From the NCBI GenBank assembly GCA_963798375.1, contig CAWCTG010000032.1, positions 72,232 to 136,231 on the forward strand: a stretch of 64,000 nt of DNA. The letters run 5' to 3'. Shown in pieces: positions 1 to 64,000 of this stretch. Each line of letters begins with the position of its first letter. The first letter of the stretch is position 1. Source of the stretch: Candidatus Binataceae bacterium. Its GTDB lineage: Bacteria; Desulfobacterota; Binatia; Binatales; Binataceae. Both the position numbers and the translations under genes were made by a program. The notes beneath the pieces are model-generated. The model had not been told where the DNA came from. It saw nothing but the letters and a program-made list of their open reading frames with translations, and did no database searches.

Positions 1-568
1 GAAGCCGCCGGGGCGAATTAATCGCTCGGGCGGTTCAACTTCCGTCCACGTTTTTCGAAGACCCCGGTGGGGCTTACACCGAGTATCGCGAAAGCGCCCT
101 GACATCCTGCTTGCGGCCCATCGAACAGCGCATCGCTGTTTCATCTCCCCGGGGGGTGCGCGGGATGTCAAATCTTCACACGGCACTATCCTCTGCCGGG
201 CCACACCTGTTGCAGGAATGAGTCATTGGAGCTGTATCGGAGTTGCTACGGGCCATCCCGGGTACTGATTTTCGGTAGTGATTTTCAACGCAATTTCGGG
301 GCATAAAAGTTGCTCCTAAACGATTTGGACTAATTTCGCACATTTTGTAGAAGTGTAGTGCTCGGAAACTTCGATTTATTTGCCGTTTGCTTGGAGGGTT
401 CTGCGATGAATCGCCGGCGTAGTCGTGAGCGTGGTCAAGTCCTGGCGTTGGCCACCGCTTCGATAGATGCGCTGATGGGCTCCCTGGCGATCGTTAGATC
501 CACAAGTTCGCGAAACTTGGTCGGACGCGCACCGCGCGCGGGGTGACCGCCGTTTTCGCGGGGGAATC
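1..568. repeat. Copy 1 of duplicated promoter/leader module upstream of the NHL-repeat gene (paralogous to 4141-4682, ~85% identical)
   Basis: Direct comparison of 1-568 with 4141-4682: same hairpin motif (gccggggcgaattaatcgctc[g/c]ggcgg), same leader containing a small ORF, same SD GGGGGAATCGTGATG. Confidence 0.8.
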
Positions 569-3500
569 GTGATGCTCAAATCTGGATTTTGGAAACTCGC
601 AGCGCCGTGCCTGCTGATCATAGCCGCAACCCTGGCGACTCCCTCCATCGCGGGCGACGACGTCGCCGATGTTGTGCTGGGGCAGCCTGACTTTCTGCAC
701 AACCTGCCAAACTTCCCTGACCAATACGCGCTTTACTATCCATTCGCGGTGACGATCGACGCCAGCACAACGCCCAACCGGCTTTATGTCGCGGATGACA
801 GTAACTCGAGGGTGCTGGGCTGGAACGATGTGACGACGTTCGCCAATGGCGCTCCGGCCGACCTGGTCATTGGTCAACCGGACTTTTACTCGACCGCGTG
901 CAACACCGGCGGCGTAAGCGGGAGCAGCCTGTGCTATCCCTACGGGATTTCGGTGGACGCAAGCGGCAACCTCTACGTCGCCGACTATGTCAACAGCCGG
1001 GTACTCGAATACAACACCCCATTCGCCGGATGCGGTTCGTTTCCCTGCGTTGGGGGGTCGGCAAATATGGTGTTCGGGCAGGGCGGCATCTTTACTTCGA
1101 ATACCCCGAATAGCGGCGGGGTGAGTGCGAACAGCCTCGCCTACCCTTTTGGGGTTGCGGTGGACGGAAACGGCAACCTATACGTCGCCGACGCAAGCAA
1201 CAACCGCGTGCTCGAATACAACACGCCGCTTAAGACGGGCACCACCGCCCATCTGGTGTTCGGGCAGGGCGGCATCTTTACTTCGAATACCGCGGATAAC
1301 GGCGGGGTGAGCGCGAACAGCCTCAACGAGCCCTTTGGGGTTGCGGTGGACTCAAGCGGCAATCTCTACGTGGCAGATGACGGCAACAGCCGCTTGCTCG
1401 AGTACAACACGCCGCTTAAGACGGGCACCACCGCCAATCTGGTGCTCGGGCAGCCCAACTTTATCCTCAAGTAACTGCAACAACGGCGGCGGGACGAGCG
1501 CGAGCAGCCTGTGCGCCCCCTACGGGATTACGGTGGACTCAAGCGACAACCTCTATGTCGCTGACTACGGCAACAGCCGGGTGCTGGAATACAACACGCC
1601 GCTCACCACCGACACGACCGCTGATCGCGTCTTCGGGCAGGATGACAGTTTCAGTTCCAGTGACTGCAACTTCGGCGCGACGAGCGCCAGCGCGCACAGC
1701 CTGTGCAGTCCGAGCGGCGTCGCGGTGGACGCCAGCGGCGACCTCTACGTCGCCGACACATCTAACAACCGTGTGCTCAAGTACAACCCTCCGTTCGCAA
1801 CCAACCCCATCGCCGATGTTGCGCTGGGCCAGGCCAACCTCACATACAACGCCGCCAACTTTCCCGACGCGCAAAAACTTGATTCTCCGCAGGGGGTTGC
1901 GATCGACGCCAGCACAACCCCAAACCGGCTTTATGTCGCGGACGTCCAAAACTCGCGGGTGCTGGGCTGGAACGATGTGACGGCGTTCACCAATGGCGCT
2001 CCGGCCGACCTGGTCATTGGTCAGCCGGACCCTTACTCGACTGCGTGCAATTCCGACACCGACGGCGGCAATCCCACCGCCGACGACCTGTGCAACCCCT
2101 ATGGCGTCGCGGTTGACGCCGCCGGCAACCTCTACGTCGCCGACTAAGCCAATAACCGCGTACTCGAATACAACACCCCATTCGCCGAGTGCGGTTCGTT
2201 CCCCTGCGTTGGGGGAGTCCGCCCATCTGGTGTTCGGGCAGGGCGGCAGCTTTACTTCGAATACCGCGAATAATGGCGGGGTGAGCGCGAAAAGCCTCGA
2301 CTCCCCCTGGGGGGTTGCGGTGGACGGAAACGGCAACCTCTACGTCGCCGACACGGTCAATAACCGCGTCCTCGAATACAACGCCCGCTTACGTACGGCA
2401 CCACCGCCCATCTGGTGTTCGGGCAGGGAGGCATCTTTACTTCGAATACCGCGAATAACGGCGGGGTGAGCGCGAACAGCCTCTACTACCCTAATGGCGT
2501 CGCAGTTGATGCTGCCGGCCAGCTCTACGTCGCCGACTTTAGCAACAGCCGCGTCCTCGAATACAACACTCCGCTTACCAGCAGCACCGCCAATGCCGTG
2601 TTCGGGCATGGCAGCTTTAATTCGAATACCCCGAACGACGGCGGGCTGGGCGCTAGCAGCCTCAACTACCCCAGTGGGGTCGTGGTGGATGCAACCGGCA
2701 ACCTCTACGTCGCCGACTACCTCAACAACCGCGTCCTCGAATACAACACTCCGCTTACCAGCAGCGCGGCCAACGCCGTTTTCGGGCAGGGCGACAGCTT
2801 CGACTCGGCTGACTGCAACAACAGCGGGGTGAGCGCGAGCAGCCTGTGCAGCCCCTGGGGGGTTGCGGTGGACGCCGCCGGCAACCTGTACGTCGCCGAC
2901 ACAGCCAACAACCGGGTGCTCAAGTACAACACGCCACTGATTGCGACACCAATACCCACAACTCCGGCACCCACCCCGACCGCGACGGCAACCGCGACCG
3001 CGACGGCAACTGCGACTGCGACGGCAACCGCGACGGCGACGGCAACTGCGACAGCCACAGCGACGCGCACCGCGACCGCGACGGCGACTGCGACAGCCAC
3101 AGCGACCCGCACCGCGACCGCGACGCCGACCGCGACCGCGACGCCGACCAAGACTGCGACGCCGACCGAGACCGCGACGCCGACCGCAACCGCAACGCCA
3201 ACAGTGACCGCCACTAAGACCGCCACTGCGACGGCGACGCCAACCAAGACGGCGACGTCGACCAAGACGGCCACACCAACGTCAACCAAGACGGCGACGC
3301 CGACCAAGACGGCCACACCAACGTCAACCAAGACGGCGACGCCGACCAGGACGGCCACACCAACCACGACGCCGACGCCCGCGATATCGGTGCCGGCGAA
3401 GCTGGGGCTGGGCTACTCGACGCTTGGCAACATGGTGTCCAAGAACCTCAACGTGAGGAACGCGGGGAAGGTGAACTTGTCTATTGAGAGCGTGAGCGTG

Positions 3501-4010
3501 AGCGGGGCCAACTCCGGCGATTTCGCGCCGGGCGCCTCGACCTGTCCGGCGGGCGGGCTTGCGCCCAGGGACAAGTGCACGATCGCGGTGGGATTCACGC
3601 CGAGCGCGCTCGGCCCGCACAGCGCAACGCTGACGCTCCACGACGACGCGGGCACGGGCGCGCAGAACGTGGCGCTGTCGGGGACGGGATTCGCTGACGT
3701 GATGGTATCTCCCGCCAGCATCGCTTACGGCAACGTGAGGCTGAGCGCAAAGAAGAGCAAAGCGCTTATCGTGAGGAACGCGCAGCCGGTGGAGGTGGCG
3801 CTGAGCAAGAGCATCACCGGCTCCGACGTGGGCGACTTTGCGGTGACAGGCGGGACGTGCGCGGCGACGCTAGAGGCCAAGGCGAGCTGCACCTACATCG
3901 TGACGTTCACGCCGCGGGCGGCTGGCCCGCGCACGGCGACGCTCAGCGTCAGGGCGAGCCCCGACCTGCTAAGCCCGCACGCGGTGAGCCTGACCGGCAG
4001 CGGCTCATAG
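569..4010 (+). pseudogene. NHL-repeat secreted protein, disrupted paralog of 4683-8471. Reading frame changes 2->0->1->0; it has a TAC->TAA nonsense codon at 2145-2147 and a +1 insertion near 2213 relative to copy 2. A 94-bp remnant of a further Ig-like domain lies at 4020-4113.
   Basis: Four overlapping ORFs (569-1474, 1335-2147, 1993-2469, 2415-4010) all carry NHL-repeat motifs (LYVAD, NRVLEYNTPL, VFGQGG). The signal peptide MMLKSGFWKLAAPCLLIIAATLATPSIAG matches copy 2. Alignment with copy 2 shows point nonsense and indel differences. Confidence 0.7.
2940..3370 (+). repeat. Imperfect tandem repeat (GCGACN hexamers, then a 42-bp unit repeated twice) encoding a Thr/Ala/Pro-rich linker; absent from paralog 2
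   Basis: Translation gives PTPTATATATATATATATATATATATATRTATATATATATATRTATATPTATATPTKTATPT...; the DNA shows gcgacggcaaccgcgaccgcgacggcaactgcg... periodicity. The 42-bp repeat caccaacgtcaaccaagacggcgacgccgaccaagacggcca occurs twice. Confidence 0.85.
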
Positions 4011-4140
4011 GCGGGCGCGATCAGGCGCGCTCGGTCATTGTGACATTCACGCCGGGCTCGGGATCGATCCGACCAGCCCGCACGCGGTGAGGCTGACGGG
4101 CGCCGGCAAGTAGCCGGCTTGTCTCATCCAGATCACGGAA

Positions 4141-4682
4141 CCGCCGGGGCGAATTAATCGCTCCGGCGGTTCAACTTCCTTCCACGTTTTCGAATACCGG
4201 GTGGGGCTTACACCGAGTATCGCGAAAGCGTCCGAACATCCTGCTCGCGGCCCATCGAACAGCGCATCGCCGGTTCAGCTCCAATGGCGATGATGTCAAA
4301 TCTTAACCCGACGCTATCATCTGTAGGTCAAATATGTCGCAAAATGAGTCATTTTGTATCAAAGTTGCCATCGGCCATCCCACGTGCTGATTTTCAGCGC
4401 AATTTCACGATATAAAACCTGCCTCTGAACGGTTTGACACAATTTAGCATACTTTATATAAGTATAGTGCTCGGAAGCTCGATTCATTTGTCCTCTGCTT
4501 AGCGAGAGATCTGCGATGAATCGCCTGCATAGTCATGAGCATGGTCAAGTCCTGGCGCTGGCCGCCGCTTCGATAGAGGCGCTGATCGGCTCCCTGGCGA
4601 TCGTTCCGTCCACAGGTTCACGAAACTCTGTCGGACGCGCGCCGGGCGCAGCAGCGACCGCGGCTTTCCGGGGGGAATCGTG
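4141..4682. repeat. Copy 2 of duplicated promoter/leader module upstream of the intact NHL-repeat gene
   Basis: ~85% nucleotide identity to 1-568. Confidence 0.8.
4434..4462 (+). promoter_or_regulatory. Candidate sigma-70 promoter TTGACA-N17-TATAAG for the NHL-repeat gene (about 220 nt of leader follows)
   Basis: Near-consensus -35 and -10 hexamers with a 17-nt spacer in an AT-rich patch. Copy 1 has the weaker TTGGAC-N17-TAGAAG at 325-353. Confidence 0.4.
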
Positions 4683-4683
4683 A
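4516..4683 (+). CDS. Conserved 55-codon upstream ORF in the leader. Its TGA overlaps the ATG of the NHL gene (TGATG). The copy-1 homolog is at 406-546.
   Basis: ORF MNRLHSHEHGQVLALAAASIEALIGSLAIVPSTGSRNSVGRAP... is conserved in both leader copies (MNRRRSRERGQVLALATASIDALMGSLAIV...). Copy 1 has a GGAGGG SD. The ORF could still be non-coding conserved leader. Confidence 0.3.
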   Translation: MNRLHSHEHGQVLALAAASIEALIGSLAIVPSTGSRNSVGRAPGAAATAAFRGES

Positions 4684-7600
4684 TGCCCAAATCTGGATTT
4701 TGGAAACTCACAGCGCTGTGCCTGCTGATCATCGCCACCGCCCTGGCGACTCCCTCCGTCGCGGGCGACGGCAACGCCGACATTGTGCTGGGTCAGGCCA
4801 ACTTCACATACTACGCCGCCAACTTTCCCGACGCGCGCAAACTTAATTCTCCGCAGGGGGTTGCGATCGACGCCAACACAACCCCAAACCGGCTTTATGT
4901 CGCGGACGTCTACAACTCGAGGGTGCTGGGCTGGAAGGATGTGACGGCGTTCACCAATGGCGCGCCGGCCGACCTGGTCATTGGTCAGCCGGACTCTTAC
5001 TCGACTGCGTGCAATTCTGACACCGGCGGAGGCAATCCCACCGACGACGATTTGTGCAACCCCTATGGCGTCGCAGTTGATGCCGCCGGCAACCTCTACG
5101 TCGCCGACTACACCAACAACCGCGTGCTCGTATACACCACCCCATTCGCTGGCTGCAGTTCGTTCCCCTGCGTTGGGGGGTCCGCCAATATGGTGTTCGG
5201 GCAAGGCGGCAGCTTTACTTCGAATACCGCGAATAAGGGCGGCGAGCCGAGCGCGAACAACCTCAACTCCCCCTGGGGGGTTGCGGTGGACGCAAACGGC
5301 AACCTCTACGTCGCGGACGCAAGCAACAACCGCGTGCTCGAATACAACACTCCGCTGACTCTAACCTCGACCCCCGGCAGCGGCGACACCACCGCGGACA
5401 TCGTGTTCGGGCAGGGCGGCTTCGGCTCGAATAGACTAAACGACGGCGGGCTGGGCGCGACCAGCCTGTACCTTCCCGTTGGTGTTGCGGTGGACGCAAG
5501 CGGCGACCTCTACGTCGCCGACAGCGAGAACAACCGCGTGCTCGAATACAACACCCCAATCGCGGGATGCGGTGGTTCGTTCCCCTGCATTGGGGGGGCC
5601 GCCAATATGGTGTTCGGGCAGGGCGGTTTCGACTCGAAGACCCCGAACAACGGCGGGCTGAGCGCGAGCAGCCTCAACTACCCCCGCGGGATCGCGGTGG
5701 ACGCAAGCGGCGACCTCTACATCGCGGACTTTTTAAACAACCGCGTGCTCGAATACAACACCCCACTCGCCGGATGCGGCGGTTCGTTCCCCTGCGTTGG
5801 GGGATCCGCCAATCTGGTCTTCGGGCAGGGCGGCAGCTTCGGCTCGGCTGCGTGCAATTCCGACACCGGCGGAGGCGCTCCCACCGCCAATGACCTGTGC
5901 AACCCCTGGGGAGTTGCGGCGGACGCAAGCGGCAACCTCTACGTAGCCGACACCTCCAACAACCGAGTGCTCGAGTACGACACCGCGCTTGCACCCAATA
6001 TCACTGCCGATGTTGTGCTGGGGCAGCCTGACTTTCTGCACAACCAGCCAAACTTCCCTGACCAATCCTCGCTTGACAATCCATCCGCGGTCACGATCGA
6101 CACCAGCGGAGCGAAAACCCACCTTTATGTCGCGGACCCCAGCAATTCGAGGGTGCTGGGCTGGAACGATGTGACGGCGTTCAGCAATGGCGCTCCGGCC
6201 GACCTGGTCATTGGTCAGCCGGACGCGTACACGATTGCGTGCAATTCCGACACCGACGGAGGCAATCCCACCGACGACGATTTGTGCAACCCCTATGGCG
6301 TCGCGGTTGATGCCGCCGGCAACCTCTACGTCGCGGACGCAAGCAACAACCGGGTGCTTGAATACACCACCCCATTCGCGGAGTGCGGTTCGTTCCCGTG
6401 CGTTGGGGGGTCCGCCAATCTGGTGTTCGGGCAGGGCGGCAGCTTCACCTCGGCCGGGTGCAATTCCGACGCCGAGGGAGGCAATCCCACCGCCGCCGAC
6501 CTGTGTTATCCATCTGGCACCGCAGTTGACGCCGCCGGCAACCTCTACATCGCCGACGCAAGCAACAACCGCGTGCTCGAATACAACGCACCTCTTACAA
6601 ACGGCGCCAGCGCCAACATGGTGTTCGGGCAGGGCGGCAGCTTTACTTCGAATACCGAAAATAAGGGCGGAGTGAGCAAGAAAAGCCTCAGCTACCCCTC
6701 TGGGGTTGCGGTGGACTCAACCGGCAACCTCTACGTCGCCGACTCTAACAACAGCCGCGTGCTCGAATACAACACTCCGCTTACGAACGTGAACGGCACC
6801 ACCGCCAATATGGTGTTCGGGCAGGACAGCACCTTCACCTGGGTTGGGTGCAATTCCCACACCACTGGAAGCAATCCCAGCGCCAAAAACCTGTGTTACC
6901 CCAATAGCGTCGCAGTTGATGCTGCCGGCAACCTCTACGTCGCGGACAGCGGCAACAACCGGGTGCTCGAGTACAACACGCCGCTCACCATCGGCACGAC
7001 CGCTGATCGCGTCTTCGGGCAGGGTGACAGTTTCACTTCCGGCCTTTGCAACTTCGGCGCGACGAGCGCCAGCGCGGACAGTCTATGCAATCCGAGTGCT
7101 GCCGCGTTGGACATCACCACCGGCCACCTCTACATCGCCGACACATCTAACAACCGTGTGCTCGAGTACGACGATTCGCTGCCTGCGGAGCCTACCTCGG
7201 TGTCGGTGACTGCTTCGTTCGCATTCGGTAGCTCGCCGGTTGGGGACACGGCCAGCAGGACTATCACGGTTGCAAACACCGGCACGAACCCGCTGTTCAT
7301 CGGCAGCGTTACCTCGTCCGACCAGGCTGAATATGCGGTCACCGGAGCGGGGACATGCGGTGCGATTCCCGTGACGGTCGCGCCCAAGACGTCCTGCACG
7401 CTGGGAGTCGCATTCACGCCAAACGCGGCCGGTTTGCACAGCGCAACGCTTTCGATCAACGATAACACCGCGACCAGCCCGCAGCACGTGGCGCTTAGCG
7501 GCACCGGCACGGTTGACCTGACGGTTACGCCCACCAGCTACGCATTCGGCGACGTCAAGGATGGCTCCAAGGCGATCAAGGCGATCGTCGTGCACAATTA

Positions 7601-8471
7601 TCGGAGCAACTCGGTTTCGCTCAGAGAAGGCTTCGGCGGGTCGAACCCCGACGACTTCAGCATCACGGGCGGCACCTGCACCTCGAGGCTGGCGGCCAAG
7701 ACCGCTTGTACGCTGATTGTCACTTTTGCTCCGAGCGCAGTGGGCACGGAATCGGCGACCATGACGGTTACGGACAGCCCCGATTCGCTGGGTCCGTACA
7801 CGGTTTCATTCAGCGCGTCGGCAACCATACCGGAATCCGTCTCTCCGACCAGCCTGCATTATGCAGACGTCTACCAGACCGCCTCCAAGACGCTGAACCT
7901 CACGCTCACCAACCATGCCACCAGCTCGATCACCCTGACCGGAACGACCATCGGCGGTGCCAACGCGGGAGACTTCGCAGTGACGGGCGGCGGGACCTGC
8001 ACCGGCTCGCTGGCGGCCTCGTCGAGTTGCACCTACGCGGTGACATTCACGCCCCGCACCGAGGCGGCGGAGAGCGGCACGCTTTCAATCGGGGTTGCGC
8101 AAGACCCCAATGGCGGTCCCCCGGCAGTCGCGCTTAGCGGAACCGGATTGGTGCCAGTGAGGGTAGTTCCGGCAAGCATCGCTTTCGGCACCATCGCGTC
8201 GGGCCATTCCTCACCAAACAGGACCGTGACAGTGATCAACGACGGCGCGGCGGTTTCGTTGAGCGAAAGCGTCGGCGGTGCCAACCCGGGCGACTTCGCG
8301 GTGACGGGCGGGAGCTGCGGCGCGTCGCTGGCGGGCGCTGGCGCTTCGTGCACGTACACGATGAAGTTCACGCCGAGCATCGTTGGAGCGGAGAGCGCGA
8401 CGCTTGGGGTCAGTGCGGTCGGCGACGGGGCCAGCCCGCACAATGTGAGCCTCTCGGGGACCGGCTCTTGA
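4683..8471 (+). CDS. Secreted NHL-repeat protein (~1262 aa). It has many NHL blades followed by five C-terminal Ig-like/ASH-like beta-sandwich domains (DFAVTGGTC...SCT..VTFTP...ATL...LSGTG).
   Basis: Signal peptide MMPKSGFWKLTALCLLIIATALATPSVAG. Repeated NHL motifs (LYVAD..NNRVLEY, VFGQGG) occur more than 15 times. The C-terminal ALSGTG-terminated domains repeat five times. Confidence 0.85.
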   Translation: MPKSGFWKLTALCLLIIATALATPSVAGDGNADIVLGQANFTYYAANFPDARKLNSPQGVAIDANTTPNRLYVADVYNSRVLGWKDVTAFTNGAPADLVIGQPDSYSTACNSDTGGGNPTDDDLCNPYGVAVDAAGNLYVADYTNNRVLVYTTPFAGCSSFPCVGGSANMVFGQGGSFTSNTANKGGEPSANNLNSPWGVAVDANGNLYVADASNNRVLEYNTPLTLTSTPGSGDTTADIVFGQGGFGSNRLNDGGLGATSLYLPVGVAVDASGDLYVADSENNRVLEYNTPIAGCGGSFPCIGGAANMVFGQGGFDSKTPNNGGLSASSLNYPRGIAVDASGDLYIADFLNNRVLEYNTPLAGCGGSFPCVGGSANLVFGQGGSFGSAACNSDTGGGAPTANDLCNPWGVAADASGNLYVADTSNNRVLEYDTALAPNITADVVLGQPDFLHNQPNFPDQSSLDNPSAVTIDTSGAKTHLYVADPSNSRVLGWNDVTAFSNGAPADLVIGQPDAYTIACNSDTDGGNPTDDDLCNPYGVAVDAAGNLYVADASNNRVLEYTTPFAECGSFPCVGGSANLVFGQGGSFTSAGCNSDAEGGNPTAADLCYPSGTAVDAAGNLYIADASNNRVLEYNAPLTNGASANMVFGQGGSFTSNTENKGGVSKKSLSYPSGVAVDSTGNLYVADSNNSRVLEYNTPLTNVNGTTANMVFGQDSTFTWVGCNSHTTGSNPSAKNLCYPNSVAVDAAGNLYVADSGNNRVLEYNTPLTIGTTADRVFGQGDSFTSGLCNFGATSASADSLCNPSAAALDITTGHLYIADTSNNRVLEYDDSLPAEPTSVSVTASFAFGSSPVGDTASRTITVANTGTNPLFIGSVTSSDQAEYAVTGAGTCGAIPVTVAPKTSCTLGVAFTPNAAGLHSATLSINDNTATSPQHVALSGTGTVDLTVTPTSYAFGDVKDGSKAIKAIVVHNYRSNSVSLREGFGGSNPDDFSITGGTCTSRLAAKTACTLIVTFAPSAVGTESATMTVTDSPDSLGPYTVSFSASATIPESVSPTSLHYADVYQTASKTLNLTLTNHATSSITLTGTTIGGANAGDFAVTGGGTCTGSLAASSSCTYAVTFTPRTEAAESGTLSIGVAQDPNGGPPAVALSGTGLVPVRVVPASIAFGTIASGHSSPNRTVTVINDGAAVSLSESVGGANPGDFAVTGGSCGASLAGAGASCTYTMKFTPSIVGAESATLGVSAVGDGASPHNVSLSGTGS

Positions 8472-8513
8472 GCGGCAGGGTGTAGGAGCCCGGTCCCTGC
8501 ACCTGAGTGAGGG

Positions 8514-8564
8514 AGAGAATCGGCGTCGCCATGTGAGTTTGCTCCATGTGCGGGCGATTCTCTC
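8514..8564. terminator. 10-bp perfect inverted repeat (GAGAGAATCG...CGATTCTCTC) between convergent genes; candidate bidirectional terminator or structured element
   Basis: Inverted repeat seen directly at 8514-8523 and 8555-8564 with a 31-nt loop, between the stop of the NHL gene (8471) and the stop of the DUF2231 gene (8619). Confidence 0.3.
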
Positions 8565-8618
8565 ATCGAGGTTTACAGCCGGCACCGCGCCCATCGACGA
8601 GCTTCCGCAAACCCCCTT

Positions 8619-9101
8619 CTATTTCTTGAAATCGATCGGCTGCGGGCAGGCCGAGCCGCCGGCGTTGTAGCCGTAAACCATCTCGCCGCCGAGGTCCGCG
8701 CCCGCCGCTATCAAACCCATGACTGCAATCAGACCGGCGAGAAACACGTAACGTCCCCGCATCGGCATCGGCCGCGCCGCGAGCGCCCACACCGTCAGCA
8801 CGCCCGTCACCACCGACACCGCGACCATCAGATGCTTATGATGGCGCAGCAATTCGTGGCGGACCGATACTGAAACCATCAGGCCGGGCGCCGCATAGAG
8901 ACCGCTCAAAAGCGCCGCCGCCGCGCCAAGCGCGCCCAGCACCAGCATCCAGAGCGCAGTCCACTTAAGCGCTTCGCTCGCGCGAATCGACGCGAGGAAA
9001 TAAAGCAGCGCCGCGCCATAGAGAAACGCGATCGGAAAATGCACCAGCAGGGGATGGATATTCTGCAGGTGCGATGCGCCCGGCAGAACGCGGTCTAGCA
9101 C
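8619..9101 (-). CDS. DUF2231-like integral membrane protein
   Basis: Four predicted TM helices. N-terminal HPLLVHFPIAFL motif typical of DUF2231. Confidence 0.6.
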   Translation of the reverse strand: MLDRVLPGASHLQNIHPLLVHFPIAFLYGAALLYFLASIRASEALKWTALWMLVLGALGAAAALLSGLYAAPGLMVSVSVRHELLRHHKHLMVAVSVVTGVLTVWALAARPMPMRGRYVFLAGLIAVMGLIAAGADLGGEMVYGYNAGGSACPQPIDFKK

Positions 9102-9119
9102 GACGATGTTTGTCCGCGG

Positions 9120-9473
9120 CTATTTCACGGATTCGACGACCAGGTAGTCCACCCCGTTCTTGCTGTATTCCTTGCCCGTCACCGTCACTTGGTCTTCCAT
9201 CCGCTGAATGACGCTGTCGGGAAGCGGCGACGCATCCTTGTTCGGCAACAGGATGTAGGCTTTCTCGGTCCCGCTTTCGATAAGCGTTGCGGGAATTCCC
9301 TTGGATACGCACTTTATCGCGCACGCCTTGTGGCCCGCGCCCTTCGCACCCATCGTGCCGTAGCAGTAGGAGTCTTCGATATTGCCGGTGACCGATTTCT
9401 CGCCGCCGTCGGCCGCGATCGCCGCCGGCGCAACCATCACCGTTGCGAGCAAAACCATGAGGGCGAGTTTTTT
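9120..9473 (-). CDS. Small secreted/periplasmic protein with paired Cys (KACAIKC), hypothetical
   Basis: Signal peptide MKKLALMVLLATVMVAPAAIA. ORF immediately upstream of the DUF2231 gene on the same strand. Confidence 0.5.
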   Translation of the reverse strand, partial: KKLALMVLLATVMVAPAAIAADGGEKSVTGNIEDSYCYGTMGAKGAGHKACAIKCVSKGIPATLIESGTEKAYILLPNKDASPLPDSVIQRMEDQVTVTGKEYSKNGVDYLVVESVK

Positions 9474-9541
9474 CATGACGAAATTCCTCTCCATATTCTA
9501 ATAACCGGCAAGCGCGGGCTTCACAATGACGAAACGCAAGC

Positions 9542-10528
9542 CTAGCGGCGATACGGGCGGGCTTCAACCGTCGAGCCGACGTCGCCGCCGCCGAACATTT
9601 CGCGCCACCCCTTGCGGCGCCGCGCCCCGGGCAATCGCGCACCCAGCCGCTGCAGGTGCAGCTCGAGAATCTGCTTGAGTTCGTCGTTGAGCCGCTCGAT
9701 TTCGACTTCCTCGGGCATCTTGGGCCGCGGCTGCCCTTCGGTAATTCCGCCACGGCGCCGGCCGTAGAGCTGCTGCAAGCGCAACTCCGCCTTCGCGAAC
9801 ATCGCTTTGTACTTATAGTCGAGCCGGCTGAGCGCGTCGGTCATCGCGGCCAGCGCCACGAACCTACGCCGCATCCGCCACCATTCGAACAGAGTCAGCA
9901 GCATCGCGCCGAGCATGAACAGCGCAAAGAATCCCAGGCTGACGGCGGTGCCACGCCACCACGGCAGCAACTTGATGCCAGCCTGCAAGTCCTGATTGTC
10001 GCCGCTCAGTTCCTGAACTTGCGCCTTGAGCGATTTGACCTGCTCCTCCGCCGAATCGGCCTTCTGCTCCGCCGTTTGCTGCTGCGCGCTCAGCGTCTCA
10101 ACCTGTGACTTGAGCGTGTTGACCTCGGTGGTGAAAGGATGCGGGACCTTCAACACCTCGTCCACCTGCAGTTCGTCGTCAGGATGAATCCGGTTGGCGT
10201 GGGCGAGATCATCAGCGGTGATCCCGAACATCTGCGCAATTGCGCCGAGCGAATCGCCGGGGCGAACCGTGTAAGGGATCATGTTCGCGGGATGATCCGG
10301 CTTGGCGGCGGGTTTTGGCTCCGGCTGGTCCGCGGGCTGTTCCGTGTCGCGAGCCTCAGACGGTTCGGCCTCGCTCGGCGGACTCACGACTCGCGAGGGA
10401 GGCGCAGAGGGCGGAATCGTACTCTCGTTGAAATCGGCTTGAGCGAACGCAACTCCGCAACCGGCAACGATAAACGCCGCCGCGAGGGTCAGTCTGGATA
10501 AAGTTGACCAAAACTGTCGCGCGCTCAT
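9542..10528 (-). CDS. LysM domain protein with coiled-coil and one TM segment (FimV-like architecture)
   Basis: Signal peptide/anchor MSARQFWSTLSRLTLAAAFIVAGCGVAFA. LysM motif YTVRPGDSLGAIAQMFGITADDLAHANRI. Heptad-rich segment LKSQVETLSAQQQTAEQKADSAEEQVKSLKAQVQEL. Confidence 0.7.
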   Translation of the reverse strand: MSARQFWSTLSRLTLAAAFIVAGCGVAFAQADFNESTIPPSAPPSRVVSPPSEAEPSEARDTEQPADQPEPKPAAKPDHPANMIPYTVRPGDSLGAIAQMFGITADDLAHANRIHPDDELQVDEVLKVPHPFTTEVNTLKSQVETLSAQQQTAEQKADSAEEQVKSLKAQVQELSGDNQDLQAGIKLLPWWRGTAVSLGFFALFMLGAMLLTLFEWWRMRRRFVALAAMTDALSRLDYKYKAMFAKAELRLQQLYGRRRGGITEGQPRPKMPEEVEIERLNDELKQILELHLQRLGARLPGARRRKGWREMFGGGDVGSTVEARPYRR

Positions 10529-10609
10529 GATGGACCCTTTGCCTGCGATCCCATTCCAGTATCCATGAGATTGCGCCCACGGTCTAGGATGCAGCAGCAT
10601 CCCCCGACT

Positions 10610-11602
10610 TCAGCGGGCACGGCGCGCACGCTTGACCGGATGCAGCGCCGCGTAGGCAGCCCCCACAACACCGCCTCGCGGACCCAGCGCCGCACGCACG
10701 ATCTTCGCCTGCGATGCGACCGCCGTGAAGGCCCGCTCGCGCACCTGCGTCATCATGGCTTTACGCATGTATGGCAGCGCGCCGGCGACGCCACCCCCGA
10801 TCACAATCAGCTCAGGATTGAAGATGTCAAGAAAAGCCGCAATCGCGATTCCGAGGTAATAGCCGGCCGTGGCGAAAGCCTCGAGCGCGAGTCTGTCGCC
10901 GCGGCGAGCTTGGGCCGACAGTCCGCGCACCGAGAAGTTCCCTTCCGAATCAACGATCGGTGCGGGCAACGGCGCACCCGGCGACAGTCCCAGGCGCTGT
11001 TCGACCAGGCCGCGCAGCCCCGACGCCGATGCGTATGACTCCAGGCATCCGTTCGCGCCGCAGTCGCATCGCGGACCGTCGGGATTGACCGTGACATGCC
11101 CCAATTCGCCCGCCATCCCGCTTCGCCCGTGAACCAGTTTGCCGCCGACGATCAGTCCGCCGCCGACCCCGGTGCCGAGCGTCAGCAGCACGACATCGCG
11201 CCGCCCGCGCGCCGCGCCGCGCCAGTATTCGCCGAGCGCCCACGCGTTGGCGTCGTTCTCGACGACCACCGTCCTGCCGATCAGCGCTTCGAGCTTGCGG
11301 CGCAGTGGGTATCCGCGCCATGCGGCGACGTGCGGCGCCTGCATTACGGTTCCCGAGTACACGTTTAGCGGTCCCGGCACCGCGACGCCGATCGCTCGCG
11401 GCGATCCAAGTCCGCGCCGGCGCGCGGTGTTCAGCAAATGAATGAGCTGCGCGGCGATGTTTTCAGCGACGGCTGCGGCCTGGCGCGACGCATGCGAAGG
11501 CCCGTGCTCCATCAGGATCACATCGCCGTCGCCGGCAGATACGGCTGCGCACCGGATATTGGTGCCACCCATATCCAATCCGACCGCCCATGCGCGCGTC
11601 AT
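10610..11602 (-). CDS. ROK-family sugar kinase (glucokinase-like)
   Basis: GLDMGGTNIRCA ATP-binding motif. ROK zinc motif CDCGANGCLE. Confidence 0.85.
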   Translation of the reverse strand: MTRAWAVGLDMGGTNIRCAAVSAGDGDVILMEHGPSHASRQAAAVAENIAAQLIHLLNTARRRGLGSPRAIGVAVPGPLNVYSGTVMQAPHVAAWRGYPLRRKLEALIGRTVVVENDANAWALGEYWRGAARGRRDVVLLTLGTGVGGGLIVGGKLVHGRSGMAGELGHVTVNPDGPRCDCGANGCLESYASASGLRGLVEQRLGLSPGAPLPAPIVDSEGNFSVRGLSAQARRGDRLALEAFATAGYYLGIAIAAFLDIFNPELIVIGGGVAGALPYMRKAMMTQVRERAFTAVASQAKIVRAALGPRGGVVGAAYAALHPVKRARRAR

Positions 11603-12348
11603 TTTCCGGATTCGCCCGGGAATTTCATCAGCGCGAGATATTCGCGATTTCCGGCCGCGCCTTCAATCGGCGATTCGATGGTGCCGACCACCTCGAGGCC
11701 GATACTCTGCGCGAACTCGACGATCCCCGCGATCGCTTCGCGCCGGAGTTTTTCGTCCCTGACGATGCCCCCCTTGCCGACTTTGCCCTTGCCGACTTCG
11801 AACTGCGGCTTGATGAGCGCGACTATCTCAGCGCGCGGCGCGAGCAGCGCAAGCACCGACGGAATCACCAGCCGCAGTGAGATAAAACTGGTGTCGATCG
11901 TGACCAGCTCGGGCGCGTGGGGCAAGTCTTCGGGCGACGCGAGCCGGATATTCATGCGATCAAGCACGGTGACGCGCGGATCCTGGCGCAGCTTCAGCGC
12001 CAGCTGTCCGTAGCCGACGTCCATCGCGATCACCGCCTTGGCGCCGCGGCGCAGCAGCACGTCGGTGAAGCCGCCGGTCGATGCGCCCACGTCCATCGCG
12101 AGCTTGCCCTCGACCGAGATGCCGAAATGCTCGAGTGCGGCGATAAGCTTGTACGCTCCGCGCGAGGCGAACTGCGGCGCACCTGCCATGAGCGCGATGG
12201 GAGTTTCAGCATCGACCTTGAGGTCGGCTTTGTAGGCCGGCCGCGAGTTGACGCGCACGCGCCCCGCCATTATCAGGCGTTGGGCGATTTCGCGGCTGTC
12301 GGCCAGACCGCGGCGTGCCATTTCGGCGTCGAGCCTGAAGCGGATCAA
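11599..12348 (-). CDS. tlyA: TlyA-family rRNA 2'-O-methyltransferase (S4 + FtsJ-like domains); start probably TTG at 12348
   Basis: S4-like N-terminus IRFRLDAEMARRGLADSREIAQRLIMAGRVRVN. FtsJ-like SAM motif MDVGASTGGFTDVLL. The upstream ATG (12459) would overlap xseB, so a downstream start is chosen. Confidence 0.75.
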   Translation of the reverse strand: MIRFRLDAEMARRGLADSREIAQRLIMAGRVRVNSRPAYKADLKVDAETPIALMAGAPQFASRGAYKLIAALEHFGISVEGKLAMDVGASTGGFTDVLLRRGAKAVIAMDVGYGQLALKLRQDPRVTVLDRMNIRLASPEDLPHAPELVTIDTSFISLRLVIPSVLALLAPRAEIVALIKPQFEVGKGKVGKGGIVRDEKLRREAIAGIVEFAQSIGLEVVGTIESPIEGAAGNREYLALMKFPGESGK

Positions 12349-12394
12349 GGGCGCGGGAGAGCGACGCGCTCTGGGCTTGACGCCGGAACCATTG

Positions 12395-12676
12395 CTAGCA
12401 GGATGTTTCGTCGTCGTCCCTTGCGCCGGCGGGGTGCTCGTCATCATACGATGCTTCAAAGGGCGCCGTGCGCAGTTCGCCGCCGGCGCTCCGCGTTAGC
12501 AGTTCGACCTTGCGCTCGACTTCGTCGAGTTTCCCATTGAGCGCCTTCACCAGCATGACGCCGCGTTCGAAGGCTCCGATTGATTCTTCGAGCGTAAGCT
12601 CACCCGAATCGATCTGATTGACGATCGTTTCAAGGTCCTTGAGCTCGTCCTCGAATTTTTTCGTCTTCGTGACCAT
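12395..12676 (-). CDS. xseB: Exodeoxyribonuclease VII small subunit
   Basis: FEDELKDLETIVNQIDSGELTLEESIGAFERG matches the XseB family and sits next to xseA. Confidence 0.85.
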   Translation of the reverse strand: MVTKTKKFEDELKDLETIVNQIDSGELTLEESIGAFERGVMLVKALNGKLDEVERKVELLTRSAGGELRTAPFEASYDDEHPAGARDDDETSC

Positions 12677-12679
12677 CGT

Positions 12680-14035
12680 CTAGATTGTGCGGCCGGTCGC
12701 GCGCGCGCGCAGCCGCCCCCTGGCCAGCCTGATATCGAGTTCGTCGTCCAGCTCGACCGTGGCCGCGTCGAGCACCGCGCGCGAATTGGTCTTATCGATC
12801 ACCACGGCGTAGCCGCGATCGAGAACTTTCAGCGGCGACAAAGCGTCGAGCCGGCCCGCCAGCGCGCCGAGCTGGCGCCGCCTGGCTTCGAGCGCCGACC
12901 GCGTGCCATGAACGAGACTGTTGCCGAGCCGGGAGGTCGCAAGGCGCATCTCGCGCACCATCGCATCGGGACTGCGAAGACGCAGCCGCAATTCGCGGAC
13001 GCTGCGCCGCCGCTCCGCGATTCGCGAGGACACCGCTTGCGCGAGTTCGCCCTCGATCTCGGCAACGCGTTCGCGCGCCTCGGCGATAGCGACGCCAGGA
13101 TGACGTATCCGCGCCGCCAGATCGTCGATCGATTCGCGCCGGTCCGACAGTTCGCGTTGCATCGCGCTCGCGAGCGACGCGCCTAGCGATGCGACGCGTT
13201 CGGTCAACTCGGCGAGACTGGGCACGACCATCTGCGCGGCCGCGGTGGGAGTAGGCGCGCGCAGGTCGGCGACGAAATCGGCGATCGTGTAGTCCACTTC
13301 GTGGCCGACCGCGGAAATCACCGGGATCGCCGACCGGAAAATCGCCCGCGCGACGATCTCTTCGTTGAACGCCCACAAATCTTCGAGCGAGCCGCCGCCG
13401 CGTCCAACGATCAGCACCTCGGCCCGGCCGTCGCGATTGAGATCGGCGATCGCATCCGCGATCTCCTGAGCGGAGCCGTCGCCCTGCACCTTCGCGGGCC
13501 TGAAAATCACTTGCAGGTTCGGGAATCGATCGAACAAGATGCGCAGCATGTCGCGCAGTCCCGCGCCAGCGCGCGCTGTCACGATTCCGATTCTGCGCGG
13601 CAGATACGGCATCGCGCGTTTGCGCGCCCGATCGAACAGCCCCTCGGCCTCCAGCCGCCGCTTCAACTGCTCGAAGGCGACCTGCAACGCGCCGACGCCG
13701 CGCGGCTCCATTTCCTCGGCGTAAAGCTGCAACGCGCCGCGCTGTTCGAAGATTTGCACCCGTCCGCGAACAATCACTTCCATCCCGTCGACGGCTTTGA
13801 ACCGCATCCGGTTGAACGCCGACTTGAACATCACGACGTTGATCGCGCTGCGCGAGTCCTTGAGCGTGAAGTAAAAATGATTCGACGGCGCCAGCCGCGC
13901 ATTCGAGATCTCGCCGACCACCCAATGCTCGCCGAGGCTGGCGTCGAGCGCGTCGCGTACCATCCTCACCAGGTCCGATACGCTGATCGCGCCCGAGCGG
14001 CGGCCGCGGATCGAAAGATCGAGCTGCCCGTCCAT
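12680..14035 (-). CDS. xseA: Exodeoxyribonuclease VII large subunit
   Basis: OB-fold N-terminus NHFYFTLKDSRSAINVVMF; 451 aa; adjacent xseB. Confidence 0.9.
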   Translation of the reverse strand: MDGQLDLSIRGRRSGAISVSDLVRMVRDALDASLGEHWVVGEISNARLAPSNHFYFTLKDSRSAINVVMFKSAFNRMRFKAVDGMEVIVRGRVQIFEQRGALQLYAEEMEPRGVGALQVAFEQLKRRLEAEGLFDRARKRAMPYLPRRIGIVTARAGAGLRDMLRILFDRFPNLQVIFRPAKVQGDGSAQEIADAIADLNRDGRAEVLIVGRGGGSLEDLWAFNEEIVARAIFRSAIPVISAVGHEVDYTIADFVADLRAPTPTAAAQMVVPSLAELTERVASLGASLASAMQRELSDRRESIDDLAARIRHPGVAIAEARERVAEIEGELAQAVSSRIAERRRSVRELRLRLRSPDAMVREMRLATSRLGNSLVHGTRSALEARRRQLGALAGRLDALSPLKVLDRGYAVVIDKTNSRAVLDAATVELDDELDIRLARGRLRARATGRTI

Positions 14036-14082
14036 GGTCGTTTAGCTTATCAGAACGAGTTGCCAGGCACCTATATGGCGCA

Positions 14083-14760
14083 TTAGATAAGCTGTTCGAC
14101 GATTGTCCTGGCCAGAGGCTCGCGATACCTCATCCGGCCAAGGCACGGAGCCTTGGCGATTCGCTTCAGCGCCGCCTCGGTGTCATCGGTCGCGGATGAA
14201 GCTGTCGGCTCGCAATCGCAAAGGATGTAGCCGGCGACAGCGACTTTGAGTCCCCGGCTCTCGCATCGTTGAAGCGCCAGCGTAGTCGCGTCCATACATC
14301 CGGGCCGATTTCCCACCACCACGATGACTTCGAGGCCGAGCATCGCGGCCAGATCGGCGAAATCGCTGTCGCCGGTAATCGGCGCGACGATCGCGCCCGC
14401 GCTTTCGACGAGCACGATGTCGTTATCCGCGGCGATTTCGCCAAAGCATCGCGCGATATTCGCAAGGTCGGGTGGCGGCAGCCGATCGATGGCGGCCGCA
14501 GCGGCGGGTGCGAGCGTCGAGCGATAGCGATACGGACAAATCAACTCCATTGGCAGAAGCGAACCAACTGCCAGCGCCAACGCATCCGCATCTCTGGGCT
14601 TCAGCTCGCCGTCAATTTCCGCGCATCCGGTTTCTACCGGTTTCATTACGCCCACGCGCATCCCACGCGCCCGCAATGCGAATCCGAGCGCGCATCCGAC
14701 AGTGGTCTTGCCCACGCCGGCGCCGGTCCCGGTGATCAGGAATCGTCGTCGTTGTCCCAT
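14083..14760 (-). CDS. bioD: Dethiobiotin synthetase-like P-loop ATPase
   Basis: FLITGTGAGVGKTTV P-loop; ~225 aa, BioD-like length. Confidence 0.7.
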   Translation of the reverse strand: MGQRRRFLITGTGAGVGKTTVGCALGFALRARGMRVGVMKPVETGCAEIDGELKPRDADALALAVGSLLPMELICPYRYRSTLAPAAAAAIDRLPPPDLANIARCFGEIAADNDIVLVESAGAIVAPITGDSDFADLAAMLGLEVIVVVGNRPGCMDATTLALQRCESRGLKVAVAGYILCDCEPTASSATDDTEAALKRIAKAPCLGRMRYREPLARTIVEQLI

Positions 14761-14872
14761 GCGTGATCGTCCTGAACATTGAGGCTACCATCAAAACCGG
14801 CTCTCGCGATCAGTTGCTGGCCAATGTTCGGGATGCGAGCGACCGGCGGCAACAACAACCCGCGCCGGCGTG

Positions 14873-14908
14873 AAAAAAAACGCGCCGGACATCACGATGC
14901 CCGGCGCG
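14873..14908 (-). terminator. Rho-independent terminator for ctpA on the minus strand: stem CGCGCCGG / CCGGCGCG followed by U8
   Basis: On the minus strand: cgcgccgg-gcatcgtgatgt-ccggcgcg followed by tttttttt (the plus-strand A-run is at 14873-14880). Located 25 nt downstream of the ctpA stop. Confidence 0.6.
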
Positions 14909-14933
14909 TTGCGATCGATTCTATTGCCGTCGT

Positions 14934-16370
14934 CTAGTCGCCCTTCGACTTGACGCTGTCGCCCTCGGATACCGCCGGCTGCGACTCGCCCTTGGCAAGC
15001 TGGAGCTTGAACGTGTTCCAATGCTTGAGGATGTCGATCGCGCGATCGAGCTGCACGTCCTTTTCCTCTTTGGCCTTGGCGCCCTTCGCGCCGGGGCCCT
15101 TGTCGCCCTTTCCGGTCCCGGGCACAGCAGCCGCGCCGGTCGCAGGATTCTTGTCATCCTTCTTCTGCCCGTTCTGGAAATGATGGGGCAAATCGGACTC
15201 GTGGATCTCCGGGTTTTCGTCGAACTCGGCGCCCTGCTGCGTCAGCGATGCGATCGTTTCCTTGGGCGGCTCTACATCGACGTCGGGTGTGATTCCCACC
15301 GCCTGGATCGAGCGCCCGGTGGGAGTGTAGTAGCGCGCCGTGGTCAGCCGCAGCGCGGAATGATCGTCGAGCGGCAGAATCGTCTGCACCGAGCCTTTGC
15401 CGAAGGTCTGGGTGCCGAGAATGACGGCGCGCTTCTGATCCTGCAAAGCGCCGGCGACGATTTCGCTGGCGCTCGCGCTGCCGCCGTTGACCAGCACCAC
15501 CATCGGATAGTCAACGAAGTCCGGCTTCTTGTGCGAGAAGTATTTCTGTTGCTGATTTTCCTCGCGCCCCTGCGTGTAAACGATCAGCCCGCCGTCGAGA
15601 AAATCGTCCGAAACCTTTACCGCCTGGTTCAGCAATCCGCCCGGATTGTCGCGCAGATCGAACACGATTCCCTTGAGCTTGCCGTGCTCCTTCGATTCGA
15701 ATCCGTCAATCGCCTTCTCCACCCCCTCGCCCGTGTTCTCCTGGAAGGTGGTGACGCGGATGTATCCGTAGCCGCCGTCGAGCGTCTTCGACTTGACCGA
15801 CTGAATCTTGATGACGTCGCGCGCGAGCGTCACCGTGAACAGCTCGGCCACGCCGTTGCGATGAAGCGTCAGCCTGATCTTGCTGCCCTTGGGCCCGCGC
15901 ATCCGCTTGACCGCCTCGGTGAGCGACATGTCCTTGGTGAAGTCGTCGTCGATCTTGATGATCTGGTCGCCGGCCTTGAGTCCGGCGCGATACGCCGGCG
16001 TGTCCTCGATCGGCGCAACGACGGTGAGCGCGCCGTTCTTGATGGTTATTTCGATTCCGAGTCCGCCGAAGCTGCCGCGCGTCTCGACTTCGAGGTCGCG
16101 GTACAGGTCGGGCGTGAGGTAGGCGCTATGCGGGTCGAGCGACGCCAGCATGCCGCTGATGGCGCCGTCGATCAGCTTTTTGGTCGATACCGGCTCGACG
16201 TAGTTTTTCTGCACGATTGCCAGCACGCTCGCGAATGTGTCGAGCTCCTGGTAGGTGTCGTTCGAGAGCGCCTGCGCTCGACGCACGGCGACCTCCTGGA
16301 GGACAAGGAAACAGGCAACCAGGGAGACCGCCAAGGTGATGGACCATCGATGTCTTTTGATCATTGACAT
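14934..16370 (-). CDS. ctpA: Carboxyl-terminal processing protease (S41 family, PDZ domain)
   Basis: TFGKGSVQ catalytic region; PDZ domain; N-terminal TM anchor. Confidence 0.9.
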   Translation of the reverse strand: MSMIKRHRWSITLAVSLVACFLVLQEVAVRRAQALSNDTYQELDTFASVLAIVQKNYVEPVSTKKLIDGAISGMLASLDPHSAYLTPDLYRDLEVETRGSFGGLGIEITIKNGALTVVAPIEDTPAYRAGLKAGDQIIKIDDDFTKDMSLTEAVKRMRGPKGSKIRLTLHRNGVAELFTVTLARDVIKIQSVKSKTLDGGYGYIRVTTFQENTGEGVEKAIDGFESKEHGKLKGIVFDLRDNPGGLLNQAVKVSDDFLDGGLIVYTQGREENQQQKYFSHKKPDFVDYPMVVLVNGGSASASEIVAGALQDQKRAVILGTQTFGKGSVQTILPLDDHSALRLTTARYYTPTGRSIQAVGITPDVDVEPPKETIASLTQQGAEFDENPEIHESDLPHHFQNGQKKDDKNPATGAAAVPGTGKGDKGPGAKGAKAKEEKDVQLDRAIDILKHWNTFKLQLAKGESQPAVSEGDSVKSKGD

Positions 16371-16580
16371 TTATTTAGTGCTGCTTTGGACTCTCGATTG
16401 TAAATTTGGAGATTTAATTTAAGCAGATGCCGCGCTCTAATGCATACGGCTGCGACACCGCCCCCGTTACGGTAAATAATAGCAGATTTATCGCGCCGAG
16501 CCTGCTCGACGCGATTGATTAAGCCGTTGACAGGGGCCGCGCGCGACAACGCAGCGCGGCGTTAACATTGGGTGCAGGGG

Positions 16581-17165
16581 TCACCCCTGCTTTGAGTCGA
16601 GCAGTTGCTGCAAGGCGTCCTTGACGTCAGGCCGCGACCAGTCGAATGCGCCCATGTGGTGCGCGACTATCTGGCCCTTGCGATCGATTATGAAAGTCTC
16701 GGGCACCCCGCTCACGTCGTAAGTCTCGCTGATCTTGTTTTCGGGGTCGAGCAGTATTGTGAAATGGAATCCGTTCTTCGCGACATAGGACGCCACCACC
16801 GAGCGGCCGCTGGTGTCCTGGCTGGCGGCCAGCATCACGAAGTCCTTGTTGCCCTTGAAGTCGTCGTACAGCGTCTGCATCGAGGGCATTTCTTCCCGGC
16901 ACGGGCCGCACCAGGTAGCCCATACGTTCAGAAATACGACTTTGCCGCGCAGCGATTGGAGCGAAACAGTTTGTCCGTCCAGGGTCTCGAGCTTGAAGTC
17001 GGCCGCTCGACTGCCGGCCGCCACCGTCGCCGGGGATTGCGCTGCCGTTTCCGGTGAGGTCGTAGCGATGCGTGCGCCGCGATGCCCGCTGAGCGCGACG
17101 AGCGTAAGGCCGGTCATCACGACGATGGCGGCGACGAGGTAGAGGATTTTGTCCTTGATCTCCAT
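16581..17165 (-). CDS. TlpA/ResA-like thiol-disulfide oxidoreductase (thioredoxin fold)
   Basis: WATWCGPCREEMP active site; N-terminal membrane anchor. Confidence 0.8.
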   Translation of the reverse strand: MEIKDKILYLVAAIVVMTGLTLVALSGHRGARIATTSPETAAQSPATVAAGSRAADFKLETLDGQTVSLQSLRGKVVFLNVWATWCGPCREEMPSMQTLYDDFKGNKDFVMLAASQDTSGRSVVASYVAKNGFHFTILLDPENKISETYDVSGVPETFIIDRKGQIVAHHMGAFDWSRPDVKDALQQLLDSKQG

Positions 17166-17170
17166 CGCGC

Positions 17171-18040
17171 TCAGGCCCGCGCCGCGTCCATCGCCGGACG
17201 CCGGTTTTTTTCGCCGGGCCGCTGGCCGCTTTCTGCCTGGTCCTTTTCCCTGCTGAGAATCAACGCGACGCCGCCGCCGATCATCATCGCGATCGCAATC
17301 AGTTGCGCCTCACTGAGATCATGGAAGACCCGCGGATTGATTCGTACGAACTCGACCAGAAAGCGCGCGGCGCCCGCCAGCACCAGGTACCAATACATAA
17401 TCCGGCCGGCCGGATGAGACGTCTTGCGCATCGACCACAATATCGCGAACAAGCCGAGATACAGAATAGTTTCGTAAACCGGCGCCGGATGCACGCGGAC
17501 GCCGGGGAAGAAGCCGGAGACGAGGCGGTAATGCTCGTCCAATTTCAGCACGGTCTGGGAGTTCCAGCCGACGATCGCGCGAGGATAGGCCATCGCCCAC
17601 GGCATCGTGGACGGCAGTCCCCAGTCGCCGTCGCCAGCGAGCTGGCATCCGATTCGGCCGATTGCCTGCCCGACGGCAAGCGCAGGCCCGCACATGTCCA
17701 TCGTCGCGGCGAATCCGATTCGATACCACCGCGAAACAATGTAAGCGCCGAGGATTCCACCGATCATGCCGCCGTAGAATACGAATCCCGAGCCGGAGAA
17801 GATCATCAACTTGGGATCGGCAAGGTACGTGGGCAGATCGTCCAGGATCGCGTAGATGCGCGAACCGACCAGCCCCATCACGGCTGCCGCGATCACGATC
17901 GAGGAGGAATATTCGGGATCGAAGCCGCGGCGGACGCATTCGAGGCGGATAACGTAGTCGGCCGCCAGGAATCCAAGCGCCATCATCAGCCCGAAGCTGT
18001 AAACGGTCAGCGGGCCCAGGTGGAACAAGACGGGAATCAT
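17171..18040 (-). CDS. lgt: Prolipoprotein diacylglyceryl transferase
   Basis: Lgt signature YGGMIGGILG; multi-TM. Confidence 0.9.
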   Translation of the reverse strand: MIPVLFHLGPLTVYSFGLMMALGFLAADYVIRLECVRRGFDPEYSSSIVIAAAVMGLVGSRIYAILDDLPTYLADPKLMIFSGSGFVFYGGMIGGILGAYIVSRWYRIGFAATMDMCGPALAVGQAIGRIGCQLAGDGDWGLPSTMPWAMAYPRAIVGWNSQTVLKLDEHYRLVSGFFPGVRVHPAPVYETILYLGLFAILWSMRKTSHPAGRIMYWYLVLAGAARFLVEFVRINPRVFHDLSEAQLIAIAMMIGGGVALILSREKDQAESGQRPGEKNRRPAMDAARA

Positions 18041-18125
18041 TATCGTTTCGAATTATAGTACGCGACGGCCCGCCCAGACCACAAAGGGTTTCGCCTTGCG
18101 CCGCTCGCTATTATATGACGCAAGT

Positions 18126-18572
18126 ATGCGGGCGGTGGTTCAACGCGTCAGCCGCGCGGAGGTGCGCTGCAACGGGCGCATCGTGGGCAAAATCGCTCGC
18201 GGGTTTGTCGTGCTGCTGGGAGTTGCCGGCGGCGACAGCGAGGCTGACGCGGCGTATCTTGTAGATAGAATCGTCGGCATGCGCGTATTCGCCGATGACG
18301 CCGGCAAGATGAACTGCTCGCTGGCGCAGGTCGGTGGCGCGCTGCTGGTCGTGTCGCAATTCACGTTGCTCGCCGACACGAATTCAGGCCGCCGGCCGTC
18401 GTTCATTGGGGCAGCCGCGCCCGACGAAGCGCGCCGCCTCTACCAGCACTTTCTCTCGCTCGCGCGCATTCGCGATGTTAAGGTTGAGAGCGGTGAGTTC
18501 GGCGCGATGATGGAAGTGGAAATCGTCAATGACGGCCCGGTGACGATCATCCTCGATAGTCGTGACAAGTGA
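18126..18572 (+). CDS. dtd: D-aminoacyl-tRNA deacylase
   Basis: MRAVVQRVSRAEV...SQFTLLAD motifs. Confidence 0.9.
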   Translation: MRAVVQRVSRAEVRCNGRIVGKIARGFVVLLGVAGGDSEADAAYLVDRIVGMRVFADDAGKMNCSLAQVGGALLVVSQFTLLADTNSGRRPSFIGAAAPDEARRLYQHFLSLARIRDVKVESGEFGAMMEVEIVNDGPVTIILDSRDK

Positions 18573-18601
18573 AGATGGAAGAACCGGGCAAGTAGGTTGC
18601 G

Positions 18602-19078
18602 ATGGCGCGGGCGGGATTCTATACGGCTGAATCAGGGAAGATCTCGTTTCGGCGCGACGGCAACTGGTACAGCGACGACGAGCGGATCGAGAACCCGCGA
18701 ATCTCGCTGCTCTTCAGCCGGAGCATCAAGCGCGATCCCGACGGCAGCTACTATCTGCAAGTCGCCGAAGAACGCGCGCCGATCGCGGTCGAGGACACAC
18801 CCTACGTAGTCAAGGCGCTCGAAGACGACGAGCTGGGCGGATTCCTGATGGTGCTGAACGACGAGACCTACGAGCCGCTCGATCCCACCGCGCTGGAGAT
18901 CGGCGCCGGCCACGTCCTCTACTCGCGCGTCAAGGGCGGCGATGCTCGCGCACGCTTCCTTCGCTCCGCCTACTACCATCTCAGTGACTGCTTCGAATCC
19001 GATGACGCGGGCCGTTTCTACGTCAATCTCAGGGGATATCGGTACCCTCTCGCTAGCGCGCCAGCGCCAGGCACCTGA
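18602..19078 (+). CDS. DUF1285-like conserved hypothetical protein
   Basis: FRRDGNWYSDDERIENPRISLLF resembles DUF1285. Confidence 0.45.
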   Translation: MARAGFYTAESGKISFRRDGNWYSDDERIENPRISLLFSRSIKRDPDGSYYLQVAEERAPIAVEDTPYVVKALEDDELGGFLMVLNDETYEPLDPTALEIGAGHVLYSRVKGGDARARFLRSAYYHLSDCFESDDAGRFYVNLRGYRYPLASAPAPGT

Positions 19079-19578
19079 TGCATCTGGCCGAGCCGAATCT
19101 GCACATCGTCCTGGTTCGCCCCGAGATTCCGCAGAACACGGGATCGATCGCCCGTCTGGCCGCCGCGACCAAGGCCCGGCTCCACCTGGTGGGTCCGCTC
19201 GGATTCTCGCTCGAGGATCGCTACCTCAAGCGCGCCGGCCTCGACTACTGGCCGCTGGTGGATTTGCGCACGTATGAAGGATGGGAGCAGTTCGCCGCGA
19301 TGCATCGCGATCCGCCGGCAACGAAGGTGAAAAAGACGAAATTTTTCTCGACTCACGCCGACGCGACCTATCTCGATGCGCACTATGCGCGCGGCGATTT
19401 TCTTTTCTTTGGCTGCGAGACGGCAGGCCTGGGCCGCGATTTCGTGCTTGAAAGAATTGACCGTGCGTATCGGATTCCAATCTTCGAGGCGGGCGTCCGG
19501 AGCCTCAATCTCTCCAACGCGGTGTCGATCGTGGTTTATGAAGCGCTGCGCCAGACCGGCGCGCTCAATGCTTCTTGA
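19078..19578 (+). CDS. trmL: tRNA (cytidine/uridine-2'-O)-methyltransferase, SpoU/TrmL type
   Basis: LHIVLVRPEIPQNTGSIARLAAA SPOUT motif. Confidence 0.85.
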   Translation: MHLAEPNLHIVLVRPEIPQNTGSIARLAAATKARLHLVGPLGFSLEDRYLKRAGLDYWPLVDLRTYEGWEQFAAMHRDPPATKVKKTKFFSTHADATYLDAHYARGDFLFFGCETAGLGRDFVLERIDRAYRIPIFEAGVRSLNLSNAVSIVVYEALRQTGALNAS

Positions 19579-19855
19579 CGGCGCAACTGCCGCAGCCTGT
19601 GCTGCAACCGCCCTGCTCGCCCGCGGCGGCGCCGGCGTCGGCGGGCGGCGCGCCAAAATAATAACCCGCCTGCTCGAGTTCGCCGGGCGAGACCCATTTG
19701 AGATGGTCGGCGACGGCGGTGTCGCAATGCACACAGACGCGGCGTTCGGCGCCATCGTCGTCGAGCGCGACGTAGGTCAGCACCGGCTTGCCGCAAGCCG
19801 CGCAATCCGCCATCAGAAATGACGCATCTCTGGGGATGGGCGTTAGCGTCGGCAT
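19565..19855 (-). CDS. Small zinc-ribbon protein with Gly/Cys-rich C-terminus (FmdB-like?)
   Basis: CAACGKP...CVHCDTA, a pair of CxxC motifs; C-terminus GGCSTGCGSCAV. Confidence 0.4.
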   Translation of the reverse strand: MPTLTPIPRDASFLMADCAACGKPVLTYVALDDDGAERRVCVHCDTAVADHLKWVSPGELEQAGYYFGAPPADAGAAAGEQGGCSTGCGSCAVKKH

Positions 19856-19911
19856 CGCAGATCAACCTACATCATCGCGCGCAGATGGGGAATCTGCGAG
19901 TTCACCCCTGC

Positions 19912-20862
19912 TCATTGGCGGCGATACGGTTCGCCAAGCGCGCTCGGCGCCGCCGCCTGTCCGCCAAAGCCCGCCAGTACCACCAACGTCAGCGCATAGG
20001 GGAGCGCAAGAAACAGTTGGTACGGTACGACGGTACCGAGCGCCTGCAATCCGAATTGCAACGCCATCGCGGCGCCGAACAGCACCGACGCGGCCGCCAG
20101 ACCCCACGAATTCCATCGTCCGACGATGACCACCGACAGCGCAACGAAGCCGCGGCCAGCCGAGATATTCTCGACGAACGTGTTGGCGTACGCGAGCGTC
20201 AAAAATGCGCCAGCCAGGCCCGTCAGCGCTCCCGACACGATCAGCGCCTGCCATCTGATTGCGATTACGCCGAGTCCGAGCGCGTCCGCCGCTTCGGGAC
20301 GCTCACCGCAAGCGCGAAGTCGCAGGCCATAGCGCGTGCGCGCGATCGCGTACCAAAGCGCCGGCACGAGAATGAACGTGAAGTACACCAGTCCGTTGTG
20401 ATTGAAGAGCACCGGACCGAGAAGCGGGATTCGCGCCAGCGGACCGAGCGGGATTTTCGCAATCGGCGCCACCATAAACGCCTTGCCGGTCACGCCGAAC
20501 AGCTTGCGATAGAAGACGCCGGTTAATCCCAGCGCCAGGATGCTGACCGCGGTTCCAGTCACGACCTGGTTGACGGCGAGATTCACCACCAGGATCGCAA
20601 AGATCGCATTGATCGCGACACCCGCCGCGATTGCGCCCGCCAAGCCCAGCGCGGTACTGCCGCTGAAGTACGCGATCGCAAGCGCAGCGAACGCGCCCGC
20701 CAGCATCGCGCCTTCGATGCCAATATTGATTACGCCGCTTTCCTCCACGAGCAGCTCGCCCAGCGCGGCCAGCAGGATGGGCGTCGCCATGGTGATCGCC
20801 GAGACGAGGAACGCTTCAAGCATCAGGCATCTCCGCAACCGGCGGCACCGCGGCCGCATCAT
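19912..20862 (-). CDS. ABC transporter permease (BMP/nucleoside-type)
   Basis: Multi-TM permease; adjacent permease and ATPase. Confidence 0.8.
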   Translation of the reverse strand: MMRPRCRRLRRCLMLEAFLVSAITMATPILLAALGELLVEESGVINIGIEGAMLAGAFAALAIAYFSGSTALGLAGAIAAGVAINAIFAILVVNLAVNQVVTGTAVSILALGLTGVFYRKLFGVTGKAFMVAPIAKIPLGPLARIPLLGPVLFNHNGLVYFTFILVPALWYAIARTRYGLRLRACGERPEAADALGLGVIAIRWQALIVSGALTGLAGAFLTLAYANTFVENISAGRGFVALSVVIVGRWNSWGLAAASVLFGAAMALQFGLQALGTVVPYQLFLALPYALTLVVLAGFGGQAAAPSALGEPYRRQ

Positions 20863-21891
20863 TTGGCGCGCCGAAAATCTGCTCGCGGAGTCCGCTCCAG
20901 GCCGGGGTGTCGAACGCCAGGATGATCAAAATGACGAGACCCTGGATAACCTGCACCAGCTCCGGCGAGACACCCTGAGTTCGCTGCATCGCCTGCGAGC
21001 CGTTGTCGAGCGCGCCGAACAGGATCGCGGCGGGAATGATGCCGAGTGGATTCAGGCGCGCCACCAATGCGACCGCAATTGCCTCGAAACCCCATCCGGG
21101 CGAGAGCTTCTCGTACAATCGATGCGAAATCGCGGAGATCTGCACCGCGCCGCCAAGCCCGGCCAGAGCGCCTGACAGCGCCATCACCCACAACGTGAGC
21201 GACGGGATTCGGATGCCGAAGAATGTCGCGGCGCGCCGGTTGCGGCCCATCGCGCGCAGCTCGAATCCGGCTCCGGTGCGGAACAACAGCAGGTAGCACG
21301 CGGCGGCGAGCACGACTGCGAGGATCATGCCCAGGTTGATGCGGCTCGGCGCAAAGTAGAATTCAAGCTGGGCGGCGCGTGCGATTGGCGAGCTGGTCGG
21401 ATACGCGCGCGACGGTTCCATCAGCGGTCCATGCACGACCCAACTGAGCGCCTGCACGGCGACGAAGTTCAGCATGATCGTGCTGATAACTTCGTTTACG
21501 TCGCGCCGCGCGCGCAGCCATCCCGCCACGCCGCCCCAAACCGCGCCGCCAAGCGCGCCGGCGGCGAGAATGATCGCAATTGCGATCGCATGCGGAAAAT
21601 TGCCGAGATGCGGACCGATCGCGCCGGCCGCGATCGCGCCGATCGTAAGCTGCCCGTCTGCGCCGATATTCCATAGCGCGCCCGAGAAAGCGAGCGAGAC
21701 TGCAAGCCCGGTGAAAACCAGCGGCGTGGATTTCACAATTGTATCCACGCATGCGTACCAGTTGCCGAACGCGCCTTCGCCAAGCGCCGCGAACACGCCG
21801 AGCGGAGACGCGCCGAGAGCGGCGAGCACGATCGAGATGAGCGCGGCGGCGAGCGCCAGCGCTGCAAACGGTTTCGCAATCGAGGACAGCA

Positions 21892-21892
<1 letters not shown>
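20816..21892 (-). CDS. ABC transporter permease
   Basis: Multi-TM permease; its start overlaps the downstream permease. Confidence 0.8.
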
Positions 21893-23368
<1,476 letters not shown>

Positions 23369-24691
23369 CTAGGCGGCGCTTACGCCGTAATGGATGCGCA
23401 CATATTCGAGCGCGGCTTCGCGGGTTTCGAGCGCGCCGTCGAGTTGATGATCCTCGACGTCCTTCAAAATTTCCTTGAAGCGCGGCCCGGGCGTAAATCC
23501 CAACTGCTTCAGGTCTTCGCCGCCGATTAAACGCGGTGGCCGAATCTCGGCCGCGGTCATCGTCGTCATTGCGCGGCGGCAAAAGTGCCAGAAGCCCAGG
23601 TAAGAGCTCGACGCCATCGCGTCCATAAACGCGACTTCCATCAATTCGTCAAACCCGTCTTCCGCGAGCATTCTTTTCAACGTCGCCGGGCGCATCCGCG
23701 GCGCCATGCAGAGCTTCAGATGATTCTTCACCAGGTATGCGACCCGCTCCTGGACCGCGCGCGAGCGCTTGAGCCGCGCCATGATTTCCGCCGCCATCAC
23801 GGCGCCATCCTCGGTATGCCCATAGAACGTGACCTTGTCGCCGGTGACCGCACGGCATTGCGGTTTGGCGATGTCGTGCAGCAGGATTCCGAACGCAACG
23901 GTCTCGCTGCATCCGGCGGGAAGCATCGCGACGCCGATCCGCGTATGGGTGTACACGTCGCCCTCGGGATGGAAATTTTCCGGCTGCGCGCATCCGGGCA
24001 TCAGGACGACTTCGGGCAGGATCAATTGCATCAGGCCGCTGTCCATCATCAGATCCATCGCGCGCGCGGCGGCGCCCTCGGTCATCATCATCACGATTTC
24101 TTCGCCGATTCGTTCGGCCGCTATTCCGATGATCGTCGGCGCGGCGCGTTTCATCGCGGCCCAGGTCGCCGGATCGATCGTGAAGTTGAGCCGCGCGGCG
24201 AAGCGTGCGGCGCGCAGGATGCGCAAATGATCCTCGTCGAAGCGGTCGTAGGGATTTCCGATCGCGCGGATGATTCCGGCGCGCAGATCGCGCATCCCGC
24301 CGACCAAATCGATCAGGCGGCCGGCGATCGGATCGTAAAACATTCCGCCAATGGTGAAGTCGCGGCGAACAGCATCCTCCTCGATCGCGCCGAAGCGCAC
24401 CGACGAGGGCCGGCGTCCATCGACATATTCGGCATCGGCGCGAAACGTCGCGACCTCGAACAGATCGTCGTCGATCAGCACGCCGATCACGCCGAACTTG
24501 GCCCCGACCGCCACGGTGCGATCGAACAGTTTCTGCACCACCTGGGGACGCGCGTCGGTGGCGACGTCGTAATCCTTGGGCTCGACGCCAAGAATTCGAT
24601 CGCGCACACATCCGCCGGCGAAGACGGCGCGAAAGCCGGAATCGACGAGACGTTGAACGATATAGAGCGCCTTTTGCTCTTTGTCGCTCAT
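23369..24691 (-). CDS. cca: CCA tRNA nucleotidyltransferase / poly(A) polymerase family with HD domain
   Basis: GGCVRDRILG...DYDVAT head-domain motifs; HD motif LLHDIAKP. Confidence 0.85.
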   Translation of the reverse strand: MSDKEQKALYIVQRLVDSGFRAVFAGGCVRDRILGVEPKDYDVATDARPQVVQKLFDRTVAVGAKFGVIGVLIDDDLFEVATFRADAEYVDGRRPSSVRFGAIEEDAVRRDFTIGGMFYDPIAGRLIDLVGGMRDLRAGIIRAIGNPYDRFDEDHLRILRAARFAARLNFTIDPATWAAMKRAAPTIIGIAAERIGEEIVMMMTEGAAARAMDLMMDSGLMQLILPEVVLMPGCAQPENFHPEGDVYTHTRIGVAMLPAGCSETVAFGILLHDIAKPQCRAVTGDKVTFYGHTEDGAVMAAEIMARLKRSRAVQERVAYLVKNHLKLCMAPRMRPATLKRMLAEDGFDELMEVAFMDAMASSSYLGFWHFCRRAMTTMTAAEIRPPRLIGGEDLKQLGFTPGPRFKEILKDVEDHQLDGALETREAALEYVRIHYGVSAA

Positions 24692-24786
24692 GGGCGACTC
24701 TCCAGACGCGCATTTTATAGCGGCGCGATTGGGAGGCGCCATACGGGGGGAGAGGCACCTAACAGCGAGAGTAAACCGACAGCGCC

Positions 24787-25575
24787 CTAGCCCTCGCCCA
24801 GGCGCGCTTGCCCCAGCAGGATTCCGCCATCGACGGCGATCACCTGGCCGGTCACGTTAATCGCCTTGTCGGAGCAGAGCCACGCCACCGCGCGGCCGAT
24901 ATCCTCGACGGTCTGTTCGCGGCCGAGCGGAACGAGCTGGCCCACCACCGAGTCGAAGACCGTGCGCGCGTTCGCATCGCCGCCGCCGAGCACCGCGCCC
25001 AAATCCTGCCATACTTTGGTGTAGATGAGCCCCGGGGCAACCGCGTTGACGCGAATTCCGGCCGGACCAAGCTGGAGTGCGAGCGTTTTGCTGTACGAGA
25101 TCACGCCAGCCTTGGCCGCGGCGTATGCGGCAAGCATCGGAGACGCCTGCAGGCCGGCAACCGATGAGGTGTTGCAGATCGCGGCGCCACTCTTCATCCG
25201 CGGCGCAACCTCGCGCGACACCAGATAAACCGAGTTCAGGTTGAGATCGACATAGCGGCGCCACGTTTCGACGCTGTCCCACTCGCGTTGATTCCCACTC
25301 TCGAACCATGCCCGATCGCCGCCGCCGGCGTTGTTGCATAGCACGTCCGGATGAGCGCCGAAGCGGGAGACAATCTCCTCGACCGCGCCATGCACCTGCT
25401 TCTCGTCGGTGACGTCGGCGGCGAAGCCTTGAACCTGGGCGGCGATCGCGGCGGGTGGCGGCGCCAGATCGCGATCGATGACGGCTACCCTCTCGACCAC
25501 CTTTTCTTCCAGCAGCGCGTTCACGATCCCGAGTCCGAGTCCGCGCGCTCCTCCTGTCACGATTGCGTATTTCAT
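24787..25575 (-). CDS. SDR-family oxidoreductase
   Basis: MKYAIVTGGARGLGLG Rossmann motif; YAAAKAG catalytic motif. Confidence 0.85.
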   Translation of the reverse strand: MKYAIVTGGARGLGLGIVNALLEEKVVERVAVIDRDLAPPPAAIAAQVQGFAADVTDEKQVHGAVEEIVSRFGAHPDVLCNNAGGGDRAWFESGNQREWDSVETWRRYVDLNLNSVYLVSREVAPRMKSGAAICNTSSVAGLQASPMLAAYAAAKAGVISYSKTLALQLGPAGIRVNAVAPGLIYTKVWQDLGAVLGGGDANARTVFDSVVGQLVPLGREQTVEDIGRAVAWLCSDKAINVTGQVIAVDGGILLGQARLGEG

Positions 25576-25615
25576 TGATTTTTTCTCCGGGGCGAACTGT
25601 GTGCGTGCCAGGCGC

Positions 25616-26689
25616 TCAGGCTGCTTCCTTGCGCCTGCCCGAGTATTCCTTTCTATAGACGCGCAGCAGAGCCGCAAACACCGACATAATCGCGGGGCCC
25701 AGGAACAGGCCAAGCGGCCCGTACGCTTCGAGCCCGCCGAGAATCCCGAGAAACAGCGCGATAGTGGGCAGGCCCGTGCCGTGCTTCATCGCCAGCGGCT
25801 TGACGAAATTGTCGATGACCGCGAGCGCGATCGAACACCAGATGACCAGGCCGACCGCCGCCGACCAGCTCGACGCAAAGCCCAGGTAGAGCGTCGCGGG
25901 AATCCATACCAGTGCAGTGCCGCCGATTGGCATCAGTCCCGCGGCAGACGATGCAATCGCCAGGAACAGCCAGTACGGCACGCCGAAGATCAGCATGCCC
26001 AGGCCGATCGTCACGCCCTGCAGCACGGCGGACAGCATCAGGCCGCGCATCACCGACGACAGCGTCGTGCGCAGCGTATCGAAAATCGCCTTCTTGTCAT
26101 CTTCATGCAGCGGGGTCAGCTCGCGCAGGCTGCGGTAGTAGTAGTCGCCGTCGCGCAGCATGTAGAAAAACGCGAGCAGCGTGATTCCGAAGTCGATGAT
26201 GAACGAGAGGACGTTTTTCGCGGCCTGGGTCGCATTCCTGGCCACGTAATCGCTGGTCATCTGCGCCGCTTGCAGCGTGAGCTTGGGCAGCTCCTCGTCG
26301 AGCTTGTAACCGCGTTCCCCCATCCGTTTGGCGACCCATGCGCCGAGTTCGGTGTTAACCAGCCGATCGTGCAGCTTCATCACGCCGCCGCTATTCACCA
26401 TTTCCGTGGCCTGCGCGTAGAGCGTCTGCGCCTCTACCACGAGGCGGCCCGACGCCCAGATTGCCGGCAGCACCACGACGAGGCCGACGACCACGCTGAT
26501 GATCGCCGTCGACAGCGATCGCCGCTTGACGTACTTTTCGACTTCGATCAGCGCGGGATGCGCCATGAATGCGAGCAGGATTCCCCACGCCAGGGGCGTC
26601 AGGAACGGCAACAGCAGTTCGTACAGCTCGTAGGCCATCACGGCCAGAAAGCCGAAGAAGAACAGCTGCACTATGCGCTCGCGATCCAT
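25616..26689 (-). CDS. AI-2E family transporter (UPF0118/PerM)
   Basis: Eight TM helices; family-typical N-terminus. Confidence 0.85.
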   Translation of the reverse strand: MDRERIVQLFFFGFLAVMAYELYELLLPFLTPLAWGILLAFMAHPALIEVEKYVKRRSLSTAIISVVVGLVVVLPAIWASGRLVVEAQTLYAQATEMVNSGGVMKLHDRLVNTELGAWVAKRMGERGYKLDEELPKLTLQAAQMTSDYVARNATQAAKNVLSFIIDFGITLLAFFYMLRDGDYYYRSLRELTPLHEDDKKAIFDTLRTTLSSVMRGLMLSAVLQGVTIGLGMLIFGVPYWLFLAIASSAAGLMPIGGTALVWIPATLYLGFASSWSAAVGLVIWCSIALAVIDNFVKPLAMKHGTGLPTIALFLGILGGLEAYGPLGLFLGPAIMSVFAALLRVYRKEYSGRRKEAA

Positions 26690-26880
26690 TTTCTTAAGTC
26701 CGTGACTGTCCCTCCGTGCGCGCGCGATACTTGGCGCGCAAGCTTAGCAGATGCCCCCGTTACGGTCGCCTGCCGGCCCACGCTGAATCGGGATGCGCGA
26801 TGCTTCGGTTGCCCGCCAGCCCAATATCGGTTACCGTTTGCGTTTGCTTGACGTATCTACTCAATACCCCTCGCCCGTGA

Positions 26881-26955
26881 AGGCACGTAGCTCAGTGGGA
26901 GAGCGCTTCCTTGACACGGAAGAGGTCGGCGGTTCAATCCCGCCCGTGCCTACCA
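26881..26955 (+). tRNA. tRNA-Val (anticodon GAC) with encoded CCA
   Basis: Hand-folded cloverleaf: acceptor AGGCACG/CGTGCCT, D-stem GCTC/GAGC, anticodon stem CTTCC/GGAAG with loop TTGACAC, T-arm GGCGG-TTCAATC-CCGCC, discriminator A, CCA. Confidence 0.9.
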
Positions 26956-27057
26956 GGTCCGTGCCCACCGCCTCGCGCGCGAATTTCGTCCCGCCAGTTC
27001 ATTTCATATGCGCCTGAAGTTCGCTCCGTACCCCGCAATGATTAGAATCTTCGCCTG

Positions 27058-28998
27058 ATGAGTTCCCAAGTAACCGTAACCTTGAACGGCGAATCGCGCG
27101 TCGTGCCGGTTGGCACTATCGTTCGCGACGTACTGGACGGGATTCCGAGCCGCGAGCTGGTGGCCGCGCGCGTCAACGGCAAGGTCGTCGATCTCACGCG
27201 CAAGCTCGAGCACGACGCGTCGGTCGAGCCGGTGCTGGCCGACTCGCCCGAGGGTCTCGAGGTAATCCGTCATTCCACCGCACATCTGATGGCGATGGCG
27301 GTGCAATCGCTGTATCCCGGCACGCAGGTGACGATCGGTCCGGTAATCGAGGACGGGTTCTTCTACGACTTCGCGCCTCCCGCGCCGTTCACGGTCGAGG
27401 ATCTGCCGAAGATCGAAGCGAAGATGCGCGAGCTGGTGAAGGCCGACCACAAGATCCAGCGGACCGAAGTCTCGCGCGAGGACGCCATCCGCAAATTCTC
27501 GGCGATGGGCGAGAAATACAAGGTCGAGATAATCCAGGGCATCCCGGACGATCAGGTGTCGATCTACAGCCAGGGCGACTGGATGGATCTCTGCCGCGGA
27601 CCGCACGTCCCCTCGACCCGCTATCTCAAGGCATTCAAGCTCACCAGCGTGGCCGGCGCGTATTGGCGCGGCGACGAGCACAACGCGATGCTGTCGCGAA
27701 TCTACGGCACCGCGTTCGCCGGCAAGGAGGCGCTCGAGGAGCATCTGAAACTCGTCGAGCTCGCCCGCCAGCGCGACCATCGCAAGCTCGGCCGCGAGAT
27801 GGGCCTCTACATCTTCGATCCAATCTCGCCGGGCTCGCCGTTCTACCTGCCCAAGGGCGTCATCATCTTCAACGCGCTCGTTGACTACATGCGGCGACTG
27901 TACCGGCGCTACGGCTACGACGAGGTGGTCACGCCGCTGATTTTCAAGAACGAGCTTTTCAATACCTCCGGGCATTGGGAAAATTTCCGCGAGAACATGT
28001 TCCTGTCGCCGGATCCCGACAGCGATACGCATACTATCGATACCGGTCCCGACGGATGGCATCACGGCTACGGGCTCAAGCCCATGAATTGCCCCGGCCA
28101 TGCGCTGGTGTACCGCGCCGAGAAGCGCTCGTACCGCGATCTTCCGCTGCGCCTGGCGGAGTTCAGCAGGCTGCATCGCGCGGAACGCTCGGGCACGCTG
28201 CACGGCCTGATGCGGGTGCGCGCGATGTCGCAGGACGACGCGCACATCTTCTGCCGGGAAGATCAGATCGAGGACGAAATCGCGCTGAATCTCCAAATGG
28301 TGCGCGACGTTTACGGCGCGCTGGGTTTCGAACGCGTCGAGTTCAAGCTCGCGACCATGCCGGACAAGCATCTCGGCACCGAAGAGCAATGGCGGGTGAC
28401 CGAGGCAAAGCTCGGCAACGCATTGAAGCGCAACGAAATCGCGTACGAGATAAATCCGAAGGAAGGCGCGTTCTACGGCCCCAAGATCGAGATTTACGTG
28501 TCCGACGCGCTCAAGCGCAGGTGGCAGGTCGCGACGATCCAGCTCGATCCCAACAACCCCGAGCGCTTCGACCTGACCTACACCAACAGCGCCGGCGCCG
28601 AAGAACGTCCCGTGATGATTCATCGCGCGATCCTGGGCTCGCTCGAACGCTTTATCGGCGTGCTGATCGAACATACCGGCGGCGTGCTGCCTTTGTGGCT
28701 CGCGCCGGAGCAGGTGCGGGTGCTCTCGCTCAGCGAAAAGGTCGAGACCTATGCGGGCGAAGTCACCGGCCTGCTCAGGCGCGAGGGATTCCGCGCCCAT
28801 GCCGACATCCGCAACGAGAAGCTCGGTTTCAAGGTTCGCGAGGCCGAACTCGCCAAGGTGCCGTATATGGTCGTGGTCGGCGAGCGCGAGGCCGCCGATC
28901 GATCGGTGTCGCTCCGGCTGCTGCGCGGCGAGAAGAGCAATGCGATGCCGCTTGCGGCGCTGGTCGAGCTATTGAAGAAGGAGCCGATCCCGGCTTAG
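27058..28998 (+). CDS. thrS: Threonyl-tRNA synthetase
   Basis: 646 aa; TGS domain; class II motifs; HRAILGSLERFIGVLIEH. Confidence 0.95.
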   Translation: MSSQVTVTLNGESRVVPVGTIVRDVLDGIPSRELVAARVNGKVVDLTRKLEHDASVEPVLADSPEGLEVIRHSTAHLMAMAVQSLYPGTQVTIGPVIEDGFFYDFAPPAPFTVEDLPKIEAKMRELVKADHKIQRTEVSREDAIRKFSAMGEKYKVEIIQGIPDDQVSIYSQGDWMDLCRGPHVPSTRYLKAFKLTSVAGAYWRGDEHNAMLSRIYGTAFAGKEALEEHLKLVELARQRDHRKLGREMGLYIFDPISPGSPFYLPKGVIIFNALVDYMRRLYRRYGYDEVVTPLIFKNELFNTSGHWENFRENMFLSPDPDSDTHTIDTGPDGWHHGYGLKPMNCPGHALVYRAEKRSYRDLPLRLAEFSRLHRAERSGTLHGLMRVRAMSQDDAHIFCREDQIEDEIALNLQMVRDVYGALGFERVEFKLATMPDKHLGTEEQWRVTEAKLGNALKRNEIAYEINPKEGAFYGPKIEIYVSDALKRRWQVATIQLDPNNPERFDLTYTNSAGAEERPVMIHRAILGSLERFIGVLIEHTGGVLPLWLAPEQVRVLSLSEKVETYAGEVTGLLRREGFRAHADIRNEKLGFKVREAELAKVPYMVVVGEREAADRSVSLRLLRGEKSNAMPLAALVELLKKEPIPA

Positions 28999-29077
28999 GA
29001 AGTTCATCCGGCCACCGAGCCGGAGGAGGTGCTTTATCCGAAGAGATTTCAGAACCCCGCCCTCAAGGGAGCCCGCG

Positions 29078-29569
29078 ATTCGCGTCAATAACCTGATTCG
29101 CGCTCAAGAAGTCCGTGTAATCGACGCCGACGGCAGCCAGATCGGAATCCTGCCCCTGCGTGAGGCGATCAAAGTGGCGGAGGGCCGCGGCCTGGACCTG
29201 GTCGAGGTCTCATCGACGGCGACGCCCCCGGTGTGCCGGGTCACCGACTTCGACAAGTACCGATACGCGCAGAAGAAAAAGTCGCACGACTCCAAAAAGC
29301 ACACCATCAGCATGATCAAGGAAGTGAAGATGGGGTCGGCGACCGGCAAGCATGATGTGGACTTCAAAGTTAATCACATCAAGCGCTTTGTTGGAGAAGG
29401 TCATCGTGTTAAGCTCACGGTTTCGTTCCGCGGCCGCGCGATCACCCATCCGGAACTCGGACGGGCGCTGATCGAGAGAATCATCGCGCAGGTTACGGAC
29501 ATCGCGCAGGCGGAAGGCACGCCACGGATGGAAGGACGTAACATGTCCGTGCTGCTGACGCCGCGATAG
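29078..29569 (+). CDS. infC: Translation initiation factor IF-3, predicted to start at ATT 29078
   Basis: The N-terminal domain IRVNNLIRAQEVRVIDADGSQIGILPLREAIKVAEGRGLDLVEV lies upstream of the first ATG (29174). In-frame ATT with AAGGGA 8 nt upstream. IF-3 genes classically use AUU/AUA starts. Confidence 0.75.
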   Translation: MRVNNLIRAQEVRVIDADGSQIGILPLREAIKVAEGRGLDLVEVSSTATPPVCRVTDFDKYRYAQKKKSHDSKKHTISMIKEVKMGSATGKHDVDFKVNHIKRFVGEGHRVKLTVSFRGRAITHPELGRALIERIIAQVTDIAQAEGTPRMEGRNMSVLLTPR

Positions 29570-29605
29570 GAGAAAATTTCAGGAAAGAAGCAAAGCGACT
29601 ATCGT

Positions 29606-29803
29606 ATGCCGAAAATCAGGACCAGCCGTACCGCCGCCAAGCGCTTTTCCGTGACCAAGAGCGGCAAGGTCAAGTTCAAACACGCGTATGCCCGCCACAT
29701 GTTCTCGGCCAAAAATCCGAAACAGAAAGCGCGGCTCCGCAGGACCGGTATCCTGGGCAAGGCCGACGCCGAAAAAGTTAAGATAATGATGCCGTACGCT
29801 TGA
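29606..29803 (+). CDS. rpmI: 50S ribosomal protein L35
   Basis: MPKIRTSRTAAKRF... Confidence 0.95.
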   Translation: MPKIRTSRTAAKRFSVTKSGKVKFKHAYARHMFSAKNPKQKARLRRTGILGKADAEKVKIMMPYA

Positions 29804-29853
29804 ACGCGGCCGATTAACTCACCGGATATCTACCAAGGAAGGATTCGACCCCG

Positions 29854-30219
29854 ATGCCTCGCGCCAAAGGCGGACCCAAGACGCGCCGCCGTCATAAGCG
29901 TCAACTCAAGCTCGCCTCCGGTTTCGTCGGCGGGCGCAAACTCTACCGGCAGGCTCGCTCGACGCTCGAAAAGGGCCTCACCTACGCCTATCGCGATCGC
30001 AAGCAGAAAAAGCGCGATTACCGCACGCTCTGGATTGCGCGTATCAACGCGCTCGCCCGCGAAAGCGGAATCTCGTACAGCGCGCTGATGAACGGGCTGA
30101 AGAAAGCGGGCGTCGAGGTCGATCGCAAGATGCTCGCGAAGCTCGCGCAGGAGCGCGACGGATTGTTTACCGAGCTGGTGCGCACCGCGAAGAGCGCGCT
30201 CGGCTTGCAAGCAGCATAG
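29854..30219 (+). CDS. rplT: 50S ribosomal protein L20
   Basis: MPRAKGGPKTRRRHKRQLKLASGF... Confidence 0.95.
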   Translation: MPRAKGGPKTRRRHKRQLKLASGFVGGRKLYRQARSTLEKGLTYAYRDRKQKKRDYRTLWIARINALARESGISYSALMNGLKKAGVEVDRKMLAKLAQERDGLFTELVRTAKSALGLQAA

Positions 30220-30354
30220 AGCCGCGCCGTTCCAAGCGCCGCGCACCAGGAGACCATGTGGGTGATTGCCCGCGTGGTTTTTTGTTTTTCGTTGCTGCAA
30301 CATTGCACAACGGATCAATGGCCGGACTGAGCTGGAGATGCGGGGAAGACCACG

Positions 30355-31401
30355 ATGAGAGAACAACTCGAAGAAATCAGGCACCGTGCGATGGCGGAAC
30401 TCGCCGACGACGCCGGCGAAGCGCAAATCGACGCGGTTCGGGTGCGCGTGCTCGGCCGCTCGGGTGAGCTTACGGAAATCATGCGCGGGATGCGCGAGGT
30501 TCCGGGCGCGGAGCGGCCCGCCATCGGCCAACTCATCAATCAGATCAAGCGCGAAGTCGAAGCGCGCATCGAGACTCTGAGCGAGAAACTCAAAGCCGCG
30601 GCGCTGACGAAATCGCTCAATGAAAAACGCCTCGACGTGACGCTGCCCGGCATGCGCATCGCGCGCGGCCACATCCATCCAATCACCGACATTCTCGAAA
30701 AAATGTTGCAAATTTTCGAGTCCATGGGCTTCGAAGTCGCGATGACCCAGGATATCGAGGACGACTTTCACAACTTCGCGGCGCTCAACTTCCCGCCGCA
30801 TCATCCGGCGCGCGACATGCAAGACACCTTCTACCTCGAGGGCGGGATGCTGCTGCGAACGCATACCTCGAATGGCCAGATCCGCGTGATGGAAAAACGC
30901 CGGCCGCCGCTGGCGGTCGTTTGTCCCGGCCGATGCTATCGACGCGACGACCTGACCGTGCGCAGCTCGCCGATGTTCACGCAGATCGAGGGTTTCATGG
31001 TCGATAAACGCGGCCGCATCACGATGGCACATCTCAAGGGCGTGCTGACCGAATTCGCGCGCGCGTTTTTCGGCACGACCGCGGTGCGCTTTCGCGCCAG
31101 CTATTTTCCATTTACCGAGCCGAGCGCCGAACTCGACATGCATTGCCTTCTCTGCGACGGCGCCGGATGCCCGGTCTGCAAGCATTCCGGATGGACCGAA
31201 GTGCTCGGCTGCGGAATGATCCACCCCAACGTGATGCGCGCGGTCGAGTACGATCCCGGCGAGTACCAGGGCTTCGCCTTCGGCATGGGCGTCGAGCGCA
31301 CCGGTCTGCTGGAGCTCGGCGTTGACGACATGCGTCTGTTTTTCGAGAACGACCTCCGCTTTTTGAGCCAGTTCCCGGCGCTCAGCGCAGGCGTGCGATG
31401 A
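30355..31401 (+). CDS. pheS: Phenylalanyl-tRNA synthetase alpha subunit
   Basis: Class II motifs FRASYFPFTEPS and GFAFGMGVER. Confidence 0.95.
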   Translation: MREQLEEIRHRAMAELADDAGEAQIDAVRVRVLGRSGELTEIMRGMREVPGAERPAIGQLINQIKREVEARIETLSEKLKAAALTKSLNEKRLDVTLPGMRIARGHIHPITDILEKMLQIFESMGFEVAMTQDIEDDFHNFAALNFPPHHPARDMQDTFYLEGGMLLRTHTSNGQIRVMEKRRPPLAVVCPGRCYRRDDLTVRSSPMFTQIEGFMVDKRGRITMAHLKGVLTEFARAFFGTTAVRFRASYFPFTEPSAELDMHCLLCDGAGCPVCKHSGWTEVLGCGMIHPNVMRAVEYDPGEYQGFAFGMGVERTGLLELGVDDMRLFFENDLRFLSQFPALSAGVR

Positions 31402-33818
31402 AGCTTCCGCTCAGTTGGCTGAGAGACTTCGTCAGCATCGACGCGCCGGTCGAAGAAATCTCGCGGCGCCTAAGTTACGCGGGGCTGGTTGTCGAGAATG
31501 TCGAAAAACTCGCGCCCGGATTCGCGGGCGTGTTCGCCGCCAGGGTGCTCCACGTCGAAAAGCATCCCAACGCGGACCGGCTGAATCTCTGCGACGTGGA
31601 CGCGGGCCAAAAGGGCCAATTCAAAGTCGTGTGCGGAGCGCCCAACGTGAAGGCCGGCATGGTAGCACCACTCGCTCTGGTTGGCGCGCAGCTTGGCAAG
31701 CAGCCGCCCCTGGAGGCAGCCGTCATTCGCGGTGTGCGTTCCGAAGGCATGCTCTGCTCAGAGCGCGAGCTCGGCCTGTCGCAGGATCATGCTGCAATCC
31801 TCGCGCTCGGCGCCGATGCGCCGCTTGGTAGCGACGTGGCCGCGTATTTGCACCTCGACGATACCGTGCTCGATGTCGAAATCACCCCGAATCGGGGCGA
31901 TTGCCTGTCGGTTCTCGGCCTGGCGCGCGAGGTCGCAGCATTGTTCGCCGCCAGGCTGCGCGCGCCCAGGTTACGCGCGGCGCATTGGGCTGGCTCGCCT
32001 GACGGAGCCCGCTTTTCGTTTTCGGTTTCGATCGAAGCGCCCGATCTATGCCCGCGCTACGCCGCGCTCGCGATGACCGGAATCAAGATCGGTCCTTCGC
32101 CGGCGTGGCTCAAGCGCCGGCTGGAACTGTGCGGGATGCGCGCGCTCAACAACGTCGTCGATGCGACCAACTATGTAATGCTCGAACTCGGCCAGCCGTT
32201 GCACGCGTTCGACTTCGGCAAAATCGCCGGCGGAAAGATCATCGTCCGCCGCGCCGGCGATACGCGCAAGTTCGTCACGCTCGACAACGTCCCCCGCGCG
32301 CTCGATCCGAACGATCTGCTGATCGCCGACAGCGACAAGCCGCTCGCAATCGCGGGCGTGATGGGCGGCCTCAACTCCGAGGTCGGCGATTCGACCGGGA
32401 CTATTTTGCTCGAGAGCGCATACTTCGAGCCGATGACCATAGCGCGCACGGCGCGGCGGCTGGGTTTGCGCAGCGAGGCAAGTTACCGCTTCGAGCGCGG
32501 CATCGATCGAGCGGGACAAGTCGGCGCGCTGATTCGCGCCGCCGATTTGATCCGCAGGATCGCGCGCGGACGCGAGGCGTCGCCGATCGCCGACTTCGAG
32601 CCGCGCACAGCCGAGCCGCGCGAGATTGCGCTCGACCTCGGCGCGATGGAATCGTTGCTTGGCGCCGCGATACCGCCGGCCGTCGCCAGGAGCCGTCTCA
32701 AATCGCTCGGCGCGCAAGTGAGCACGCGCGCCAAGGGTGTGCTCGCGGTCGTGCCTCCATCGTTCCGCTCCGATCTGGTCGAGGAGGCCGATCTGATCGA
32801 GGAAGTCGCGCGGCTCGGCGGTCTCGAGGACATTCCGGCCCTGCTGCCTGAACGCGTCACTGCGCTGGCTCCCGTCAATCGCGAGCGCGAGTTCTTGAAG
32901 GGCACGCGCGAAGTGATGCTGGGATGCGGCCTGACCGAGGCCGCCACCATCGCGTTTATCGCGCCCGCCGACAACGCGCGCTTTTCGGGGCTTCAAGCCG
33001 CGCCGCGGCCGGTCAAAGTAACCAACCCGCTGTCGGCGGAACTCAGCGAGCTGCGCGTGAGCCTGATGCCGGGCCTGATCACCTCGCTCAGGTTCAATTT
33101 GAACCGCGAGGCCCGCGCCTTTCACGCGTTTGAAATGGGCAAGACCTTCCGCATGGACGGCGACGTGGCGACCGAGCACCATCATCTTGCCGCCATCAGC
33201 TACGGAGCTTACGCGCTTTCTGCAATCGGCGAGCACAGCGTCACGGCGGGATTTTTTTCGATCAAGGGAATCCTCGAGACGTATTTGGAAGCGATTGGAA
33301 TTTCGCCGCGCGTGGCGTTCAAAGCCCTCGAGAGCGCCGATGCGCCGTTCCTGCATCCCGGCCGCAGCGCTATCGTTACGCTCGACGACGCGCCGATCGG
33401 CTTGATTGGCGAGTTGCATCCGGCGGAGGCGATGCGCCTTGATCTGAACGATCCCTGCGCGGTTTACGAACTTGACATGAGCAGTCTCATTGCCTATGGT
33501 TTCTCGCCGCGTAAAACTTTCCAGCCGCCGCCAAAATATCCCGCCATCAGGCGCGATCTGGCGCTGGTGCTGGATCGAAATTTCCCGGTGGATATGGTAG
33601 TCAAAACCATTCGGGAATGCGGCGCGTCGCTGCTGGAAAGCGTCGAGGTCTTCGACGCGTACGAGGGGCCGGCGGTGGCGGCCGGGAAGAAGAGTGTGGC
33701 GTTGGCTTGTCGTTACCGTGCAAAAGATCGCACGCTGACCGATGAGGAGGTTAACCGCATTCACGCCGTGTTGGTCGAGCAGGCGCGGACGCGATTAGGG
33801 GCGGAGTTGCGGCAGTAA
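31398..33818 (+). CDS. pheT: Phenylalanyl-tRNA synthetase beta subunit
   Basis: 806 aa; B3/4, B5 and FDX-ACB domains; overlaps the pheS stop. Confidence 0.95.
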   Translation: MKLPLSWLRDFVSIDAPVEEISRRLSYAGLVVENVEKLAPGFAGVFAARVLHVEKHPNADRLNLCDVDAGQKGQFKVVCGAPNVKAGMVAPLALVGAQLGKQPPLEAAVIRGVRSEGMLCSERELGLSQDHAAILALGADAPLGSDVAAYLHLDDTVLDVEITPNRGDCLSVLGLAREVAALFAARLRAPRLRAAHWAGSPDGARFSFSVSIEAPDLCPRYAALAMTGIKIGPSPAWLKRRLELCGMRALNNVVDATNYVMLELGQPLHAFDFGKIAGGKIIVRRAGDTRKFVTLDNVPRALDPNDLLIADSDKPLAIAGVMGGLNSEVGDSTGTILLESAYFEPMTIARTARRLGLRSEASYRFERGIDRAGQVGALIRAADLIRRIARGREASPIADFEPRTAEPREIALDLGAMESLLGAAIPPAVARSRLKSLGAQVSTRAKGVLAVVPPSFRSDLVEEADLIEEVARLGGLEDIPALLPERVTALAPVNREREFLKGTREVMLGCGLTEAATIAFIAPADNARFSGLQAAPRPVKVTNPLSAELSELRVSLMPGLITSLRFNLNREARAFHAFEMGKTFRMDGDVATEHHHLAAISYGAYALSAIGEHSVTAGFFSIKGILETYLEAIGISPRVAFKALESADAPFLHPGRSAIVTLDDAPIGLIGELHPAEAMRLDLNDPCAVYELDMSSLIAYGFSPRKTFQPPPKYPAIRRDLALVLDRNFPVDMVVKTIRECGASLLESVEVFDAYEGPAVAAGKKSVALACRYRAKDRTLTDEEVNRIHAVLVEQARTRLGAELRQ

Positions 33819-33861
33819 GCGTGCCTAACGCGAGCGGGTGGGGATCGTTACGCCGCAGGGC

Positions 33862-34155
33862 ATGACCAAAGCCGATCTTGTAGAGCTGATCTACGAGCGG
33901 GTAGGCTCCTCCAGGAAGGAAGCCTGTGAAGCGGTCGAAGCGGTGTTCGCGATCATCAGGGATTCGTTGCGCCACGGTCAGAAAGTGAAAATTTCCGGCT
34001 TCGGCACTTTTCTCGTCAATCAAAAACATGCGCGCCGTGGGCGCAACCCGCAGACCGGGGAGCCGATTACCATCGATTCCCGCCGCGTCCTCTCCTTCAA
34101 GCCCAGCCAGGTGTTGAGGGAGCGGGTTAACCACCTCTCCAAGCCAGCGCCATGA
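33862..34155 (+). CDS. ihfA: Integration host factor alpha subunit (HU/IHF family)
   Basis: MTKADLVELIYERVG...GFGTF...RRGRNPQTGEPI, in the conserved position after pheT. Confidence 0.85.
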   Translation: MTKADLVELIYERVGSSRKEACEAVEAVFAIIRDSLRHGQKVKISGFGTFLVNQKHARRGRNPQTGEPITIDSRRVLSFKPSQVLRERVNHLSKPAP

Positions 34156-34217
34156 CGCCGATGCCACGCCAGCCATCAGGTCTGCGGCGAAAACCCAAGC
34201 CGGATGCGCGCGCCACC

Positions 34218-34616
34218 ATGTCCTTGTTCCCCGAGCGCGGGTTGAAGATCGGCGAAGCGGCGCGCGCGCTGGGCGTCGAGACCTACGTGCTGCGTTTTTG
34301 GGAAACCCAGTTCCCATTTCTGAAACCCAGGCACACCCGCACCAAGCATCGCTTCTACCAGGAAAAGGACCTCGACGTGCTGCGCCTCATCAAGCGCCTC
34401 CTGCACGACGAAGGCTTCACGATCGCGGGCGCGAACAAGCATATCAAGGAATTTGGCATCGACACTTTGATGACTGGCAAGCCCGTCGCGAAGCCTGCCC
34501 CGTCGTCCTCGGAGCGCGCGCCGGCGCAGTCTGCCGGAATCGACGGTCACGCTCGCCGCGTACTCAATGAGGTCCGCCGCGACCTGCAATCGATCCACAA
34601 GATTTTGGAAGACTGA
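34218..34616 (+). CDS. MerR-family transcriptional regulator
   Basis: HTH LKIGEAARALGVETYVLRFWETQF; conserved partner downstream of ihfA. Confidence 0.8.
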   Translation: MSLFPERGLKIGEAARALGVETYVLRFWETQFPFLKPRHTRTKHRFYQEKDLDVLRLIKRLLHDEGFTIAGANKHIKEFGIDTLMTGKPVAKPAPSSSERAPAQSAGIDGHARRVLNEVRRDLQSIHKILED

Positions 34617-34669
34617 CCCGCGCGATCGCGCCGCAGCTCGCGACGCGGACCGATGGAATCTGAAAAAAA

Positions 34670-37201
34670 CTAGTCCGCGATGCGTTCTTGCGAGGCCAAC
34701 TGCGCGCCCGCAGGTTTGCGCGCGGCGGCTACCGCTTGCGTGCCCGAAGCCCGAGGGACCAGTACCCCCAGCGGCGCAAGATTCAGCTCGGTTGCGCACT
34801 CCTCACTCGCGCGATGCGCGATTCTTCCCGCTCCTGCCATTTCGGCGGCTATGCACACCGCGCCGGCCATCGTGAGCGCCCCCAAGCCAAGCGCGATCTC
34901 AGGCAGTCCCGCTATCGCCGCAACTGCCGCGCTCAGCGCGCCCGCCGCCAGAGCCAGCCTGGTGATTCGAGTGGACTTTATCCGCGCCAGTACGTGGTTG
35001 GTTACCTTGCCCGCCTCGTGTTCTTCGTCGGCGGTCTTGAGCTCGATTCGCGTCCACGGATTCGGCCGCACTTCCAGGTCGTAGTCGTTCCACCCCGCAT
35101 CGACGATCGCGCTATGCCCGCTGCGCGCGAACAGCTTCAGCATCCTGTCCATCAGGCGGTCACGCGTGATGCTTTCGTCGTTCCAATAGTCCAGCCGCAT
35201 TGTTCGCCTGAGCCAGTCGATGGTTGGGCGTTGGCGCACGCCGTCAGCGCCCGCGAGTCCCGTCAGGGCTTTCGCCCGCGTCTTGTAGCGCGTCATCGTT
35301 CGCACCATCGGCCCCGTGTACGCGAGATACGCGATCAGAAGTCGCGCGGCGAAACTTTCGTGAGATTTTTCGAGCGGCGCATGCCACGCATAGTACATCG
35401 CCCAAATCGGCCCCAGCGCGAGCATCGCAGCCGCGGCAATCAGCGGCACCCCAAGCACTATCGACGCGGCTAGCGCAAAAGCCGAGAGCAGCGTCCACTC
35501 GAGCGTCTGCGGGATAACCCTGGCCAGCGTGAGTCCGGGATCGAAAAGCGTCTGCGCACCTGCGCTGGCAGTCCTCCACAGCACGCGTTTGCGGCTGCCG
35601 CCCGGTATCGTCCGCGCCAGCCCGGGGATCGTGCCTCGCCACGCGATTTGGCCGATCGCGTTGAAGCGCTCGGGATAGCGCCGATGCAGCATCGCCTCGG
35701 CGCGTCCATAGCCGCGCTGCTGTCCGTAGTAAGCCTTGACCGTGTTGCGCCGGAAATGCCAGACGAATGCCGCCGGCGAGAAGCCGAGCTTGAAGCCCGC
35801 CTCGAGCAGTCGCCAGCATATGTCAACGTCGTCGCCCGCGGACGTGAACTGCGGATCGAATCCGCCAATCTTTGCGAGCGCCGCCTTCGAGAAGAGCATG
35901 TTGCAGCCAGCCAGATGCTCGGCTCGATCGTCGGCGACCAGCACGTGGCACGGCGCGCCCGGCGATGCGGCGCAACTGGCTTCGATCCAGCCGTCTTCGT
36001 GCGGCGCGTAGTTCGGTCCGCCGCATCCGTCGAAATTGTTTTCGATCATCGAGCGGACCATCAGCGTCAGCCAATGCGGATCGACGACGCAGTCCGAATC
36101 GGTGTAGGCGATTATTTCGCCGCGCGCCGCCTGCATCCCGACGTTGCGCGCAACGCTCAGCCCCTTATTGGGTTGGCGAATGAGACGGAACTCCGGAAAG
36201 TCCATCGAGATGTCGGCGGTGCGATCGCGCGAGCCGTCATCGACGATCACTACCTCGAAATTCCCGTAGTCCAGACGGCGCAGCGACTCCAGGCAAGCCC
36301 GCATGGTGCGCTCCGCGTCGTACGCGCAAATCACCACCGACACCATCGGCATCTTCGGCGGCCGCGGCGGGCAGGTGCCATTGAGCGTCACGAACGGCAT
36401 CACATCCGACGCGCGCATCATGCGCACGCCAAGCCAGTCGTGAGAAACCGGAGCAGGAACCGGCGGAGCAACCACGCCAGCCGCACCCGTGCCAAACGCC
36501 ACTGCTACCGCTTCGTCCTGCCCCGGCGATGCATCTTTGAATTCGATCACCACCGGCCGCGCTTCCGCGAGGTTATGCAGGGCGACGACGAAATCGCGAA
36601 TCTCGACCGGCTTGAGCGCGGGGATTTCCGCGTAAAGAAAATCTTCTTCAAGTATTGAAAGGGCGCGGGTTTCCGGCCGCACCTTTATTCCGACCATCGC
36701 CTCCGGCGCGCGTCCCTTGATCGTCTTGACGACGCCGCGCACGCGCCGCCGCGCGTTTTCGAGTCCGCCCGCGCGCAGCGCGTCCTGGCCGATTTCGCAA
36801 TCCAGGATGTAACCGGCCAGCGCAGGATGCGTTGCGAAAATGCTTGCCGTACGCGCGATTCGCGAGACCACGGATTTCCATCCGCGGCTGCGGGTGAGCT
36901 CATCCGCGCTGATTCTCAACTCGACCATGGCGACCAGTCCCGACTGGGCCGCGATGTCCAGGCACGGCTGCGACTGCGCCTCGCTCAGCACCACGCCGGT
37001 CGTGTGCGCGGTTCTGAGATCGTCGAGCCGCTTTCTTAGTTTGAGCTTCTGAGCAAAATCGAGCGTTGCGCTCACGTCGGCGAGGCGCATCGCCTTGAAA
37101 AAGAACTTCTGTCCTGCACGGGAAAGAAACTTGGCGTGTGGCGTGACGCGTTGAACAGACCCGGAATTGGTAAGCATCAATGGGTGTCCTGCCAAAGCCA
37201 T
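34670..37201 (-). CDS. Large membrane-anchored family-2 glycosyltransferase (843 aa) with an N-terminal extra domain and C-terminal TM helices
   Basis: GT2 core VSVVICAYDAERTMRACLESLRRLDYGNFEVVIVDDGSRD...YTDSDCVVDP; four to six predicted TM helices at the C-terminus. Confidence 0.8.
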   Translation of the reverse strand: MALAGHPLMLTNSGSVQRVTPHAKFLSRAGQKFFFKAMRLADVSATLDFAQKLKLRKRLDDLRTAHTTGVVLSEAQSQPCLDIAAQSGLVAMVELRISADELTRSRGWKSVVSRIARTASIFATHPALAGYILDCEIGQDALRAGGLENARRRVRGVVKTIKGRAPEAMVGIKVRPETRALSILEEDFLYAEIPALKPVEIRDFVVALHNLAEARPVVIEFKDASPGQDEAVAVAFGTGAAGVVAPPVPAPVSHDWLGVRMMRASDVMPFVTLNGTCPPRPPKMPMVSVVICAYDAERTMRACLESLRRLDYGNFEVVIVDDGSRDRTADISMDFPEFRLIRQPNKGLSVARNVGMQAARGEIIAYTDSDCVVDPHWLTLMVRSMIENNFDGCGGPNYAPHEDGWIEASCAASPGAPCHVLVADDRAEHLAGCNMLFSKAALAKIGGFDPQFTSAGDDVDICWRLLEAGFKLGFSPAAFVWHFRRNTVKAYYGQQRGYGRAEAMLHRRYPERFNAIGQIAWRGTIPGLARTIPGGSRKRVLWRTASAGAQTLFDPGLTLARVIPQTLEWTLLSAFALAASIVLGVPLIAAAAMLALGPIWAMYYAWHAPLEKSHESFAARLLIAYLAYTGPMVRTMTRYKTRAKALTGLAGADGVRQRPTIDWLRRTMRLDYWNDESITRDRLMDRMLKLFARSGHSAIVDAGWNDYDLEVRPNPWTRIELKTADEEHEAGKVTNHVLARIKSTRITRLALAAGALSAAVAAIAGLPEIALGLGALTMAGAVCIAAEMAGAGRIAHRASEECATELNLAPLGVLVPRASGTQAVAAARKPAGAQLASQERIAD

Positions 37202-37440
37202 GCCACCGGGAAAATCCAGTGATTATCGGGCTTTTTCGGCAAACACCCGCCTCGCACAAACCAATTGGGATGAGCCCTGTACGATTTGCGCCTCGGGCGG
37301 ACTCGGAGCGAACAGTTCGCGGGTGCAAAATCAGGCACTATGCCGCCCGAATGCACACGCTAGATTGGTTATTTTGCGAATGTTATACGTCAGTTGGTTG
37401 ACACATCAACGCTGGAGTCCTCCGGCCGGATTTTACTGCA

Positions 37441-39183
37441 ATGAAACTATCGCTCGCTTGTGGATGCTGCAGACCATCAACGTTCAAACGACACCGCGAA
37501 CCAACCGACGCGCCAATTCAGGCCACCCCCGAAGAACTACAGGCGATAAGGCTCCAGCTCGCTGAGATCGAGCAATCGCTCTCGCGCCTATGGGGTCCGA
37601 CAATTTGGAGCCGCACGCCCGAGTGCATCCAGGTTCGCGCCGAAGCCGCCGATCTGATCGACCGGCACTTCGACGGCATCGTCGAGCAGTGGGGAGAAGC
37701 GATAATCGCCCTCATCGACGGCCGCTCCGAACACGACCAGGAAGAGGGCAAAGCCAGTTTGGTCAACGCTCTCATCCGTCTCGTCGATCACCTGCGCGAT
37801 CCCGACGACATTTGCACGTACGTTTATCTGCGCCGGCATTGCCAGGAGGGGATGCTCGCGCGGGCCAAACCGTCGCAGTTCAACACCATCCACATCGCGC
37901 TCAAGCAAATAATTCTCAATCACGTAAAATCTTCAATGACCGGTCCCGCGATGGAACTGGTGCGCGACCTGGTGGTGGCGGCAATCGACGAGCGGCGCCT
38001 GATGGTCTCGCAGTTCTACATCGAATCGCGCGAACGGATGCTGCGCGAATCCGAAGAGAAGTACCGCAACACCATCGACCACGCGCCGGATCCAATGTAT
38101 GAGATCGAAGCGGATACCTGGGTCGTGACCGGGCTGAATGCGGCCGCCCTGCGACTCCATCGAACCGAGGTACCGCCAAAAGGTTGGTATGACCCCGGCC
38201 ATGAAAAGAAGCAGATTATTGGATTTCCGATCACAGATTTCGTACCGCCGGAGTTAAGGCCAAGAGTGATCGAGAGCCTGGAGACGGTTGTGCGCCAGGG
38301 ATCGGCGCAGGCCTCGGAATTTCCGATCGGGCCGCTCTTCTTCGACGTAAACTCCGCGCTCATCACCTACGGCAAGAAGCAATTCATCCAGATGATCCTG
38401 CGCGACGTAACGCAGCGGCGCGACATGCTCGACTCGCTGATCAAGGCCGAGCGATTGGCCGCGGCGGGCACCTTCGCGGCGGGCGTGGCGCATGAGGTGA
38501 ACAACCCGCTGGCGTCGATCTCATCGCTGGTTCAATCCATCCTGACCGGCGAGAACGACCCCCAGCGGCGCACCACCCTGCACACCATCCTGTCCCAGAT
38601 CACGCGCATCTCGAGCACGCTCAAGGACCTGGTGAATTTCGCGCGACCCACCACCGCGCAACGCAAACCGGTTGACGTCAACGGGCTGATCGCCGAGACG
38701 CTGCGGCTCATCACCTACAACAAACGCTTCAGCGGCATCCAGATCGAACCCATTCTTGCTCCCGATCTGCGCCGCGCGTTCGCCGACGACAACGAAATTC
38801 AGCAGGTGCTGCTCAATCTGCTCTTCAACGCCGCCGACGCCTCCCCCGCCGAGGGCGCCGTGATCAAAGTGATCACCGAGAACCAGCGCGCCGGACAGGG
38901 CGCGGACAAATCGGGCCGGGTGGTTATCAAGGTGGTTGACAACGGCATCGGAATCCCGCGCGAACATCTGGAACGCGTGTTCGATCCATTCTTTACCACC
39001 AAGCCCGCGGGCGCCGGGGTCGGACTGGGACTGTCGCTATGCCAGCGCATGATCCTGTCCAATCAGGGCACCATTCGCGTTGACAGCGAGGTCGGCCGCG
39101 GCACCTCCGTCACCGTCACGCTGGCGGCGGGCGCCCAGGATTCCGAACGCGCGGAACAGGCGGCGAGCATGGCCGCGTCTTGA
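37441..39183 (+). CDS. PAS-domain sensor histidine kinase
   Basis: H-box HEVNNPLASI; HATPase motifs DNGIGIP and GLGLSL. Confidence 0.8.
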   Translation: MKLSLACGCCRPSTFKRHREPTDAPIQATPEELQAIRLQLAEIEQSLSRLWGPTIWSRTPECIQVRAEAADLIDRHFDGIVEQWGEAIIALIDGRSEHDQEEGKASLVNALIRLVDHLRDPDDICTYVYLRRHCQEGMLARAKPSQFNTIHIALKQIILNHVKSSMTGPAMELVRDLVVAAIDERRLMVSQFYIESRERMLRESEEKYRNTIDHAPDPMYEIEADTWVVTGLNAAALRLHRTEVPPKGWYDPGHEKKQIIGFPITDFVPPELRPRVIESLETVVRQGSAQASEFPIGPLFFDVNSALITYGKKQFIQMILRDVTQRRDMLDSLIKAERLAAAGTFAAGVAHEVNNPLASISSLVQSILTGENDPQRRTTLHTILSQITRISSTLKDLVNFARPTTAQRKPVDVNGLIAETLRLITYNKRFSGIQIEPILAPDLRRAFADDNEIQQVLLNLLFNAADASPAEGAVIKVITENQRAGQGADKSGRVVIKVVDNGIGIPREHLERVFDPFFTTKPAGAGVGLGLSLCQRMILSNQGTIRVDSEVGRGTSVTVTLAAGAQDSERAEQAASMAAS

Positions 39184-39196
39184 GAATCGAAATGCG

Positions 39197-40621
39197 ATGA
39201 ACAACGACGCTTCATGGACCGCACAGGAACGCGGACCTTACCGGCTGCTGATCGTCGAAGACGAACCCTTGATGCGCTCGATCATCGTGCAGCTCGCGCG
39301 CAGCGAAGGCTACGAGGTAATGGAGGCGCCGGCCGCGGAGGTCGCGCTGCACATCTTCGAAAAAGAAAAAATCGATCTCGCGATTCTCGACCTTAACCTG
39401 ACCAGCGGCGGCAACGGACTCGATCTGCTCCGCAAAATGCGCGAACTCGACCCCGAGGTGATGGGAATAATCGTCACCGCCTACGCCAGCGTCGAGTCAG
39501 CCGTCGAGGCGCTGCACCAGGGCGCTTACGATTACATCACCAAGCCGTTTGCGAACGATCATCTGAAAAAGGTGATGCGCAACGCGCTCGAGGGCAAGGC
39601 GCTGTTCAGGGAAAACCGTTTTCTGCGCCAGGAACTGCGCGAGAAGTATCGCTTCGAGAGCATCATCGGCAAAAGCGACGCCATCGAAAGCGTGTTCCGC
39701 GTCATGGAAAAAGTCGCGCGCACCGACACCAGCGTGTTGATCACCGGCGACTCCGGCACCGGCAAGGAACTGGTGGCCCGCGCGATTCATTTCAGCTCCG
39801 AGCGCGCCAGCAACCGCTTCCTGCCGATCAATTGCGGCGCGCTGCCCGAGAACCTGCTCGAGAGCGAACTGTTCGGCTACAAACGCGGCGCATTCACCGG
39901 CGCCGGGCAGGACAAGGTCGGCCTGCTCAAGGCCGCCGACAAAGGCACCGTCCTGCTCGACGAGATTGGCGAGTTGCCGCTCGCGCTGCAGGTCAAACTG
40001 CTGCGCGCGCTTCAGGAGCGCGAGGTCTATCCGCTTGGCGCCAACGATCCGGTGGCGTTCGACGTGCGCGTGCTGTGCGCCACCAATCGCAACCTCGAAA
40101 GCGAAGTCAAGGCCGGCCGCTTCCGCGAGGAACTGCTCTACCGAATCAACGTCATCAACATCAATCTTCCCGGTTTGCGCGAGCGCCAGGACGATATTCC
40201 CCTGCTCGCCAACCATTTCCTGCGCAAGTACGAAAAGTCGATGTCGCGAACAGCGATGCGCTTTTCCAAAGGCGCGATGCGCCTGCTCATCAACTACGCC
40301 TGGCCGGGCAACGTCCGGGAGCTCGAAAACGCCGTCGAGCGCGCCGCCATTCTGGCCGAGACCGACGTCATCCACTCGCACGATTTGCCTGACAAGCTGC
40401 GCAGCACGTCGCCCGTGATGGCGAGTGTCGAGAACCCCGGCCTCACGCTCGAGGAGCTTGAGCGCGAGCATATCAAACTCGTGCTCGACAGAGTCGAAAA
40501 CGACAAGGTGAAGGCCGCGCAGGTGCTCGGGATTCACCTCTCGACGCTCTATCGCAAGGTCCAGCGTTACCACCTCGACGGCGACATCCCCGTGCATCAG
40601 GAGCCTGCGCGCTCGGCGTGA
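39197..40621 (+). CDS. Sigma-54-dependent response regulator (NtrC family: REC + AAA+ + HTH)
   Basis: [11 protein letters not shown]...; Walker [16 protein letters not shown]; GAFTGA motif ([15 protein letters not shown]); C-terminal HTH. Confidence 0.9.
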
Positions 40622-40709
40622 GGGCCGCGGAATAGGCGTGGCAATCCGCCAGTCAAGGATATAGAGTTTCCAGTGGGCCGACTGGACGGCGGCCGGCCCG
40701 GAGAAAAAT

Positions 40710-40925
40710 ATGGACCTGTTTGCGCCAACTCACCTGCTGATCATTTTGCTGATCATTTTGGTCATCTTCGGGCCTAGCAAGCTCGGCGATGTCGGCGGCG
40801 CGATGGGCAAAGCGATTCGCGATTTCAAGCGCGCGATGAACGAGCCCGACGACGCCGCCAAGACGGTCGCGAAGACCGACGACGCCAAGGCGGCCGAGGC
40901 CGTAAAACCCGACAAACTTTCCTGA
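40710..40925 (+). CDS. tatA: Twin-arginine translocase subunit TatA/E
   Basis: MDLFAPTHLLIILLIILVIFGPSKLGDVGGAMGKAIRDFK. Confidence 0.9.
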   Translation: MDLFAPTHLLIILLIILVIFGPSKLGDVGGAMGKAIRDFKRAMNEPDDAAKTVAKTDDAKAAEAVKPDKLS

Positions 40926-41029
40926 CCCGCCGCGCTTCGCTGATTTTCCCGGACATTCGCACACTGCGCCTGCGATGACGCGCGTCATGAACGCGCGAGA
41001 TCCTTTCGATCCGCTCACTTTTCACTGCG

Positions 41030-41836
41030 TCACATGTTCAGGCATGCTTCGGCGGCGAGCGCGAACAGCCGCTCGCGGATCTGATGACGGTTCCAGTTGC
41101 GATGATCCCATCGGGCGCTTAGATCGTCCCCGCCATAGAGAATCTGTCCGAACTGGACGCCGCGGAACTGCGCGACGGCGAAGAAGGCCGCCGCTTCCAT
41201 CTCGACCGTGAGGCATCCTTCGCGCCTGCGCGAGAGCATCCGGGCGCGCGTCTCGCGGAACAGCCCGTCGGTAGTCCAGGTCTTGGCGACGATATAGTCG
41301 AGGCCGTTTCGCCTCAGGGTCTTTTCGATCGCCGCCAGGGCGCGCGGATGCGGCGCGACTTCACGCGCGGGCGGCAGGTAATGGTACGAAGTGCCCTCGT
41401 CGCGAATCGCAGCGGTCGGCACCACGATATGGCCGACCGCAATCTTCGAGTCGAGCACGCCCGCGCCGCCGCATGCGATGAACTTGCGCACGCCGCGCGC
41501 GATGCATCGATCGAGCATCGCAGCGGCCATCGGAGCGCCTATGCGCGGGTGAGCCACCGCCAGCCGCTTGCCGCCGAACTCGAGCTCGTAAACGGGATGG
41601 CGCCCCACTTCGCTGATCGCGTGATCGATCTCGCGGGCGCCGCCATTGAGGATGAGGTCGTCGATCACGTCCTGGAAGAAGCAGAGCACGCAATGCTTTG
41701 GCACGTCGATCGGTTTGTACACGCGGCGCGGCTCGATGATCGCAGTCGGTGAGGGATCGTATTCGAGGATGGGGAACGGACACGCGGGCCGGCGCTTTGG
41801 GACGCGATGGGGTGATTTAGGGTGACGCGGCTTCAT
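41030..41836 (-). CDS. PNP/UDP-family nucleoside phosphorylase-like protein
   Basis: Phosphorylase fold signature FIACGGAGVLD...TVEMEAAAF; ~269 aa from MKPRHPK. Confidence 0.55.
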   Translation of the reverse strand: MKPRHPKSPHRVPKRRPACPFPILEYDPSPTAIIEPRRVYKPIDVPKHCVLCFFQDVIDDLILNGGAREIDHAISEVGRHPVYELEFGGKRLAVAHPRIGAPMAAAMLDRCIARGVRKFIACGGAGVLDSKIAVGHIVVPTAAIRDEGTSYHYLPPAREVAPHPRALAAIEKTLRRNGLDYIVAKTWTTDGLFRETRARMLSRRREGCLTVEMEAAAFFAVAQFRGVQFGQILYGGDDLSARWDHRNWNRHQIRERLFALAAEACLNM

Positions 41837-42259
41837 GACGCGATAGTAGCAGGGGCCGGCCCCTGCACCCGAGTCAGGACGAGAAGAAGAGAGGCGGCGG
41901 AGGTTATCCTGAGTGAAGTCGAAGGCGCCGTTAGAAGGGCGGGGGTAAGGTCGCGAGCGGCGAGAGACGCCTGCTGCATTCAGCTCGATTCTCGCGGCGG
42001 CACTGGAAAGGCTGTGCAACAAACCCGCCTGGAAATCTTGCACAGGGGGGCCGTTTGGACTACAAGACGGGCTGAAATCATAGAGTAAAATGCGATTGCG
42101 AGGATTGTGACGGTATAAAATTTGCTTACTTGGCAGACCGAGGTTTTTAGAAAGATTAATGAGAGGGCATTTTCTCCAAGGATCACAAGGCCGCCGCCGA
42201 AGGATCCCAAAACCATGATGATTCTTTTGGATAGGATCGCATCGCCTTTTGGATACAGT

Positions 42260-42277
42260 TGTCCCGTTTTTGGGACA
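42260..42277. promoter_or_regulatory. Perfect 6-6-6 palindrome TGTCCC-gttttt-GGGACA ~60 nt upstream of the cytochrome operon; candidate operator
   Basis: Seen directly, in a low-GC promoter region that also has two CTTTTGGATA direct repeats (42222-42231 and 42247-42256). Confidence 0.3.
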
Positions 42278-42337
42278 GCTCGTCGTTGTGAGGAGCATGT
42301 GTAACCGCCGGCGGTAAGCCGCTAGACGGGCGCGCCT

Positions 42338-43395
42338 TTGCCGACGGCGGGCGCCCGAAATGGAGACGGCAATATGGAGGGGGAACGCAGCTCGCGAAAG
42401 TTTTGGGCAGGTCTTTTGGTGGCGCTGGTCGCGTTTGGAATCGCCTCCCTGGTTTCATCGCCCCCCGCAATCGGCATGGAAGGCACCCTGCTTTCCCAAG
42501 CCACAGGATCGGGGACCCGGCTACCGCCGGGCTATGTCCATAATGACACCTGCACCAGTTGCCATGATGTATCGGTCAAGTCCTTCCGCAAGACAATGAT
42601 GGGCCATCTTATGATGGGCCAGCCGCGCGACGAGGAGGAAGGCCTCGCGTGCCAGGCCTGTCATGGTCCCGGCCGCGAGCATCTACGCCATCCGAGCAAG
42701 CCGTCGCCGGGATTTCTGAGTTTTCGCGAGACCACCTTCACCGACATCAAGATTGAGAACGACCGGTGCCTCGCATGCCATCAAAACGGCGAGCGCGGGT
42801 TCTGGCGAGCCAGCGCCCACGCCGAGCGCGGCATTCGATGCGTTGATTGCCACGCCGTGATGTGTCCGGTGACGGCGAGCGCGCTGCCGCAGGCGCAACT
42901 CAAGAAGTCACCGCTTGGCACTGAATTCATCAACCCGTTCGTCGTGACGCGGCCCGAAACGCAGGTCTGCCTGCGCTGCCATCTCGACAAAAAGATGGAA
43001 ATCAATTTGCCGTCGCACATGCCGCTGCGCGAGGGGTTGATGACGTGCACCGACTGCCACAACCCGCACGGCGGACCGTATCAGAAGCAATTGCGGGCGG
43101 CGATGGTCAATGAGGTCTGCTACCGCTGTCATGCCGAAAAGCGCGGGCCGTTCCTCTGGATGCACGCGCCGGTGGCGATGAACTGCCTCAATTGCCATAT
43201 CCCGCACGGCAGCGTCAACCAGCACATGCTGGTGATCAACATGCCGGTGCTCTGCCAGCGCTGCCACATCGGCACCCGTCATCCGAGTGAGCCACAGAGG
43301 GGGGGTCAATTTTCGTGATCAACCAGCAATGCGCCAATTGCCATTCGCAGATACACGGCTCGAGCTCGCCGGGCGGGAGATATTTCACGCGCTGA
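42338..43395 (+). CDS. Periplasmic decaheme c-type cytochrome, MtrA/MtoA/PioA family. The reading frame is broken at the G7 run 43299-43305, which places the tenth CXXCH (CANCHSQIHGS) in the +1 frame.
   Basis: Nine CXXCH motifs in ORF 42338-43318 (CTSCH, CQACH, CLACH, CVDCH, CLRCH, CTDCH, CYRCH, CLNCH, CQRCH). The next frame reads INQQCANCHSQIHGSSSPGGRYFTR*, a typical MtrA-family C-terminus. N-terminal signal/anchor present. Confidence 0.8.
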
Positions 43396-43466
43396 AGCGG
43401 GAGGCAGAGGAACGCACGGCATCGCTGGGCCGCACCGCGTCTTGCAGCCGGCCCGGGAGGAAAGTC

Positions 43467-45722
43467 ATGAACCTGAAGCGGTTGTTAGCCGGATGTGGAA
43501 CGATGGCGCTCGTGTTGTCGATGCTTTCGCCGGCGCTGGCACAGGTCGATTTCGCGCAATTCACAGCGCAGGGTTCGGTCGAGGCCGGCGCCATTCCCCA
43601 GCCTGTCCCTTATACCAATGTCGCGGAGTATCAGCAGTACCGCGATCTGGCGCAGCAGTTCATCGTTCCGCAACTGCAGTTGATCCTGGGCGACAAGGCG
43701 GAGAACTACTACGTCCAGTTCGACGCCATCAACGTCGCGCAAAAGAACCAGATGTATTCGCTGCGCTTCGGCGAGTACGGTCTGCTCGATGTTCAGGCAA
43801 AATTCTTCGAGATTCCACACAACTTCAGCAACGGCATCGCGAGCACGCCGTACAACCAGGAAGGCGGCAACTTCACTCTATCCTCGAAGCCCACTGGTAC
43901 CGGCCCCGCGCTCGATTCCTGGCTGACAGCGAACGCCAAAACGTTCGACATGAGCCTGCTCGAAGGTGTCGCGGACATCGACGTGCGCTATACGCCGACG
44001 CCGTCGCTGACCTTCAGTGCGAACATGGATTACCAGAACCCCACCGGCCAACAGCCATTCGGCGGCTCCTTTCTGTTTGGCACCAGCCCGGGTACTTACA
44101 AAGTGAACGAACTGTTCCTGCCAATCCAGTACTACACCTATAACTTCGGCACCGGCATCGAATACGCGAAAAACGGATGGATGGTGGGTTTCCAGTACCA
44201 GGGGTCCTTCTTCGTCGACGACTACAGCACCCTGACCTGGGACAACCCCCTCAATACCAGCGGAGTAGGCAGCAAATGCGTTGATTCCACCGTTTTCACT
44301 TCCACCTCGCTCACCGGCCCCTGCCAGGGACGGGCAGCCATGTACCCGAACAACCAGGCTCACAACTTCATCGTGAACGGAACGGGTCAGCTTCCATTCA
44401 ACACACACGTGATGGGGAGCCTCGAGTACGGATTCTGGCTCCAGAACGCTCCCTTCATCCCGCTTACGGCCAACAGCAAGTTGCAGCAGTCATTAAGTTC
44501 GGTAGGAGCGCCTAATAGCCTCGGCGGCGACGTGCAGCCTTTCTTTGCCAACTTCACGATCGATAGCAATCCAATCGAACCGCTGGATCTAAAGGCGACC
44601 TATTCCTATTTCGATTACGACAACCTGACGCCGGCGATCACCTTCACAGGTGTTAAGTCGCTGAATGACGTAGCGGACGCGCAGACGCCTTTCACCGCTT
44701 ATCCCTTTGCATTCTCGGAGCAGGACGTCAGCCTCGAGCCAACCTACCGCCTGACTGATACTCTCGCCACACACTTTATGTTCAAGTGGCAGACCAACCA
44801 CAACGGCGGGCTGGAGGTGCTACAGCAGGATCAAACCAGCTACGGACCCGCGCTCGATTGGAACCCATACCCGTGGCTGACTTTCCGGGCGGACTACCAG
44901 CACGCGCACCGCGACTCGCCGGGATACAACAACAACCGCGCCAGCCTGGTCCAGGTGCTTGGCGGGACCCCGGGAGAGATCGAGGAGCTTCAGAGCCTCT
45001 GGCGGTTCGACGAGGCCACGCTCGATGTGAACCAGACCTCGCTCTATGCCTCCGCGCAGCCGATCGAACAACTCACGCTGTTCGCCGCCTTCAATTACGA
45101 CGACTATAACTACCCCAACAGCGACTTCGGCCTGGAGCACACTTCGGACTATTCGCCGTCGGTGGGGGCCAGTTGGGAACCGATGCCAGGCATGCACCTT
45201 TTTAGCGACTACTCCTGGCAGGCGTACGATTGGAACCTATGGTCACAGGACGAGACTACTATTCCGGCGGCGAAGCCTCCGCCTGGAAAAACGAACGCTT
45301 GGGAGGCCAGGGGCCGCAACCAGGGCAACAATATCGATTTCGGCACGGACATCGCGATACCGCCGAATCGCATTCTGCCGCGGCCGTCGCACCTGAAACT
45401 CCAGTACACCTACACGGTTGGCAACAACAGCACCCACCAATCGGGGGCTACCTCGGCCGGGGCGTCAGGGGAGGCGATCGACTATCCCGATGTCGGCAGC
45501 CAGTTCCAAGAGTTGATAATTCAGTACCAGTACGATTTGCTTGACAACCTGGCTATCAACGTCGGCTACTACTTCACTCACTCCAACGAAAACAATTTCA
45601 TGGTGGACAACATGAGGAACTACATGCCGAATGCAAGCGCAAATTCGACATTTCTCGGCAACACCGACATAGCTCCTTACAACGTCAATGTCGCATTCAT
45701 AACCCTGAAGTACAAATTTTAG
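43467..45722 (+). CDS. Large outer-membrane beta-barrel protein (~752 aa), MtrB/MtoB/PioB-like porin partner of the decaheme cytochrome
   Basis: Signal peptide MNLKRLLAGCGTMALVLSMLSPALAQ. Y/N/G/S/T/Q-rich with alternating amphipathic strands. Ends in an aromatic C-terminus ...AFITLKYKF. Sits immediately downstream of the MtrA-like gene. The listed ORF start 43287 is an artefactual upstream extension. Confidence 0.7.
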   Translation: MNLKRLLAGCGTMALVLSMLSPALAQVDFAQFTAQGSVEAGAIPQPVPYTNVAEYQQYRDLAQQFIVPQLQLILGDKAENYYVQFDAINVAQKNQMYSLRFGEYGLLDVQAKFFEIPHNFSNGIASTPYNQEGGNFTLSSKPTGTGPALDSWLTANAKTFDMSLLEGVADIDVRYTPTPSLTFSANMDYQNPTGQQPFGGSFLFGTSPGTYKVNELFLPIQYYTYNFGTGIEYAKNGWMVGFQYQGSFFVDDYSTLTWDNPLNTSGVGSKCVDSTVFTSTSLTGPCQGRAAMYPNNQAHNFIVNGTGQLPFNTHVMGSLEYGFWLQNAPFIPLTANSKLQQSLSSVGAPNSLGGDVQPFFANFTIDSNPIEPLDLKATYSYFDYDNLTPAITFTGVKSLNDVADAQTPFTAYPFAFSEQDVSLEPTYRLTDTLATHFMFKWQTNHNGGLEVLQQDQTSYGPALDWNPYPWLTFRADYQHAHRDSPGYNNNRASLVQVLGGTPGEIEELQSLWRFDEATLDVNQTSLYASAQPIEQLTLFAAFNYDDYNYPNSDFGLEHTSDYSPSVGASWEPMPGMHLFSDYSWQAYDWNLWSQDETTIPAAKPPPGKTNAWEARGRNQGNNIDFGTDIAIPPNRILPRPSHLKLQYTYTVGNNSTHQSGATSAGASGEAIDYPDVGSQFQELIIQYQYDLLDNLAINVGYYFTHSNENNFMVDNMRNYMPNASANSTFLGNTDIAPYNVNVAFITLKYKF

Positions 45723-45845
45723 GCCAAGCCTATTAAGGTACTTGGAGCGAGAGGCCGGAACACAAACAACGAATGACCTATCGTCCGCGGCGGCCCGGCC
45801 CGCAAACCAATTGGCGGACAAGGATTGTAAGGAAGGAGAGAAGCT

Positions 45846-46259
45846 ATGTCGAAGAGTTTGAGAACGAAGATTCGATCGAGACTCTGGATTTGGACCGCGT
45901 CGGCCATACCAGCAGTTGCAGTGCTGGCGTTGATCTCAACCTGCGCCCGCGCAGCCGATCTCACGGCCGCGGCCGGCAGTTACTCGGATACCTGCGCTAA
46001 GTGTCACGGCCCGGCCGGCAAGGGCGATGGCCCCAAAGCGGCCGAACTGAAAGACAAGGACGGCAAGCCGGTCACCATCGGAGATTTATCCGATTGTGCC
46101 AAGATGAGCAAGATAACCGATGACGACATGTTCAAGGAGCTGAAAGAGGGCGGCGCGTCAGTAGGCAAGAGCAAGTTCATGACTCCCTATGGCGATGCGA
46201 TGGAGGACGACGAGATCAAAGGGCTGGTCGCTTATGTCAGAACCTTGTGCAAGAAGTAG
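45846..46259 (+). CDS. Monoheme class-I cytochrome c, secreted (MtoD/Cyc1-like candidate periplasmic shuttle), paralog 1
   Basis: Signal peptide; single CAKCH; conserved C-terminus LVAYVRTLCKK. Confidence 0.8.
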   Translation: MSKSLRTKIRSRLWIWTASAIPAVAVLALISTCARAADLTAAAGSYSDTCAKCHGPAGKGDGPKAAELKDKDGKPVTIGDLSDCAKMSKITDDDMFKELKEGGASVGKSKFMTPYGDAMEDDEIKGLVAYVRTLCKK

Positions 46260-46280
46260 CGGCGCGCGCCACATCGGCGA

Positions 46281-46406
46281 TCGACTGTATCAATACTGGC
46301 ACCCGGTTCCATGAGTTGATATTTCAGTGCGAGTACGATTTTGCGCGATAACATCGCGTCATCGCAGGCTACTACTCCAGCAATTGTGGCGAACATAATT
46401 TCATGG
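46281..46406 (+). repeat. Degraded duplicate of the porin-gene 3' region (cf. 45480-45603), footprint of a tandem segmental duplication that generated the second monoheme cytochrome gene
   Basis: ~75% identity by direct alignment. Both cytochrome genes end ...tgcaagaagtagcggcgcgcgcca. Both have an AAGGAAGGAGAG-type SD. Confidence 0.7.
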
Positions 46407-46423
46407 AGGGAAGGAGAGGAGCA

Positions 46424-46825
46424 ATGAGAACTAAGATTCGATCGATACTGTGGGTTTGGACCGTGTCGGCCATACCGGCGGTTGCAGCGCTGGCGTTGAT
46501 CTCAACCGGCGCCCGCGCAGCCGATCTCACGGCCGCGGCCAGCAGTTACTCGGATACGTGCGCTAAGTGTCACGGCCCGCTCGGCAAGGGCGACGGCCCC
46601 AAAGCTGCCGAACTGAAAGACAAGGACGGCAAGGTGGTCCCCAGCGGAGATTTGTCCGATTGCGCCAAGATGGCCAAGGTTACTGACGACGACATGTTCA
46701 AGGAGCTCAAGGAAGGCGGCCAGGCGGTCGGCAAGAGCAAGTTCATGACTCCCTATGGCGACGCGATGGAGGACGACGAGATCAAGGCGATGGTTGCGTA
46801 CGTCAGAACCTTGTGCAAGAAGTAG
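46424..46825 (+). CDS. Monoheme class-I cytochrome c, paralog 2 (tandem duplicate of 45846-46259)
   Basis: MRTKIRSILWVWTVSAIPAVAALALIS...CAKCHGP...MVAYVRTLCKK; ~85% aa identity to paralog 1. Confidence 0.8.
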   Translation: MRTKIRSILWVWTVSAIPAVAALALISTGARAADLTAAASSYSDTCAKCHGPLGKGDGPKAAELKDKDGKVVPSGDLSDCAKMAKVTDDDMFKELKEGGQAVGKSKFMTPYGDAMEDDEIKAMVAYVRTLCKK

Positions 46826-47113
46826 CGGCGCGCGCCAGGCTCCAGAATGAGCCTCGGCGCGCGGGGTTGAAAGCGAGCAGTCTCAGGCAGCGGCCGGCTT
46901 GTAGTTCGCCGGCGGTGTCGCGCAGCAGTTGTACTCGCGCTCGCCCTGACCACTCAAAGCTGGCAAGTGAAAGGCCTCGCACTGGTAACCGGCTGAACCT
47001 CACCAGAGAGCGACCCAGGACAAGCGGGTCCGATCCCAGGGATCGGACCGCTTGCCGCTCGGAAACCGGGCGTCGCTTCCCCAGATTTTCGAGAGAAGCT
47101 ACGCAGGTGGAAT

Positions 47114-48655
47114 ATGCAAACGAGCGGAGATGAGCCGGGCGCACCGGGATCGGAGCGCCCGGCACGGCAAAATGGCGCCGAGGCCGAACGCCAATTACCA
47201 AGCCTGGCTCGCAACCGGCTGAGCATCGCCGGCCTGATCATCGCCGTCATCGTCTTGGCGGACATGGTTTCCCTGGCTGGCATGACGCTGCTAGGGGTGC
47301 AGTTGAACCCCTACGTCGGCATTTTTGCCTACCTGATCGGTCCGGCCGTCATGATATTCGGCCTGTTGCTCATTCCGGCCGGGATGGCACTCGAACGGCG
47401 ACGGCGCCGGAAGTTTCTGCCGGGTGAGCTGCCGCCCTTTCCCAAGCTCGATCTCAACGAGCCTTCGGTTCGGCGCGGCTTTCTCGGCGCGGTAGGCTTT
47501 TCGATGTTTTTTGTGGTTCTGAGCCTGGCGGCAAGCTACCAAGGCTACCAGTTCACGGACTCGGTGATGTTCTGCGGCCAGACCTGTCACGTCCCGATGA
47601 AGCCGGAATTCGACGCCTACCAGGATTCGCCGCACGCGCGGGTCGCATGCGCGGACTGCCACGTAGGACCCGGCGCCACTTGGTTTGTTCGCTCCAAGCT
47701 GTCGGGCGCCTATCAGGTCTATGCGGTAATGTTCAACAAGTACCCCAGACCGATTGAAACCCCCATCAAGGATTTGCGCCCGGTTCAGGCAGCCTGCGAG
47801 CAATGCCATTGGCCGCAGAAGTTCTACGGCGCGCAACTCAAGGTCTTCGCGCATTATGCCTACGACGAGAAGAACACGCCCACGCGCATCCAGATGCTGA
47901 TCAAGACCGGAGGAGGAGCTGCCGAGTTCGGCCGCGCCACCGGAATCCACTGGCACATGAACATCGCCAACCAAGTATGGTTCGCGGCTACTGACACGCA
48001 GTCCCAGGTGATTCCATGGGTGAAGGTAAGGACCCCCGACGGAAGGACCACGGAATACACTGCCAAGGGCACTTCGCTGACCCCAAAGCAGATTGCGGCG
48101 ATTCCCATCCAGACGATGGACTGTGTGAGCTGCCATGCCCGCCCGTCCCATAAGTTTCTTCCGCCCGATCAGGCGGTCGATGCGTCGTTCGAGGCGGGCC
48201 AGCTCGACCCTACGCTTCCCTTCTTGAAGAGGCAGGCGGTCAAGGCTCTGCTCAAGCGCTATGACACGTCGGAACACGCGACCGAGGGAATCGCCACCGC
48301 CCTCGATACCTTTTACCAGGATCGCTATCCCCAGATTTATGCCGCCAAGGCGCAGCAAATCGGGGCCGCCATTGCCGCCGTGCAGCACATCTACACAACC
48401 AACATCTTTTCGTTTATGCGGGTTGATTGGCGCACGCATCCCGATAACATCGGCCACCTTTATTACGCGGGATGCTTCCGCTGTCACGACGGGCAGCACG
48501 TCAGCGCCGATGGCCGGGTGATACCCCAGCAATGCGAAACCTGTCACACGGTCCTTGCATCTCCCAACAGTGTCGCCGAGTTCAAGCATCCAGTTGATCT
48601 GAACGATGTAGGCGGCGCGACCTGCAGCACCTGTCATACCGGAGGCGTCCTGTAA
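47114..48655 (+). CDS. Membrane-anchored heptaheme c-type cytochrome, NapC/NirT-related (ImcH-like candidate quinol/quinone oxidoreductase)
   Basis: Two N-terminal TM helices; seven CXXCH (CGQTCH, CADCH, CEQCH, CVSCH, CFRCH, CETCH, CSTCH); 513 aa. Confidence 0.7.
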   Translation: MQTSGDEPGAPGSERPARQNGAEAERQLPSLARNRLSIAGLIIAVIVLADMVSLAGMTLLGVQLNPYVGIFAYLIGPAVMIFGLLLIPAGMALERRRRRKFLPGELPPFPKLDLNEPSVRRGFLGAVGFSMFFVVLSLAASYQGYQFTDSVMFCGQTCHVPMKPEFDAYQDSPHARVACADCHVGPGATWFVRSKLSGAYQVYAVMFNKYPRPIETPIKDLRPVQAACEQCHWPQKFYGAQLKVFAHYAYDEKNTPTRIQMLIKTGGGAAEFGRATGIHWHMNIANQVWFAATDTQSQVIPWVKVRTPDGRTTEYTAKGTSLTPKQIAAIPIQTMDCVSCHARPSHKFLPPDQAVDASFEAGQLDPTLPFLKRQAVKALLKRYDTSEHATEGIATALDTFYQDRYPQIYAAKAQQIGAAIAAVQHIYTTNIFSFMRVDWRTHPDNIGHLYYAGCFRCHDGQHVSADGRVIPQQCETCHTVLASPNSVAEFKHPVDLNDVGGATCSTCHTGGVL

Positions 48656-48679
48656 GCGAATCGGCGCGGCGCAGGCGGT

Positions 48680-50056
48680 GTGAGACAAATGACGCACGGA
48701 TCAGGGCGTATGGTTAGCTCAGGGCGGACGGTTAGCGGCCTCGGGCGCGCCGCGTGCGCTATTGCGGCAATGCTGCTGTACGCAGTTGCAACGGCGCAGG
48801 CCGCTCCGACCAAGGCCGCTCCGCCGAAGGCCGCTAAGACGACGAGAGCCGGTAAGACGACGAAAGCCGCTCCGGCGAAGCCGCTCACCGATAGCGATTG
48901 CCTGTCCTGTCATAATCTTAAGGCCAGCGCCAAGTTACAGGCGCGGCCGGTTAGCGTGTACGTCAATGCGGAGATATACCAGCCCTCGGTCCACGCGAAG
49001 CTGGGTTGTGTCTCCTGCCATTCTGACATCCATGCCTTTCCTCATCCCGATCCGGTCAAGCCGGTTTCCTGCGCCGGCTGCCACGCGAGTGAGACTTCGG
49101 CCTATGCGGGCAGCGTTCACGCTATCGCCGAGCGGGAGAAGAAGAGCCGCTTTCCGGCCTGTCTCAATTGTCACGGAAACCCCCACGGCCTCCGCGCCAA
49201 GACTGACCCGAAGTCGCGAGTTTACCCGCTCAACCTGCCGGGCACCTGCGGCACCTGCCACGGTAACCCCGAGCTTGCCAAGAAATATGGCTTGCCGGAC
49301 GTGTACCCGCTCTACATGGATTCGATTCACGGCTTCGCGCTGAGTGCCGACGGGCTCCTGGTGGCTGCCACCTGCAGCAAGTGCCATGGCGCGCACGATA
49401 TCCTCAGCCGAAAGGACCCGAAGAGCCGGATCTTCTATAAAAATGTGCCTGCCACCTGTGGCGCGTGCCATGCCGGCGTCGAAGTCGAGTACCTTGCCGG
49501 AGCGCACGGCGCGGCGATGATCGCCGGGCGCGCGAATGCTCCGGTATGCACGAATTGCCATACCTCGCATCAGATTACCCAGGTGGACGTCGCTAGCTGG
49601 CAAATCAAAACCGTCGCCACCTGCGGTAACTGTCACAAGACCAGGCTTAGGAGCTACGGCGATACTTTCCACGGCGAGGTGACCGAGCGCGGCTTCGTCT
49701 CCGCGGCGCAATGCTGGAGTTGCCATGGCGCTCACGAAGTTCTTAAGGCCTCCAATCCCAAGTCCAAGGTCGCGCCGGCCAACCTTCTCACCACCTGCGG
49801 CAAGTGCCACGTCGGCGCAACCGCTAGCTTTGTCAAGTACGATCCGCATCCCAATGCGCACGAGCGGCGGCGCAACCCGGCCCTGTATTACGCGGCTCTA
49901 TGCATGGGACTGCTGCGTTTGATTGACCCATTCGGACTGATGGCTGTTGGCGTGGTGCTCGCAATTACGCTCGCTCACGGAATCGGCCAGATCGTGCGGT
50001 ATAACACGGGGACGGACCACTCGGACTCTGACCGCCATTCGGGAGATGAAAAATGA
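48680..50056 (+). CDS. Undecaheme (11 x CXXCH) c-type cytochrome with Sec signal and C-terminal hydrophobic helix
   Basis: CLSCH, CVSCH, CAGCH, CLNCH, CGTCH, CSKCH, CGACH, CTNCH, CGNCH, CWSCH, CGKCH counted. Repeated ...DPKSR... spacing. C-terminal TM LYYAALCMGLLRLIDPFGLMAVGVVLAITLAH. Confidence 0.8.
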   Translation: MRQMTHGSGRMVSSGRTVSGLGRAACAIAAMLLYAVATAQAAPTKAAPPKAAKTTRAGKTTKAAPAKPLTDSDCLSCHNLKASAKLQARPVSVYVNAEIYQPSVHAKLGCVSCHSDIHAFPHPDPVKPVSCAGCHASETSAYAGSVHAIAEREKKSRFPACLNCHGNPHGLRAKTDPKSRVYPLNLPGTCGTCHGNPELAKKYGLPDVYPLYMDSIHGFALSADGLLVAATCSKCHGAHDILSRKDPKSRIFYKNVPATCGACHAGVEVEYLAGAHGAAMIAGRANAPVCTNCHTSHQITQVDVASWQIKTVATCGNCHKTRLRSYGDTFHGEVTERGFVSAAQCWSCHGAHEVLKASNPKSKVAPANLLTTCGKCHVGATASFVKYDPHPNAHERRRNPALYYAALCMGLLRLIDPFGLMAVGVVLAITLAHGIGQIVRYNTGTDHSDSDRHSGDEK

Positions 50057-50145
50057 CCTACGTCGTAGTTGATCCCGTAACGCGCATCGAGGGCCATCTA
50101 CGGATCGAAGCCGAGCTTGACGGCGGCAAGGTGAGGATTCTGTGA
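50053..50145 (+). pseudogene. 30-codon remnant of a [NiFe]-hydrogenase large subunit (N-terminal L1 motif fused to a short C-terminal tail), start/stop-coupled between the 11-heme cytochrome and cytochrome b
   Basis: MTYVVVDPVTRIEGHLRIEAELDGGKVRIL*. VVDPVTRIEGHLRIE matches the universally conserved N-terminus of NiFe hydrogenase large subunits (cf. E. coli HyaB LVVDPITRIEGHMRCEV). Its ATG overlaps the upstream TGA (ATGA) and its TGA overlaps the GTG of the cytochrome b gene. Confidence 0.65.
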
Positions 50146-50843
50146 GTGCGCCACCGCGGCTTGTGCCCGAGCCACCTGGCACTGGCCTTGTTTATGTCTG
50201 GCAACTGCCAGTGCGTTTGTCGCACTGGTTGATCGTCATATCGATAGCTGTGCTAGCGGTTACCGGCTACTTCATCGGCAATCCGTTAATAACAACCGGC
50301 GGACCTGCAAGGGATCGCATCGTCGCAGCCACCATGCGCAGCATCCATCTCTACGCCGCGTGGGTGTTTGGTGTGTCGGTGGTCGTGCGGGTTTACTGGA
50401 TGTTCGCCGGCAGTTACTACGCGCGTTGGGACCAGTTCATTCCGGTCTCGCGCGACCGGCTCAATAGCGTCTGGCAGGCGATGAGGTTTTATAGCTTCCA
50501 GCGCCGCGGCCCACAGCTTTATCCGGGTCATAGCGGCCTTGCCGCGCTGGCTTATACGGGCATCTTCATGATCTACTTTATGGAGATCGTCACCGGCCTG
50601 GCCCTGTACTTCATCTATGCTCCGGCGAATTCGGTCTTTCAGGGTTTTCGCTTTTTAGTCCCAATCTACTCTCGCTTTCTCCACCATATCGGGATGTGGA
50701 TCTTGTTGATGTTCGTGATTCAGCACGTGTACTCGACGATTCTTTTTTCGGTCGAGGAGCGCAGTGGAATCATCGACTCGATGTTCACAGGCTACAAGCG
50801 CATAAGCCCGGAAGCCGAGGAGGAGGCGCATCGCGATGCCTGA
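50142..50843 (+). CDS. Dihaem b-type cytochrome of the Ni/Fe-hydrogenase (HyaC/HydC/FdnI-like) family, membrane quinone-interacting subunit
   Basis: Four TM helices with conserved His (RLSHWLI..., IHLYAAW, HHIGMWILLMFVIQHVYS); family-typical R-x-x-H-W at TM1. Confidence 0.8.
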   Translation: MSAPPRLVPEPPGTGLVYVWQLPVRLSHWLIVISIAVLAVTGYFIGNPLITTGGPARDRIVAATMRSIHLYAAWVFGVSVVVRVYWMFAGSYYARWDQFIPVSRDRLNSVWQAMRFYSFQRRGPQLYPGHSGLAALAYTGIFMIYFMEIVTGLALYFIYAPANSVFQGFRFLVPIYSRFLHHIGMWILLMFVIQHVYSTILFSVEERSGIIDSMFTGYKRISPEAEEEAHRDA

Positions 50844-50891
50844 CGAGTTACTCGAACTCATGAACGCCGCTATCACACAAGGAGAATCGCA

Positions 50892-51656
50892 ATGATATTC
50901 GGTGTAGTCATCTTAATCGCCGCAATCTTCATTCTGAGCGGGGTCAAAGTCCTTAACGAATATCAGCGCGCCGTAGTCTTCCGCCTGGGGCGGCTCATGC
51001 GGTACCGCGGCCCCGGCATAATTTACGTGGTCCCCCTGGTGGAGCGGATGGTCCGGATCGATCTGCGTACCGTCGTGCTCGACATCCCGCCGCAGGACGT
51101 AATCACCAAGGACAACGTGACCGTCAAGGTGAGCGCGGTGCTCTACTTCCGGGTGATCGATCCGTCGCGCGCGGTCACCGAGGTGGCAAATTACCTGTTC
51201 GCCACCATGCAGCTCGCGCAGACCACCCTGCGCTCCGTTGGCGGACAGACCGAACTCGACGAACTTCTGAGCCAGCGCGACAAAGTCAACGCGCGCATCC
51301 AGGCGATCGTCGATGCCCAAACCGAGCCGTGGGGAATCAAGGTCATGCTCGTCGAGCTGAAGAACATTGATCTGCCGCAGGACATGCAGCGCGCGATCGC
51401 CGCCCAGGCCGAGGCCGAGCGCGAACGGCGCGCCAAGGTGATCGCGGCCGAGGGCGAATTTCAGGCGGCGCAGCGCCTGGCCGAGGCGGCGGAAATCATG
51501 GGCAAAAGCCCGATCACGCTCCAGCTTCGCTACCTGCAGACGCTTGCCGAGATCGCGACCGAGCATAATTCGACCACCGTGTTTCCCCTCCCGATCGATC
51601 TGCTCGAGCCCTTTCGCAAGCTGGCAGGCGGCGGCGACGCCGACAAGCCGAAGTAA
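50892..51656 (+). CDS. SPFH/band-7 (stomatin/prohibitin-like) membrane protein
   Basis: N-terminal TM; SPFH core [18 protein letters not shown]...; C-terminal coiled coil [22 protein letters not shown]. Confidence 0.85.
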
Positions 51657-51954
51657 GGGGAGGTCATCGCGGCGCCGTGGACAGATGGCGCCGGCAGTGG
51701 TCGGATCGCTGAGCTGATTTCGACGACGGCCCTGGGCACGCCTGATTGTGGTTGACAAAAGCTTGGAATAAATGTTGCTGATGCTTTAAAGTAAGCGGAT
51801 GAAGGGAGGCTAATGCGTTGGGAAAAACGGAACTGAGGATGCTATCGTCGCACGATGTTCCCAACCATTGTGTCTCAAACGAATACACCTGTGTAGCCTT
51901 TCGTCATGATGTTTGGTAGCGAAGCGAAACGCCTTAGACAAAAGAAGGAGCAGA

Positions 51955-52368
51955 ATGGTCATGTCAGAAAATTCACCGGCGAAGATTCGATCGAAGGGCT
52001 GGAGCTGGACGCCCTTGGCGGCGGGAGTAGCGATGATGCTGGCGCCGGCATTGATCCCAACCGTCGTACGTGCCGCCGAAGTCGATCTGAAGGCCGCGGC
52101 CAGTAATTATTCGGATTCGTGCGTGGACTGCCATGGTGAGTCGGGCAAAGGCGACGGTAAAAAGGCGGCCGACCTGAAGGTCAAGCCCGCCGACTATACC
52201 AATTGCGCAGAGATGACGAAGTTGAGCGACGATTATCTCTTCAACGTCATCAAAAACGGCGGCAAGTCGGTGCACAAGAGCGAGGCCATGGCCGACTTCG
52301 GCAAGGCCTACGACGACGACGAGATTCACGGGCTTGTCGCCTACGTCCGCACGTTCTGCAAAAAGTGA
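51955..52368 (+). CDS. Monoheme class-I cytochrome c, third and more divergent paralog
   Basis: Signal peptide; CVDCHGESGKGDG; C-terminus LVAYVRTFCKK. Confidence 0.75.
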   Translation: MVMSENSPAKIRSKGWSWTPLAAGVAMMLAPALIPTVVRAAEVDLKAAASNYSDSCVDCHGESGKGDGKKAADLKVKPADYTNCAEMTKLSDDYLFNVIKNGGKSVHKSEAMADFGKAYDDDEIHGLVAYVRTFCKK

Positions 52369-52917
52369 GTGCGGCTAGCCGTGCCCGACGGTAATCGCGC
52401 ACAATTTGCGGTCTCGGAAGCCGGCGAAGTTATCGAGAGCGAACCGCGGCGGAAGTTCCTGGCGCGTCTGTTCTGGGGCGCGATGGCCATTGTCAGCGCC
52501 GCCATCGCGGCGCCCGTCATTTCCTATCTGATTATCCCGCTGTTGCGGCCGGGTGAGTCCAACGATTGGGTAAAGATGGGAAACATCGCCGACCTTCCGC
52601 TCAACCTTCCCCAGCGGCTCGAGGTCGGCCGGCGCGTGGTCGAGGGATGGGAAACGGACGATTCGCAGGTGACGGCCTGGGTGGTGCGGATGCCGGACAA
52701 AATCTACGTTTTCGATCCGCATTGCACGCACTTGGGATGCGCCTACCGATGGGTCGAGCAGGAAAAGCAGTTCTTCTGCCCATGCCATGCCGGCGTATTC
52801 AGCCTAACCGGGCAGGTGGTCAGCGGCCCTCCCCCACGTCCGCTGGACGTTTACGCGCACGAGGTCCGCGAGGGCGCCCTTTATGTGGTCCCGACTCCAA
52901 CTAAGCAAGTGGTTTGA
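52369..52917 (+). CDS. Rieske [2Fe-2S] iron-sulfur protein with twin-arginine signal
   Basis: RRKFLARL Tat motif; Rieske boxes CTHLGC and CPCHAGVF; GTG start directly after the upstream stop. Confidence 0.85.
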   Translation: MRLAVPDGNRAQFAVSEAGEVIESEPRRKFLARLFWGAMAIVSAAIAAPVISYLIIPLLRPGESNDWVKMGNIADLPLNLPQRLEVGRRVVEGWETDDSQVTAWVVRMPDKIYVFDPHCTHLGCAYRWVEQEKQFFCPCHAGVFSLTGQVVSGPPPRPLDVYAHEVREGALYVVPTPTKQVV

Positions 52918-54619
52918 CGAGCGCCTCGGCACGCGGGCGATCCGCGTCGCGCTCTTCGATCGCAACATTCCGAAAAGCAGCCCGCTGGTCGAGTGGATCT
53001 ACACGCTCGGCAGCGTGCTGCTGTTCTTTTTCATCCTTCAAGCAGTGACCGGCATGATGCTGGCGATGAACTATGTGGCCAGCCCCGATCACGCCTTCGA
53101 CGCCGCGCGTTACATCTCGCTGCGCGCTCCCATGGGCCAGTTCATCCGTGGGCTTCATTCGTGGGGCGCAACCGCGATGGTGGTGGTGATCGGCGCGCAC
53201 ATGCTGACCACCTTTCTCTCCGGCAGCTACAAGTATCCGCGCGAATCGACCTGGATTACCGGCGTCGTCCTGTTCCTGATCGTGATGTTGTTCGGATTCA
53301 CCGGATATCTGCTGCCCTGGAACCAGAAGTCGTACTGGGCGACCGTGGTCGGCACCAACATCGCGGGCGCGACTCCCTACATCGGGCAGTACATCGTGCG
53401 CTTCTTCCGCGGTGGCAGCGAGGTCGGCCCGCAAACGTTGACCAGATTCTACGCCCTGCACGTGCTGATGCTGCCGGCGGCGCTGATCGTTTTCGTCTCG
53501 GTGCATCTTTTCATGGTCGTGCGCCAGGGCATCTCGGCGCCTCCCAAGCGGCATCCCGAATACGGCCGCCACGGTATCAACGCCCAGCTCGGCATCGACC
53601 CCGGGCTTGGTGTCGGCACCCAGCTCAGCGTCGACGACCAGCGCAGCCGGGCGGCCGACGAATATCATCACGAGAAAGAGGCCGGCGAGTCCTTCTATCC
53701 GTTTTATCTGTCCAAAGACGCTGTCGCCGTGCTGCTGGCGCTTTCGGTGCTGGTGATTTTGGTCTTGAAGTATCCGGCCGAGATCGGCGAGATCGCCGAC
53801 CCCGCCAGCACCAGCTACAATCCGCGCCCGGACTGGTACTTCCTGTTCCTGTTCCAGGCGCTCAAGTATTTTCCCGGCAGCATGGAATCGGTCGCGGCAG
53901 TCATGCTGCCGGGGCTTGCGTTGCTGGTCCTCGTCACAGTGCCCTTCTTCGATCGGCGGATGCGCCAGCATCCGCTGGACCGCCCGATCGCAACCGGCTT
54001 TGCGCTCTCCACGCTGGTCGGCGTGATCGCGTTGACCGTGATCGGCGCGCGATCGCCGCTGCTCAACCCATATGTGCCGGAGCTGCCGACCGTCGCCGAG
54101 GGTCACCGGCTCTTTCACACGCTCAATTGCGCATACTGCCACGCCGTCAATGGCCGCGGGAGCAGGATTGGGCCCGATCTGATGCTGGATCCCCTCAAGC
54201 ACGACAAGGCTTGGATAGTCCTCCATCTCGAGCGGCCCGGCGAAGTCTTTCGGCCCGGCGCCCGCACCGCAATGACCGGATTGTTGCCGGAGGAAAGCGC
54301 GGACCTGTTCGACTACATCAATGAGCTGCAGGGCGGCGGCCCCTATAGCGACAAGGCGTCCCGGCTGTTCTACCGAAATTGCGGCAAGTGCCACATGGTG
54401 GCAGGCCACGGCGGCGCCAAGGCTCCCGATCTGAGCGGAATCGGGCTGGTGCGGTCGGTTTCGTTCATCCACCGCTACATCGAGGATCCGAAGGCCCTCT
54501 ACAGCCAGACCAAGATGCCGCCGTTCTTGCAGCCGCAGGGCAAGCTGACCCACCCCGAAATCGAGGACATCGCGCGCTTTCTCGCGCATCAGCGCACACC
54601 GGCGCCACCTAAAAACTGA
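52883..54619 (+). CDS. Cytochrome b (b6 plus subunit-IV-like, fused) with a C-terminal dihaem cytochrome c domain: the cytochrome b/c subunit of a Rieske/cyt b complex
   Basis: Cytochrome b6 N-terminus LSKWFDERLG; haem-ligating His in TM helices; PEWY-like region PDWYFLFLFQALK; two C-terminal CXXCH (CAYCH, CGKCH). Confidence 0.85.
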   Translation: MWSRLQLSKWFDERLGTRAIRVALFDRNIPKSSPLVEWIYTLGSVLLFFFILQAVTGMMLAMNYVASPDHAFDAARYISLRAPMGQFIRGLHSWGATAMVVVIGAHMLTTFLSGSYKYPRESTWITGVVLFLIVMLFGFTGYLLPWNQKSYWATVVGTNIAGATPYIGQYIVRFFRGGSEVGPQTLTRFYALHVLMLPAALIVFVSVHLFMVVRQGISAPPKRHPEYGRHGINAQLGIDPGLGVGTQLSVDDQRSRAADEYHHEKEAGESFYPFYLSKDAVAVLLALSVLVILVLKYPAEIGEIADPASTSYNPRPDWYFLFLFQALKYFPGSMESVAAVMLPGLALLVLVTVPFFDRRMRQHPLDRPIATGFALSTLVGVIALTVIGARSPLLNPYVPELPTVAEGHRLFHTLNCAYCHAVNGRGSRIGPDLMLDPLKHDKAWIVLHLERPGEVFRPGARTAMTGLLPEESADLFDYINELQGGGPYSDKASRLFYRNCGKCHMVAGHGGAKAPDLSGIGLVRSVSFIHRYIEDPKALYSQTKMPPFLQPQGKLTHPEIEDIARFLAHQRTPAPPKN

Positions 54620-56267
54620 TCCGCGCGCCCCCCGCCGATCCCCTAAAAGCTGTTGAAATTGGAGTGGCGGTCATCCTCGCCCGATCGGAAGATCGGGTGG
54701 AGTTTAACGAGGAGGACGCCCTGAGGAAGGGTGCCAAGAGGTGAGGGAGTGGAAAGACAGCCGTTGGCGAAGGACAACTGTGGTTGCGATATGCGGGTTT
54801 GTACGCGAGGCGAAGTTCGGCCGATCGCTGGCAACGGAATCCGCGCCTGTCAGCAAATGTGGATAGCCGAATCTGCATTGCGTCAGCGCGAGAGGCGAAC
54901 CGTGAAGCGACAAGCGGAGGATGCCGCTAATGAGAATTCACGAGAACGAGAACCGGAATGTCCGAACTAAAGACAAATGGAAGAATGCAAGCAGGATTCA
55001 AGAACGCTCAACTTGAAGCAGACTGTCGAGAACGTCTTCGACAGAAGCTGACAGTTGCGTCAATGAGGCGGCATGCCTTCCTGGTAGTACGAACACCATA
55101 ATGATTCCCAGTTTCTCGAATTTGCCGAGGTTGGACAAACTCAGGGCACTTGCTATCGAACTTAATTCCGCACTGCTCGAAGAATTCGACTCTTACAATG
55201 ACGTTCCTCTAGACGAGCGGTCGCTTCTCAAAAGGGAAGGCTGAGAACTTAGCGCGATGGGATACGGGCCGATTTGGATCATACTGGGCGCGGGCGTCTG
55301 CCCGATCCGATGAAACATGTTCAAAGCGATAGCGAGCCTCGCTCGCGCTTGTGGGCCGTTTTCGTGGCTGGCACTCTTAAGAATTCTTTGGCATTTGGCG
55401 GCGGAAAGCCGATAGCAAGTAGTGGGTTCGAATTTTGTGACTAACCGGGGGACTGTTTATGTCGATTTTTCGGACCGCTCTCGGTATGCGCCACGGCTAT
55501 GGGATCAGGGAGTGGCGCAGCGCCTCCTTGAGCAGCCACCATGGAGCTCTTAGCGGAGAGTCCGACGCCCACGGGGATGCTGGCATGCGAGAATAATAAG
55601 AGTCACGCAATCAGTTTCACCATGTCGGAAAGTCGAAAAAAGTGCCAAACGATATCGCGCTCGATGGCCCAGGCCCGCAGGGCCCGCCGGGTCCAGCCTC
55701 GACAACTATCGTCCCAACCGCCTCGCAGGTCTGCGATTGCTATTGTACCGCACCCCCGTGCGATTACAATTCCCCGAACGCAGAAGTTGTTTCGCAATGC
55801 CCGGATGGTGAAGTCGTCGTCGGCGGCACCTACACCTTCGACTTTGACGAGTATTATAATAAAGCCTTTGATTTCTGGGCAGTTCGGCTTGCGGGCTTCC
55901 CGATCTCACGCGGTGACCGATGGGTTATGTCGGATAGCGCTTGAGGTCGATTCACCGTCCACTGAATCAACACGGCTATACCAACGGTTTTCCGAGCTGA
56001 TGCAGGGCAGCGCTACTGTATTGCCTACCGTCGAAGCCACCCCATCGGTGTCATACGACGGGGATTCGGCGTCGTCACCGAAGAAGAAGTAGCGACACGG
56101 AAAGGAGAGCCTGAGGGAAGAAAAGTCTTTTTGGCATACCGTCACGTCCGCCAGGTCGAACTGAGCCCGCAGCACTGCGACTTATCGTCATCGAGCGCGA
56201 GCGTACTCGCGGCCTTGAGATTTGCGACAGACGCGACGAATAGCGTCCGCTTCGATCACTCCGATGA

Positions 56268-56651
56268 CTACTTCGAACGCTTTTCTGCCGAAAAGGAACC
56301 AATGGCTTTTTCTGCTTTTTGCAGACGGTCTAGCTCCTCACGCTTATGTCTATCCTGATCGAGAATTAAAAAGATCGCCTGCTTAAGCATCTCAAAGGCG
56401 TTGAGGCATTGAGTCTCCTCAAGTTCGTGGATACCAATCGATAAAATCGCATATACCTTTTTGTTGCGAACAAGAAACTCCGGCAGGTGGTGCTTAAGGA
56501 ACTCAATCTTCTCTTCCATGCGCTTGCCAACGAAGTCGGCGTCCTTCCAGCCTTCTGGCGCCTTGAATTCTTCGAACCGCCGTGTGATCAGCCTTTCGAA
56601 TACACGCCGCAGATAGACGAAAGAACCGACGCTCGACGCCGTGGGCGGCAA
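56268..56651 (-). CDS. Hypothetical protein in low-GC island (K/E-rich, 127 aa)
   Basis: Longest ORF in the AT-richer island; no recognisable motif. Confidence 0.3.
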   Translation of the reverse strand: MPPTASSVGSFVYLRRVFERLITRRFEEFKAPEGWKDADFVGKRMEEKIEFLKHHLPEFLVRNKKVYAILSIGIHELEETQCLNAFEMLKQAIFLILDQDRHKREELDRLQKAEKAIGSFSAEKRSK

Positions 56652-57457
56652 GCCGATTGCTCGATGGAGTTCTACGCCGTCGACTGGGTTAAGAACCTGT
56701 CGATAGTTGCGGCTTTCGTCGTTGGCTATATCTGAAGCGAAGGGTACTGCCCGATTTTTTAAATCAGCGGCTTCTTGAGCTTCAACACAAAAAGGATTGT
56801 GTGCTTCGCGTTACGGGCACAGGCAATTTCGAAACCGAGAGCCGGAATATTTTCGACCGCATATTTGAGGTTCCCGATCTCTATATCGCCAGCAGTGCGG
56901 CTAAGCGTGGGAGCCTTATGGAAGTGCGGGCAGTACCCATCTACGACATGAGGGTGATTGAACATATAGAATATGCCACGCCGCTGTCGCCCAGTTTGGC
57001 AGAGTCGAAATCATACTCGGCATACAGGGGTGCACCGAACAGAAAGTCCTGAATTGAAGATAGCAACGGGAATTTAGGCCCAGAATTGGATTCGGAAATT
57101 TCCGTAGAGTCCATTCTTTCGTATCATGTTGCAACCCGATTTCGACCCCGCGCCAACGACAGTGCGCAGCCAGCTTGGAAGGAAATCGCGCCGTGGGCCG
57201 CCCCTTGCGCGCGGCGGCGAGAAGGCTTGTCGAAAGGTCGTGCCAAACGACTGACAAACCGTGCAGAAATAGACCGAGCAGCATCGACCTGATTTCGACA
57301 AAACCTTTATTTAAGGCGCGTTTTGTTCTTTCACGGATCGAATGCTCGAACTGCTAAGAATGAGAGCCTGTTCCACGCGCGCGCGAACGCGTATAGTCAG
57401 AGGGACCGATCCAGCCACTGTGCATTCTCAAAACTCTGACACCTAGGTGAAGCATCC

Positions 57458-58576
57458 ATGATGCCCTCGATCGACTTCGCGAAAGCTCCCTTTCTGGTTA
57501 TCTGGGAAACGACTCAGGCCTGCGACCTCGCCTGCAGCCATTGCCGCGCCTCGGCTCAACCGCTGCGCCATTGCGACGAACTGACCACCGCGCAAGGCTT
57601 CGCGCTGCTTGCCGAGACCGCTGCGATGGGCACTCCGGTGTTTATCTTAAGCGGTGGCGACCCGCTCAAACGTCCCGACCTGTTGGACCTCGTGCGCGAG
57701 GGCAAGCGGCTCGGTCTGCGCATGGGAACCATTCCGGCGGCGACTCCAGCACTTACTCCGACCGTGGTCCGCCAGTTGAAGGAGGCGGGCCTGGACCAGA
57801 TGGCGCTGAGCCTCGATTATCCGCGCGCTGACCTTCACGACGGTTTCCGCGGAGTACCAGGGGCCTTCAACAAGACAATGGCGGCGGTCGAATGGGCGCA
57901 CCAATGTGGTCTGCCGCTACAGATCAACACGACCCTGTGGGCTGGTTCGGCGCCGTTTCTGTCCGAGATGGCTGAATTGGTCGAACGTCTTCGAGCAGTC
58001 TTCTGGGAAGTGTTCTTCCTGGTCCCGATGGGTCGCGGCGAGGTCCTGGACGGAGTCGCGGCGAACCAGTGTGAGGAACTCTTCGCGACCTTATACGCGG
58101 TTCAGAAAAAGTCGCACTTCGTCGTGAAGGTGACCGAGGCGCCCCACTACCGGCGCTATGTCGCGCAGCACGAGGCGGGAAGCAGCGGTGCGCAGTACCA
58201 GGGCCACCCCGGCTCGGTGGCGATGCCCGACATGCTTCGGCGATCGGAAGGCCCGGGGCACACCGTTGGGCTTGCGCCTCACGGCGTCAACGCTGGCAAG
58301 GGCTTTGTCTTCGTGTCCCACCTGGGCGAGGTCTATCCGAGCGGATTCCTGCCGGTTTCTGCCGGAAACGTGCGGTCGCAAAGCTTGGCCGAGATTTATC
58401 GTGACTCCGAGCTCTTCCGCACGCTGCGTGACCCCGCCGCCCTGCGCGGCAGGTGCGGGCGGTGCGAGTATCGCAGCTTCTGCGGCGGCTCTCGCTCGCG
58501 CGCCTATGCGTTGACCGGCGACTTTCTCGCGACTGACCCGTGGTGCAACTATCAACCTGCCCGGTCTGCCGCTTAG
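57458..58576 (+). CDS. Radical SAM / SPASM-domain enzyme (AhbD/NirJ/PqqE-like)
   Basis: CxxxCxxC cluster TTQACDLACSHCRA near the N-terminus; C-terminal SPASM Cys motif CGRCEYRSFCGG. Confidence 0.85.
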   Translation: MMPSIDFAKAPFLVIWETTQACDLACSHCRASAQPLRHCDELTTAQGFALLAETAAMGTPVFILSGGDPLKRPDLLDLVREGKRLGLRMGTIPAATPALTPTVVRQLKEAGLDQMALSLDYPRADLHDGFRGVPGAFNKTMAAVEWAHQCGLPLQINTTLWAGSAPFLSEMAELVERLRAVFWEVFFLVPMGRGEVLDGVAANQCEELFATLYAVQKKSHFVVKVTEAPHYRRYVAQHEAGSSGAQYQGHPGSVAMPDMLRRSEGPGHTVGLAPHGVNAGKGFVFVSHLGEVYPSGFLPVSAGNVRSQSLAEIYRDSELFRTLRDPAALRGRCGRCEYRSFCGGSRSRAYALTGDFLATDPWCNYQPARSAA

Positions 58577-58667
58577 CAAGGCCCTGCGGCTGGCAAAAAC
58601 CTCGTCCGGTGACGCGCTCGCCGGCGATCCTCTGTGCGCCGCCATCCCGGCGAAGGCTGAGACTCCG

Positions 58668-60467
58668 CTACCCCTTGCGAAGCGCAACCGCGGCGCGGGC
58701 CGGCTCGATCGCGCCGTAGCATACGATCGGATCGAACAGGTCGAGTATGGTGCGATCGTCGGACAGCAGACCGCGCATCGGATGGCGCCCGAGATGCGCT
58801 TGCGCGAACAGATGCGCGATCACCGCCTTGCGCGCGCTGCCCGAAGTGCTGAGCTCGAAGGCGGCCTCCTGGAGCAGCAAGGCGGCGGAGGCCGCGTCAG
58901 CGAGATAGTTGCCGAACACGCGCGCGCGCAATTGCGCGACCTCGCGATCGAGACGTGAGAGATGTGCGAGCGCCTCGCGCACTTCGCCGAGCGCGCGCGC
59001 CACCGTCTCGCGCGTGGCCGCCAGCAGGGCGCCTGCGGTCTCGACCCGTTCGCCGAGCGCGGCGAAGGCGGCCTGCATCACCTGCTCGCTGCGCAGCGCG
59101 CGCAGGATGTCAAGGCAGATGATGTTCTCGGTGCCTTCCCAGATCGTGTTGCTCTGCGCGTCGCGCAACTGGCGCGCGAGCGGCCAGTTTTCGACATAAC
59201 CGTTGCCGCCATGGACTTCGACGGCCTGCGAGGCGAACTCGACCCCGCGCCGGCTGGCGCGCATCTTCGCGACCGGCACGAGCAGGCGCGCGAGCGCGCT
59301 ATCGTCCGAGGTGGAGGCGAAAACCAGCGCTGCGGCGGCCTCCAGCTCGACCATCATGCCCACCAGCATCTCGCGCATCATCGGTAGATCGCGCAGCGCG
59401 TGGCCGAACGCGCGGCGATGCCACGAGAAGATCGCAGACTCGAGGAACGAGCGGCGCATGATGCCAAGGCCCATCACGGCGATGCCGCGTCGCGAGTCGT
59501 TCACCATCTCCATCATTCGGTTGATCCCCTGGCCGTCCTTCGCCGTGCCGCCGCTGCCGGCGAGCAGAGACGCTTCGGCGTCGATGAAGTCCACTTCGGC
59601 GGTGGGCACCGCGCGGGTGCCGAGCTTGTCCTTGAGGCGGCGAATGGAGATGCCGTTGCGCGAGCCGTCGCGGCGCAGGCGCGGCAGCAGAAACAGCGCG
59701 ACGCCGCGCAGTCCGTCGTCGCCGCCCTCGGGGCGGGCGAGCGTCGCGATCGCGCTGGCATCGACATTTGAGCAGAACCACTTGGAGCCGTTCAGGATCC
59801 AGCGATCGCCGTCGCGGCGCGCGGTGGTGGTGAGCGTGGCGAGGTCGGAGCCGCCGGTTTTCTCGGTCATGAACATCGCGCCGTCCCACGCGTCGTCGAA
59901 GTGCTCAGCGGTGAGATGCGGCATGAACTCGCGCTGCACCTCCGGCGGCGCGAAGCGGCGCACCAGGCCGATCACTCCGCTGGTCATGCCGACCGAGCAG
60001 AGCATCCCAATCTCGGCCTGCGATAGCATGTAGTTGAGCGCGGTCGGGACCACCTCGGGCAGGTGGCGGCCGCGGCGGCGCGCTTCACTGTACAGACGTG
60101 GTCCGCTTACGCCGGCTTCCCACAGGTCGCGCTTGGTGGCGAGTGCGCCGGGATGGTGGCGCACTTCGTCGAGCGGATCGCCCCAGCGGTCGAACTTGAC
60201 GAGTTCGGATGAATGCTTGTCGGTGACCTCAGCGCGCGCGGCGACCGGACCGCCGCACAGCGCCCCGACCTTGCGCAGTTCCGGCTCGAGCCAGTCGAAA
60301 TCGGCGGGGTCGAGCAAACGGCGCATCTGAAGTTGCAGGTTGGGATCGATATCGTACCAGTTAAGTCCGATTGCGCTCTGGAATTGCGCGTAGTCAATCA
60401 TGGCCGGGTCTCCCGCTGCGGCAAGGCGCCAGAGATTCGAAGCACGGCGGCGCCGCGCTCGACTCAA
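58668..60467 (-). CDS. Acyl-CoA dehydrogenase family protein (long, ~600 aa)
   Basis: ACAD middle and C-terminal domain motifs; FAD-binding region TEKTGGSD. Confidence 0.85.
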   Translation of the reverse strand: MSRARRRRASNLWRLAAAGDPAMIDYAQFQSAIGLNWYDIDPNLQLQMRRLLDPADFDWLEPELRKVGALCGGPVAARAEVTDKHSSELVKFDRWGDPLDEVRHHPGALATKRDLWEAGVSGPRLYSEARRRGRHLPEVVPTALNYMLSQAEIGMLCSVGMTSGVIGLVRRFAPPEVQREFMPHLTAEHFDDAWDGAMFMTEKTGGSDLATLTTTARRDGDRWILNGSKWFCSNVDASAIATLARPEGGDDGLRGVALFLLPRLRRDGSRNGISIRRLKDKLGTRAVPTAEVDFIDAEASLLAGSGGTAKDGQGINRMMEMVNDSRRGIAVMGLGIMRRSFLESAIFSWHRRAFGHALRDLPMMREMLVGMMVELEAAAALVFASTSDDSALARLLVPVAKMRASRRGVEFASQAVEVHGGNGYVENWPLARQLRDAQSNTIWEGTENIICLDILRALRSEQVMQAAFAALGERVETAGALLAATRETVARALGEVREALAHLSRLDREVAQLRARVFGNYLADAASAALLLQEAAFELSTSGSARKAVIAHLFAQAHLGRHPMRGLLSDDRTILDLFDPIVCYGAIEPARAAVALRKG

Positions 60468-60524
60468 AAATTACTCGCGCGCGTGCAAGCTGTCCATCGA
60501 AGCGCCGGATTCTCCGCGCGGCGG

Positions 60525-61298
60525 CTACTTTTGGAACTTGCGGAAATCCGGCGTGCGCCGCTCCATGAATGCGTTGCGGCCTTCCATGGATTCTTCGGTG
60601 CGGTAGTAGAGTCCCAGCGAGATTCCGCCCATCGCTCCGATTCCTTTGATGTGGTCGGTTTCGGCGTTGAAGGAGGCCTTGGCGATCCGGATCGCGGTCG
60701 GGCTCAAGGCCAGAATTTCGCGCCCCCAAGCGCGGGCCTCGTCCATCAACTGCGCGGCGGGCACCACCTTGTTGACCAGGCCCATCTCCAGAGCTTCCTG
60801 CGCCGAATACTGGCGGCACAGAAACCAAATCTCGCGCGCTTTTTTCTCGCCGACCAGGCGCGTCAGGTAGGCGGTGCCGAAGCCGGGATCGACGCTGCCA
60901 ACCCGCGGGCCGACCTGGCCGAAGCGGGCGGTATCGGCCGCGATAGAAAGGTCGCAGATTATATGGAGGACGTGTCCTCCGCCGATTGCGTAGCCGTTGA
61001 CCGCGGCGATAACAGGCTTCGGAATGTCGCGGATGACTTCGTGCAGCGCTTCGACGTTCATCCCGCCGCGATAGCCTCCGCCACTGCGCATGGCTTGGTC
61101 ACCGCCCGAGCTGAAGGCGCGGTCGCCGGCGCCGGTCAGAATCGCCACCCCGATCGAACGGTCCTGCCAGGCGTCCCTGAACGCCTCCACCATCTCGTCC
61201 ACGGTCTGACCGCGGAACGCGTTGCGAACCTCCGGACGGTTGATTGCGATGGTGGCGATCCCGTCTTGCTTGTCGTAGATGATGTCCTCAAATGCCAT
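60525..61298 (-). CDS. Enoyl-CoA hydratase/isomerase (crotonase fold)
   Basis: Crotonase oxyanion motifs [11 protein letters not shown] and [11 protein letters not shown]... Confidence 0.85.
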
Positions 61299-61361
61299 CT
61301 GCGTCTCCTTCGGCCGCGGCCGACCTTTGCGCCACCGCGTTTATGCTACCCATCGGGAGAT

Positions 61362-62168
61362 TTATTTTCCCTGGAATCTGGGCTTGCGCTTTTCTGCGAA
61401 GGCAGTCGCCGCCTCGCGATGGTCTTCGGTGTTGAAGCTCATCATCTCATACGCGATCGACGCGTCCAGAATCAAATTGACCTGCTGCTTGAGCCACTTG
61501 TTCACCGACAGCTTGGTCCATCGGATCGCCCAAGTCGGGCCGTCGGCCAATTCGCGGGCGATTTCGCCGGCCTTGGAGAGCACCTGGTCTCCCGGCACGG
61601 CGTAGTTGACGAGCCCCATTTTGGCCGCCTCGGATCCGCTGATGAACGTCCCTCGCATCAGGAATTCCTTGGCCCGTGCCGGCCCGACCAGCAGCGGCCA
61701 GATCACTGCGCCGCTGTCGCCGGCAACGATTCCGACCTTGACATGGGTATCGGCGATCCGCGCGGTTTCAGAGGCGACGATAACGTCCGACAGCAGCGCG
61801 ATATTCGCGCCCAGGCCCATCGCGTCGCCATTTACCGCGGCTATGATCGGCTGCTCAACGTCGAGCAGGTTCTGGATGATCCTGCGGCCCGCCGCGGCGA
61901 TCTTGAGCGTCCACTTTCTGCCTTCCTCAGTGCCCCAGCGCGCCGCCATCGCCTTCACGTCGCCGCCGGCCGAAAAGGCCTTGCCCGCACCGGTCAGCAA
62001 AATCGCGTTCACTTCCTCGTCGTTGGCAAGATCGATCCAGATGTGTTCAAGTTCGTCGTGCAGCTCGGAATTGACCGCGTTAAGTGCTTCGGGCCGGTTC
62101 AGGATCACCGTGGCAAGCTTGTTCTCCCTCTCGACCTTGATGCATCGATACTTCCCGTAATCGATCAT
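61362..62168 (-). CDS. Enoyl-CoA hydratase/isomerase family protein
   Basis: AAVNGDAMGLG and TGAGKAFSAGGD crotonase motifs. Confidence 0.85.
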   Translation of the reverse strand: MIDYGKYRCIKVERENKLATVILNRPEALNAVNSELHDELEHIWIDLANDEEVNAILLTGAGKAFSAGGDVKAMAARWGTEEGRKWTLKIAAAGRRIIQNLLDVEQPIIAAVNGDAMGLGANIALLSDVIVASETARIADTHVKVGIVAGDSGAVIWPLLVGPARAKEFLMRGTFISGSEAAKMGLVNYAVPGDQVLSKAGEIARELADGPTWAIRWTKLSVNKWLKQQVNLILDASIAYEMMSFNTEDHREAATAFAEKRKPRFQGK

Positions 62169-62291
62169 GACGATTCCCTTCTCTTCCGACGCTCTGGCGG
62201 CTCGCCTCTGGCGCAGTCCGCTACATATGATGCCATCGGAAACTTCGCGCGACCCTGCTCTCGCTCTGGAGATCGAAGCCGGCGGCAGACG

Positions 62292-62561
62292 CTAGTGAGC
62301 CAATTGACTCAGGCAGCCTCGGTTACAGGCACCGCGTTCAGGCCACCGAGAACAGTCGTCCAAACGGAGTCGGTTCATCCCAACCGCCGACGTCATCGCA
62401 GCGTAAGTGGCGTCCACCGCGACCTGAGCGAGCTTGCCGTTGTCAGGGCAGATTACCTCCTTGGGCTTTCTGAAGTCCGCGAAGACGCTCAGCCCGACGG
62501 GTAAAAGGACGTAGCTGATGCCGATTGCGGCGATAGCGCCGAGTGTGACCAAGGTATCCAT
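62292..62561 (-). CDS. Small Cys-containing membrane protein, hypothetical
   Basis: One TM helix; CxxxC pairs; unsupported by homology. Confidence 0.3.
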   Translation of the reverse strand: MDTLVTLGAIAAIGISYVLLPVGLSVFADFRKPKEVICPDNGKLAQVAVDATYAAMTSAVGMNRLRLDDCSRWPERGACNRGCLSQLAH

Positions 62562-62742
62562 AGGTCATACCTCCTGCTGATGCGAGCTAGCCGAGATCAT
62601 CTACGCATTAATCGTACCAATCTTCGGCGACATGGCCTGTGCCTACTCCGACGTGTCGGAAAAGTCGAGCGCGCGCCACGTCCCGCGCACGGACACCTTC
62701 CATAAGAGGGTATCAGGACGGTCGGGGCGACGGGGGCAGAGG

Positions 62743-63687
<945 letters not shown>

Positions 63688-63798
63688 GCAAAATCTCCTT
63701 GGACCGCGCGTGATCGACAGACAGCGACCCGCGACGATCCAGAGCCCAGCGAGATACTTAAGTTAGGCGGGGCTGATAGGCAAGCGCCGGCGCGCGCC

Positions 63799-63890
63799 GC
63801 TAATCCTCGAAGCGGTGAAAGTCCGCGCGCCAATGCGCGCGGGGCTAATTCTCGAAGCGGTGAAAGTCCGCGCGCCAATGGGCGCGAAAC
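63799..63890. repeat. 46-bp tandem duplication (2 units, 3 mismatches) spanning the stop codon of the last gene
   Basis: Unit gctaat[c/t]ctcgaagcggtgaaagtccgcgcgccaatg[c/g]gcgcg at 63799-63844 and 63845-63890. Confidence 0.8.
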
Positions 63891-64000
63891 CAGGGCTCGC
63901 CGTCGCGCGTGCCGTACACGTCGGCGTTGACTATCATGTCGTCGCCGCCGATCCGGCAGTCGAGGTTGGTGGTTTCGTCAACCGCAAATGTCGCTGACGA
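63846..64000 (-). CDS. Partial CDS (C-terminal part only), unknown function; ends ...EPWFRAHWRADFHRFEN*
   Basis: Open frame on the minus strand running off the window end; stop TAG at 63846-63848. Confidence 0.4.

Follow-up and report, generated by a model that had tools for sequence, protein, structure and literature searches.

Among the closest described counterparts of the locus analyzed here is the Mto cluster of Sideroxydans lithotrophicus ES-1 (mtoA, mtoB, mtoD, imoA/cymA-ES1, and pmcA), which likewise holds an MtrA-type decahaem cytochrome, an MtrB-type porin, two monohaem periplasmic cytochromes c, and a NapC/NirT-family inner-membrane cytochrome in one cluster. PioABC of Rhodopseudomonas palustris and MtrCAB of Shewanella share the MtrA/DmsE-family and MtrB/PioB-family gene pair, and the periplasmic carrier of PioABC, PioC, is a HiPIP. 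In ES-1, PmcA has a potential of about -143 mV and binds MtoA and ImoA, whereas MtoD, at +155 mV, does not (PMC13390432, PMC4412085), and MtoD is bis-His ligated, by His47 and His95 (PMC4412085). For Shewanella, the periplasmic proteins tetrahaem STC and flavocytochrome FccA were produced for interaction tests (PMC13390432). As a genomic structure, the locus is alike in kind to concerted tandem paralogue arrays with duplication scars, sharing with them a direct repeat joined at a discrete boundary, a shortened pseudogene of a flanking gene, a secondary deletion mediated by microhomology, and gene-conversion tracts that hold the paralogues close in sequence; unusual are the clean scar across species and the second junction type within the genus.

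We analyzed a stretch of 64 kb, hereafter the window, from Candidatus Binatus (Binatota), an uncultured soil bacterium of a lineage that is abundant in soil and peat. The cluster runs from an MtrA-type decahaem cytochrome through an MtrB/PioB-type porin and two paralogous class I monohaem cytochromes c to a NapC/NirT-type membrane multihaem protein, an 11-haem cytochrome, and a cytochrome b, with the following features:

42338..43318, + strand, MtrA/DmsE-family decahaem c-type cytochrome (TIGR03508, PF09699, and others)
43467..45722, + strand, MtrB/PioB-family outer-membrane beta-barrel porin, 751 aa from MNLKRLL... (PF11854)
45723..45845, + strand, porin-to-cytochrome intergenic region with SD AGGAAGGAGAG (upstream 130 nt compared across lineages)
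45846..46259, + strand, cytochrome c copy 1, 137 aa, with a signal peptide ...ARA followed by AD (PF00034, PF13442)
46424..46825, + strand, cytochrome c copy 2, 133 aa, with a further ATG of the ORF upstream at 46403
47114..48655, + strand, NapC/NirT-family membrane multihaem cytochrome, 513 aa (PF03264)
48680..50056, + strand, 11-haem cytochrome with a membrane segment at the C-terminus (profile search, haem-motif count)
50142-50843, Ni_hydr_CYTB-type cytochrome b, next after the 11-haem gene (profile search)
51955..52368, + strand, third, older cytochrome c paralogue, 56% identical (same family alignment)

The MtrA-type gene scored 205 bits with TIGR03508 (cut-off 192), and the porin gene adjoining it 253 bits with PF11854 (E=8.7e-75, residues 56-751) and 202 bits with TIGR03509, under the 240-bit cut-off of that model. 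Only 9 CXXCH motifs are in frame in the mtrA of the window, with the tenth (CANCH) in a shifted frame: the sequence is 1 nt short near the G7 run of 43299-43305, which shifts the last 28 codons, and the other frame stops at 43395. In relatives, mtrA is one 340-aa frame with all ten CXXCH, and the frameshift is likely a homopolymer error. The NapC-like protein matched PF03264 over residues 126-210 (40 bits, cut-off 24), with hydrophobic, membrane-type segments at its N-terminus; at 513 aa, with 6 CXXCH and one CX4CH, it is thus a larger relative rather than a canonical tetrahaem protein. This sets it apart from its ES-1 counterpart, as do the continuation of the cluster with an 11-haem protein and cytochrome b and the different host phylum. 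Further, the Binatus cytochrome pair are paralogues of each other (88% aa identity), whereas the ES-1 pair are unrelated. Unlike in MtrCAB, no MtrC/OmcA-type outer decahaem cytochrome adjoins the Binatus mtrA-mtrB pair, and a class I cytochrome c takes the place of HiPIP, STC, or FccA as periplasmic carrier.

Between the two cytochrome genes lies what is very likely the trace that an old tandem segmental duplication left in this electron-transfer gene cluster, a molecular fossil ordinary in kind but well preserved. Its parts are as follows:

45473..45606, + strand, source segment, the porin codons that were copied (direct repeat, offset 803)
46260..46275, + strand, duplication junction: CGGCGCGCGCCA (12 nt) followed by the filler CATC (4 nt)
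46276..46409, + strand, pseudogenised copy of porin codons 45473-45606, with a frameshift and an in-frame TAA (repeat search, tree)
46407..46423, + strand, SD-region copy AGGGAAGGAGAGGAGCA, matching 45829-45845 (repeat family, lineage comparison)
46826..46866, + strand, GC-rich hairpin after copy 2: CGGCGCGCGCCAGGCTC-CAGAAT-GAGCCTCGGCGCGCGGGG

Porin fragment, SD, gene, and the first 12 nt of the 3' flank recur in colinear order at offsets of 803, 578, and 566 nt, so that head-to-tail repeats, a discrete junction, and colinear order, the marks of a tandem duplication, are all present. An earlier note on this DNA had proposed a decayed porin copy between the cytochrome genes, and the copy is real, although its limits, given there as 46281-46406, were slightly too narrow and extend to 46276-46409. 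Two blocks, each offset by the same 803 nt, make up the direct repeat, namely 45473-45538/46276-46341 (80%) and 45556-45606/46359-46409 (71%); remnant and source are identical at 91 of 134 positions (68%) when compared ungapped and about 73% identical (distance 0.27) when gapped. When the 134-mer was slid along both strands of the 64-kb window, the mean was 33 matches (sd 5.4) and the best unrelated position had 58 of 134, which places the porin copy far above chance for GC-rich sequence, the ground on which the note could have failed. The low-match core at 45539-45555 results in part from a +1 insertion with a subsequent -1 deletion in the remnant and in part from later change in the window's own porin. 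Read in the porin frame, the copy contains a TAA, and its differences are spread evenly over codon positions (13/17/13). The two cytochrome genes, 89.6% identical (360/402 nt; 118/134 aa, 88%), close with the same 36-nt block, GTCAGAACCTTGTGCAAGAAGTAGCGGCGCGCGCCA (46236-46271 and 46802-46837), as the note had seen, and the porin copy passes directly into the second SD region at 46407-46423, again as described.

The junction break lies at 46271/46276, with the 4 filler nt between. Its CGGCGCGCGCCA equals the 5' arm of the hairpin behind copy 2, which is conserved in all lineages and of which only these first 12 nt were duplicated; the hairpin lacks a T-run and was not called by the terminator consensus scan. 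The same string (CGGCGCGCGCCA plus 4 nt plus GGCGATCGA...) and the remnant occupy the same position in the window and in the related loci L096/97, L086-89/L098-99, and L095. The unit proposed in the note, porin 3' end plus intergenic region plus cytochrome with a subsequent deletion, here of ~225 nt, fits. Tandem copying took a segment that starts at porin position 45473 and reaches 12 nt beyond the cytochrome stop, within the 5' arm of the hairpin. A later ~225-nt deletion removed porin 45604-45722 and the intergenic region up to the SD; it used an ATGG microhomology, which relatives still show, and left 134 nt of porin joined to the SD of cytochrome gene 2. The porin fragment then gained a frameshift and a stop and drifted at the neutral rate. 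Both cytochrome genes are retained by purifying selection and partly homogenised by gene conversion. Duplication, deletion, and decay all predate the divergence of the present remnant-carrying Binatus lineages.

In a tree with all porins, the remnants of 5 loci are monophyletic (bootstrap 100%); they have the +1 insertion and TAA stop in common and keep ancestral porin codons since altered in the window's own porin. All also carry a small palindrome, CGCGAT-AAC-ATCGCG (about 46344-46358), 1 bp longer than in the porin source, and the remnant is full length (134 nt) in several lineages, so one might suppose that it was co-opted as an intercistronic element, for instance an RNA stem-loop tuning the relative expression of the cytochromes. 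We regard this as very improbable. Remnants diverge at the synonymous rate and hence show no detectable constraint. The palindrome itself was inherited from porin codons (CGCGACAACCTCGCG), spacer folding energy is no better than that of shuffles (z = -0.14 in the window, -1.8 in L095), no Rfam family was matched, the + strand has no promoter or terminator consensus, and seven lineages do without the remnant.

An independent, fairly recent cytochrome duplication in each lineage would explain why paralogues are often closer than orthologues: the whole-gene tree pairs copies 1 and 2 of L090, L007, and L095, and the mean within-genome paralogue dS of 0.31 lies under the orthologue dS of 0.41-0.45. 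This last pattern is the classical signature of gene conversion and indicates concerted evolution. Within-genome identity over the 5' 200 nt (0.888) also exceeds that of orthologues (0.854 and 0.859). In a tree of the middle segment, copy 1 sequences from different lineages fall together. Identical porin-remnant junctions occur in 3-4 lineages, the porin-free spacer found elsewhere (see below) is alignable across 7, and the same breakpoints, +1 insertion, and stop codon are not expected to recur, which leaves repeated independent duplication very improbable.

The old tandem duplication also accounts better for the age of the array than the reading of the earlier note, in which the duplication was recent and part of an ongoing dosage amplification of a periplasmic shuttle; neither part of that claim held, and we consider it extremely unlikely. 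The 89.6% identity of the genes and their identical 36-nt 3' end speak for it, as do the copies of L095, identical at 409 of 414 positions (98.8%), and Verrucomicrobial relatives with up to four copies per locus. Yet the paralogues of the window differ at dS 0.29 (dN/dS 0.23), and junction and remnant recur, frameshift and stop included, in at least 3 diverged Binatus lineages, some of which differ at pS 0.22-0.25 in porin and napC and are separated by dS 0.25-0.30. Remnant divergence follows that of the genes, being 0.22 between the window and L086 (porin/napC pS 0.22-0.24), 0.10 between the window and L096 (pS 0.084), and 0.05 between L086 and L098 (pS 0.075). Since the remnants have drifted as much as porin and napC between lineages, the event is older than the lineage split. 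The near-identical copies of L095 adjoin an old decayed remnant, which points to gene conversion, not new duplication. The note had suggested looking for copy-number variation in related strains, and there was none, with exactly two copies in 12 of 12 related lineages and in 5 of 5 independent assemblies of the population to which the window belongs. Purifying selection acts on both copies, their paralogue-specific residues included (dN/dS across lineages 0.14 in copy 1, 0.22 in copy 2). A mis-join or collapsed repeat in a metagenome-assembled contig, which the likely homopolymer error in mtrA (at least one in the window) and split genes in related MAGs might bring to mind, is next to inconceivable given the same arrangement base for base in 5 independently assembled contigs from different samples (L001-L005) and, diverged to the degree expected, in assemblies from JGI, ENA, and NCBI that represent other lineages.

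The old duplication is probably not the whole history of the array. In 7 of the 12 lineages, some lacking mtrA/mtrB altogether, another spacer, free of porin sequence (S type), separates the two copies. The array thus exists with at least two types of junction, and the cytochrome pair as such probably did not arise from the porin-carrying event alone. The S spacer has no significant similarity to the porin-cytochrome intergenic region, and only its first ~20 nt match the 3' flank. About 85 nt of that intergenic region are kept even in porin-less lineages, as seen in the aligned upstream 130 nt (including L090). In the porin tree the remnant lineages are not monophyletic, with L006 (S type) sister to L086/L098 (100%), a tree that recombination affects. 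Recombination between lineages is shown directly by L002, which shares ~90% identity with the window between 42280 and ~45200 and matches it at 100% between ~45270 and 47975; gene conversion and inter-lineage recombination thus blur the history of the array. The second gene of the window combines a copy-1-type SD with copy-2-type coding signatures, and, together with S-type spacers elsewhere, this makes a three-gene intermediate probable. Orthology of copy 2 across spacer types was judged from signature residues and a tree of a 130-nt segment in which the clade of all copy 1 sequences has a bootstrap of 15%. The array would probably have held three genes for a time before recombination brought it back to two, and the patchy spacer types would reflect differential resolution, inter-lineage recombination, or both; since no three-copy array was found in the 12 lineages, this state can only be inferred.

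Both proteins are generic His/Met class I cytochromes. PF00034 (37.7 bits for copy 1 and 39.9 for copy 2, cut-off 21.3) and PF13442 (32.6 and 33.6 bits, cut-off 27) matched each, and the single CXXCH (CAKCH, residues 50-54 in copy 1 and 46-50 in copy 2) is invariant in 37 family members. Copy 2 lacks 4 N-terminal codons (SKSL), a deletion confined to the window/L096 lineage. Copy 1 has the signature KPV[AT]IG, conserved in all lineages, and copy 2 has K[VL]V[PA][STC]G. Met112, invariant in the family alignment and aligned with the ligand Met region of CcoP domains, is the predicted axial ligand, and Cys84 and Cys135, also invariant in copy 1, probably form a disulfide. The AF2 model of copy 1 (pLDDT 81.7) has an all-alpha class I fold matching c552, c6, and ActE structures, with c552 of Thioalkalivibrio, ActE of ACIII, and Kuenenia kustc0457 as best matches (query-normalised TM-score 0.55-0.59).

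Homology to MtoD was considered and rejected: phmmer against 4XXL gave E=0.072 and 16 bits over the signal/CXXCH region only, ten other PDB cytochromes outscored it, and MtoD was not among the top 50 Foldseek matches of the AF2 model. MtoD-type bis-His ligation was discarded likewise, His54 of the CXXCH being the only invariant His of the family, with Met112 invariant instead. The likeness to bc-type/ACIII monohaem cytochromes extends to gene context for the third paralogue, which lies directly upstream of genes for a Rieske protein (52369-52917) and a cytochrome b/c fusion (52883-54619), as in many Binataceae. In contrast, copies 1 and 2 adjoin the NapC-type module, not a bc complex, and carry the two extra invariant cysteines (C84, C135).

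From gene context and the Sideroxydans work (PMC4412085, PMC13390432), we infer that the two cytochromes act as soluble periplasmic carriers, which would probably link the outer-membrane MtrAB-type conduit, other donors in the periplasm, or both to the NapC-type/cytochrome b membrane module and the bc-type complex; the latter has its own cytochrome c paralogue (51955..52368). The retention of two diverged copies suggests specialisation by partner or potential rather than dosage. A bolder joint reading, which we think doubtful, is that the paralogues persisted over tens of percent of synonymous divergence because they split one job, as MtoD and PmcA do, and that the locus cycled through a repeatedly resolved three-gene state. 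One copy may then carry electrons between the quinone module (NapC-type/cytochrome b) and the MtrAB-type conduit, and the other may feed a high-potential branch (bc-type complex or oxidase). If this were true, Candidatus Binatus would take up extracellular electrons through a branched, Fe(II)-oxidising chain, a use that has gone unrecognised so far, and repeated resolution of the three-gene state would have given both spacer types.

The MtoD-like gene context is present in the window (mtrA-mtrB-cyt-cyt-napC-like), yet the cytochrome pair and NapC-like gene also occur without mtrAB in L090-93 and L113. The module of cytochrome c, NapC-like, and 11-haem genes is found without MtrAB in these same loci and in Verrucomicrobia, and L028 encodes MtrAB without the module.

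We identified two neighbouring small class I cytochrome c genes (copy 1 and copy 2) in an electron-transfer cluster whose homologues carry the names Candidatus Binatus or Binataceae. The cluster encodes an MtrAB conduit (MtrA-type decahaem cytochrome and MtrB/PioB-type porin) and a NapC-like module (NapC/NirT-type protein, 11-haem cytochrome, and cytochrome b), with the following genes.

42338-43318, + strand: MtrA-type multihaem gene (ORF listing; TIGR03508, DmsE/MtrA decahaem family, 205 bits, cut-off 192)
43467-45722, + strand: MtrB/PioB porin (PF11854, 253 bits), with a plausible start, MNLKRLL..., at 43467
45846-46259, + strand: cytochrome c copy 1, 137 aa (PF00034, PF13442)
46403/46424-46825, + strand: cytochrome c copy 2, 140/133 aa (PF00034, PF13442)
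47114-48655, + strand: NapC/NirT-family multihaem protein, 513 aa (PF03264)
48680-50056, + strand: 11-haem cytochrome (ORF listing, Pfam/NCBIfam search)
Downstream of the 11-haem gene: Ni_hydr_CYTB cytochrome b (Pfam/NCBIfam)
51955-52368: third small-cytochrome paralogue, 56% identical, directly before Rieske and cytochrome b/c genes

A repeat search with pairwise alignment identified three colinear repeat blocks.

Colinear repeat blocks and their offsets
Porin block: 45473-45606 to 46276-46409, offset 803
SD region: 45829-45845 to 46407-46423, offset 578
Cytochrome gene with 12 nt of 3' flank: offset 566

The porin-derived block between the two genes (the remnant) is identical to its source at 91 of 134 ungapped positions, and the same 134-mer placed at every position on both strands of the window gave a mean of 33 (sd 5.4) and a maximum of 58, so the similarity is well beyond that of random GC-rich sequence. 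Read in the porin frame, the remnant has an in-frame TAA, with differences spread evenly over codon positions (13/17/13). Copies 1 and 2 are identical at 360 of 402 nt and 118 of 134 aa and have in common an identical 36-nt block ending 12 nt past the stop codon. The earlier note had described a decayed porin copy, identical ends of the cytochrome genes, and a duplication followed by deletion, and this architecture is borne out, with slightly wider limits for the porin copy.

Copy 2 is followed by a conserved GC-rich hairpin (46826-46866), whose 5' arm is the 12-nt sequence CGGCGCGCGCCA. Copy 1 is followed by just these 12 nt, then by 4 filler nt (CATC) and the porin copy (junction pattern CGGCGCGCRCCA-N4-GGCRATCG), which places the right breakpoint of the duplicated unit inside the hairpin and the left one at porin position 45473. 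The porin copy ends in TTCATGG (46400-46406), and the SD comes directly after. The deletion partners in relatives are TTCATGG/TGG in the porin and GGAATGG/AAGGAAGGAG in the intergenic region (slash at the breakpoint), an ATGG microhomology, and the deleted stretch is ~225 nt (803 minus 578). An extra loss of 12 nt (codons SKSL) at the start of copy 2 was found only in the window and its closest relative, L096. The scar sets both the breakpoints and the relative age of this duplication, which took place in an electron-transfer cluster of an uncultured phylum.

To place this duplication in time, related loci and assemblies (handles L0xx and L1xx, L001-L005 being the window's own population) were obtained by exact-protein look-ups and scans of genome and metagenome contig collections, yielding at least 12 distinguishable lineages, most of them from the look-ups and few close relatives among the scan matches listed. 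Copies 1 and 2 of the window differ by dS 0.29 and dN 0.068 (Nei-Gojobori; dN/dS 0.23). In an alignment with the homologous porin segments of nine lineages, the remnants formed one clade (bootstrap 100%) with a common +1 insertion and TAA stop. The codons TTGCGCGACAAC... and ...AACAATTTCGGCGAACAC... are kept in the remnants and in the porins of L086, L006, and L094 and are altered in the window's porin; this change and a -1 deletion that the window's remnant acquired later account for the poor match in the core of the ungapped comparison. Distances between remnants follow the synonymous divergence (pS) of adjacent genes.

Remnant distance beside pS of adjacent genes, taken from the 3' 1500 nt of the porin and, in the window vs L086 comparison, from napC as well
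Window vs L086: remnant distance 0.22, pS 0.22-0.24
Window vs L096: remnant distance 0.10, pS 0.084
L086 vs L098: remnant distance 0.05, pS 0.075

The remnant is a neutrally drifting, vertically inherited fossil older than the split of its carrier lineages, with no constraint detectable when its distances are set against pS. This match refutes the earlier reading of the duplication as recent. Exactly two tandem genes were found at the locus in all 12 lineages examined, with no copy-number variation and no sign of the ongoing dosage amplification that the earlier note had proposed, and across the region five independent assemblies of the population that the window comes from agree at 99-100% identity. 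The notion of present-day amplification of a shuttle gene is therefore corrected: the two-copy state is old, stable, and selected.

Purifying selection acts on both paralogues across lineages, with dN/dS of 0.14 for copy 1 and 0.22 for copy 2. Copy 1 has the signature KPV[AT]IG in all lineages, and copy 2 has K[VL]V[PA][STC]G whichever of two spacer forms separates the genes. A tree built from the middle 130 nt grouped copy 1 sequences across lineages with weak support, and in the middle segment the pairs with the highest identity are copy 1 orthologues (0.911). In the 5' 200 nt, identity within genomes (0.888) exceeds that between orthologues (0.854 and 0.859); in the whole-gene tree, copies 1 and 2 pair within L090, L007, and L095; and the variable-site table has many lineage-specific states common to both copies of a genome beside paralogue-specific states across lineages. 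Mean dS is 0.31 between paralogues of one genome against 0.41-0.45 between orthologues, a deficit that is impossible for an old duplication without gene conversion. A recent conversion event is clear in L095 (234-1226), where the copies are identical at 409 of 414 nt, with one amino-acid difference, although the adjacent remnant is old.

Inter-lineage recombination was seen directly in L002, where identity to the window is ~90% over 42280 to ~45200 and rises, at a sharp breakpoint inside the porin gene, to 100% over ~45270 to 47975. Closely related populations thus carry mosaic versions of the cluster, and the scar shows both gene conversion and inter-lineage recombination at work on it. Among related MAG loci (L006 6513-6924, L094 5215-6703, L088 1623-3879, and L110 1106-2879), breaks or frameshifts were also noted in cytochrome copy 2, in the NapC-like gene, and in the porin; these are probably long-read homopolymer errors and should not be taken unchecked as pseudogenes.

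The spacer between the copies has two forms. Type P (154-165 nt), with the porin remnant behind the same junction, was identified in the window, L096/97, L086-89/L098-99, and L095. Type S (97-114 nt) is without porin sequence and can be aligned among L094, L006, L007/L100 (Ca. Binatus soli), L102, L110, L090-93/L113, and L101, with the core TTTTGCCNACGGCAGGCACCCC. Of the 3' flank, ~20 nt remain in type S (p = 0.003 in L090) and 12 nt in type P, and only type P has porin sequence; deletion by itself could therefore not turn either form into the other, and at least two duplication junctions exist in the genus. We dropped a reading in which the S spacer combines ~50 nt copied from the 3' flank with a degenerate duplicate of the intergenic region between porin and cytochrome, as local alignments vs shuffles gave p 0.29-0.92 for the intergenic part; only the first ~20 nt match the 3' flank (p 0.003-0.04 in four lineages).

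Type S is present in lineages without any mtrA/mtrB (L090-93, L113), and the second gene of type P has an SD of the copy-1 type and coding signatures of the copy-2 type. We infer from these as the simplest history that an older cytochrome pair would have come first; a second duplication, spanning the porin 3' end, the intergenic region, and copy 1, would have given three genes, which would then have returned to two by recombination or deletion. No three-gene array with both spacer types was found among the loci fetched. In the porin tree, type P loci do not form one clade, as the type S locus L006 groups as sister to L086/L098 with 100% support; the pattern could stem either from a three-gene ancestor that was resolved differently in different lineages or from inter-lineage recombination such as that seen in L002.

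The cytochrome pair travels with the NapC-like/11-haem/cytochrome b module, which occurs without MtrAB in some Binatus lineages. One such lineage, L090-L093 and L113 (gene at 3473-4414 in L090), has the order TatA, ~620 nt, cytochrome, cytochrome, and NapC-like gene, with no mtrA/mtrB, yet ~85 nt ahead of the first of these cytochrome genes share homology with the intergenic region between porin and cytochrome in the window. The more distant Binataceae genome L028 has mtrA/mtrB with no cytochrome/NapC module beside them, and conduit and inner-membrane module are thus separable. Because the pair belongs primarily to the module, with MtrAB present or absent, the small cytochromes are best seen, on gene content, as putative periplasmic carriers of the NapC-like membrane module, situated in the window's lineage beside an MtrAB-type conduit. 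This bond bears on the reading of MtrAB-type metagenome clusters as iron-oxidation markers.

In Verrucomicrobia MAGs (L035-L040), genes of this cytochrome c family, one to four per locus, lie ahead of homologues of the 513-aa NapC-like protein (40-43% identity); the 11-haem protein comes next in L035 and L039 (36-39% identity), and L035 has two NapC-like genes. The module is common to separate phyla and prone to duplication. Scattered solitary copy-2-like cytochromes (L111/L112 3001-3414 and L114 3001-4023) were found in unrelated contexts, one with a P-type ATPase, a Usp gene, and an rve_3 transposase fragment (near the L111 copy) and another with a DUF992 gene and an unannotated 137-aa ORF.

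Long retention of two diverged, selected copies would fit division of labour better than dosage, and the old, stable, selected two-copy state hints at two specialised periplasmic carriers. This hypothesis has direct experimental precedent in Sideroxydans, where the Mto cluster, too, contains genes for two monohaem cytochromes that differ from each other in potential and partners (PMC13390432). The locus adds one more case of a familiar process, found in an ecologically interesting cluster of an uncultured phylum and otherwise represents ordinary genome evolution.

The family alignment gives the small cytochromes a single CXXCH, an invariant Met112, and a further two invariant cysteines; Met112 lines up with the part of CcoP domains that carries the ligand Met. 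An AlphaFold model (37 sequences, pLDDT 81.7) matched generic class I cytochromes, namely kustc0457, cytochrome c552, and ActE of ACIII. They hold the same cluster position as MtoD of Sideroxydans, yet we rejected membership of the MtoD family because 4XXL (Sideroxydans MtoD) was matched only at E=0.07 and MtoD is bis-His ligated (PMC4412085). Residue 33 of copy 1 is Cys in the window and L096 only, four residues before the predicted signal-peptidase site (ISTC-ARA/AD), with A, T, G, or V at this position in all other lineages and in copy 2; a lipoprotein difference between the copies was rejected, the Cys of ISTC/ARA being confined to this lineage and the lipobox poor.

Because a sigma-54 activator gene is present upstream in the cluster, a sigma-54 promoter was sought in the remnant and intergenic sequence; TGGCAC-N5-TTGC with one mismatch had no match near 40900-47100 and no enrichment in the window, and the TGGCAC that the window's remnant contains is not kept in other lineages. 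Neither a promoter nor a terminator consensus was called on the + strand between the cytochrome genes; no Rfam family matched, and spacer folding energies were no better than those of shuffles.

The third, older paralogue has the same C-terminal YVRTFCKK as copies 1 and 2 (region 51955-54619); the cytochrome b downstream of it is fused to a dihaem cytochrome c domain, and its pairing with Rieske/cytochrome b recurs in many Binataceae loci (L008-L031). The mtrA-type gene is 1 nt short relative to its relatives near a G7 run at 43299-43305 (region 43290-43395), either a homopolymer assembly error or a real frameshift, with the final 28 codons, and among them the tenth haem motif (CANCH), shifted into another frame ending at 43395; in L002 and L086, mtrA encodes 340 aa in a single frame. 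At the head of the cluster, tatA (40710-40925) is separated from mtrA by ~1.4 kb (40926-42337) with a minus-strand ORF (41030-42298), part of which, as judged by reading alone, resembles a nucleoside phosphorylase. The corresponding interval is only ~620 nt in L002 and L090, an indel difference at the cluster head.

Follow-up and report, generated by a model that had tools for sequence, protein, structure and literature searches.

The locus analysed here raises the question of whether the heptahaem cytochrome encoded beside an MtrA/MtrB-like pair is a genuine ImcH homologue and, if it is, whether it links the quinone pool to that outer-membrane conduit. The window, i.e. the whole 64,000-nucleotide stretch of Candidatus Binataceae DNA that was analysed, carries the corresponding open reading frame with exactly the coordinates and 513-residue length given by the first-pass annotation (Table 1); its ATG start has AGGTGG just 5' of it, its GC3 is 0.75 and its codon bias resembles that of the neighbouring genes. 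Judged from its sequence, the product is a bona fide and ordinary member of the ImcH family, and we put at roughly 80% the probability that it acts as an ImcH-family quinol:cytochrome c oxidoreductase, connecting the quinone pool with periplasmic cytochromes in an extracellular electron transfer (EET) cluster.

Table 1. Features of the imcH homologue and its cluster (positions in the window; residue numbers refer to the 513-residue product)
Feature	Position	Strand	Basis or remark
MtrA/DmsE-family periplasmic multihaem cytochrome, 9 CXXCH	42338..43318	+	TIGR03508 205 bits vs 192.2 cut-off; MtrA 6r2q_A E 5e-47
MtrB/PioB-family outer-membrane porin	43287..45722	+	PF11854 E 1e-74
Monohaem class-I cytochrome c, signal peptide, paralogue 1; candidate periplasmic carrier	45846..46259	+	PF00034/PF13442
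Monohaem class-I cytochrome c, paralogue 2	46403..46825	+	About 90% DNA identity to paralogue 1
imcH homologue	47114..48655	+	ORF; 513-aa inner-membrane heptahaem c-type cytochrome (predicted)
TMH1, residues 35-59	47216..47290	+	Hydropathy; AF2 helix; aligns with GSU3259 TMH1
TMH2, residues 66-99, then cytoplasmic RRRRRK loop (predicted)	47309..47410	+	Hydropathy, charge, AF2
TMH3, residues 117-148, ending FTD149 (ImcH Glu127 position)	47462..47557	+	Hydropathy, AF2, proxy alignment, Pimenta 2023 supplement
NapC/NirT/NrfH-homologous region, residues 126-210: TMH3, haems 1-2, putative quinol site	47489..47743	+	PF03264; NrfH match
Haem 1 motif C154-GQT-C158-H159 (atypical CX3CH), then invariant Met162	47573..47590	+	ImcH C132/C136/H137; invariant in 119-sequence alignment A2
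Haem 2 motif CADCH, 179-183	47648..47662	+	Motif scan, proxy alignment, A2 alignment
K195...Q201, equivalent to ImcH Lys173 (quinol-site lysine) and Gln179 (haem 1 distal ligand)	47696..47716	+	Proxy alignment
Haem 3 motif CEQCH, 228-232	47795..47809	+	Motif scan, proxy alignment, A2 alignment
Haem 4 motif CVSCH, 337-341	48122..48136	+	Motif scan, proxy alignment, A2 alignment
Haem 5 motif CFRCH, 454-458	48473..48487	+	Motif scan, proxy alignment, A2 alignment
Haem 6 motif CETCH, 474-478	48533..48547	+	Motif scan, proxy alignment, A2 alignment
Haem 7 motif CSTCH, 504-508	48623..48637	+	Motif scan, proxy alignment; invariant in alignment A1
11-CXXCH multihaem cytochrome, signal peptide, C-terminal TM anchor; starts 24 nt past imcH	48680..50056	+	Motifs, domain search, orthologues
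HyaC/HydC-type dihaem cytochrome b	50142..50843	+	PF01292 E 5.5e-26; TIGR02125 138 bits vs 121.5; E. coli HyaC 4gd3_A E 1.6e-31
Monohaem c, Rieske protein, cytochrome b fused to cytochrome c (bc-type complex)	51913..54619	+	Domain searches; co-conserved with imcH in relatives

The family assignment rests on homology and on motif and ligand conservation, together with topology signals and recurrent synteny. The published signature of ImcH comprises three transmembrane helices (TMH), a CX3CH motif straight after TMH3 and six CXXCH motifs (Levar 2014, PMC4251993; Zhong & Shi 2018, PMC6295460). The target has three N-terminal helices with a haem domain predicted to be periplasmic, a CX3CH first motif six residues past TMH3, and six CXXCH motifs at residues 179, 228, 337, 454, 474 and 504, i.e. 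seven haems in a protein whose length lies within the 495-519 residues of the family. The earlier count of seven haem motifs is right in total, but not all are CXXCH, since the first is C154GQTCH; the two transmembrane helices proposed before become three in both the hydropathy analysis and the AlphaFold model. With its anatomy so corrected, the protein fits the definition of ImcH (GSU3259) in size, haem count and topology, as had been suggested. All 14 of its cysteines sit in the seven haem-binding motifs and, given that only 0.013 CXXCH would be expected from composition, the motif number is far beyond chance.

Direct comparison with authentic GSU3259 bears out the relationship: identity is 45% over 270 residues (E 3e-83) against the N-terminal half, residues 1-277, which came, as did the ligand list, from the supplement of Pimenta 2023. 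A search from this fragment gave no match longer than 485 residues among those listed, so a full-length Geobacter ImcH proxy was assembled from P0135 (authentic G. sulfurreducens residues 1-148) and P0133 (82% identical to GSU3259, with identical numbering). Identity to this proxy, whose residues 149-509 derive from a Geobacter-like metagenomic protein and not from GSU3259 itself, is 42.2% over 488 positions. The 22-mer primer ATGACATTGCGCAAAACCGCAG, used as a probe for GSU3259, gave only a chance match to a non-cytochrome sequence in a Desulfofustis MAG (L001), and a 25-mer primer probe found nothing in metagenome contigs. Accepted ImcH homologues are 31.5-49% identical to the Geobacter group (PMC6295460), a range within which the 42-45% of the target falls. 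More than 7,600 homologues of the target were found, the closest being from Ca. Binatus/Binataceae (Binatia), and the Binatus proteins nearest to the target also turn up in the reciprocal search started with the GSU3259 fragment.

The predicted ligands and quinol-site residues of ImcH are likewise retained. In the proxy alignment His137, 152, 161, 210, 256, 258, 316, 321, 423, 433, 453, 474 and 491 of ImcH correspond to H159, 174, 183, 232, 279, 281, 341, 346, 448, 458, 478, 492 and 508, respectively (13/13 histidines kept), Gln179, Lys173 and Tyr188 correspond to Q201, K195 and Y210, and Glu127 is replaced conservatively by Asp149. In alignments of 53 and 119 sequences the haem and quinol-site residues either do not vary or are conserved to at least 90%; F-C-G-x-x-C-H is invariant in the 119 homologues, K195 is invariant in the homologue alignments and Q201 is at least 90% conserved in them.

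The membrane anchor was assessed by combining hydropathy, the AlphaFold (AF2) model and the charge pattern, and the prediction of a membrane protein holds by all three. Hydrophobic segments at residues 36-62, 66-94 and 121-142 coincide with model helices at 35-59, 66-99 and 117-148, for which the block pLDDT is about 61-92, mostly above 77, with a dip near residue 105 (82.8 for the whole model). The loop after TMH1 contains no Lys or Arg and the loop at 95-120 contains eight, a positive-inside distribution that fits a topology with the N-terminus in and the haem domain out. A Foldseek search of the AF2 model against the PDB returned no significant match, NrfH included.

Homology to the NapC/NirT/NrfH quinol dehydrogenases, proposed earlier from the arrangement of the first haem pair, is evident from the PF03264 match over residues 126-210 (40.3 bits; gathering score 24.1), and among solved structures NrfH is the nearest in sequence (2j7a_C, E 1e-5, target residues 134-241). 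These matches, with weak hits to the NrfH and TorC models, might suggest that the protein is a canonical anchor subunit, of NapC/NirT/NrfH/TorC type, for a nitrite, nitrate or N-/S-oxide reductase in the periplasm, a reading that we consider very improbable. The NCBIfam equivalogs score far under their cut-offs (NrfH TIGR03153 55 vs 134.2, NapC/NirT TIGR02161 15.2 vs 310.6 and TorC 24.1 vs 455 bits), and the full-length homology of the target is to ImcH. Canonical tetrahaem and pentahaem quinol dehydrogenases have a single TMH, 4-5 haems and about 160-390 residues, compared with three TMH and seven haems in the target, and the cluster in the window has no NrfA, NapAB, TorA or DorA gene. Nor are the best homologues soluble nitrite or hydroxylamine cytochromes; they are membrane-anchored, and NrfA matches only at E 0.28. 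As the TM prediction holds too, neither of the two outcomes named beforehand as fatal to the ImcH call has come about.

Whether this protein serves the MtrAB-like conduit depends on its genomic surroundings, where it has company. On sequence and domain evidence the 11-haem protein and the HyaC-type cytochrome b together are a putative split CbcL/CbcBA-like bc module and, as such, a second candidate for the quinone interface; the third candidate is the Rieske/cytochrome b complex. The C-terminal TM tail of the 11-haem protein is divergent, and its origin from a hydrogenase small-subunit anchor was considered and found unsupported. The tightest partner of imcH may be the bc module and not MtrAB, given that the former begins 24 nt downstream whereas a 288-nt gap holding a strong hairpin separates imcH from the upstream genes. 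A search for sigma-54 -24/-12 motifs gave 28 matches against 27.7 expected, and scans for sigma-70 promoters and terminators were at chance level.

We compared 11 non-Geobacter imcH contexts, using a 10-kb radius for MtrAB. An MtrA/MtrB-like pair lies within that distance of imcH in six of them, including Acidobacteriota (Koribacter, Vicinamibacterales), and is absent from it in the other five, so the link between imcH and the conduit is not obligatory. A module of multihaem c and b cytochromes adjoins imcH in 9/11 contexts; 11-haem orthologues come after imcH in L002, L003, L005, L009 and L011, and fused CbcL-type versions adjoin it in Koribacter and L012. The Rieske/cytochrome b complex is co-conserved with imcH in L002, L005, L007 and L009, and a monohaem c gene is directly 5' of imcH in the window, L002, L009, L011 and L013. 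imcH is more tightly linked to the bc module and the Rieske/b complex than to mtrAB. An arrangement of imcH with a porin-cytochrome pair and other quinol-oxidase modules recurs in several soil phyla. A survey in 2018 reported no case of imcH next to mtrAB/mtoAB and confined the gene to Fe(III) reducers (PMC6295460); the first statement is contradicted by the window, and by no fewer than five further contexts, where an orthodox imcH shares a co-directional cluster with an MtrAB-type conduit, a CbcL-like module and a bc complex.

These counts bear on a tenable, if doubtful, alternative in which the ImcH homologue is a quinol dehydrogenase not dedicated to MtrAB, being instead a CymA-like general hub or a partner both of the 11-haem/cytochrome b pair and of the bc complex; the real quinone interface of MtrAB would then be the Rieske/b complex or the bc module of CbcL/MtoC type. 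Consistent with it are the excess of the multihaem/cytochrome b pair over MtrAB beside imcH and the unequal intergenic gaps, as well as the placement by the 2018 survey of CbcL/MtrH/MtoC genes, and not imcH, beside mtrAB/mtoAB (PMC6295460), and the occurrence near imcH of NorB/NnrS in L012 and a molybdopterin oxidoreductase in L005. Yet where MtrAB is present it and imcH share a co-directional cluster, with three distinct gene orders seen in different phyla, which argues for a functional linkage, and in Geobacter ImcH and CbcL feed the same periplasmic pool in parallel and not in series. The proposal that the target is the quinone-pool interface of the conduit is plausible in the light of this recurrent synteny in other phyla, although it is not the sole candidate.

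The direction of electron flow is a separate matter, and outward flow, i.e. acceptor reduction, is in our analysis only modestly favoured. Uncertainty arises because the cluster, with no MtrC-type extracellular cytochrome, its class-I monohaem cytochromes and its Rieske/b complex, resembles Mto/Pio-type oxidation clusters. The homologue might work inward, as the quinone reductase or electron entry in a pathway of Mto/Pio type that oxidises Fe(II)/Mn(II) or takes up electrons, placing it where ImoA (CymA-ES1) or MtoC sits in the mto operons of Gallionellaceae. We judge this unlikely, even though MtrA and MtrB are present with their MtrC-like partner missing, the periplasmic monohaem cytochromes occupy the position of MtoD, a Rieske/cytochrome b complex is included, a component that has been proposed to serve reverse electron flow in organisms oxidising Fe(II), and a cupredoxin is added in L009. 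To date only quinol oxidation has been attributed to ImcH (PMC6295460); its haems in Geobacter, at -150 to -358 mV, would be unfavourable for moving electrons from Fe(II) to quinone without energy input, and the Geobacter enzyme is electroneutral (Pimenta 2023). ImoA, too, acted as a quinol oxidase on testing. The label 'MtoD-like' was rejected for the monohaem cytochromes, as MtoD is not among their matches to solved structures in the PDB and the likeness is a positional analogy.

In the favoured, outward reading, which takes quinol oxidation, partners and direction by homology from Geobacter ImcH and NrfH, the three N-terminal helices, with the N-terminus cytoplasmic, would hold the periplasmic seven-haem domain at the inner membrane, and TMH3 with haems 1-3 would constitute the NapC/NirT/NrfH-like quinol dehydrogenase core. 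Quinol would dock at the periplasmic face of the membrane beside haem 1, at a site comprising the CX3CH motif, the distal Gln201, Lys195, Asp149, Tyr210 and Met162. Protons would leave to the periplasm, and their release on that side would make the quinol-oxidation step electroneutral. Electrons would pass down the haem chain to a solvent-exposed haem 7 and then to soluble periplasmic cytochromes, of which the two monohaem class-I proteins encoded immediately upstream are the likely acceptors, for onward transfer to the MtrA-like protein housed in the MtrB/PioB porin. The cluster would have up to three interfaces with the quinone pool, the homologue being one of them.

A broader proposal, which we regard as speculative and unlikely, is that the supercluster of MtrA/MtrB-like genes, monohaem c, ImcH, CbcL/CbcBA-like bc module and Rieske/b complex, seen in the Binatia-like genome and in Acidobacteriota, is a single horizontally mobile respiratory unit with up to three different quinone-pool interfaces for one outer-membrane conduit. 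If true, aerobic or facultative soil bacteria could exchange electrons with Fe/Mn minerals in potential-dependent tiers, or even in both directions, and the unit would include the first ImcH homologue at work in an Mto-like pathway, whether for metal oxidation or for electron uptake. The hosts of imcH-MtrAB clusters, Binatia, Koribacter and Vicinamibacterales, belong to abundant, poorly understood soil and subsurface lineages, and the results support imcH as a marker of mineral-linked respiration well beyond Desulfuromonadia. The clusters may also be natural hybrids, with a Geobacter-type inner membrane and a Shewanella-type outer membrane, for testing the modularity of EET. A metagenomic paper of 2026 had already described such clusters, so the gain here is confirmation and detail and not discovery.

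Among characterised systems, NrfH of Desulfovibrio vulgaris (PDB 2J7A/2VR0), the only solved quinol dehydrogenase of the NapC/NirT family, aligns with the target through its one TMH and first haems; Met162 pairs with the Met ligand of NrfH haem 1 (in the interpretation of Pimenta 2023) and Q201 with the Asp beside that haem, with a Lys at a neighbouring position. NrfH has four haems, a CXXCHxM motif and a fixed complex with NrfA, whereas the target has seven, CX3CHxxM, two further helices and no NrfA partner. CymA of Shewanella and ImoA (Slit_2495) of Sideroxydans are inner-membrane NapC/NirT-type proteins encoded with or serving MtrAB/MtoAB and occupy the same functional position; however, each has four haems, a single TM helix and about 190 residues, and with model scores far under cut-off the target is not a member of their group. 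CbcL/MtrH/MtoC and CbcBA are alternative inner-membrane EET quinol oxidases of a distinct family, to which the target, having no PF01292 match, does not belong, the cytochrome b feature being that of the neighbouring 11-haem and cytochrome b genes.

The closest counterpart is ImcH of Geobacter, one of only three experimentally defined inner-membrane EET gateways in that genus, a menaquinol-interacting inner-membrane cytochrome shown experimentally to reduce PpcA (Pimenta 2023; PMC4251993) and needed, from its genetic phenotype in G. sulfurreducens, specifically for extracellular acceptors above -0.1 V (PMC4251993). The two share three N-terminal TMH, a CX3CH after TMH3, a NapC/NirT-like core and a similar length (513 vs about 509 residues), and the CXXCH spacing of the target matches the GSU3259 numbering; the target has a longer N-terminal cytoplasmic extension and a shorter C-terminal tail. 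Other differences are genomic, in that Geobacter imcH is monocistronic and not beside a porin-cytochrome pair (PMC4251993, PMC6295460), whereas the gene described here is clustered with MtrAB-like genes, monohaem cytochromes, the bc module and the Rieske/b complex, in a Binatia-like bacterium as opposed to a known metal reducer.

The open reading frame of the imcH homologue had been called exactly by the first-pass annotation, and its ATG start is preceded by an AGGTGG ribosome-binding site; its GC3 (codon-position GC) of 0.75 is as in the adjoining genes. All 14 cysteines of the protein lie in haem-binding motifs, with ~0.013 CXXCH expected from composition. Seven haem motifs are present as proposed initially, but not as seven CXXCH: the first is a CX3CH (C154-G-Q-T-C158-H159), and six CXXCH follow at residues 179, 228, 337, 454, 474 and 504. 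The proposal of two N-terminal TM helices also required correction, since three hydrophobic helices were found both by hydropathy (segments 36-62, 66-94 and 121-142) and by AlphaFold (helices 35-59, 66-99 and 117-148 in the second model; mean pLDDT 82.8, pTM 0.79). Because K/R residues are absent from the short loop after TMH1 and number eight in the loop 95-120 (RRRRRK...), the N terminus is predicted to be cytoplasmic and the haem domain periplasmic; attachment of c-type haem requires a periplasmic haem domain.

The corrected anatomy exactly matches the published ImcH signature, i.e. 495-519 aa, three TM motifs, an atypical CX3CH adjoining the TM domain and six CX2CH (Zhong & Shi 2018, PMC6295460). 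BLASTP comparison with residues 1-277 of GSU3259, the Geobacter sulfurreducens ImcH, as read by machine from a supplementary alignment of Pimenta et al. 2023, gave 45% identity over 270 aa (E 3e-83), the match spanning TMH1 to haem 3 and the GIHWH motif; the same fragment as query finds Geobacteraceae proteins together with two from Candidatus Binatus (P0007 and P0009), closest to the target. A full-length Geobacter proxy, comprising P0135, which reproduces the G. sulfurreducens N terminus with C132...H137 as published, and, for the remainder, P0133, which is 82% identical to GSU3259 with the same ...KH end and motif positions equal to the published numbering, is 42% identical to the target over 488 aligned positions.

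The published axial His ligands of ImcH all correspond to His in the target (H159, 174, 183, 232, 279, 281, 341, 346, 448, 458, 478, 492 and 508), and Gln179, Lys173 and Tyr188 correspond to Q201, K195 and Y210; Glu127 is replaced by Asp149. The mapped ligand and quinol-site residues are invariant, with Q201 at least 90% conserved, in alignments of 53 and 119 homologues (identity down to 38%). Met162 (window 47597-47599), three residues past the haem-1 H159, is invariant in the 119 homologues and aligns with the Met that, in place of His, ligates haem 1 of NrfH, whose Asp beside haem 1 aligns with Q201; the published ImcH model, by contrast, assigned His/Gln ligation (Pimenta et al. 2023).

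With Pfam, residues 126-210 match the NapC/NirT N-terminal family over threshold and residues 450-509 give cytochrome c3/c7-type matches. Assignment to the canonical tetrahaem NapC/NirT/NrfH/CymA/ImoA group was rejected, scores against the NCBIfam NrfH, NapC/NirT and TorC models all being far under the cut-offs. Among solved structures, sequence comparison gives a single meaningful relative, the quinol dehydrogenase NrfH (2j7a_C, E 1e-5), NrfA being at E 0.28; a Foldseek comparison of the AlphaFold model with the PDB yielded nothing significant, NrfH included. Taken together, the anatomy, homology, ligand and profile results place the target, on every feature testable from sequence, in the ImcH family and outside the tetrahaem group. 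More than 7,600 clusters (90% identity) match it at E < 1e-5 in a search limited to 8,000 candidates; among the matches listed, the closest are metagenomic proteins (84-88% identity), and the closest with a name, annotated 'NapC/NirT family cytochrome c', come from Candidatus Binatus and Binataceae. Further homologues occur in NC10, Acidobacteriota (Koribacter, Terriglobales) and 'Deltaproteobacteria', and an identical protein, in the same gene order, is present on an independent NCBI assembly contig (L010, GCA_052916185.1).

Features in and around the imcH cluster (window coordinates)
Feature	Position	Strand	Remarks
Histidine kinase and sigma-54-dependent response regulator	37441-40621	+	Upstream of cluster
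MtrA/DmsE-family cytochrome	42338-43318	+	TIGR03508 over cut-off; MtrA 6r2q_A E 5e-47; only nine CXXCH
MtrB/PioB porin	43287-45722	+	
Two paralogous monohaem class-I cytochromes	45846-46259, 46403-46825	+	
Hairpin	47010-47075		Perfect 13-bp arms at ~47022-47053; no U-tract
imcH homologue (target)	47114-48655	+	513 aa; preceded by 288-nt gap with the very stable hairpin
11-CXXCH cytochrome	48680-50056	+	Signal peptide, C-terminal TM anchor; starts 24 nt after target
Broken-synteny region	49921-50857		C-terminal tail of 11-haem cytochrome, 30-aa ORF, cytochrome b
30-aa ORF	50053-50145		
HyaC/HydC-type cytochrome b	50142-50843	+	
SPFH/Band-7 (HflK/C-like) membrane protein	50892-51656	+	
Monohaem c, Rieske protein, cytochrome b-cytochrome c fusion	51913-54619	+	
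Lower-GC segment	54838-57363		GC 0.55-0.58; just downstream of cluster

The cluster encodes ImcH, a split CbcL/CbcBA-like bc module (multihaem c plus cytochrome b) and a Rieske/b complex, and so three potential interfaces with the quinone pool; no MtrC-like extracellular cytochrome was found in it. The MtrA/DmsE counterparts in the contexts L007 (Koribacter) and L009 have ten CXXCH, compared with nine in the window protein. The monohaem cytochrome genes are a tandem duplication (~90% DNA identity over 413 nt), with one copy in the close relative L002 and two in L011; MtoD homology was unsupported in a sequence search of solved structures. The hairpin upstream of imcH (MFE -39.3 kcal/mol vs -25 ± 2.9 in shuffles, z -4.9) might act in processing, stabilisation or attenuation. 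The SPFH gene keeps its place, after cytochrome b and before the Rieske/b complex, in L002, L010 and L011 as in the window, which suggests that its product serves the membrane complexes as a scaffold or in quality control. Regulators comparable to the two-component pair, which are reminiscent of BccR control of Geobacter cbcBA, lie near imcH in L003/L004 and L014 (Vicinamibacterales); a sigma-54 -24/-12 motif search and promoter scans gave matches at chance level only.

The gene context of imcH is little described, though already reported; the recurrent context found here agrees with a 2026 metagenomic paper. Twelve contexts of homologues were read, eleven of them non-Geobacter. An MtrA-like cytochrome and porin lie within 10 kb of imcH in 6/11 of the latter, i.e. 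the window (with L010), L002, L007, L009, L012 and L014, counting as a probable porin the 736-aa gene beside the MtrA-like gene of L012, which is without a Pfam match; MtrAB is absent, as expected, from the Geobacteraceae context. The varying gene order among the MtrAB contexts argues for selection on linkage, beyond shared ancestry alone. A Rieske/cytochrome b complex is nearby in six of the contexts read, and a bc module, split in some and fused in others, directly adjoins imcH in nine of the eleven non-Geobacter ones. Since this module is tightly spaced with imcH and co-occurs with it more often than MtrAB does, MtrAB may be served also, or even chiefly, by an interface other than ImcH.

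Synteny with L002 (85-90% DNA identity) breaks exactly at the junction that includes the cytochrome b gene. Relatives have a conserved 276-280-aa cytochrome b here, whereas in the window and L010 the cytochrome b is of the HyaC hydrogenase type (E 1.6e-31 vs E. coli HyaC), and before it stand 30 aa left over from the N terminus of a [NiFe]-hydrogenase large subunit (MTYVVVDPVTRIEGH...); a hydrogenase operon whose cytochrome b is 56% identical to that of the window lies 8 kb from imcH in L013. The pattern resembles replacement of the b subunit by a cassette out of a hydrogenase operon. From the junction on, the 11-haem protein is divergent in its TM anchor too; derivation of this tail from a hydrogenase small subunit was unsupported. 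Compared with its 85%-identical relative L002 (4422-7866), the window (42288-45731) has mtrA-mtrB in the opposite orientation with respect to the remainder of the cluster, which indicates recent rearrangement inside the cluster. The lower-GC segment, ~2.5 kb in the window vs ~1.25 kb in L010, is non-collinear with that contig, which is 99.7% identical elsewhere; this insertion or deletion varies between strains.

Homology, residue conservation, topology signals and synteny were observed directly, and we infer from homology with Geobacter ImcH and NrfH a mechanism, with its partners and direction. Quinol would bind beside haem 1 at the periplasmic face, in a site formed by TMH3, the CX3CH motif, Q201, K195, D149, Y210 and M162; protons would be released into the periplasm; and the seven-haem chain would carry electrons to a soluble acceptor, for which the two monohaem cytochromes whose genes lie shortly before imcH are obvious candidates, and thence to the MtrA-like protein within the porin. 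An inward, metal-oxidising role is possible, the cluster being Mto/Pio-like in composition (no MtrC, class-I cytochromes, a bc complex), but the ImcH precedent and the low haem potentials of ImcH modestly favour outward flow. We consider it unlikely that the cluster makes up a mobile EET unit with several interfaces, possibly working in both directions, and including the first ImcH of an oxidising pathway. Geobacter ImcH itself localises to the inner membrane, is partially reduced by menadiol, transfers electrons to PpcA and behaves electroneutrally (Pimenta et al. 2023; Levar et al., PMC4251993); the target is an orthodox member of this known family, from a host lineage new to it.

Follow-up and report, generated by a model that had tools for sequence, protein, structure and literature searches.

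An 11-haem cytochrome c with a hydrogenase small-subunit anchor next to a large-subunit remnant and a HyaC-type cytochrome b in Binataceae-related bacteria

Introduction

The hydrogenase small subunits HyaA and HybO are anchored by one C-terminal helix (PMC10924467, PMC5902676), and maturation of the large subunit involves cleavage of its last 15 residues (PMC5902676). The structure of the Hyd-1/cytochrome b complex is available as 4GD3, as cited in PMC6981441. Cytochromes b related to those of hydrogenases also occur together with multihaem cytochromes c, in CbcL, MtoC and MtrH of Geobacter, Gallionella, Dechloromonas and Rhodoferax. These proteins consist of a periplasmic multihaem c and a HydC/FdnI-type dihaem b, they often adjoin mtoAB/mtrAB, and they serve as quinol oxidase/quinone reductase for extracellular electron transfer (PMC6295460).

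Here, we describe a locus in a 64-kb window, i.e., the whole stretch of DNA that was analysed, in which an 11-haem cytochrome c gene, a mini-ORF and a gene for a HyaC-type cytochrome b follow each other. In a preliminary description, this locus had been read as a hyaABC-type operon that was stripped of its catalytic subunits and caught mid-evolution. A literature search found no description of the chimera, and a 2026 preprint on extracellular electron transfer in peat is silent on it.

Results

The cytochrome c and its C-terminal anchor

The first gene of the module (48680-50056, on the forward strand, like all features described here) encodes a protein of 458 aa with 11 CxxCH motifs, the number given in the preliminary description, which span aa 74-373. 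An internal ATG, for example at 48689, may be the real start. The N-terminus resembles a signal peptide but lacks a twin-arginine motif, so that Sec export and periplasmic haem attachment, and not the Tat route, are expected. The body of the protein (48680..49918) matches the cytochrome c7/c3/Paired_CXXCH families of Pfam. It belongs to an 11-haem family with 2848 database matches at E<=1e-10, and its nearest canonical paralogues show 72-80% identity over 86-92% of the query. The order of the haem motifs in the window protein is that of the canonical family, and all 11 CxxCH motifs are present in 7/7 chimeric cytochromes.

The body retains the first third of the original membrane helix of the cytochrome, ..NPALYYAALCMGLL, whereas canonical paralogues finish in another helix, ..ALFMNLLLLGVFLFFGLHTALWL... 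The C-terminal helix that is typical of the family (..ALFMNLLLLGVF.FFG.HT.LW..) is absent, and after ..ALCMGLL the sequence continues instead with that of a hydrogenase small subunit. This segment, aa 414-458 (49919..50056, LIDPFGLMAVGVVLAITLAHGIGQIVRYNTGTDHSDSDRHSGDEK*), is fused in frame and corresponds to the C-terminal membrane helix and cytoplasmic tail. In a tblastn comparison, aa 327-370 of the small subunit from the related intact operon L005 matched 49922-50053 with 57% identity (E=6e-8), and only these residues matched, the Tat signal and the three-cluster Fe-S domain being absent. Since its last 45 residues are a small-subunit membrane helix and tail, the cytochrome is a chimera, with the junction between aa 412 and 416. 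The pattern of a small-subunit C-tail is found as well: D-x-[IV]-G at the start of the helix, H-G inside it, then a basic residue and a hydrophilic tail. D416, G419, H433, G434 and R440 are kept in 4/4 chimeric sub-lineages, and in an alignment of 76 small-subunit tails these columns hold Asp in 99%, Gly in 100%, His in 95%, Gly in 96% and Arg in 83%. All near-invariant small-subunit residues past the junction are retained and none before it; the PGF motif, which lies upstream of the junction, is lost in the chimeric cytochromes. A His in the membrane helix of Wolinella succinogenes HydA is reportedly required for quinone reactivity. The preliminary description had both hydrogenase subunits replaced or deleted, which is right for the catalytic parts, but the small-subunit C-terminal anchor survives in the cytochrome c.

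A comparison of the cytochrome c tail with PDB sequences gave no small-subunit match, which we ascribe to solved structures mostly lacking this tail or being divergent there, and the homology is visible only against close intact relatives. A protein search with the 86-aa C-terminal fragment returned solely P0241, an irrelevant canonical fragment, and no deeper-branching chimera or intermediate.

The cytochrome c body and the cytochrome b are under purifying selection, with dN/dS values between sub-clades of 0.19-0.29 and 0.13-0.34, respectively. The anchor segment has changed quickly, with a dN of 0.18-0.30 between sub-clades, and its nominal dN/dS of 0.85-2.5 is noisy over 45 codons; dN/dS values of the 26-codon and 45-codon segments were used qualitatively only. 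Because the overlaps between small- and large-subunit genes vary in intact operons, we judged the anchor by its conservation columns and not by a calibrated dN/dS. A tolerant membrane helix, or adaptation, would account for this rate, as would partial relaxation. Within the anchor segment lies GGGAG, formerly the ribosome-binding site for the large subunit, and the context of this site upstream of the mini-ORF, TTCGGGAGATGAAAA followed by ATG, is the same as in intact operons.

The mini-ORF

The mini-ORF (50053-50145, MTYVVVDPVTRIEGHLRIEAELDGGKVRIL) comprises 30 codons. Its ATG overlaps the stop codon of the cytochrome c gene (ATGA) and its stop codon overlaps the GTG of the cytochrome b gene (GTGA), as had been described. 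When the 30-aa peptide was compared with all PDB sequences, the top 53 matches were hydrogenase large subunits or homologues, and the best 50 (E up to 0.02) were large subunits of [NiFe] or [NiFeSe] enzymes, all matching in their first ~55 residues. In the best PDB match, residues 4-28 of the peptide align with residues 9-33 of Desulfovibrio gigas HynB (E=8.7e-8), and aa 1-27 of the L005 large subunit are 81% identical to the peptide over 27 aa (E=1.3e-8). Judged by these alignments, the likeness to large-subunit N-termini is far above chance. A precomputed Pfam HoxH match falls on the L101 orthologue of the mini-ORF.

The preliminary description had taken the whole ORF for a remnant of a large-subunit N-terminus. 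This holds for codons 1-27 (50053..50133, MTYVVVDPVTRIEGHLRIEAELDGGKV), but the final 3-4 codons, (V)RIL plus stop (50131..50145), derive from the C-terminal extension of the large subunit (..RVKVL*), as shown by a codon alignment with intact large subunits. The nickel motifs RxCGxC and DPCxxC are absent, as the mini-ORF stops before the first and resumes past the last, and the 64-kb window contains no large-subunit match outside the mini-ORF.

Among lineages, the mini-ORF occurs in forms of 49 codons (the first 32 and last 17 of the large subunit), 30 codons (the window) and 27 codons (L001), which can be aligned codon by codon with both ends of intact large subunits. Three independent deletions, of 1557, 57 and 66 nt, account for these forms, and 3/3 are in frame; for so few events, the chance of this is about P=0.04 under the assumption of lengths that are random modulo 3. 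The 57-nt deletion in the window lineage is flanked by two in-phase GTGAA repeats. At the primary large-subunit deletion junction there is no convincing microhomology, and the Ser codon differs (TCG vs AGC). Nonsense or frameshift changes were found neither in the 7 complete forms (6 distinct sequences) nor in the partial L103 form, and the ATGA and [AG]TGA overlaps are present in 7/7 loci. Conservation does not extend to the peptide, of which the N-terminal part is retained in the window form and the C-terminal part in the L001 form, and dN/dS of the mini-ORF ranges from 0.3 to 1.2. A purine-rich ribosome-binding site for the cytochrome b gene lies at the end of the mini-ORF, in a context as in intact operons. 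Since the cytochrome b gene thus has its own ribosome-binding site, translational coupling is perhaps not essential.

Cytochrome b and a hycI remnant

The third gene (50142-50843) encodes a HyaC-type dihaem cytochrome b of 233 aa. It matches PF01292 at 5.5e-26 and E. coli HyaC (4gd3_A) at E=1.6e-31, and it scores 138.2 bits, above the cut-off of 121.5, with the NCBIfam equivalog model TIGR02125 ('Ni/Fe-hydrogenase b-type cytochrome subunit'), so that the kinship with hydrogenase cytochromes b that had been proposed stands. H28, H69, H181/H182 and H195 are invariant (alignment A1), and a 5-aa deletion is specific to the chimeric clade. A hydropathy scan gave three clear segments, and the alignment with HyaC over the full length suggests a four-helix HyaC-like fold.

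The end of the cytochrome b gene overlaps the ATG of a short stretch, MPDELLEL (50836..50859), that is probably the remnant of the 5' end of hycI, the gene for the hydrogenase maturation endopeptidase. The match is weak for the window alone and clear across the series that runs from the intact gene in L005 (..TDELLVLGLGNLLLGDDGLGTAAVTRLE) over L001 (VPDELAVLGNDGLGTAAVTSL) and L101/L086 (MPDVLLLSGLGKL) to the window. The L001 remnant shows 76% identity over 17 aa (E=0.01), and a DNA block of ~29 nt is near-identical, as judged by eye. No match to hyp genes was obtained across the 64-kb window, where the maturation genes are reduced to this 8-codon remnant. An ORF of 71-81 aa past the cytochrome b gene in L088, L103, L002 and L006 was considered as a hycI derivative as well, and was rejected because the similarity ends after three codons.

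Relatives with and without the chimera

The chimeric architecture was found on 11 contigs besides the window (L001-L004, L006, L086-L088 and L101-L103), drawn from NCBI, ENA, JGI and GTDB genomes, with all sequences being metagenome-derived. Ten of these show the mini-ORF region, and L102 the chimeric multihaem cytochrome only. The chimera occurs in a small clade of uncultured Binatia-like bacteria related to Binataceae.

The closest non-chimeric cytochromes b with readable upstream DNA (L005, L089 and L091; 67-69% identity) directly follow intact hydrogenase genes, and L005 is a full operon with small subunit, large subunit, cytochrome b, hycI and hyp genes. Among 80 species-representative loci, a full or near-full-length large-subunit gene lies upstream in 77, accompanied by the small-subunit gene in 76 of the 77; two of the others have no readable upstream DNA, and one (L006) has the cytochrome version. 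These intact hydrogenase genes upstream of the nearest relatives support the preliminary reading of a hyaABC-type operon without its catalytic subunits. As sister lineages have longer remnants of the large-subunit gene, and others that are eroded in a different way, 'caught mid-evolution' is an apt wording too.

Gene neighbourhood

According to Pfam and NCBIfam, the genes upstream on the same strand encode a DmsE/MtoA-family multihaem cytochrome (42338-43318), an MtrB/PioB porin (43287-45722), two copies of a monohaem cytochrome c that are 87% identical (45846-46259 and 46403-46825; also based on haem-motif counts) and a NapC/NirT-type membrane cytochrome (47114-48655). The same gene order is present in L101, and in L001 across the reach of the contig (two monohaem cytochromes c and the NapC/NirT-type gene), and the upstream neighbourhood varies among chimeric sub-clades. 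Downstream (50892..54619), Pfam identifies an SPFH/Band-7 protein, a monohaem cytochrome c, a Rieske protein and a cytochrome b-cytochrome c fusion (bc-type complex), an order that is kept in chimeric loci with long enough contigs (L001-L004 and L101). A promoter and terminator scan of 45700-52400 gave counts no different from those in shuffled sequences.

Discussion

Comparison with intact operons shows, at the level of sequence, that the locus originates from a hydrogenase operon. We consider it likely that such a remodelling, a function as electron gate and the retention of the mini-ORF as spacer hold together. In the ancestor of a narrow Binataceae-related clade, a group-1 membrane-bound [NiFe]-hydrogenase operon (hyaA-hyaB-hyaC-hycI...) would have been rebuilt, in that a copied 11-haem cytochrome c gene was fused, at a point inside its helix-coding part, with the 3' end (~45 codons) of the small-subunit gene. 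Codons 33-551 of the large-subunit gene would have been deleted in frame, leaving 32 + 17 codons, and hycI would have shrunk to a few codons. Subsequent in-frame deletions would have left the window lineage with a mini-ORF of 30 codons and L001 with one of 27.

The same end product as by remodelling in place would be obtained if a hydrogenase-operon fragment of ~1 kb, from the 3' part of hyaA to the 5' part of hycI, was captured by an existing cytochrome/bc cluster and displaced an FdnI-like partner. The window is devoid of hyp and other hydrogenase genes, the flanks of the locus are respiratory and cytochrome genes, and canonical family members usually precede a 275-aa FdnI-like cytochrome b, all of which would agree with capture, and in relatives such as L009 family cytochromes adjoin hydrogenase operons, which offers an opportunity for recombination. 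However, the data give no order of events, and the hycI remnant, which shows that the inherited piece ran past hyaC, is equally expected from decay in place. We regard capture as possible, but it is not the course that we favour.

In the remodelled complex, the exported cytochrome c would reside in the periplasm, held by the former small-subunit helix. Going by the homology with Hyd-1, this helix would dock the cytochrome onto the HyaC-type cytochrome b, as it formerly did with the iron-sulphur subunit, and the haem chain would stand in for the three Fe-S clusters. The c/b pair would pass electrons, in one direction or the other, between the quinone pool and the periplasmic or outer-membrane cytochromes of an MtoA/MtoB-like conduit. 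By analogy with CbcL and MtoC, the module would thus most likely be a two-subunit electron gate between quinone pool and periplasm, inside an MtoAB-like cluster.

The mini-ORF would most likely be kept for the translation signals at both of its ends and not for its peptide, and its open frame would hand terminating ribosomes straight to the cytochrome b start; it is probably retained as a spacer for translational coupling. It could instead be a neutral leftover, without a role in translation or as a peptide, that has not yet been deleted and owes its frame to chance and to essential end signals that overlap it. The drift of the sequence (e.g., from RIEGH to RAEGL or RIGGH), the loss of different halves in different lineages, the near-neutral dN/dS in several pairs and the ribosome-binding site that the cytochrome b gene has of its own are consistent with this, and selection for the frame is argued from the three deletion events only. 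Nevertheless, all three are in frame, both 4-nt overlaps are strictly retained, and 27-49 codons have stayed free of stops and frameshifts although nonsynonymous substitutions amount to as many as about 0.2-0.25 per site, which makes a neutral leftover less likely. That the mini-ORF encodes a functional micropeptide, such as a small subunit stabilising the cytochrome c/cytochrome b complex, seems highly improbable: the ORF is intact, has a good ribosome-binding site ahead and is present in every chimeric locus examined, but apart from ~4 codons at either end the forms have no stretch of residues in common, the peptide is hydrophilic without a membrane segment, and hallmark residues are altered in the L002, L006 and L088 forms.

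It is just as improbable that the whole locus is decaying, with cytochrome c and cytochrome b heading to pseudogenes. Three neighbouring genes (the hyaA body, hyaB and hycI) have clearly been destroyed and the nominal dN/dS of the anchor is high, yet neither cytochrome gene is truncated in any of 7 diverged loci, dN/dS values are about 0.2-0.3, and the 11 haem motifs, the four haem-ligand His and the conserved anchor residues are all kept. An assembly or sequencing artefact that wrongly joined a cytochrome gene to a hydrogenase operon, suggested by nothing but the unusual architecture and the metagenomic source of all sequences, is refuted by the recurrence of the same junctions on 11 contigs that were assembled independently in different projects and that are 80-99% identical and carry coherent lineage-specific variants.

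With the remodelling favoured here, the locus would be a stepwise record of a respiratory complex that was rebuilt from modules, with intermediate stages surviving in sister lineages, and in which a multihaem cytochrome took over the membrane anchor and the quinone-reactive subunit from a hydrogenase. More tentatively, the small-subunit C-tail might be a portable docking module for HyaC-type cytochromes b, and the gutted large-subunit gene an actively kept, frame-preserving translation relay. If so, this would be a natural plug-and-play assembly of respiratory complexes, and an ORF selected for its reading frame and not for its product. It would predict that a small-subunit tail with His-Gly suffices to dock a foreign redox domain on HyaC, which bears on engineered electron conduits, and CbcL/MtoC-type proteins could share a similar origin from hydrogenase/formate-dehydrogenase b-subunits. 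The mini-ORF series offers a natural test of whether translational coupling alone preserves an ORF. Since the cytochrome b passes TIGR02125 and a 30-aa 'HoxH' fragment can be called, surveys of hyaC and gene callers would mis-score such genomes as hydrogen oxidisers.

The window resembles Mto/Pio clusters (mtoA-mtoB-mtoD-cymA/mtoC) in having genes for a DmsE-family cytochrome, porin, monohaem c, NapC/NirT-type cytochrome and c+b module on the same strand, but gene content and order differ, and the bc-type complex and SPFH protein come after. Like the canonical pairs of 11-haem c and FdnI-like b of Binatia and Acidobacteriota (e.g., P0126 with its 275-aa cytochrome b in L002-L004), it combines a tail-anchored c with a dihaem b. 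In those pairs the c ends in ..FFG[LVI]HT.LW.. and the 275-aa FdnI-like cytochrome b matches TIGR01583 only at E=2e-8, whereas in the window the helix from aa ~414 is hydrogenase-derived and the partner is HyaC. The likeness to CbcL that the preliminary description had pointed out is reasonable in the sense of 'works like', without a claim of membership; the established kinship is limited to the PF01292/FdnI-HydC superfamily. The setting is comparable, with a DmsE-family cytochrome and an MtrB/PioB porin encoded near the c/b pair. However, CbcL unites an N-terminal multihaem c domain and a b domain of about six membrane helices in a single polypeptide, while the window has two ORFs with the mini-ORF between them, a c-subunit with a single hydrogenase-derived C-terminal helix, a b-subunit that is a HyaC orthologue, and hydrogenase fossils. 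With HyaABC, the hydrogenase-1 of E. coli (4GD3), and other group-1 membrane-bound [NiFe]-hydrogenases, the window shares the cytochrome b, the Asp/Gly/His-Gly residues of the small-subunit C-tail, the gene order, the 4-nt overlaps and the contexts of the ribosome-binding sites; unlike HyaABC, it is without catalytic large subunit, Fe-S domain and maturation genes, and the electron input is an 11-haem cytochrome c.

Gene content of the locus

Three overlapping open reading frames (ORFs) lie on the forward strand, all exactly where the preliminary description had placed them. The first (48680-50056) encodes a 458-aa cytochrome c with 11 CxxCH motifs and cytochrome c7, c3, and paired-CxxCH Pfam matches. 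The mini-ORF (50053-50145), with the 30-aa product MTYVVVDPVTRIEGHLRIEAELDGGKVRIL, matches the N-terminus of NiFe-hydrogenase large subunits; its ATG overlaps the cytochrome c stop codon (ATGA), and its stop overlaps the GTG start (GTGA) of the third ORF (50142-50843), which encodes a 233-aa cytochrome b. The latter matches PF01292 (5.5e-26) and passes the curated NCBIfam equivalog model TIGR02125 (Ni/Fe-hydrogenase b-type cytochrome subunit; 138.2 bits versus a cut-off of 121.5), and E. coli HyaC (4gd3_A) aligned with its full length (E=1.6e-31), which confirms its membership of the hydrogenase dihaem b family. When the 30-aa peptide was compared to all PDB chains, the top 53 matches were hydrogenase large subunits or homologues, and the 50 best (E up to 0.02) were [NiFe] or [NiFeSe] large subunits. 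All matches lay within the first ~55 residues of the chain, with a best E of 8.7e-8, so that the resemblance to a large-subunit N-terminus, as originally proposed, is beyond chance.

Chimeric and intact loci in relatives

The cytochrome b was used as a query against 5.8 billion proteins, and contigs (L numbers) were fetched for the best matches. The relatives on these contigs split into two classes. In class A (cytochrome b identity of 83% or more; L001, L002-L004, L006, L086/L087, L088, L101, and L103), the architecture is that of the window, with the 11-haem cytochrome, mini-ORF, and cytochrome b in order, followed, where contigs reach (L001-L004, L101), by genes for an SPFH protein, a cytochrome c, and a Rieske/cytochrome b complex. 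L086, L087, and L101 come from peat and soil samples. In class B (67-69% identical; L005, L089, and L091), an intact hydrogenase large-subunit gene is located directly 5' of the cytochrome b gene. In L005 the operon is complete, encoding a small subunit of 370 aa, a large subunit of 568 aa, cytochrome b, the endopeptidase HycI, and HypFCDEAB, while for L089 and L091 the part that was read is the intact large-subunit C-terminus directly 5' of cytochrome b. The suggested search for syntenic loci thus recovered both intact and cytochrome-replaced versions. Named relatives of cytochrome b and cytochrome c alike are Candidatus Binatus soli or Binataceae, and hyaABC is known from Binatota (bioRxiv 10.1101/2020.09.14.296780).

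A species-level scan, with one genome per species, yielded 357 relatives, and the best 80 loci were inspected. A full or near-full-length large-subunit gene was present directly upstream in 77 of these 80, and the small subunit was also seen in 76 of the 77, being off the contig in L023. The upstream DNA was unreadable in two loci, and L006 was the only chimeric locus among the 80. The chimeric module is so far confined to a narrow clade, and a description of such a chimera was not found in the searchable literature. Counted among the 77 is L080, in which both subunit genes are in pieces; the matches (2927-5535) are broken either by frameshift errors of a long-read assembly or because this hydrogenase operon, too, is decaying.

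Remnants of hyaA and hycI

The 11-haem cytochrome c family is very large (2848 matches at E<=1e-10), and its canonical members, including paralogues that are 72-80% identical, have the C-terminal ending NPALYYAALFMNLLLLGVFLFFGLHTALWLVRS. The window cytochrome c and its class-A orthologues end differently, with NPALYYAALCMGLL running into RLIDPFGLMAVGVVLAITLAHGIGQIVRYNTGTDHSDSDRHSGDEK, and the small subunit of L005 ends with NLDRIGIGAAAVVGVASLAHGIGQIVRHHTGPKPSDSDGPSGGEK. In a tblastn search with this small subunit, only aa 327-370 matched, at 49922-50053 (57% identity, E=6e-8). When 76 small-subunit tails from intact loci were aligned, five positions stood out as conserved (Asp in 99%, Gly in 100%, His in 95%, Gly in 96%, and Arg in 83%), and these residues are present in all four chimeric sub-lineages (D416, G419, H433, G434, and R440 in the window), whereas the conserved Pro-Gly-Phe motif just ahead of them is absent from these sub-lineages. 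Because small-subunit columns are kept after this point and not before it, the fusion junction maps between aa 412 and 416, within the cytochrome's own former membrane helix. Exactly this single C-terminal helix forms the anchor of membrane-bound hydrogenase small subunits (PMC10924467, PMC5902676), and the solved structure of the Hyd-1/cytochrome b complex is cited as 4GD3 in PMC6981441. The small and large subunits had been described as replaced or deleted, and this applies to their catalytic parts, but the small-subunit anchor survives, fused to the cytochrome c.

Directly 3' of the cytochrome b stop, L001 encodes VPDELAVLGNDGLGTAAVTSL, which resembles the intact HycI N-terminus TDELLVLGLGNLLLGDDGLGTAAVTRLE (76% over 17 aa, E=0.01), and a DNA block of ~29 nt is near-identical to intact hycI as judged by eye from the alignment. 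L101 and L086 retain MPDVLLLSGLGKL of the hycI start, and all that the window keeps is MPDELLEL (50836-50859). Since this remnant follows cytochrome b, the inherited hydrogenase segment appears to have spanned at least the hyaA 3' end to the hycI 5' end. In the lineages with a 49-codon mini-ORF, the cytochrome b gene is separated from the SPFH gene by a conserved ORF of 71-81 aa, whose product has a membrane helix at its C-terminus (QQEQPLDYSRPGKAGALEMLR, VAVIAAGVGFSLLVLALISFW) (L088 about 4695-4940; L103 813-1058; L002 8679-8894; L006 equivalent). This ORF is missing from the window lineage, and it was rejected as a hycI derivative, its HycI similarity being limited to the first three codons.

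These gene comparisons show that the locus is a hydrogenase operon in which a multihaem cytochrome c has taken the place of the catalytic parts, and in which the membrane anchor of the small subunit and HyaC remain. The intact class B hydrogenase genes, together with the retained anchor and HyaC, bear out the proposal of an ancestral hyaABC-type operon that now pairs a multihaem c with a dihaem b. A cytochrome cluster may instead have captured a hydrogenase fragment, as an alternative to remodelling in place; cytochromes of the same family adjoin hydrogenase operons in relatives, such as L009, giving opportunity for either route.

L009, from Binataceae, has the gene order hyaA-hyaB-hyaC-hyaC2-hycI with tandem HyaC-type genes (6001-6714 and 6825-7532), and from ~8256 to the locus end a tblastn match that is 56% identical to the window cytochrome c (query aa 60-343). 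Weaker cytochrome c matches (tblastn, 31-37% identity) are found about 1.8-3.4 kb 3' of the cytochrome b gene, just beyond intact hydrogenase operons, in Steroidobacteraceae and Alphaproteobacteria MAGs (L016, L017, L019, L020, L022, L023, L026, L030, and L033), which suggests that the association of hydrogenase and multihaem cytochrome genes extends more widely.

The mini-ORF

In class-A loci, the mini-ORF exists in forms of 49, 30, and 27 codons. The 49-codon form is found in L002, L006, and L088 (for example MTHILVDPATRIGGHLRIEAEADGADVNDAWSVHVADAGRRELAHVRVL), and a partial copy in L103 (last 39 codons) is consistent with it. The window, L101, L086, and L087 have the 30-codon form, and L001 the 27-codon form, which reads MIYIRNDAWSVHLVAAGRRELACVRVL. 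In a codon alignment with intact large subunits (MTHIVVDPITRIEGHLRIEAEVDGGKVSDAWS, SSTMF...ACG, and VHVVDTRRRELARVKVL up to the stop), the 49-codon form comprises large-subunit residues 1-32 and the last 17, so that 519 codons (1557 nt) are missing in frame. These last 17 residues correspond approximately to the C-terminal extension that is cut off by the maturation protease (PMC5902676). In the window lineage, a further 57 nt are gone between two in-phase GTGAA repeats, leaving residues 1-27 and (V)RIL followed by the stop, and L001 shows an independent 66-nt loss (codons 5-26). The mini-ORF is a composite fossil, eroding in frame. Its reading as a large-subunit fossil stands for residues 1-27, which are N-terminal, but the final (V)RIL with its stop is the large-subunit C-terminus.

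Both overlaps, ATGA between cytochrome c and mini-ORF and [AG]TGA between mini-ORF and cytochrome b, are kept in all seven fully analysed loci. The ribosome binding site (RBS) context ahead of the mini-ORF, TTCGGGAGATGAAAA before the ATG, sits in small-subunit tail codons, and the cytochrome b RBS, a purine-rich AAGG/GAGG 4-8 nt 5' of the start, sits in the last large-subunit codons, both as in intact operons. The N-part of the mini-ORF has a dN/dS of 0.3-1.2, and several forms carry mutations in the hallmark RIEGH. Most likely, the mini-ORF was kept because its ends hold the translation signals of both neighbours, and its open frame would bring terminating ribosomes to the cytochrome b start. 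All three deletions are in frame (about P=0.04), and no disruption was found in the seven complete forms (six distinct sequences) or the partial L103 form, which is suggestive of a coupling role, albeit not proof. That the mini-ORF is a neutral leftover without such a role is less likely but plausible, and a functional micropeptide is unlikely since the forms share no common core.

Selection on the surviving genes

The 11 haem motifs are kept in all seven chimeric cytochromes, and the four candidate haem-ligand histidines of cytochrome b are invariant. The cytochrome c body had a dN/dS of 0.19-0.29 between sub-clades, and cytochrome b one of 0.13-0.34. The anchor segment shows high amino-acid divergence, with a nominal dN/dS of 0.85-2.5 that is noisy over 45 codons, and despite this divergence it keeps each strongly conserved small-subunit position. 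General decay of the whole locus is contradicted by this purifying selection on the surviving genes, and an assembly artefact is refuted by the same architecture on 11 independent contigs.

Possible function and comparison with known systems

The inherited helix may dock the cytochrome c onto HyaC, as it formerly did the Fe-S subunit, and the haem chain would then feed or drain the b haems, and hence the quinone pool. A twin-arginine motif is absent at the cytochrome c N-terminus, and for this reason the C-tail is presumably inserted by Sec stop-transfer and not by Tat. The neighbourhood encodes a DmsE/MtoA-family cytochrome, an MtrB/PioB porin, two monohaem cytochromes c, and a NapC/NirT-type cytochrome, with a bc-type complex downstream, a context that would fit a quinone gate in the inner membrane, belonging to an extracellular or periplasmic pathway of electron transfer.

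The two monohaem cytochrome c genes (45846-46259 and 46403-46825) are in tandem and, at 87% protein identity, represent a recent duplication; a third related gene (51913-52368) is located downstream, ahead of the Rieske gene. Further along, about 2.7 kb (54700-57400) has a G+C content of 0.49-0.57 versus about 0.63 in the flanks, no tRNA, and a single sizeable ORF (55541-56092, 183 aa) without Pfam match. This looks like an insertion in the window lineage, because in the syntenic L003/L004 a radical-SAM/SPASM gene follows within ~90 nt after the cytochrome b/c gene. L002-L004, which are 49-codon-form genomes, contain two further multihaem-c and dihaem-b gene pairs within 8 kb (1-949 and 4499-6249), one for a 430-aa cytochrome and a 275-aa FdnI-like b, the other, on the other strand, for a 342-aa cytochrome and a 241-aa FdnI-like b, with a two-component system in between.

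The locus preserves a series of intermediates in the modular evolution of respiratory complexes, and it leads to the prediction that the tail of the small subunit acts as a portable element for docking onto HyaC. It also exposes an annotation trap, in that the cytochrome b is labelled 'hydrogenase cytochrome b subunit' though no hydrogenase exists there. Compared to a [NiFe]-hydrogenase, the locus shares only HyaC and the C-tail; it lacks the metal sites of the large subunit, the Fe-S domain of the small subunit, and the maturation genes, and by its gene content it is not a hydrogenase. Its functional analogue would be CbcL/MtoC/MtrH (PMC6295460), although members of the CbcL/MtoC family are single polypeptides whereas the cytochromes here are encoded by separate ORFs, in keeping with the initial view of the pair as CbcL-like but unfused.
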